Below are positions 1 through 24,000 of a stretch of 24,000 nt of DNA, in pieces. Positions within the stretch are counted from its first letter, which is position 1; every line of letters begins with the position of its first letter. The notes under the pieces were generated by a model that worked only from the letters and a program-made list of their open reading frames with translations, had not been told where the DNA came from and did not search any database. Origin of the DNA: Streptomycetaceae bacterium (lineage in GTDB: Bacteria > Actinomycetota > Actinomycetes > Nanopelagicales > Nanopelagicaceae). The stretch spans positions 31,849 through 55,848 of the forward strand of contig QYPG01000013.1 in assembly GCA_007279945.1 (NCBI GenBank), given 5' to 3'. The position numbers and the translations under genes were made by a program.

Positions 1-410
1 CTCTTATTTAAATGATCAACAAAACGAGTACGCACACTTTCAACATGATCAGGTGCTGCGGCAACTATCGCTTTCCAACCCTTGGCTGTCATCACAGCAA
101 AATATCCACGTTTATCCGATGGGCAGGCTTCACGCTTTACCCAACCAGCTTTCTCCATGACCTTTATACGATGTGATAATCGCGAGCGCGATAGTAGTGC
201 GATCTCTGCTAGTTCACTCATCCGCATTTTGCGCTCTGGCGCATCACTGAGTTGGGCCAAAATCTCATAGTCGGCCATACTCAAATCATGTCCATCTAAA
301 TCGCTATCTAAGGCCTCTAACATGCGCCGACTGGCGATGATGTAACTTCGCCAGGCCGTCATTTCAGTGGAGTTAAGCCAGCGGGGTGCGGTAGCGTTTT
401 CATCTGGCAT
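1..410 (-). CDS. MarR-family transcriptional regulator (3' end cut by the window edge)
   Basis: Absent from the ORF track because it runs off the edge. Minus-strand ATG at 410..408. My translation is MPDENATAPRWLNSTEMTAWRSYIIASRRMLEALDSDLDGHDLSMADYEILAQLSDAPERKMRMSELAEIALLSRSRLSHRIKVMEKAGWVKREACPSDKRGYFAVMTAKGW... This is the typical MarR winged-helix pattern (MSELA...SRSRLSHRI..ME..GWV.R...P.D.R). The plus ORF 82..270 is its antisense shadow. Confidence 0.8.
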   Translation of the reverse strand, partial: MPDENATAPRWLNSTEMTAWRSYIIASRRMLEALDSDLDGHDLSMADYEILAQLSDAPERKMRMSELAEIALLSRSRLSHRIKVMEKAGWVKREACPSDKRGYFAVMTAKGWKAIVAAAPDHVESVRTRFVDHLNK

Positions 411-416
411 AGGGAC

Positions 417-422
417 AGTCTA
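417..422 (-). promoter_or_regulatory. Candidate -10 hexamer TAGACT for a leaderless marR transcript
   Basis: The minus strand reads TAGACT-GTCCCT-ATG: a TAnnnT hexamer 6 nt before the start codon, with no Shine-Dalgarno. Six other genes in the window show the same geometry. Confidence 0.4.
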
Positions 423-429
423 CGCTAAC

Positions 430-445
430 AGTTGAACTTTCAACT
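430..445. promoter_or_regulatory. Candidate MarR operator: perfect inverted repeat AGTTGAA-CT-TTCAACT
   Basis: A 7-bp perfect inverted repeat with a 2-bp spacer. It lies exactly between the marR -10 candidate (417..422, minus) and a TATTTT -10 candidate for the peptidase gene (445..450, plus). Confidence 0.4.
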
Positions 446-468
446 ATTTTTAAAAAGGGGTTTCGCGC

Positions 469-2418
469 GTGAGCATTAGTACAACTGGTTTAGATTTTGA
501 GCACATCGATTCATCGGTCCGCTTACAGGACGACCTCTACCGACATTTCAATGGAGCCTGGCTTAAGACCGCCGAGATTCCAGCCGATAGGGCAACCGAT
601 GGCGCCTTCATCAAACTGCGCGATCTATCTGAGAAACAAGTACGTGCGATTATTGAGAGTGCAAGCGGTAGCGCTGAGGCTCAAAAGATTAGCGATGTCT
701 ATGCATCATTTATGGATGCCGATGCGATCGAGGCCAAGGGCTTTTCACCGATTCAAGCCGATTTAGATGCCTGCGATGCCATTGTTTCTTTGAGCGATTT
801 TATTTCGACAATGTCTGCACTTGAGGCTCGGGGTCTTGGTGGAATCTTTGGTTCATTTATCTATGCCGACCAGAAAGATGTTAATACGAATATCTTGTAC
901 TTAGCTCAAGGCGCAATCTCACTGCCCAATGAGTCTTACTATCGCGAAGATCAGTACGCCGATATTCGTAGCGCTTTTCTTGCTCACGTTGAAGCGATGT
1001 TCACACTTGTCGGAATCCCTAATGGCGCAGAGCTAGCAGCCAAGATTTTGACTCTAGAAACTTCAGTTGCACGTCATCACTATGACGCAGTCAAAGATCG
1101 TGATGCAACGTTGACGTACAACAAATTAACTCGAGCTGAAGTCATCGCCCTTATGCCAGCCTTTGACTTTGACCTCTACTTACAAGCCGGAGAGATTCCA
1201 TCGGTTGTTCTAGATTCAGTCATCGTTCAGCAGCCGCCATTTTTTGCCGGGCTCTCAGATATCTTGGCTCACTTTGATCGCGATTCATGGGTGGCATGGC
1301 TGAAATGGAATGTGATCACTGGTTCAGCTGCTTACTTATCTGCCGACCTGGTCAATCAAAACTTTTCCTTCTATGGCAAAACCCTTTCTGGAACCCCCGA
1401 ACTTCGCGAGCGCTGGAAGCGAGCGGTCTCACTTGTTGAAGGCTCCCTTGGTGAGGCGGTCGGTAAGGTCTACGTCGAGCAGCACTTCCCGATCGCAGCC
1501 AAGGTCGCGATGGAGAAGCTTGTTGCCAACTTAATTGAGGCCTATCGAGTCAGCATCAATGAGATCGATTGGATGAGTGCAACAACTAAAGCTAAAGCCC
1601 TCGATAAGCTCGGCAAGTTTCGTCCCAAGATTGGCTACCCAGATAAGTGGCGCGATTATTCGGCGCTACAGACTGATCCGAAGGAGCTCTTTGGCAATGT
1701 CGGTCAGGTGACTAAGTTCCAACGTGATCATGAATTATCAAAGATCGGCAAGCCCGTTGATCGCGATGAATGGCACATGACGCCACAAACGGTGAACGCC
1801 TATTACAACCCAGTCATGAATGAGATTGTTTTTCCTGCCGCTATCTTGCAGTCGCCATTTTTCTCACTCACTGCCGATGACGCCGTGAACTACGGTGGAA
1901 TTGGCGCAGTCATTGGACACGAGATTGGCCATGGCTTTGATGACCAAGGCTCAAAGTTTGATGGAGACGGCGCCCTCAATAACTGGTGGAGCGATGAAGA
2001 CCGCGCCGCCTTTGAGATTCGCTCCAATGCGTTGATCGAGCAGTACAACACCCTGGTCCCAGAAGAGACTCCGGATATCACCGTCAATGGTGCGCTCACT
2101 GTTGGTGAAAATATCGGTGACTTGGGCGGATTAGCGATTGCTTACAAGGCCTACCAAATTTCACTGGCAGGTAAGGCTTCACCAGTTGTTGGAGATCTCA
2201 CTGGAGAGCAACGTCTGTTCTTTGGATGGGCACAAATCTGGCGTACCAAAGTGCGCCCAGAAGAGATGCGCCGTCGTATTGCAATCGACCCACACTCCCC
2301 CGGTGAGTTCCGTTGCAACACCATCGTAAGTAACTTCACGCCTTTCTATGAAGCCTTTGGCGTCACTGAAAAAGATGGCTTATGGCTGGATGAGTCAGCG
2401 CGCGTACAAATTTGGTAA
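469..2418 (+). CDS. pepO: M13-family zinc metalloendopeptidase (neprilysin/PepO-like)
   Basis: 649 aa with a GTG start preceded by AAAGGGG. HExxH zinc site in VIGHEIGHGFD. Downstream GENIGDLGG (ENxADxGG-type third zinc ligand block). C-terminal ..CNTIVSNFTPFYEAF..W typical of M13. No signal peptide. Confidence 0.9.
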   Translation: MSISTTGLDFEHIDSSVRLQDDLYRHFNGAWLKTAEIPADRATDGAFIKLRDLSEKQVRAIIESASGSAEAQKISDVYASFMDADAIEAKGFSPIQADLDACDAIVSLSDFISTMSALEARGLGGIFGSFIYADQKDVNTNILYLAQGAISLPNESYYREDQYADIRSAFLAHVEAMFTLVGIPNGAELAAKILTLETSVARHHYDAVKDRDATLTYNKLTRAEVIALMPAFDFDLYLQAGEIPSVVLDSVIVQQPPFFAGLSDILAHFDRDSWVAWLKWNVITGSAAYLSADLVNQNFSFYGKTLSGTPELRERWKRAVSLVEGSLGEAVGKVYVEQHFPIAAKVAMEKLVANLIEAYRVSINEIDWMSATTKAKALDKLGKFRPKIGYPDKWRDYSALQTDPKELFGNVGQVTKFQRDHELSKIGKPVDRDEWHMTPQTVNAYYNPVMNEIVFPAAILQSPFFSLTADDAVNYGGIGAVIGHEIGHGFDDQGSKFDGDGALNNWWSDEDRAAFEIRSNALIEQYNTLVPEETPDITVNGALTVGENIGDLGGLAIAYKAYQISLAGKASPVVGDLTGEQRLFFGWAQIWRTKVRPEEMRRRIAIDPHSPGEFRCNTIVSNFTPFYEAFGVTEKDGLWLDESARVQIW

Positions 2419-2421
2419 TTC

Positions 2422-3657
2422 ATGGGCTTTAACTTTGAGATCACATCTGCCCAAGAAAACTCTTTAGCGCGCGTTGGAACAATCACCACTCCGCATGGAC
2501 AGATTCAGACTCCAGCATTTATTCCGGTAGGTACTAAAGCCACGGTTAAATCAGTGTTGCCAGAAGCGATGGCCGACCTTGGTGCGCAAGCTTTACTGGC
2601 TAATGCATATCACCTGTACTTACAGCCGGGCGCCGATATTTTGGATGAGGCTGGCGGGCTTGGCGAATTCATGAACTGGCCTGGCCCAACTTTTACCGAC
2701 TCGGGTGGCTTTCAAGTTTTATCTCTCGGTGTAGGTTTTAAAAAAGTCTTAGCGATGGATGCGACGACTTTTCGCGCCGATGATGTCATTGCTGGAAACA
2801 AGGAGCGCTTAGCCCATGTAGATGATGAAGGCGTCACATTTAAATCCCACCTGGATGGGTCAATGCATCGATTTACACCAGAGATTTCAATGCAGGTACA
2901 GCACCAGATAGGGGCCGACATTATCTTTGCCTTCGATGAGTGCACGACGTTGCATAACACTCGCCCCTACCAAGAGTTAGCGATGGAGCGCACCTTGGCC
3001 TGGGCTAGCCGCTGCCTTGATGAACATAAACATCTGACCGATGAGCGATCTTCAAAGAGCTACCAAGCTTTATTTGGAGTTATCCAGGGCGCACAGTATG
3101 AAGACCTGCGCAAAAAAGCCGCGGGAGATTTAGGATCTCTAGAGTCTTCTGGTCAGTCTTTTGATGGCTTTGGAATCGGTGGCGCTTTAGATAAAGAAAA
3201 GTTGGGAGCCATAGTCTCGTGGGTCAATCAGCTTTTGCCAGAAAATAAACCAAAGCATTTATTGGGAATCGGCGCACCAGAGGATCTATTTGTTGGTGTT
3301 GAAAACGGCATCGATACATTTGACTGTGTATTAGCCTCCAGAATCGCTCGCACCAGCGCTGTGTATACGATGGAGGGGCGTTTTAACCTGTCTAACAGCC
3401 GTTTTAAGCGTGATTTCACCGCAATCGACGATGAATGTGACTGTTATACCTGCACGCACTACACACGGGCGTATATGCATCATGTATTTCGTGGCAAAGA
3501 GATGATCGCGGCAACTCTTGCAACGATTCATAACGAACGTTTTATTGTTCGCTTAGTTGATCAGATGCGACAAGCTTTAGTCGATGGAAACTTCAGCGAT
3601 ATGAAGGCCGACTTCCTGGGTCGCTATGCCCACCGAAGTGGCCAAGCTAGCGGCTAA
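2422..3657 (+). CDS. tgt: tRNA-guanine(34) transglycosylase (queuine tRNA-ribosyltransferase)
   Basis: 411 aa. Motifs TPAFIPVGTKATVK, FTDSGGFQV and AFDECT. LLGIGAPEDLF carries the nucleophile Asp. Zinc site CDCYTCTHYTRAYMHH. Starts 3 nt after the peptidase stop. Confidence 0.93.
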   Translation: MGFNFEITSAQENSLARVGTITTPHGQIQTPAFIPVGTKATVKSVLPEAMADLGAQALLANAYHLYLQPGADILDEAGGLGEFMNWPGPTFTDSGGFQVLSLGVGFKKVLAMDATTFRADDVIAGNKERLAHVDDEGVTFKSHLDGSMHRFTPEISMQVQHQIGADIIFAFDECTTLHNTRPYQELAMERTLAWASRCLDEHKHLTDERSSKSYQALFGVIQGAQYEDLRKKAAGDLGSLESSGQSFDGFGIGGALDKEKLGAIVSWVNQLLPENKPKHLLGIGAPEDLFVGVENGIDTFDCVLASRIARTSAVYTMEGRFNLSNSRFKRDFTAIDDECDCYTCTHYTRAYMHHVFRGKEMIAATLATIHNERFIVRLVDQMRQALVDGNFSDMKADFLGRYAHRSGQASG

Positions 3658-5307
3658 CTACTTCTTGGCAGCTAGTCGGGCCTCACGACGAACACGTTGT
3701 TCAGATGGATCTGGCACCGGAACGGCAGCGATCAAGCGGCGTGTGTAGTCATTTTTTGGACGTTGCAAGATTGCGTCGCGATCGCCCTCTTCGACAAGTA
3801 GACCGTCCTGCATTACTGCGATGCGGTGGGCCAAGATATCGACAACAGCTAAGTCATGGCTAATAAATAAACATGCAAACTTCATCTTCTCCTGCAGCTC
3901 CTGCAAAAGATCTAAGAAGCGGGCCTGCACCGAAACATCTAGCGCCGAGGTTGGTTCATCGGCAATTAACAAATCTGGGGTCAAGGCAAGTGCGCGCGCA
4001 ATCCCTACGCGTTGGCGCTGACCACCTGAAAGCTCATGCGGATAACGGTTGCGATAACTGCGTGGAAGCTCTACTTGATCCAATAAATCTTCAATCATGC
4101 GTGCAAGCTCTGGACCCTTAGCAATTTTTGCTAAGAAAAGTGGCTCGCCAATTGACTCTCCGATTGGCAGGCGTGGATTTAATGAGCTAGCTGGATCTTG
4201 AAAAACGATTCCAGTATGGCGACGAATCGAGAAGAGATCTTTTTGTGATGCATGGCTAATATCTTTGCCAACAATCTCAATTGTTCCAGCCTTGATCGGC
4301 AATAAGCCGATTGATGCACGGCCCACGGTCGTCTTTCCAGAGCCTGATTCTCCAACCAGGCCAACGATTTCACCTGGATAGATTTCAAGATTAAAGTTTT
4401 TCACGGCAGTAAATGCTGGAATACGACCACGCTTTGGATATTCGATAGTCACATCGGTAAGTTTTAAAACAGGATCTGGTTTAGCGCTCTCTTTATAAGG
4501 AAGCGCGCGCTTAACACTTGAGCCCAGCTTTGGAACCGCTCCCAACAACTGCTGCGTGTAAGGATGTTGCGGGCGATTAAAAATCTGATCGGCGCTACCG
4601 TGTTCAACCGTGATTCCATCCTTCATTACCAAAATCTCATCGGCCATATCTGCAACAACGCCCATATCATGTGTAATCAAAAGAATGGCCGAATTGAACT
4701 TACCTTTTAGGTCGCGCATTAAATCTAGAATTTCAGCTTGAACAGTCACATCCAGCGCTGTAGTTGGCTCATCGGCGACTAGAAGACCTGGATCACACGC
4801 GAGGGCTTGAGCAATCATTGCGCGTTGGCGCTGTCCACCTGATAACTGGTGCGGATACTTGTTGATTGATTTCTCTGGATCTGGAATATCCACCATCGTA
4901 ATTAACTCAAGTGCGCGGGCATGTGCCTGATGTGGGCCCATATCAAAGTGGTTGCGCAAAGTCTCCGTGATCTGAAAACCAATTGTGTAAACCGGGTTCA
5001 GCGCCGTCATTGGCTCTTGGAAAATATAGGCAACTTCTTTTCCTCGGAAATGGCGAAGTGTTACCGACTTTGCATTGAGCATCTCCTGCTCTTTGACTTT
5101 TACACTTCCGCTCATACGTGCATTAGATGCAAGTAGCGACATCAAACCAAGGGCGGTAGTTGATTTACCCGAACCTGATTCGCCAACGATGGCAGTTACT
5201 TTGCCGGGCTCAAGCGAGAGATTCATATCGATAACAGCTGGATACCACACACCATCGACCCAGAAATCAACGTTAAATCCCGCGATCTCTAAAATTGGCT
5301 TACTCAT
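3658..5307 (-). CDS. ABC transporter ATP-binding protein, fused double ATPase (DppD/DppF-type)
   Basis: 549 aa. Two Walker A motifs ([18 protein letters not shown]), two LSGGQRQR signatures and two Walker B motifs ([16 protein letters not shown]). Strong SD: GGAGG 7 nt upstream of the ATG at 5307. Confidence 0.9.
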
Positions 5308-5360
5308 AGGTGTGCCTCCGCTTGCTTGGTATCAAGGTTTAGATCCAACTGTGACAAACT

Positions 5361-5900
5361 GTGGGCATGAACAATGCCGAAAAGTTCCGTCCCACTAGTG
5401 CGCTGGTTATGGGTTGGGTGTTGATCGCTTTTTTCGCAGGTTTTGTCGCTCAAAGTATTTACTACGGTGGATTGCTCGAAGCCATGATCACGATTCTCAT
5501 CTGTGGAACGCTTGCTTTCGGCACATACCTTAGTTTTATTAAGCCCTACGTTGTTATCTTTGATGAAGGTATCAAGATTGTTAACCCAACCAAAGAGATC
5601 ACTGCCAGTTGGGATCGTGTTGAAGAGATCGAGACCAAGTACAGCATGTCCATCATCGTTGATGGGTGCAATTTCTACGCGTGGGCCGCTCCAGCTCCTA
5701 GTCGTCGTCACGGAAAGAGTATGCATAAGAGTGACTTCACTCCCCGCGGTAGTGCGCACCCGGTTCGAATTGGTGACTCGCCGCGAAGTGATTCGGGTGC
5801 GTGTGCCTACATTGCCCGTCTTCGCCGAAAAGATTTCATCACCAGAGCTTTGCCGGCCGCCAATATCTTCCAGATCAAGAGTGGTCTGTTCGTCAAATAA
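5361..5900 (+). CDS. Small membrane protein with a bacterial PH domain (bPH_6 / low-molecular-weight antigen 6-like)
   Basis: Two N-terminal hydrophobic helices (VMGWVLIAFFAGFVAQSIYY, AMITILICGTLAFGTYLSFI). Then KPYVVIFDEGIKIVNPTKEITASWDRVEEIE...DGCNFYAWAAPAP, which matches the actinobacterial PH-domain family pattern as I remember it. The start could be GTG 5361 or ATG 5367. Confidence is reduced because a codon-aligned 233-aa ORF lies on the other strand and I see no clear SD or promoter. Confidence 0.65.
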   Translation: MGMNNAEKFRPTSALVMGWVLIAFFAGFVAQSIYYGGLLEAMITILICGTLAFGTYLSFIKPYVVIFDEGIKIVNPTKEITASWDRVEEIETKYSMSIIVDGCNFYAWAAPAPSRRHGKSMHKSDFTPRGSAHPVRIGDSPRSDSGACAYIARLRRKDFITRALPAANIFQIKSGLFVK

Positions 5901-5901
5901 A

Positions 5902-6990
5902 TTACTCATCGGCTTGAGCCAATTTTTTGGAGATTGCCGATTCTTGACGTTCCTTTTTTGAGATTCTCCGACGCTGGCGAGGATCGAAGGCATCGCGCAG
6001 ACCATCGCCGATAAAGTTAATACTCAAAGCGATGGTAATGATAAAGAAGCCTGGATACCAGAAAAGCCAAGGACGGGTTGTAAATGAATCTTGGTACTGG
6101 CTAATTAATAGACCTAGAGAAACGTCCGGTGGAACTACACCAAAGCCAAGGTATGACAGCGCAGTCTCCAGTAAAATTGCTCCCGATAGCAGCAGCGTCA
6201 CTGAAACGATAATAATTCCAACTGCGTTTGGCAGAATGTGCTTGAAGATAATACGGCGGTTAGTTGCGCCAGCAACGCGTGCGGCATCGACGAACTCACG
6301 CTCGCGAAGGGTCAAGAACTCTCCACGTACTAAACGTGAAAGACCGGTCCAAGCAAATAAACCTAAGTAAAACGCTAAGAAAATCGCGCCAAGGTTGCCG
6401 TAGTGGTAACCAATAACTGATCCAATAAGAACAGCTGGGACAGTGATCATGAAGTCCACAAGGCGCATCAGGATTGAGTCAATCTTTCCGCGGTAGAAAC
6501 CTGAGATCGAGCCGACGATTGTTCCAATAGTTCCACCAAGGAAACCAATAACGATCATGACAGATAATGAGCGCTGGGCACCTTTCATTACCAAAGCAAA
6601 GAAGTCATGCCCAATATCGTCTTGACCAAATGGGTGCGTACCTAGTCCAATACCTGCTCCACCTAGGAACTGCGGACGCAAAGAAACTGTTGGACAGCCA
6701 ACGGTTCCCCCAGGGCAATCACCTACGCGCAACTCTGGCAGGTCTTCGGTTGTCCATTTCCACCAACCAGGAATTCTCCAGACGCCAAATAATCTAAAGT
6801 CCAGCGCGGAAAATACAAAAATCACAATTGAAATAATCGTCACTAAGGAGAAAACTGCTGCACGGTGACGGAAGAAGCGTCGACGAACGATTTGTCCCTG
6901 GCTTAAACCCTCAACTTCTCGGTTAGAGATCGCATTTTCACCGCTGAGAACTGAGGTTGATTCAGCTGACTTCTTAGATGTGCGGGCCAT
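5902..6990 (-). CDS. ABC transporter permease (DppC/OppC-type)
   Basis: 362 aa, multiple TM helices. EAA-loop block REFVDAARVAGATNRRIIFKHILPN. Its ATG directly abuts the upstream permease stop (TAA-ATG). Confidence 0.9.
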   Translation of the reverse strand: MARTSKKSAESTSVLSGENAISNREVEGLSQGQIVRRRFFRHRAAVFSLVTIISIVIFVFSALDFRLFGVWRIPGWWKWTTEDLPELRVGDCPGGTVGCPTVSLRPQFLGGAGIGLGTHPFGQDDIGHDFFALVMKGAQRSLSVMIVIGFLGGTIGTIVGSISGFYRGKIDSILMRLVDFMITVPAVLIGSVIGYHYGNLGAIFLAFYLGLFAWTGLSRLVRGEFLTLREREFVDAARVAGATNRRIIFKHILPNAVGIIIVSVTLLLSGAILLETALSYLGFGVVPPDVSLGLLISQYQDSFTTRPWLFWYPGFFIITIALSINFIGDGLRDAFDPRQRRRISKKERQESAISKKLAQADE

Positions 6991-8535
6991 TTATGCACCA
7001 CTTCCTACTCGAATACGTGGGTCTAAGGCCGAATACAGTAGATCGGCGACCAAGTTAGCCAAGACCGACAAGGTAGCCGTCACAAAGAAGACGCCCATCA
7101 AAAGATTTAAGTCAAAGGAGAGAATGCCGCGATAGAAAAGCGTTCCCATGCCAGACCAACCAAAGACGCGCTCGGTAATAAGTGCACCTCCAATGACTCC
7201 AGCAAAGTCAACGACCATAATCGTTGTTAGCGGAATCATTGTGTTTCTAAATGCATGGCGCATGATCACAGTTCGTTCAGTTAATCCCTTAGCCCGGGCA
7301 GTACGGATGTAATCCTGATTAAGCACTTCTAGCAGCGTTCCGCGCGAGTATCGAATATAACCTGCAAATGAGATTAACGTCAAAGCTACTGTTGGTAGGA
7401 ACAAGTGAGTTACAAGATCTAAGTTAGATATCCAAAAATCAGATCTCTCCAATAAATCGCTACGCTGGCCAATAGTTGGTACTGGTCGATAATTAATCGC
7501 ATCGGTCTGCATATATGGCTGCCACGTTTGCATAAACTTGTCGATGACGATAATTATCGATGAAAGAAATGCGCTTATCACTGCAGTTCGAATAATTGGT
7601 CCGCGATCGATTTTTGAAAATGAGATTCCTGCAAAAACTCCAACTGTAATCAGGATAGAGAAGATAGCAAAGACCCCAAGTGCTCCTTGATGGTTATCAA
7701 ATACCCAGTTTGCTGGGTAGTACATCAGCAAAGTTGCAGCTGAAACAGTCAGGGATGCGCGTAAAGCAGCTTTATTGGAAATACCTACCGAGAGTTGAGT
7801 AACTCCATAAGCAATGCCTACTGATAAACCAAAGACCATGATTGGACCAAGACCTGGATGTAAGAACCAGTTCATAGCATCCATGATTGCAATGATTCCA
7901 CCAGCAATTAAAGTGGCTGTACCAAATACTGTCCAGAAAGTTTTGCGTGATCCACCAACTACTGATGCCCAAAAAATGCCGCTCGCTAGGGCTAGAAAAA
8001 ATAAGCCTTTGAGCGGAACATTAGGTTCACGTAAAAAGTTGTTAAAGGAAATCGCTAGATACTGCTTAAGAAGTACCGCTACCCAGAAAATTGGAAGTGA
8101 GAACATTAAAAATGATACAAAGGTCATCGAATAATCGAATCGGCTGTATTGGCGCAGTGCAGTAACAACTCCGATTCCAATGCCCATGACTATTGCAAGA
8201 ATCGTTGAAGCTAAAACCAGGCGAAGCGTCACTGGAATAGCTTGGGCTAAATCGCCCCCTACCGTTGCACCTTCACGAGTCATACCAAAGTTTGCATGGC
8301 CAACAAATAGGCCAAGTACGCCCTTGAGCCAGAGAAAGTATCTGGCTGGCGGCGGCACATCTAGCTGAAGTTCACGGCTAAGGGCAACCATTAAAAAGTC
8401 ACGGTTTGGGTCGGTACTTGTCTTTAAATCAGCTAGCGGATCCCCTGAATAGGCGGCAAGGTTGTAGAGGATAAAACTAGAACCCATCAAGATCACGCCT
8501 AATGCACCCAAACGGCGCATAATAAATGCAAACAT
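6991..8535 (-). CDS. ABC transporter permease (DppB/OppB-type), unusually long
   Basis: 514 aa. C-terminal EAA-loop block YIRTARAKGLTERTVIMRHAFRN. The N-terminal region resembles DppB. A roughly 180-aa hydrophobic insertion sits in the middle. Confidence 0.88.
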   Translation of the reverse strand: MFAFIMRRLGALGVILMGSSFILYNLAAYSGDPLADLKTSTDPNRDFLMVALSRELQLDVPPPARYFLWLKGVLGLFVGHANFGMTREGATVGGDLAQAIPVTLRLVLASTILAIVMGIGIGVVTALRQYSRFDYSMTFVSFLMFSLPIFWVAVLLKQYLAISFNNFLREPNVPLKGLFFLALASGIFWASVVGGSRKTFWTVFGTATLIAGGIIAIMDAMNWFLHPGLGPIMVFGLSVGIAYGVTQLSVGISNKAALRASLTVSAATLLMYYPANWVFDNHQGALGVFAIFSILITVGVFAGISFSKIDRGPIIRTAVISAFLSSIIIVIDKFMQTWQPYMQTDAINYRPVPTIGQRSDLLERSDFWISNLDLVTHLFLPTVALTLISFAGYIRYSRGTLLEVLNQDYIRTARAKGLTERTVIMRHAFRNTMIPLTTIMVVDFAGVIGGALITERVFGWSGMGTLFYRGILSFDLNLLMGVFFVTATLSVLANLVADLLYSALDPRIRVGSGA

Positions 8536-8596
8536 CGTTAAATTAAGCCTCTCGAGCTATAAAAACTACGGGTGAAGATTCACAGACTATACAGGC

Positions 8597-8630
8597 AATG
8601 ACACCCGGAAGTTGCCTTCCGGGTGTCATT
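8597..8630 (-). other. Intercistronic perfect stem-loop between the binding-protein and permease genes
   Basis: AATGACACCCGGAAG-TTGC-CTTCCGGGTGTCATT: a 15-bp perfect stem with a 4-nt loop. It lies 36 nt downstream of the binding-protein stop. No U-tract follows on the transcribed (minus) strand. Confidence 0.6.
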
Positions 8631-8665
8631 TTACTACCTAGTTAGGTACTAAAGGTCAATAACCC

Positions 8666-10510
8666 TTAGTAGGTCCACTCCCAGAAGTTCCACACCATCT
8701 GTGGAGACAATGGGCCTGGCTTTACGTTCTTGAGATCCTTGTTAACTGCTACAACACCTGGGTGCACGAAAACACCTGTTGTGATTGCATCAGCATTTGT
8801 AAGGCGCTCAATCGCGATGTACTTCGCACCAAGGATTGCCTCTGAAAGAGGTGAATCCAATGTTGCAATGATTCCATCAACTGCTGGGTTGCTGTAACCA
8901 AGGATGTTGTTTCCACCGTTAGTATCAAAAACCTCAGCTGATTGACGCTGTGTTACAGATGATGCAACCCAAGCGAAGAAGTAAACATCGTAATCTGAGT
9001 TACCTAGCTTTGAAGGCCAGTCAGTACGAACATCTCCAACTAGATCGAATCCAATCTTTGCCATGTTTGCCTTAGCTAAAGCGAACTCTGAGGCACGACG
9101 TGGATTGTTTCCTGGAACAAGTACGCGAACCTTTAGTGGGCTCTTAAGCACATTTGGATAGTACTTCTTTACCAAGTTCAGTGCAGTTAAGTTACGTGAC
9201 TCTTGCGTTCCACGTGTTATGCGTTCAGATCCGTTAGCTGCAGTGACCTTTGCATAAAGCGCTGATCCTGGTGAAACCCATGTTGAGTTGATTGGAGTCT
9301 TTACACCATTGATTGGTGCTATCAGCTTCTCCATGATCTCATCGCGTGGAATTCCAAGAAGGAATGCTTGACGAAGTGCTAGAGACTTAGCGCCATCTTT
9401 TACTGAGAATAAACCAGTGTATGGAGCCTCGTCAGGAACAGTGTCATAGTGAAGATCCCAGTGCTCGTAAGCAACGTTGTTGATACCAATGACGTTAACG
9501 TTTGCGATCTTCTTGAGAAGAGCAACGCCGTCGGCAGTTGCCTGACCTGCGTATACATCGAGCTCGCCGTTAGCAAGTGCCTGTGCAGCAGCTGTGCCAT
9601 CACCGATGAACTTGAATACAACAGTATCGATTGATCCGCTCATCGCTGGACCTGAGTTGTACTTAGGGTTCTTCTTCAAAGTTACAGAAGTCTTAGCAAC
9701 TGCATTATCAATAATAAATCCACCATTGCTTATGAGAAGCAGTGGGTTAGTTGTCTTATCAACAGTTGTGATTGTGAAGTCTTCTGTCCAAACTTTACCC
9801 ATCTTCTTAAGCAAAGTTGAATCCTTGGCATTGAATGCAGCAACAAAGCGATCGCGAGCTGCAACGTTTTCTGCAACAGTTCCAAGAGCCTTCTTGCCTT
9901 CGGCCATCAACACAAGTGCGTGAACTGATGATGGGCCTGGACCGTAGAGATCCCAGTTAGCGATTGGCTTAGAAAAGCGAAGAGTTACAGACATCTTGTC
10001 GGCAGAGAGTGTTGGCTCACCGACGATGTTTGCTGAGTACACTCCTGAATAACCAAGACCGTTGAAGGCTGGCTTTTCAGTCTTGCTCTTTGGATCTCCA
10101 AGACCTGCAGCGATTGAGTATGCATCACTTTGTAGAACGTGTGACATCAGAAGATCTTCACCAGTAATTGGTGTTCCATCTGACCAAACACGACCTGGGT
10201 TAACCGTCCACTGTGTGCGGAAATCAGTCTTTGTGTTCTTGACGATCTTGTATGAACCGAAAACTGTGTTCTTTACAAGCTCTTTTTTGTCGTTGTAATA
10301 GTTAAAGCCCATACCTTGTAGGTATCCGACGGCTGAACATGTTGTTGAGTTCGTTGCTGAAAGGCTGCAGTTCAAACCGGTGATTGGGTTTGTTTCATGC
10401 AGGATTACAGTCGAACGAGTTGCAGCTTGGGCTGGTGTCAGTAGTGATACTGCCAAAGCCGCAGAAGCTGTAATTGCTAACGCAAATTTTACGCTGCGTT
10501 GTAACTTCAT
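8666..10510 (-). CDS. ABC transporter substrate-binding protein, family 5 (peptide/nickel type)
   Basis: The ORF track gives 8666..10540. I prefer the ATG at 10510 because AGGAGGA lies 3 nt upstream of it. The product then begins with a signal peptide, MKLQRSVKFALAITASAALAVSLLTPAQA. The size (~614 aa) and position at the head of the permease/ATPase operon fit family 5. Confidence 0.9.
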   Translation of the reverse strand: MKLQRSVKFALAITASAALAVSLLTPAQAATRSTVILHETNPITGLNCSLSATNSTTCSAVGYLQGMGFNYYNDKKELVKNTVFGSYKIVKNTKTDFRTQWTVNPGRVWSDGTPITGEDLLMSHVLQSDAYSIAAGLGDPKSKTEKPAFNGLGYSGVYSANIVGEPTLSADKMSVTLRFSKPIANWDLYGPGPSSVHALVLMAEGKKALGTVAENVAARDRFVAAFNAKDSTLLKKMGKVWTEDFTITTVDKTTNPLLLISNGGFIIDNAVAKTSVTLKKNPKYNSGPAMSGSIDTVVFKFIGDGTAAAQALANGELDVYAGQATADGVALLKKIANVNVIGINNVAYEHWDLHYDTVPDEAPYTGLFSVKDGAKSLALRQAFLLGIPRDEIMEKLIAPINGVKTPINSTWVSPGSALYAKVTAANGSERITRGTQESRNLTALNLVKKYYPNVLKSPLKVRVLVPGNNPRRASEFALAKANMAKIGFDLVGDVRTDWPSKLGNSDYDVYFFAWVASSVTQRQSAEVFDTNGGNNILGYSNPAVDGIIATLDSPLSEAILGAKYIAIERLTNADAITTGVFVHPGVVAVNKDLKNVKPGPLSPQMVWNFWEWTY

Positions 10511-10683
10511 TAGTCCTCCTTGAGGGGTTATTGGGTACATGTGAAGAGTCGACTAACCCCACACCTACCCATTGGTGGTGTGAGTCTGCCGTACCTCTCC
10601 TATGTGATGCAACAGGCAAAGGGCTAGCACTTGCCCACAAATCCCCGTTTATACCCATATATAAGATGAGGAATTGGAAAAAA

Positions 10684-11289
10684 TCACCCCTCCTGGCGAG
10701 ACTTTTCGATTTTTGCTGTGGTTAATCGAGGCGCTGCCAATCCCCACAAAAAAAGGCCCAGTACGACCGAAATCAGGTAGGGGGCCCGAAGGGCGCTTTC
10801 GCGAGATACCAAGTGGGTCATGGCCGTGACCAATCCGCCTCCTACAAACATTCCGATAGGGATCGAACCCCAGGCAAAGAATCGATAGACGCTATTGACC
10901 CGCCCCAACAGCGCCGGTGGAATGATGCTTTGGCGAAGCGAGACGGTGATTGTGTTCCATAAAATCGCCACAAATGTCTCAAACGCGGTCACAACCCAGA
11001 CAACCTGCCATGAAGAGGTTAGCCCAACAATTAAGTTTCCAATCGGGGCTGCGGCCATTGCCAAAGCTAACGATGGGCCACTTCCTAATCGTGCTGAAAC
11101 TTTAGGTGCAAAGAATCCACCAATAGTCCCACCGATTGCTCCGGCCGTACCCAGTATGGCAAAGATAAAGACCGTCGTATGTAAAACCTCTTGAGCAAAT
11201 AAAATATAAACGGCACCGACCATGGTGCCCAGACCATTCATGCAACCCAAGATAATTGCCATGGGCCGCAATAATGGCAACAAGTACAC
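10684..11289 (-). pseudogene. C-terminal half of an MFS transporter (about 6 TM helices); probable gene remnant
   Basis: 201 aa of continuous TM-helix sequence resembling the second six-helix bundle of an MFS protein. The only start is a GTG, with no SD. An in-frame stop lies 4 codons upstream (11302..11304). The strong pstS terminator ends about 45 nt upstream, so there is no room for an N-terminal half. Confidence 0.55.
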
Positions 11290-11333
11290 CTGATTTTTTA
11301 TCTAGATTGATCTGCATGTTGGCAATATAGCGT

Positions 11334-11376
11334 TCAAAAGAGAAAGTGGCGGCCGCATCGCTGCGACCGCCACTTC
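11334..11376 (-). terminator. Rho-independent terminator after pstS
   Basis: The minus strand reads AAGTGGCGG-U-CGCA[GCGA]UGCG-G-CCGCCACUU followed by UCUCUUUUG. This is a ~14-bp GC-rich stem with a GNRA tetraloop and a U-rich tail, 24 nt downstream of the pstS stop. Confidence 0.8.
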
Positions 11377-11399
11377 TATTTCCCTCGAAGTAGGAATAA

Positions 11400-12554
11400 T
11401 TAACCGATCTTTGCTACTTGAGCTAATGACTTAGCAAGAAGTGCTCCGTCAATAACGCTAAAGCCAAGGGCAGCACCAACATCACCTGAGCACTTAGAGC
11501 TCAAGACATAGGTTGCATATGCTTTAACTGCAGCTGCAGTTGTCTTTGATGGGTAAGCAGTGTCTGCAAGTAGGTAAGAGACGATACCCAGTGTGTAGGC
11601 ACCTGCCTCCTGAGTGTCAAACTTGAATGTTAAGAAGCCGTTTACGTCTTGTGTGGCAGAAGCAAGGAATGCTGCAACACCAGTTGAGTTTGGCGCAACT
11701 GATGAACCAGCTGGGTTAATGACATTTGCAATCTTTAGGTTGTTTGCAGCTGCGTAGTTAACTTCAGCATAAGTAATTGAGTATGGAGTCTTGCCTGCAA
11801 GTTGTGCAACACCAGTAGATGATGCGGCGCCAACAACACGGCCTAGGTTAGCAATAGAGTTGATGTCTCCTGGGAAGCCATCCTTGAAAACTTTACCCTT
11901 AGCCTTAGTCCACACTGTTGGAGCTGACTTATTCATATAGTTTGTGAAGTTCTCAGATGTTCCAGATGAATCAGAGCGGTAGATAACCGTGATTGGCTGG
12001 TTTGGAAGTGTATAGACACTAGTTACTTTTCTAGTTGAAAGAACAATTGGATTACCCTTTGCATCTTTCTTTGGGTTTCCATTGGCATCTAGCTTGTACT
12101 TAACAACAGTCGTTGTACGGTTGTTATCAGTTGCGATGAGTGGATCATTCCAGCGGGTAATTGTTCCGCCGAAGATTCCTGCAATTGTCGCTGCTGATAG
12201 CTGTAGAGTCTTTGTAGATTTCAAGTTAGTTAGAACTGCAATTGGAGCAGCAACTAGTGGCACGTGAATAAGTGTTGAACGCTTTGTCGCTGCAGTGTAG
12301 GCACCGTCTGACATCCAGAAATCACCGATTGACTTATCGGAGTTTGCTTGGCCTGTTCCTGAAGATGATGATGCATAGACATAAGAGTTAGCTCCACCAT
12401 TGCTAGCTGCAAAGCCAGCCTTACAAGCTTCGATTAGAAGAGCTGGGAATGATGCACCAGAACCCTGTAAATCAACGGCGTATGCCGGCGAGCCTGCTAC
12501 TAAACCAAACGCGAGTGCAAGTGATGCAACTTTCGCGAGCTTTGAAATTCTCAA
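11400..12554 (-). CDS. pstS: Phosphate ABC transporter substrate-binding protein PstS
   Basis: The ORF track gives 11400..12599. I prefer the TTG at 12554 because AAGGAG lies 7 nt upstream. The product then starts with a signal peptide, (M)RISKLAKVASLALAFGLVAGSPAYA. GSGASFP and SDSSGTS blocks are typical of PstS. It sits next to pstCAB. Confidence 0.9.
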   Translation of the reverse strand: MRISKLAKVASLALAFGLVAGSPAYAVDLQGSGASFPALLIEACKAGFAASNGGANSYVYASSSSGTGQANSDKSIGDFWMSDGAYTAATKRSTLIHVPLVAAPIAVLTNLKSTKTLQLSAATIAGIFGGTITRWNDPLIATDNNRTTTVVKYKLDANGNPKKDAKGNPIVLSTRKVTSVYTLPNQPITVIYRSDSSGTSENFTNYMNKSAPTVWTKAKGKVFKDGFPGDINSIANLGRVVGAASSTGVAQLAGKTPYSITYAEVNYAAANNLKIANVINPAGSSVAPNSTGVAAFLASATQDVNGFLTFKFDTQEAGAYTLGIVSYLLADTAYPSKTTAAAVKAYATYVLSSKCSGDVGAALGFSVIDGALLAKSLAQVAKIG

Positions 12555-12594
12555 TGTATTTCTCCTTTTTAGGTAAGTTCGAATTACTGGGTAA

Positions 12595-12660
12595 AACATA
12601 TGGAGAGTAAATGAACGAAGAGCGTTCAGAATCCAAACGCTCTTCGACTTCTAAGTGAAC
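12595..12660 (-). promoter_or_regulatory. Candidate Pho-box array plus -10 element for pstS
   Basis: The minus strand reads GTTCACTTAGA|AGTCGAAGAGC|GTTTGGATTCT|GAACGCTCTTC|GTTCATTTACT|CTCCA|TATGTT. GTT-initiated units recur every 22 nt. The last unit + 5 nt + TAnGTT closely parallels the phoU upstream region. Confidence 0.45.
12616..12646 (-). terminator. Hairpin between pstB and pstS (possible attenuator or partial terminator)
   Basis: CGAAGAGCGTT-(9 nt)-AACGCTCTTCG: an 11-bp perfect stem 28 nt after the pstB stop. It is followed on the minus strand by UUCAUUUACUCUCC, which is only moderately U-rich. It overlaps the repeat array. Confidence 0.4.
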
Positions 12661-12673
12661 AATAGGTAAATGA

Positions 12674-13552
12674 CTATCCGAAGCGCCCAGTGACATAGTT
12701 TTCAGTGCGTTGATCCTGTGGGCGCGAGAAGATCTCACTCGTTGGTGCAACTTCGATCATCTGACCTGGGCCACCATCGGATAAGAAGAAGGCGGTGTAG
12801 TCGGAGACGCGCGCCGCTTGCTGCATATTGTGAGTCACGATAATGATTGTCATAGTGTCGGATAAGTGACGAATCGTCACTTCGATACGAAGCGTTGATC
12901 CAGGATCAAGGGCAGAACATGGCTCATCCATTAATAAGACTTGTGGGCGCACAGCTAATGCGCGGGCGATGCATAATCGCTGTTGCTGGCCACCTGAAAG
13001 TGATCCTCCGTGGGCTCCTAAACGATCTTTTACTTCACTCCATAAACCTGCACGCTCCAGGCTTTCTTCGAGCAGGTCGTCTTTGTTATCAACTTTTATT
13101 TGGGCAAGCTTGAGTCCAGATAAAACATTTTCGCCAATCGTCATCGATGGAAATGGGTTTGGCTTCTGAAAGACCATACCTATCTGCAGGCGGATCTTGG
13201 TGACGTCGGTACCTGGCGCATAGACATCCTTGCCGTCCAGCAAAACCTCACCAGCCATGGCAGCAGTTGGAATGAACTCGTGCATGCGATTAATAGTGCG
13301 AATAAACGTCGATTTACCGCAGCCCGATGGTCCAATCAAGGCGGTAACGGTGCCTGCCGCAAAATCTAATGAAATATTAGAGAGAGCATGGTGCTTACCA
13401 AACCAAGCGTGAACTCCACGAGTTTCAAGTCCAGTACCCAGTGCGCGCGTCCCTGGAACTTTAGTTGGCTTAGCTTGTGCAACATCGGCAAGTGAACTTG
13501 GTTTAACACTCGTGTCCATGGTTTCCTTTTCGCTCTCGTGTGAAGTTGTCAT
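12674..13552 (-). CDS. pstB: Phosphate import ATP-binding protein PstB
   Basis: Walker [10 protein letters not shown], signature LSGGQQQR, Walker [13 protein letters not shown]-terminal ..[10 protein letters not shown] typical of PstB. ATGA overlap with the pstA stop supports the start at 13552. An alternative ATG lies 11 codons in. Confidence 0.93.
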
Positions 13553-14598
13553 TTCGCGACCTTTCTAGAACCCAAGTAACGTGCCGATGTAAAGAGAATG
13601 AGCACGAGCCCTACTAACACTAAAAGACCTGCCCATGCGCGCGTAATCGCCTCAGGTGAACCGGCATTAAATGATTTCCAGATGTAATACGGCAACGAGC
13701 CCATTGGTCCGCTAAAAGCGTTGGGATTAACTTTGTCACCTCCACCAGTGAGTAAGAGAATTGGTGCGGTTTCACCGGCTATGCGTGCAACTCCCAAGAT
13801 AATCGCAGTTACTAAACCACTTCTGGCCGCCGGCAAAACAATCATCGCAACTGTTCGCCATTGAGTTCCACCCAAAGCCGTTCCGGCTTCGCGCAATTCA
13901 TTGGGGATCAAGTTAAGAACTTCTTCAGATGTTCGTGCGATCGTTGGAATCATCAAAATTGTCAACGAAAGGGAGCCCATCAAGCCCGAATAAGCCTTCG
14001 TGATTGGGTAGAGGATTGCCGAGAGAATAAATAGCCCAGCAACAATCGATGGAACCCCACTCATGGCTTGCACTAAGAAACGAATGGGGCCCGTGAAGCG
14101 TCCTTTTATTTCGGTGAGGTATAACGCAGTTAAAATTCCAATCGGAACACTGAGGAAGAGCGCTATTGCAACCATCGTCAACGTGCCGGTGATTGCATGT
14201 AGCAATCCACCATTGTTAAGTGGATCTGTTGGAGTAGCTAGGGCCATATCGTGGGTAAAAAGGTTAAAACTGATGCCTGGTAAGCCTTTTCTAAGCACAG
14301 TATCCAAGATGCTGGCTACTGGGATAACCGTAACGATCGCACCAATCGCAACTAATGAGTTTACGAACGCATCTTTTGCCGCCGCACTGCCACGTTGAGT
14401 TGCTTTGAAAACAGATGTAAGGAGTGCGTATGCAATGAAGAAGATCGTAAAGTAAGCCAGTTTTCCTTTCATGGAGGTCAGTGCAACCACCAAAAAGGAA
14501 GTTGTTATCGCCGCTAGAAAAATCCCAGTATCCAGAGCACGTTCGCGCTTTGATGCCTGCCATGGCTTAGTCGGTACTGCTGTAATCGTGGTACTCAT
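13549..14598 (-). CDS. pstA: Phosphate ABC transporter permease PstA
   Basis: 349 aa polytopic membrane protein. PstA-type blocks [26 protein letters not shown] and [16 protein letters not shown] overlap with pstC. Confidence 0.9.
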
Positions 14599-15578
14599 CG
14601 TCCCGACTTTCCAGTAGTTCTCACTATTAAATTTGCAAGAGCATTAACAATCAATGTCATCGCAAATAAAACAAGTCCTGCTGCCATCAAAGCCTTAATC
14701 TCATAAGGGCTCGCATCACCAAACTTCAAAATAATTAGTGACGCGACGTTTCCACCCGCACCTAGTAGCATCTGCCAGTTGATTTGAAAGACGATATTTA
14801 AAACGGTAAATACTGCAACGGTTTCACCCATCGCACGTCCAAGGCCCAGCATTGCTCCACCAATTACACCACTTCGACCATGCGGTATTACTACCGCTTT
14901 AATCATGGCCCACCGTGTTGCACCTAGCGCATAAGCTGCTTGAATACGATCAAGTGGTGCTTGTGAAAAAATCTCGCGAGAAACTGATGTAATAATTGGA
15001 ATAATCATAATTGCCAACACAACTCCAGCCACAAATGGAGAGCGGGTATAAAACGGAACCTGCATTTTAAAAAATGGCATAAAACCTAAATATTTATGCA
15101 GCAGTTTTGCCCAATATTCAACGCTGGGCATAAGTACCAAAAATCCCCAGATTCCAAAGAGGATCGATGGGAATGCAGCCATCATGTCAATAATGGTGAC
15201 CATAATTTTCTTGAGCCATCCTGGCGCGTAAAAGTTAAGAAAAAGCGCGCAAAATACCGATATTGGAAGTGCGATCGCTACAGCGATAAGGGAGCAGAGA
15301 ATGGTTCCAACTAGCATTGCAGCTAAGCCAAAGTGGCTCTCCAGCACATTGCCTGCATCATCAGTTGAGATTGACCAATCTGCGTGGGTGATAAAACCGA
15401 TTCCCTCTTGACGCAATACCTCAAAACCGCGGTAGCCCAGAAAAAGAGCGATTAGACCTAGAAGTAATAGCGATGAAAGTCCACCAGTAGTGACTACACC
15501 ACGAAAGACTTTGTCCGAAAATCGAGGCTCTGTAGTGATCTCTCTCGGTTTTGGAATTAGCAACTCTTGAACTGACAT
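14595..15578 (-). CDS. pstC: Phosphate ABC transporter permease PstC
   Basis: 327 aa polytopic membrane protein. PstC-type blocks FGLAAMLVGT, AAYALGATRWAMI and GRAMGETVAV. Its ATG lies 1 nt after the phoU stop. Confidence 0.9.
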   Translation of the reverse strand: MSVQELLIPKPREITTEPRFSDKVFRGVVTTGGLSSLLLLGLIALFLGYRGFEVLRQEGIGFITHADWSISTDDAGNVLESHFGLAAMLVGTILCSLIAVAIALPISVFCALFLNFYAPGWLKKIMVTIIDMMAAFPSILFGIWGFLVLMPSVEYWAKLLHKYLGFMPFFKMQVPFYTRSPFVAGVVLAIMIIPIITSVSREIFSQAPLDRIQAAYALGATRWAMIKAVVIPHGRSGVIGGAMLGLGRAMGETVAVFTVLNIVFQINWQMLLGAGGNVASLIILKFGDASPYEIKALMAAGLVLFAMTLIVNALANLIVRTTGKSGR

Positions 15579-15579
15579 T

Positions 15580-16233
15580 TTATGAAGCGAACTTTCCCGT
15601 GACTAAAAAGTAAACCCGGCGCGAGATTGACACTGCATGATCTGCATAGCGTTCGTAGTAACGTCCCAAAAGAGTTAAGTCGATTGCGGTTTCAATACCG
15701 TGCTTCCAGGTTGGTTCAATGAGAATACTGATGAGTTCGCGATGCAACCCATCCATTTCATCATCATCGCGCTCGACTTCAAGTGCCATTTCGGTATTGC
15801 GCGTAGAAATTACTAATCCTGTTTTATCAGTAATCTTTATCGCTGCCTTACCCACAGCTGTAATTATTTCAACTAGCTCGGTTGGCACAGCGGAATCTGG
15901 ATGACGCATGCGAGCAATCTTTGCGACATGGTGTGATAGATCTCCCATGCGCTCAAGATCTGATCCCATTCGTAGGGCAGTGACTAAAGCTCGCAAATCC
16001 GATGCAACGGGTTGCTGCCTTGCAATAATGTCAATAATTCGTGAATCGATATCGTGCTGAAAATCATCGATTTTTTCATCTGCAACGATAACTTCTTCCG
16101 CAAGTTTTAAATCACAGGTTAGAATTGCCGTCGTTGCTTTTGACATGGCTTCTGAAACCATAAAAGCCAAATCAACTAAGGATTGAGATATGCCGTCGAG
16201 CTCATCTTGGAATACGGATCTAATAAGGGCCAT
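15580..16233 (-). CDS. phoU: Phosphate signalling complex protein PhoU
   Basis: Two PhoU repeats containing DxxxD-type motifs (the DLERMGD and ERYADH regions). The ORF track starts at 16272. I prefer the ATG at 16233 (MALIRSVFQDELDGISQSL...) because a TAGGTT hexamer lies 7 nt upstream. The 13 additional residues also do not resemble a PhoU N-terminus. Confidence 0.88.
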   Translation of the reverse strand: MALIRSVFQDELDGISQSLVDLAFMVSEAMSKATTAILTCDLKLAEEVIVADEKIDDFQHDIDSRIIDIIARQQPVASDLRALVTALRMGSDLERMGDLSHHVAKIARMRHPDSAVPTELVEIITAVGKAAIKITDKTGLVISTRNTEMALEVERDDDEMDGLHRELISILIEPTWKHGIETAIDLTLLGRYYERYADHAVSISRRVYFLVTGKFAS

Positions 16234-16240
16234 GGCGCAA

Positions 16241-16284
16241 AACCTATGTGGAGATGATGAATAGAGACCCACGCTTAGATGAAC
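16241..16284 (-). promoter_or_regulatory. Candidate Pho-box repeats plus -10 element for phoU, in the divergent phoU/senX3 control region
   Basis: The minus strand reads GTTCATCTAAG|CGTGGGTCTCT|ATTCATCATCT|CCACA|TAGGTT|TTGCGCC|ATG. (G/A)TTCATC repeats lie 22 nt apart. The proximal unit overlaps the -35 position. Confidence 0.45.
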
Positions 16285-16311
16285 GGAAGGTAAACTGGCG
16301 TTTCAAGCCTA

Positions 16312-16317
16312 TAGAGT
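16312..16317 (+). promoter_or_regulatory. Candidate -10 hexamer TAGAGT for a leaderless senX3-regX3 transcript
   Basis: TAGAGT-TCGGAT-ATG with no SD. The TAG of the hexamer is also the in-frame stop that closes the reading frame upstream of the kinase start. Confidence 0.35.
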
Positions 16318-16323
16318 TCGGAT

Positions 16324-17388
16324 ATGAAGTTCTTGCGCAGGGACTTAGAGGAGCCAAATCCTAGGGACCTGCCCGAGATGCTCCTTGAAACGCTGAGCCA
16401 ATTAGACGGGGATTCAATGATTGTCGCCCCTGGCGAAGTCCCACTGTTTATTACCCCTGGTATCGAGGCTCTAGGCATTTTCAAAGATGGCAAAATTCAA
16501 AGCTCCGAGCTTCTTGCAACCGTTCGAGTAGTTCGTCGCACCAATAATCAACAAGTTGGAAAAATTGAAATCCCTCGCGGCCCAATTGGTGAAGGCAAAC
16601 ATGAGCTCACAGTAAAAGTCTTACCTTTAACAAAAGATGATTTGGTACTGGTACTTGTTAGTGATGAAAGTGAAGCACAACGAGTGCACGATATACGACG
16701 AGATTTTGTTGCAAATATATCGCATGAGTTGAAGACTCCTATCGGCGCACTTTCACTATTGAGTGAGGCAGTCCTAGGATCAAAAGATGATCCTGAATCC
16801 GTCGTTAAGTTTGCAACCCGTATGCAGGCTGAAGCTAAGCGACTTACTGATTTAGTGCAAGAGATTATTCATCTCTCTAGAGTTCAAGACTCTGATCCAC
16901 TTCAACTTGCGCAAGAAGTCGGCGTGGAATATTTGATTCGTGAAGCTATTGATCAATGTCAGATTGCTGCTGATAATCGAAAAATTACTGTCACGTATGC
17001 CGAATCAACATCAGCAATTGTTCTAGGTGACCGTGATCAGTTAATCATGGCACTTCATAATCTGGTAGAAAATGCCATCAACTACTCCCCTGAAAATACA
17101 AAAGTTTCTATCTCAACCTCGGCAGAAAATAATGTAATTAGCATTGCAATAACCGATCAGGGAATTGGAATTTCTGATTCAGAACAAGATCGAATCTTTG
17201 AACGTTTTTACCGTGTTGACCCAGCGCGCTCTCGTCAAACTGGTGGAACTGGACTTGGTCTTTCTATCGTTAAGCATGTTGCCGCTAAACATGGTGGTGA
17301 AGTGAAAATCTGGAGCGTTGAAAACGTCGGGAGTACTTTTTCTCTTCGATTACCCATCTATCTACCACCTACGGAGAGCACAGTATGA
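16324..17388 (+). CDS. senX3: Sensor histidine kinase, SenX3/PhoR-like, with no transmembrane segment
   Basis: H-box RRDFVANISHELKTPIGAL, N-box LVENAINYSP, G-boxes DQGIGI and GGTGLGLSIVKH. The N-terminal ~120 aa is soluble and PAS-like. An in-frame stop at 16312 excludes any longer N-terminus. Confidence 0.85.
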   Translation: MKFLRRDLEEPNPRDLPEMLLETLSQLDGDSMIVAPGEVPLFITPGIEALGIFKDGKIQSSELLATVRVVRRTNNQQVGKIEIPRGPIGEGKHELTVKVLPLTKDDLVLVLVSDESEAQRVHDIRRDFVANISHELKTPIGALSLLSEAVLGSKDDPESVVKFATRMQAEAKRLTDLVQEIIHLSRVQDSDPLQLAQEVGVEYLIREAIDQCQIAADNRKITVTYAESTSAIVLGDRDQLIMALHNLVENAINYSPENTKVSISTSAENNVISIAITDQGIGISDSEQDRIFERFYRVDPARSRQTGGTGLGLSIVKHVAAKHGGEVKIWSVENVGSTFSLRLPIYLPPTESTV

Positions 17389-18071
17389 CCAAAATATTAA
17401 TCGTTGAAGATGAAAGCTCTTTTTCAGAAGCCCTAGCATTTCTTTTAGGTAAAGAGGGTTTCCAAGTAAGTGTGGCCGAAGATGGACGCGCAGCCCTCAG
17501 TATGTTTAGTAAAGAGGGTGCAGACCTAATCCTGCTAGATCTTATGATCCCTGAAATCTCTGGCGTCGATGTATGTCGAACAATCAGAACAACATCTCAA
17601 GTTCCAATCATTATGTTAACGGCCAAAGATGCCGAAATCGACAAGGTCGTTGGCCTAGAACTTGGCGCAGATGACTACGTTACCAAGCCGTATTCCTCAC
17701 GCGAATTAATTGCTCGTATTAAGGCCGTACTTCGTCGGGGAATATCTGATGCTGATTTAAATGGTGACCTTGAAGTTATCTCTGTTGGACCTATCCGACT
17801 AGATACTGCACGTCACCAAGCATCAATTAATGGAAATCCAATTGCGCTTCCATTAAAAGAGTTTGAGCTTCTTGAATTCCTAATGCGCAACTCTGGTCGT
17901 GTATTGGCCCGTTCACAGTTAATCGATCGCGTCTGGGGTGGCGATTATTTTGGTGATACTAAAACACTGGACGTTCATATCAAACGCTTGCGCGCAAAGA
18001 TTGAAGTTGATCCAGCTAATCCAGTATTAATTCAGACTATTCGCGGCTTAGGTTACAAACTAGAGAGTTAA
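17385..18071 (+). CDS. regX3: OmpR/PhoB-family response regulator (RegX3/PhoP-like)
   Basis: Receiver domain (ILIVEDE, DLILLDLMIPEISG, LTAKD). Winged-helix output domain (LTLKEFELLEFLMRN...VHIKRLRAKIE...IQTIRGLGYKL). ATGA overlap with the kinase gene. Confidence 0.9.
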   Translation: MTKILIVEDESSFSEALAFLLGKEGFQVSVAEDGRAALSMFSKEGADLILLDLMIPEISGVDVCRTIRTTSQVPIIMLTAKDAEIDKVVGLELGADDYVTKPYSSRELIARIKAVLRRGISDADLNGDLEVISVGPIRLDTARHQASINGNPIALPLKEFELLEFLMRNSGRVLARSQLIDRVWGGDYFGDTKTLDVHIKRLRAKIEVDPANPVLIQTIRGLGYKLES

Positions 18072-18139
18072 CACTGAGAGTTGGCACTCACTACCTAGTT
18101 ATGAGAGCCAATCGAGACACTTGATCTGGACATTGAAAT

Positions 18140-18145
18140 TAAGAT
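18140..18145 (+). promoter_or_regulatory. Candidate -10 hexamer TAAGAT for a leaderless glycyl-radical-enzyme transcript
   Basis: TAAGAT-TTATGC-ATG with no SD. I found no convincing terminator in 18072..18139, so read-through from regX3 is also possible. Confidence 0.3.
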
Positions 18146-18151
18146 TTATGC

Positions 18152-19687
18152 ATGACTTCCTTACAAGATATCCGTGCGGTAGTAACCGATCCAAAGTTTA
18201 CTTACCGTCAGCGCGTCTCGGCACTTGCACAATTAGCTGAAAATCTTCTAGATCCACCGGCCGTGCGCAAGCAGTGCAGTGATGCTCTCACAAATCGAAT
18301 TATCTGCGATATGTATGAGGGCCATGCTCCATATCGCCCACGTTACTTATTGCCCGATTACAAGAAAGTACTCGTTAACGGTTCCTCCTTTCTGGAAATC
18401 CCCGCGGCTAAAGATCTAGATGATGCCTTAGCTTTTCTATTAATTATGTACTCATCTACTCCATCGATAACAGGTTATCCGGTTTATTTCGGTGATCTAG
18501 ATTCACTGCTACTTCCTTATATCGAAGGCGTTACCGATGAGGATCTGTATTCCAAGCTCAAGCGCTTCTGGATAAGCCTGGATCGAATGTTTCCTGATGC
18601 CTTTGCTCACACCAATTTAAGTCCAGTCTATAACCGTGTCTCAAAGATGATTTTTAAATTGGAGCGCGAATTGTTGCAAGTTGTTCCAAATATCTCACTG
18701 AAAGTAGACCCAGTATTAACGAGTGATGAATATATTTTGGATGCAGTGAAGACTGTCTTTGAATGCGGCAAGCCACACTTCATCAATGACGTCATGATGA
18801 AATCAGATCTTGGCGAAAACTATGCCGCAGTCAGTTGCTATAACTCACTTAAAATTGGTGGTGGCGCACATACCTTGGTTCGAATAAACCTTAAGGCAAC
18901 GGTTGAGGCTGGTTGTGGTGGAGTCGAGAGTTTCTTTGAAGCTACGCTTCCTTATTACTTAGATTTAACCGCTGAATTGATGGAGTCACGAATTATCTAT
19001 TTGGTTGAAGAGTCACACTTCTTTGAATCAAACTGGTTGGTTGCCGAAGGACTTCTTGACCTCGATAAATTCTCTGCGATGTTTGGCATCTTTGGTTTAG
19101 CTGAAGCAGTAGATATTTTGATGCAGCAAGAGGGTGTCGAGGGCACGTACGGCCATAGTATTGCCGCCGACGACCTTGGCTATCGCATTACATCTTTCAT
19201 CGCCGATTGGGTATCAAAGCGCAAAATGCCTTACTGTGATGGCAATGATGGCTATGCGTTTCTGCATTCACAATCAGGTATTGATCTAGATATTGGCGTC
19301 ACCGCTGGAACTCGAATCCCCATTGGTACGGAGCCTCCACTAATTGCCCATCTAAAAACTGTCGCTCGTCACCATCACTTATTCCAATCAGGTATCAGTG
19401 ATGTTCTATCCTTCGATGAAACCGCTGTTAAGAATCCACAAGCAGTCGTTGACGTAATCCGAGGCGCCTTCAAGAGTGGAATGCGCGATTTCACCTTCAA
19501 TTTAGATAGCAATGACTTCATTCGAATCACTGGCTATTTAGTACGCAAATCCGATTTAGCAAAGATGCCAGCTGCACGACACGGCAGTACCTTCCTTGGC
19601 GCAGGCTCAGTCGCCGACTCACATGTTGATCAGCGAAATGTGAAGCGGGTGACCAGTGCCGAAAGCTCCCCAAGCTCAAGTAGCTAG
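18152..19687 (+). CDS. YjjI-family glycyl-radical enzyme (short GRE, substrate unknown)
   Basis: 511 aa. C-terminal glycyl-radical fingerprint FIRITGYLV (Gly461, codon 19532..19534). Cys-loop AVSCYNSLKIGGG (Cys229, codon 18836..18838). Blocks CDMYEGHAPYRPRYLLPDY, PHFIND, HHHLFQSGISDVLSFDET and AFKSGMRDFTFN match E. coli YjjI as I remember it. A cognate activase gene follows immediately. Confidence 0.8.
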   Translation: MTSLQDIRAVVTDPKFTYRQRVSALAQLAENLLDPPAVRKQCSDALTNRIICDMYEGHAPYRPRYLLPDYKKVLVNGSSFLEIPAAKDLDDALAFLLIMYSSTPSITGYPVYFGDLDSLLLPYIEGVTDEDLYSKLKRFWISLDRMFPDAFAHTNLSPVYNRVSKMIFKLERELLQVVPNISLKVDPVLTSDEYILDAVKTVFECGKPHFINDVMMKSDLGENYAAVSCYNSLKIGGGAHTLVRINLKATVEAGCGGVESFFEATLPYYLDLTAELMESRIIYLVEESHFFESNWLVAEGLLDLDKFSAMFGIFGLAEAVDILMQQEGVEGTYGHSIAADDLGYRITSFIADWVSKRKMPYCDGNDGYAFLHSQSGIDLDIGVTAGTRIPIGTEPPLIAHLKTVARHHHLFQSGISDVLSFDETAVKNPQAVVDVIRGAFKSGMRDFTFNLDSNDFIRITGYLVRKSDLAKMPAARHGSTFLGAGSVADSHVDQRNVKRVTSAESSPSSSS

Positions 19688-20354
19688 CATCATTCCTTTT
19701 TCTTGGGTCGATGGCCCAGGAAATCGCTTCGTTCTCTTTTTACAGGGATGTAACTTCAACTGTCTGGTGTGCCATAACCCTCACACAATTCCGCTTCATA
19801 CTCCGCGGGCAAATGAGATGAGCGTGCAAGAAGTTCTTATTGAGATTAGAAGTGCGATGCCATATATATCTGGCATCACTGTCTCGGGTGGTGAAGCAAC
19901 ACTGCAACATGAATTTGTTCTAGAACTCTTTAAAGAGATTAAGAAACGCTCTGAGTTTGAACATTTAACGACCATGATTGATAGCAATGGAAATGCACCG
20001 CAAGAAGTATGGGATCTTATGGCCCCATATACCGACGGTGTAATGCTGGACCTTAAAGCCCTAGATGATGCCAGTCATATCGAGCTCACCGGAAGTTCCA
20101 ATACAGTAGTTTTGGAGTCAATTAAATATTTGGATTCGATTAATAAACTATATGAAGTCCGCCTGCTCTTGGTTCCAGGCCACAACGACTCAGATGAAGT
20201 GCTAATCACGACTGCCTTATGGCTCAAAAAAGTTAACCCTAATATGAAAATTAAGATTAACGCCTTTAAAACACATGGTGTGCGAGCTAGTGCTCGCGAA
20301 TGGCCTGAAGTAAGTGATAGAGATTTAGTTCGCTATCACGCCATCATTGATTAA
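19656..20354 (+). CDS. Glycyl-radical enzyme activating protein (radical SAM, YjjW/PflA-like)
   Basis: 232 aa with a GTG start overlapping the GRE gene by 32 nt. N-terminal SWVDGPGNRFVLFLQGCNFNCLVCHNP carries the CxxxCxxC cluster (19749..19772). SAM-binding block GITVSGGEAT. These three Cys are the only cysteines in the protein. Confidence 0.85.
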   Translation: MPKAPQAQVASIIPFSWVDGPGNRFVLFLQGCNFNCLVCHNPHTIPLHTPRANEMSVQEVLIEIRSAMPYISGITVSGGEATLQHEFVLELFKEIKKRSEFEHLTTMIDSNGNAPQEVWDLMAPYTDGVMLDLKALDDASHIELTGSSNTVVLESIKYLDSINKLYEVRLLLVPGHNDSDEVLITTALWLKKVNPNMKIKINAFKTHGVRASAREWPEVSDRDLVRYHAIID

Positions 20355-21691
20355 ATCGAAGCGAAAGCCTCGTCTAAAACGCTCATAGCATCAAGTAATA
20401 ATTCATCAGAAATTACTAATGGAGGCAAAAAGCGGACTACGTTGGAATACGTTCCAGCAGTAAGTACGAGGACGCCCTTGCTTTGGCAGTACTTAACCAC
20501 GGCATTCATGGCAGCTGTATTTGGATTCTTAGTTCCAGCTTCTACTAATTCAATAGCCTGCATTGCGCCTCGGCCGCGAACTTCACCAATAACTGGATAC
20601 TTCTTGGCGAGCGCACGTAGTGAATCACCCAGAATTGTGCCGATATGTTGGGCGCGGGCAACCAAGTTTTCAGCCTCGATGGTTTCAAAAACGCCAAGAG
20701 CTGCCGCACATGCAAGTGGATTTCCTCCGAAGGTTCCCCCTAGGCCTGATGCATGAACTGAGTCCATCACATCGGCTCGGCCAGTAATGCCTGCAAGTGG
20801 CAATCCGCCTGCAATTGCCTTAGCCGTGACAACCATATCTGGCACAACATTTTCTTCTTCCATAGCAAACATGTGGCCAGTACGAGCAAAGCCAGTCTGT
20901 ACTTCATCGGCGATAAAGAGGATTCCATTATCTGATGAGTATTTTGACAGTGCGGGCAGGAAACCCTTGGGCGGGACGATGAAGCCACCCTCGCCTTGAA
21001 TTGGCTCGATTAAAATCGCGGCAACGTTATGCGCACCAATCTCTTTTTCAATTTTATGCGTCACCATCTCAATTGCATCTTCAGTAATCGTCGCCTGATT
21101 GCCAACCCAGTGGAATGAGTACGGCATAGGCACTCGATATACCTCGGGGGCAAACGGACCAAAGCCCTCTTTGTACGGCATGTTCTTGGCAGTCAGGGCC
21201 ATGGTTAAATTAGTGCGGCCGTGATAACTGTGTTCGAAAACAACAATCGCTGGACGCTTCGTGAAGTGACGCGCAATCTTGACTGCATTCTCAACAGCTT
21301 CGGCACCTGAGTTAACTAGCAACGACTTCTTCTTATGGGTTCCCGGAGTGAGTTCATTTAATTTTTCGCATACTTCGATGTAATTCATATACGGTGCAAC
21401 TGTGAAGCATGTGTGAGTAAATGCCTGCACTTGCTCAATGACTCGATCTACAACGCGGCTGGCGGAGTTACCAACGCTGACCACACCGATACCTGAACCC
21501 ATATCGATAATCTGATTACCATCGATGTCCAGCAAGATCGCATCACTGGCACGTTCAATAATTACTGGAATCGCAATTCCCAATCCCCCTGATGTCGCCT
21601 CACTGCGACGCTTGAGCGCCTCTAATGATTTTGGTCCTGGAATAGCAGTGACCAGACGGCGTTCTTGGGTCAGATTAGTCAGTGTGTTCAT
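20351..21691 (-). CDS. gabT: Class-III PLP aminotransferase, 4-aminobutyrate/omega-amine aminotransferase-like
   Basis: 446 aa. Blocks SGAEAVENAVKIAR and FIADEVQTGFARTGHMFA. PLP-lysine block VTAKAIAGGLP. GGTFGGNP. The symbol is tentative because the amine substrate cannot be read from sequence. Confidence 0.8.
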   Translation of the reverse strand: MNTLTNLTQERRLVTAIPGPKSLEALKRRSEATSGGLGIAIPVIIERASDAILLDIDGNQIIDMGSGIGVVSVGNSASRVVDRVIEQVQAFTHTCFTVAPYMNYIEVCEKLNELTPGTHKKKSLLVNSGAEAVENAVKIARHFTKRPAIVVFEHSYHGRTNLTMALTAKNMPYKEGFGPFAPEVYRVPMPYSFHWVGNQATITEDAIEMVTHKIEKEIGAHNVAAILIEPIQGEGGFIVPPKGFLPALSKYSSDNGILFIADEVQTGFARTGHMFAMEEENVVPDMVVTAKAIAGGLPLAGITGRADVMDSVHASGLGGTFGGNPLACAAALGVFETIEAENLVARAQHIGTILGDSLRALAKKYPVIGEVRGRGAMQAIELVEAGTKNPNTAAMNAVVKYCQSKGVLVLTAGTYSNVVRFLPPLVISDELLLDAMSVLDEAFASI

Positions 21692-21747
21692 GGTTAAAGT
21701 CTAAGCCCATATTTCCCAAGCAAAGCCCTAAAAGTTAGGCTAAGACC
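21692..21747. promoter_or_regulatory. Divergent control region with two leaderless-type -10 hexamers
   Basis: Minus strand: TAGACT (21703..21698)-TTAACC-ATG for the aminotransferase. Plus strand: TAGGCT (21736..21741)-AAGACC-ATG for the decarboxylase. Neither start has an SD. Confidence 0.4.
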
Positions 21748-23181
21748 ATGAGTTCACTGAGAGTTTCGGCACCGTTATTAGATGCCTACCTTTCTTACTT
21801 TGAGAGCAAGCGAACTCCTTTCACGATCCCTGGGCATAAGCAACGGGCATCACGCTTAGATGCTGGGCTTGGACAGGTTGTAGATAGCGACACCCCTCTC
21901 TACGGCGGCTTAGATGAAATTAAATTAACGCACCAGGTTTTACGAAAAGCTGAAAGCTTGGCGGCCACATTATGGAACGCTGACTACGCCAGGTTTTCAA
22001 CTGGTGGATCTACACATGCCAACCAAGCGATCATCTTGGCTCTTGGTAAACCTGGCGACAAAGTTGCACTCTCACGAACTGCCCATCGCTCAGTCTTAAG
22101 TGCATTGGTGCTTGCTGGCCTTGAACCAATCTGGCTATCACCCGATATTGATGCGGCAACTGGAGTCCCAATTGGAATCTCTGTGCAAGAGTTTGAAAAA
22201 ATTTTACATCAAAATCCAATTGCGCTGTTGCTCACCGAGCCCGGTTACCTTGGAACGCTCTCGGATTTATCTGCACTCATCACATCTGCGCATTCACTTT
22301 CAATTCCCGTCATCGTCGATGCTGCCTGGGGTGGACACTTTGGTTTTTCTCAATCAGTGCCCGCGCACTGTCTTGCCTTAGGAGCCGATGCATTAATTAC
22401 AAGTACGCATAAAGCGCTTCCTGGATACAGCGCTTCGGCAATCTTGCTAGCACAAGGAAAATATTTAAATCTAGATCGCATCGAGCAAAGTTTTGAGACT
22501 ACTCACACAACGTCTCCGGCGGGTGCCCCGCTTGCCTCAATCGATGGCTGTCGTGCGCTTTTACAAACTCGCGGAGAAGAGTTAATTCAAGAATTAGTCA
22601 CTAATGTCGAGAAATTTAAGAGCGATGTCCAATCTAATTTTGAAATCCCAATCTTCTTAAACACATCGGATTTTCCATTAGGCCGTTTTGATCCAACAAA
22701 GATTGTTCTACGCGCCAATCAATTGGGTGCATCTGGCGTGGAAATTGAAAAAACTTTACAGCTCAGTAATATCCGCGTAGAGATGGCCGATAGCGACACG
22801 GTAGTCTTCTTAGCAACCTTGGCCGATTCCACCCCCGAGTTTGATGAGCTTGCCGATACATTAACTCCTATTCTCAAAGCTCTTGCCACATCGCCTCGAG
22901 CTAGCGCGACATCACTAAGTTGGTCCGTATTGCCCCAAGTGGGAGTTTCAATGCGCCAGGCTTACTTTGCCGATACTGAAATGGTTGTGGCCGCCGATGC
23001 AACCGGCCGCATTTCAGCCGACTTAATTGCCCCATATCCACCAGGGGTCGCTGTTGTAGCACCGGGAGAAGTATTGACCTCAACTATTATCGAAGGCTTA
23101 GCTACAACAAAGGCGGCCGGAATACGCATTGCCTATGCCACCGATCCCACACTATCTACATATCGAGTAGTTAAAAGTTAA
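21748..23181 (+). CDS. Fold-I PLP-dependent Orn/Lys/Arg decarboxylase family protein
   Basis: 477 aa. N-terminal FTIPGHKQ and GGSTHANQA. PLP-lysine block ITSTHKALPG. C-terminal IAPYPPGVAVVAPGE typical of the OKR_DC_1-type decarboxylases (SpeA/YaaO-like). The substrate is not assignable by eye. Confidence 0.8.
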   Translation: MSSLRVSAPLLDAYLSYFESKRTPFTIPGHKQRASRLDAGLGQVVDSDTPLYGGLDEIKLTHQVLRKAESLAATLWNADYARFSTGGSTHANQAIILALGKPGDKVALSRTAHRSVLSALVLAGLEPIWLSPDIDAATGVPIGISVQEFEKILHQNPIALLLTEPGYLGTLSDLSALITSAHSLSIPVIVDAAWGGHFGFSQSVPAHCLALGADALITSTHKALPGYSASAILLAQGKYLNLDRIEQSFETTHTTSPAGAPLASIDGCRALLQTRGEELIQELVTNVEKFKSDVQSNFEIPIFLNTSDFPLGRFDPTKIVLRANQLGASGVEIEKTLQLSNIRVEMADSDTVVFLATLADSTPEFDELADTLTPILKALATSPRASATSLSWSVLPQVGVSMRQAYFADTEMVVAADATGRISADLIAPYPPGVAVVAPGEVLTSTIIEGLATTKAAGIRIAYATDPTLSTYRVVKS

Positions 23182-23183
23182 AG

Positions 23184-23927
23184 ATGTTCGAGTTTCATAA
23201 CCTCGCAATTGCACTATTTCTTTTTCTTGGAGCGATTCTTTATACCTCTGTCGGGCACGCCGGAGCATCTGCCTATATTGCAGTAATGACTCTCTTTGAT
23301 CTACCCGCCGTAGTGATAAAGCCAACGGCGCTCACGCTCAATATTTTCGTCTCTTTCTTTGCTAGCTGGCGCTACATAAAGCGAGGGCTCTTTAATAAGA
23401 GACTCTTGATCTACCTGAGTATCGGCGCGATACCTGCAGCGTTTATTGGAGGCCGCATTGACTTGGCCGACACAATCTATAAACCCATTATTGGTGTGTT
23501 GTTACTTTTTTCAGGCCTGCGCTTTGTTGTGCAATCTCAGCAAGCAGATAAAACTAAGCGAGAAGTAATTCCTGTCTTGGCGATCTTTATCGGCGTTTGT
23601 GTTGGCTTATTATCTGGAGTCACAGGTACCGGAGGCGGCATTTTCTTGTCCCCCCTCATTATTTGGCTGGGGTGGACAACCGTGAAATCGGCAAGTGGAA
23701 CAGTGGCCGCCTTTATCTTTCTCAATTCGCTCTCGGGCTTGTTGGGCAACTTCGCTTCTACTTCTTCACTTCCCCCAACGTTGCCGTTATTTTTAGTGGC
23801 AGTTGTACTCGGCGCCGCTATCGGGACACAATATGGAACTACTCGTTTTTCACATAGTGGAATCAAACGGGCTCTAGGTTGTGTACTAATCATCGCAGGA
23901 ATAAAGTTTTTGTTAGTACTAGCATAG
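23184..23927 (+). CDS. TauE/SafE (DUF81) family anion-export permease
   Basis: 247 aa with about 7-8 TM helices. It shows the internal duplication typical of the family. Glycine-rich GVTGTGGGIFLSPL block. Starts 2 nt after the decarboxylase stop, so it is probably co-transcribed. Confidence 0.85.
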   Translation: MFEFHNLAIALFLFLGAILYTSVGHAGASAYIAVMTLFDLPAVVIKPTALTLNIFVSFFASWRYIKRGLFNKRLLIYLSIGAIPAAFIGGRIDLADTIYKPIIGVLLLFSGLRFVVQSQQADKTKREVIPVLAIFIGVCVGLLSGVTGTGGGIFLSPLIIWLGWTTVKSASGTVAAFIFLNSLSGLLGNFASTSSLPPTLPLFLVAVVLGAAIGTQYGTTRFSHSGIKRALGCVLIIAGIKFLLVLA

Positions 23928-23932
23928 GCACA

Positions 23933-24000
23933 TGGCAGATAAAGATATGTGGTCAAAAAAAGCGGCCGCTTTTACATCCGATGCAAAGATTTTTATCGAT
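23933..24000 (+). CDS. 5' end of an unidentified CDS (runs off the window)
   Basis: ATG at 23933, open to the window end (MADKDMWSKKAAAFTSDAKIFID...). It is preceded by TAGCAT (23921..23926) + 6 nt, the same leaderless geometry seen at six other genes. Too short to identify. Confidence 0.35.

Follow-up and report, generated by a model that had tools for sequence, protein, structure and literature searches.

The gene pair at positions 18152-20354 of the window (the whole stretch of DNA that was analysed, 24,000 nucleotides long) is an intact copy of yjjI and yjjW, and an added member of the already known YjjI/YjjW orphan family. It probably constitutes an autonomous, vertically inherited module that has its own leaderless promoter and is most likely induced by low oxygen; as part of this same best explanation, its position in the window behind senX3-regX3 would reflect synteny specific to one clade, not a functional link. 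The host has been identified as Ca. Planktophila, a streamlined freshwater actinobacterium that is aerobic and differs in this from the E. coli host of the best-known pair; this is in keeping with the streamlined, free-living actinobacterium envisaged in the original prediction, which had been made from the sequence of this DNA.

The glycyl-radical enzyme YjjI

The 511 AA protein encoded by yjjI (18152-19687, + strand) scores 672.9 bits with the TIGR04040 model (cutoff 498.3), matching profile positions 2-497 of 497, and 637 bits with PF11230, the former DUF3029 (cutoff 23); it shows 46% identity with E. coli YjjI (b4380) across 505 residues. Judged by these comparisons, its membership of the YjjI family is far beyond chance. 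The two signatures that had originally been pointed out in this ORF are both there: RITGY at residues 458-462, its glycine being Gly461, in the R-V/I-x-G-aromatic form that the C-terminal radical loop takes in glycyl-radical enzymes, and SCYNS at residues 228-232, its cysteine being Cys229. The Gly461 codon, the predicted glycyl-radical site, lies at 19532-19534 (+ strand); R458 and G461 are invariant among 22 diverse members of the family, and on alignment Gly461 pairs with Gly465 of E. coli YjjI, which has RVTGY here and shares the SCYNS motif. This E. coli glycine has been tagged by a radical-trapping probe in live cells (preprint, August 2026). Cys229, which is predicted to carry the thiyl radical, is encoded at 18836-18838 (+ strand); S228, C229 and N231 are invariant across the family alignment, and the window protein retains 29 of the 29 family-invariant residues. 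The family had been described as one without an assigned substrate or reaction; a preprint of August 2026 still terms it uncharacterised, and no paper was found in the literature that assigns a substrate to YjjI.

Predicted fold and comparison with class III ribonucleotide reductases

The AF2 model of YjjI (pLDDT 79, pTM 0.82) places Gly461 at the tip of a beta-hairpin with strands 456-459 and 462-465, and Cys229 at the tip of another, with strands 224-227 and 230-234; confidence at the Gly loop is moderate (pLDDT about 62-64). Cys229 thereby corresponds to the cysteine that glycyl-radical enzymes conserve on a finger loop of the first half of their barrel. Comparison of the model with the PDB using Foldseek gave 123 matches at E <= 0.001, and the 50 that were listed are all glycyl-radical enzymes (GREs): NrdD, PflD, HypD, propanediol and glycerol dehydratases, CutC, BSS and others. 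The top matches are the NrdD barrels of class III ribonucleotide reductases (RNRs), with TM 0.61-0.69 and E from 1e-17 to 1e-12. The window YjjI is thus predicted by the model to have the ten-stranded alpha/beta barrel fold of the GREs, with NrdD as the best match. The description of the enzyme as "half-size" was an overstatement, since its 511 AA come to about two-thirds of PFL and make it roughly as large as the NrdD barrel. A sequence search of the PDB with YjjI gave nothing significant, the best matches being scorpion toxins at E about 2, so that no solved structure from the YjjI family is detectable by sequence.

NrdD (PDB 8p2s, 1h78, 9d3x and 4coj) is the closest solved fold, with a barrel of comparable size and with Cys and Gly finger loops, and a remote similarity is detectable at the profile level as well (hhalign of YjjI against E. 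coli NrdD: probability 78%, E 1.8e-5). One alternative, to which these likenesses lend some weight, is that YjjI represents a pared-down version of an anaerobic ribonucleotide reductase, or carries out NrdD-like chemistry on a nucleotide or ribose-phosphate, feeding deoxyribonucleotides or a related product in hypoxia; in its favor there are also a precomputed NRDD Pfam match on some homologues, the divergent position of E. coli yjjI next to deoCABD, and the hypoxia-box context of yjjI in high-GC relatives that is described below. The NrdD structures are, however, just 12-14% identical to YjjI, the NRDD and ATP-cone models all fail on it at E <= 0.01, and both the ATP-cone and the zinc-ribbon cysteines of NrdD are missing: YjjI has no C-terminal Cys4 zinc site, its last cysteine being C362. 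There is a gap opposite Cys175 of E. coli NrdD in the hhalign alignment, though this goes no further than residue 358 and its register is probably wrong around the Cys loop, and catalytic equivalences have not been drawn from it. The activases differ too, that of YjjI belonging to the YjjW/PflA-like family and that of NrdD being NrdG; E. coli keeps nrdDG in addition to yjjIW, and nucleotide-metabolism genes are not conserved as neighbours in 76 loci. All in all, a role in nucleotide reduction or on related substrates seems unlikely.

The short-form activase YjjW

The downstream gene, yjjW (19656-20354, + strand), starts with GTG and encodes a short-form YjjW-type radical-SAM activase of 232 AA. 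Its CX3CX2C radical-SAM cluster motif, at 19749-19772 (+ strand), is formed by C32, C36 and C39, and the protein has no other cysteines, just as the original prediction had it. The N-terminal DGPGxR motif is also present, its DGPG starting at residue 19, and so is the SAM motif GGE, at residue 78. Of the models tried, the YjjW model TIGR04041 scores highest, at a marginal 256.5 bits (cutoff 250.2), so that the searches with the two family models that had been suggested gave a match for each protein of the pair. The TIGR04041 match comes in two stretches, skipping from the CX3CX2C motif to about profile position 87, because the middle region of the profile is missing from this activase. Other short-form activases score 212-254 bits, with five of the seven tested falling below the cutoff, and long-form YjjW proteins score 328-396 bits.

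By BLASTP, the window YjjW shares 39% identity with E. coli YjjW (b4379), with a single gap of 43 residues which takes out precisely the two CX2CX2CX3C motifs of the E. coli protein. That segment is its ferredoxin-like insert, with eight of the 16 cysteines of E. coli YjjW, as against the three in the window protein. The junction at which it is missing is Ile45/Pro46 (19788-19793, + strand), and HNP(Q/H)TIP is found there in all short-form relatives. The lack of such an insert relative to E. coli YjjW had been read correctly, but the resulting "minimal" activase is no peculiarity of one genome. It is typical of YjjW throughout the Actinomycetes, where 64 of the 76 related loci, all belonging to this class, have the short form.

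Activases of the PflA and NrdG types are likewise single-cluster enzymes. Those of the PflA type resemble the window protein in length (the PFLA profile has 235 positions), in their one CX3CX2C cluster and in the absence of a ferredoxin-like domain; the PflA model (TIGR02493), however, comes second on this activase with 148 bits, well under its cutoff of 231.75 and about 100 bits below the YjjW model. On these scores the short form is more readily taken for a YjjW from which the insert was lost than for a PflA orthologue.

GTG 19656 is the sole in-frame start codon that follows the upstream stop (19650) and precedes the cluster motif, and hence the only one with which the Fe-S cluster is retained. 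The gene call in public assemblies begins instead at ATG 19818 and yields a 178 AA protein; since this drops the Fe-S motif, the 232 AA call is preferable.

Overlap and neighbourhood of the gene pair

The coordinates bear out the 32-nt overlap reported earlier for the two ORFs, which is out of frame and lies at 19656-19687 (+ strand). Of the 76 related loci, nearly all have an overlap of -29 or -32 nt, and the E. coli pair, in which the dedicated activase gene also lies directly downstream of yjjI and out of frame with it, has one of -29 nt. Such conservation implies translational coupling, and suggests that the activase is made in a controlled manner and at a low level. The overlapping pair is the sole conserved feature across the 76 loci, being flanked otherwise by unrelated housekeeping genes. 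When all flanking ORFs from 80 loci were clustered in a guilt-by-association analysis, with a GC3 filter on the ORF calls in high-GC loci, no conserved neighbour of yjjI was found among them besides the activase. The genes next to yjjI vary, and include those for phosphoglucomutase, a DEAD helicase, a BMP-type ABC transporter, MscL, CysK/CysE, TldD/PmbA and a P450.

Predicted promoter, upstream palindrome and position behind regX3

A predicted -10 hexamer, TAAGAT, lies at 18140-18145 (+ strand), 6 nt before the yjjI ATG, as in a gene with a leaderless mRNA. The four specified letters of this TAnnAT hexamer are the same in all of 24 aligned spacers, which have otherwise diverged; TANNNT is found at -12/-13 of yjjI in 49 of 76 related loci, in varied contexts, and three other genes of the window, senX3, gabT and a decarboxylase gene, have the hexamer in the same geometry (background 0.0088 per position). 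This shared geometry, with no Shine-Dalgarno sequence before the yjjI ATG, implies that yjjI has a leaderless promoter of its own, and the predicted hexamer fits the TANNNT type of leaderless promoter known from mycobacteria.

The sequence GAGAGTTGGCACTC, at 18076-18089 (without assigned strand), is an imperfect 5-N4-5 palindrome and a candidate operator for yjjI. It is kept as GAGnGCCAGCACTC in the clade in which yjjI adjoins regX3, and also occurs 44-63 nt upstream of yjjI in four loci without regX3 (L040, L041, L042 and L070); the chance expectation for the pattern GAGnG-N4-CACTC is 0.16 per window. That the element forms a hairpin or terminator in the RNA where regX3 ends has been rejected: RNAalifold gave zero consensus pairs for 18 spacers, and a DNA site is the better reading.

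The gene for the regX3/phoP-type response regulator (17385-18071, + strand), with Response_reg and Trans_reg_C domains, lies outside the unit; it overlaps senX3 by 4 nt, and its stop is separated by 80 nt from the yjjI ATG on the same strand. A consensus scan agrees with the original prediction that this spacer has no terminator-like site. Read-through from regX3 may occur, which counts against an autonomous module.

It had been proposed that the pair extends the senX3-regX3 operon or is a target of RegX3, and serves the scavenging of phosphorus or other nutrients at low oxygen. Besides the terminator-free spacer, this proposal can draw on the retention of the same-strand arrangement, with spacers of 78-91 nt, in 23 species-level genomes, and on the invariant Arg and His residues of YjjI, which would suit a phosphorylated substrate. 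The survey of relatives that had been recommended nevertheless finds the adjacency only where YjjI is at least 83% identical, in a narrow Planktophila clade; it is missing wherever YjjI is at most 81% identical, at more than 50 other loci, among them those of other Nanopelagicales, which carry the pair elsewhere. A PHO-box direct repeat, GATGAACGGAAGGTAAAC, which served as a control, is present in the phoU-senX3 spacer (16278-16295, + strand), where it is conserved in 21 of 21 related spacers, and a second copy lies upstream of pstS (12654-12671); the corresponding GGTGAAC-N4-GGTAAAC is not found in the yjjI spacer (18072-18151), even when 3 mismatches are allowed. Further evidence against joint expression with the Pho system, or control by it, comes from the conserved -10 box and leaderless geometry proper to yjjI, from the palindrome beside the regX3 stop, which accompanies yjjI to loci that have no regX3, and from the homologues in E. 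coli and high-GC actinomycetes, which indicate regulators that respond to oxygen, not to phosphate. A link to phosphate would have been the greatest surprise in the original prediction; it is not upheld and has to be considered quite improbable.

Probable oxygen-linked regulation in relatives

The box GGGnCnnnnGnCCC is found upstream of yjjI in 25 of 40 high-GC relatives, as against 13% of control segments; most of these boxes have the sequence GGGACCTTCGGCCC and lie at -49/-50 of the leaderless yjjI start, Dactylosporangium and Nocardioides being examples. Exactly the sequence GGGACCTTCGGCCC has been predicted as an OsdR site elsewhere, for instance in front of narG2 in S. coelicolor (PMC5069765), and it agrees with the GGGACT half-site of DevR (PMC3177182), a likeness to the DevR/DosR-OsdR hypoxia regulon. 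E. coli yjjI is activated directly by FNR (PMC3688515), and Yersinia yjjI shows a 4.3-fold anaerobic induction (PMC3792023). With a DevR/OsdR-type box in the high-GC relatives and activation by FNR in E. coli, oxygen limitation is the likely signal for yjjI in relatives of the window pair.

The window differs from E. coli, its yjjI promoter being predicted to be leaderless and to have a palindrome as candidate operator. The DevR/OsdR box GGGAC-N4-GNCCC is absent from the window yjjI, and only one of 36 low-GC loci has it at a match of at least 7/8; the low-GC Nanopelagicales, including the window, have the GAGnG-N4-CACTC palindrome instead. Lacking the DevR/OsdR box, they may be credited with oxygen control of yjjI by analogy only.

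Inheritance and selection

Both yjjI and yjjW are under strong purifying selection, with dN/dS of 0.03-0.16 in the clade, where synonymous change is saturated. A recent horizontal transfer of the pair has been rejected: its GC of 0.43-0.46 equals that of the surroundings, and YjjI similarity tracks taxonomy. From a host lineage that respires oxygen, and from an activase that scores scarcely above the TIGR04041 cutoff, it might be argued that the pair is decaying as a relic in the genome of an aerobic plankton organism, its activase disabled through loss of the auxiliary clusters. This is contradicted by the dN/dS values, by the intact state of the 29 invariant residues and of CX3CX2C, DGPG and GGE, by the conserved overlap and promoter and by a short form common to most related loci, and is very improbable indeed. 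Cultivated Nanopelagicales were not detected in anoxic samples (PMC12817590), which fits the relic and counts against the low-oxygen module preferred here. The locus is carried by at least one cultivated Nanopelagicaceae strain, isolate MZLE-14 (L028). Radical or anaerobic enzymes go unmentioned in that recent genome survey of cultivated Nanopelagicales (PMC12817590), and no paper was found that connects Planktophila with glycyl-radical enzymes.

Proposed mechanism and significance

In the autonomous module proposed here, the unit would have a leaderless mRNA, driven by a -10 box of its own, with the operator-like palindrome upstream of the yjjI promoter, and would most likely be switched on when oxygen is scarce, by analogy with FNR in E. 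coli and with the DevR/OsdR boxes of the high-GC Actinomycetes; yjjW would be translated by coupling, via the conserved 29-32-nt overlap. The single [4Fe-4S] cluster of YjjW, on C32/C36/C39, would cleave S-adenosylmethionine to give a 5'-deoxyadenosyl radical, and this would abstract hydrogen from Gly461 of YjjI. The radical would be stored there and then passed to Cys229 on the opposing finger loop, whose thiyl radical would attack the substrate within the NrdD-like barrel. The invariant residues R64, R244, R388, R458, H153 and H372, along with the absence of a conserved partner gene, suggest that this substrate may be a small anionic central metabolite, though the substrate class is a guess.

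Substrate-bound structures of PflD and YbiW are now in the PDB, and to our knowledge every glycyl-radical enzyme of E. coli other than YjjI now has an assigned substrate. The three-cysteine short activase should be simpler to study than E. coli YjjW, and oxygen-linked regulation of yjjI is now predicted in two phyla, through FNR in E. coli and through DevR/OsdR-type boxes in the high-GC Actinomycetes. Nanopelagicales are the most abundant freshwater bacterioplankton, and strong purifying selection on the pair in the streamlined genome of Ca. Planktophila implies that an oxygen-sensitive enzyme is needed at some stage in the life of the most abundant lake bacteria. A bolder idea, and a doubtful one at present, is that the GAGnG-N4-CACTC palindrome and the leaderless yjjI promoter mark an unrecognised low-oxygen response in Nanopelagicales, with an orphan GRE and its minimised, single-cluster YjjW as the output. 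If that is true, supposedly strict aerobes would run radical anaerobic chemistry in hypoxic niches, and the short form in Actinomycetes would be a natural experiment, showing that activases of a single orthologous family can do without their auxiliary Fe-S clusters.

YjjI sequence and fold

The gene at 18152-19687 (+) encodes a 511-aa YjjI carrying RITGY (Gly461) and SCYNS (Cys229) motifs and, as first read from the sequence, overlaps a 232-aa activase gene by 32 nt. Family models bear out the assignment, PF11230 scoring 637 bits and TIGR04040 672.9 bits (cutoff 498.3) with the profile covered end to end. The protein shares 46% identity with E. coli YjjI, whose Gly465 aligns to Gly461, and it keeps all 29 columns that are invariant in an alignment of 22 family sequences 32-61% identical to it; among these are S228, C229, N231, R458 and G461, together with several Arg, His and acidic positions. 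This is a small, homogeneous family: a search of 1.84 billion clusters formed at 50% identity gave 481 representatives at E ≤ 1e-3, the full-length ones being 35-57% identical to the query.

No solved structure of the family was detectable by sequence search of the PDB. In an AF2 model (pLDDT 79, pTM 0.82), Cys229 and Gly461 lie at the tips of two beta-hairpins; the PDB entries closest to the model are class III ribonucleotide reductases (NrdD; TM 0.61-0.69, 12-14% identity), and other glycyl-radical enzymes rank after them. With NrdD as its best match and a size close to that of the NrdD barrel, YjjI was overstated as a "half-size" member of the glycyl-radical enzymes. It lacks, however, the ATP-cone and zinc-site cysteines of NrdD, and for that reason is not classed as a ribonucleotide reductase.

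The short activase

The yjjW gene (19656-20354, +; 232 aa) starts with GTG, and its sole cysteines are C32, C36 and C39. The protein scores highest with TIGR04041 (YjjW), reaching 256.5 bits (cutoff 250.2) in a two-stretch match; the PflA model comes second at 148 bits. Relative to E. coli YjjW, one 43-residue gap takes out both CX2CX2CX3C motifs. Among 76 related loci with a readable activase, 64 encode such a short form, which typically has 231-246 aa, 3-6 Cys and no ferredoxin motif, all with a partner YjjI at least 62% identical to the query and all of Actinomycetes origin. The other 12, from Acidimicrobiia, Verrucomicrobiales, Trueperaceae and a few unclassified Actinomycetota/Actinomycetes MAGs, have the long form (about 285 aa, 11-13 Cys), as does E. 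coli. The three-cysteine activase is real, but is a class-wide variant and no peculiarity of the window genome.

Long forms score 328-396 bits with TIGR04041, and seven other short forms 212-254 bits, five of them under the curated cutoff; since short forms often fall below it, generic annotation is a risk. Of the in-frame starts, GTG 19656 alone keeps the cluster motif; the public-assembly call begins at ATG 19818 (178 aa) and loses it. Such mis-calls of 161-178 aa without CX3CX2C (window 19818-20354; related loci L002-L007) arise because the true GTG start sits within yjjI.

In almost every related locus, and in E. coli, yjjI and yjjW overlap out of frame by 29 or 32 nt, which argues for translational coupling. 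For both genes dN/dS was 0.03-0.16 against nine clade members, with synonymous divergence saturated. No neighbour besides the activase is conserved among the related loci, whose flanking ORFs were compared by clustering. Downstream of yjjW (20351-23927) are genes for a GABA-type aminotransferase, an Orn/Lys/Arg-type decarboxylase and a TauE-like exporter, and on longer contigs (L002, 15781-21536) genes for an aldehyde dehydrogenase, a zinc alcohol dehydrogenase and an ABC transporter come next. The set resembles a cluster for polyamine or amino-acid catabolism and shows no evidence of a tie to the radical enzyme. An extra minus-strand gene of ~261 aa, absent from the window, lies between yjjW and gabT in several clade members (L011, L013-L015, L030 and L053); from the look of its sequence, it may encode a short-chain dehydrogenase.

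The yjjI upstream region

A TAnnAT hexamer (18140-18145, +), 6 nt before the yjjI ATG, is invariant in 24 aligned and otherwise diverged regX3-yjjI spacers, with no Shine-Dalgarno sequence before yjjI. At yjjI the same geometry recurs in 49 of the 76 loci, whatever the context, and three other genes of the window, senX3, gabT and the decarboxylase gene, share it (background 0.0088 per position); it corresponds to the leaderless promoters of TANNNT type known in mycobacteria. Conservation here argues for a predicted leaderless promoter of yjjI's own. In these three genes, in the order given, TANNNT (16312-16317; 21698-21703, -; 21736-21741, +) stands exactly 6 nt before the start with no Shine-Dalgarno sequence, so that leaderless first genes appear common in this genome. 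gabT and the decarboxylase gene diverge from a 56-nt spacer; phoU has TANNNT at -13.

Just after the regX3 stop lies a conserved palindromic box, GAGnGCCAGCACTC (18076-18089). In L040, L041, L042 and L070, where regX3 is not a neighbour, it also precedes yjjI, at a distance of 44-63 nt, which indicates that it belongs to yjjI; consensus folding of related spacers formed no conserved RNA hairpin there. Elsewhere, a perfect palindrome, GAGTGACTTCACTC (5729-5742), fits the 5-N4-5 pattern of the box (0.16 occurrences expected per window); it is inside an ORF (5304-6005) that has no Pfam match and overlaps an adjacent oligopeptide-permease ORF. Two low-GC relatives have a tRNA-Lys(TTT) gene directly upstream of yjjI (L056 2-75; L071 6536-6609); after it come a variant of the box, GAGGG(T/C)TACTCCC, and the -10 hexamer seen elsewhere.

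Relationship to the Pho genes

Upstream of yjjI lie phoU-pstCAB-pstS (-) and senX3-regX3 (+), and expression with or under the Pho system had been proposed. A consensus scan of the regX3-yjjI spacer agrees that no terminator is recognisable there, so read-through from regX3 may occur. All relatives with YjjI at least 83% identical and a captured upstream flank show the adjacency (GC 0.43-0.47, otherwise syntenic), and all those at ≤81% lack it, among them other Nanopelagicales, where the pair occupies at least four different contexts. A direct repeat, GGTGAAC-N4-GGTAAAC, is kept in the phoU-senX3 spacer of 21/21 loci; in the window the PHO-box repeat occurs there and upstream of pstS, and was not found upstream of yjjI even when 3 mismatches were allowed. 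Given the clade-limited adjacency, the predicted promoter, the yjjI-borne box and the absent PHO box, a functional Pho link is not supported by the sequence.

The phosphate-transport gene order is itself unusual (11400-16272, -): pstS comes last, after phoU-pstC-pstA-pstB and a spacer of 74 nt that has a PHO-box-like repeat of its own (12654-12671), with phoU divergent from senX3 across a ~90-nt spacer bearing the conserved PHO box. At 10684-11289, a 201-aa ORF matches MFS_1 only in part and below threshold (30 bits, cutoff 33.4); it may be what is left of a truncated gene for a transporter.

Oxygen, host and proposed chemistry

The window derives from a Candidatus Planktophila MAG (order Nanopelagicales, acI lineage); over the YjjI match, L008 is 100% identical to it, and metagenomes of stratified lakes supply copies at 99% identity. 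Oxygen respiration is found in the host lineage, cytochrome bd or a nitrate-reductase island in some of its members, and radical or anaerobic enzymes go unmentioned in a recent survey of cultivated Nanopelagicales (PMC12817590).

Of 40 high-GC Actinomycetes loci, 25 have a GGGnCnnnnGnCCC box in the 130 nt before yjjI, versus 13% of control segments. Most are at -49/-50, as GGGACCTTCGGCCC, which is identical to predicted OsdR sites, such as that upstream of S. coelicolor narG2 (PMC5069765), and matches the DevR GGGACT half-site (PMC3177182). The fixed distance of this DevR/OsdR-type box, ~49 nt from the leaderless yjjI start (among L043-L079), predicts membership of a hypoxia/dormancy regulon in the high-GC relatives; a second box sometimes stands 29-36 nt further upstream. 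Since E. coli yjjI is directly activated by FNR (PMC3688515) and Yersinia yjjI is induced anaerobically (PMC3792023), the recurring regulatory theme of yjjI is oxygen limitation. The DevR/OsdR-type box is absent from the window, where yjjI has its own, different palindrome, so that we infer oxygen limitation as the signal there by analogy.

YjjW would cleave SAM at its single cluster, giving a Gly461 radical and then a Cys229 thiyl in YjjI by canonical glycyl-radical chemistry. No substrate assignment was found in the published literature; the NrdD-like barrel would accept a small, probably anionic central metabolite. Of the original prediction, the YjjI family and the short activase stand, and the Pho hypothesis is not supported: yjjI/yjjW adds to an already known orphan family, and its short activase is shared across the lineage.
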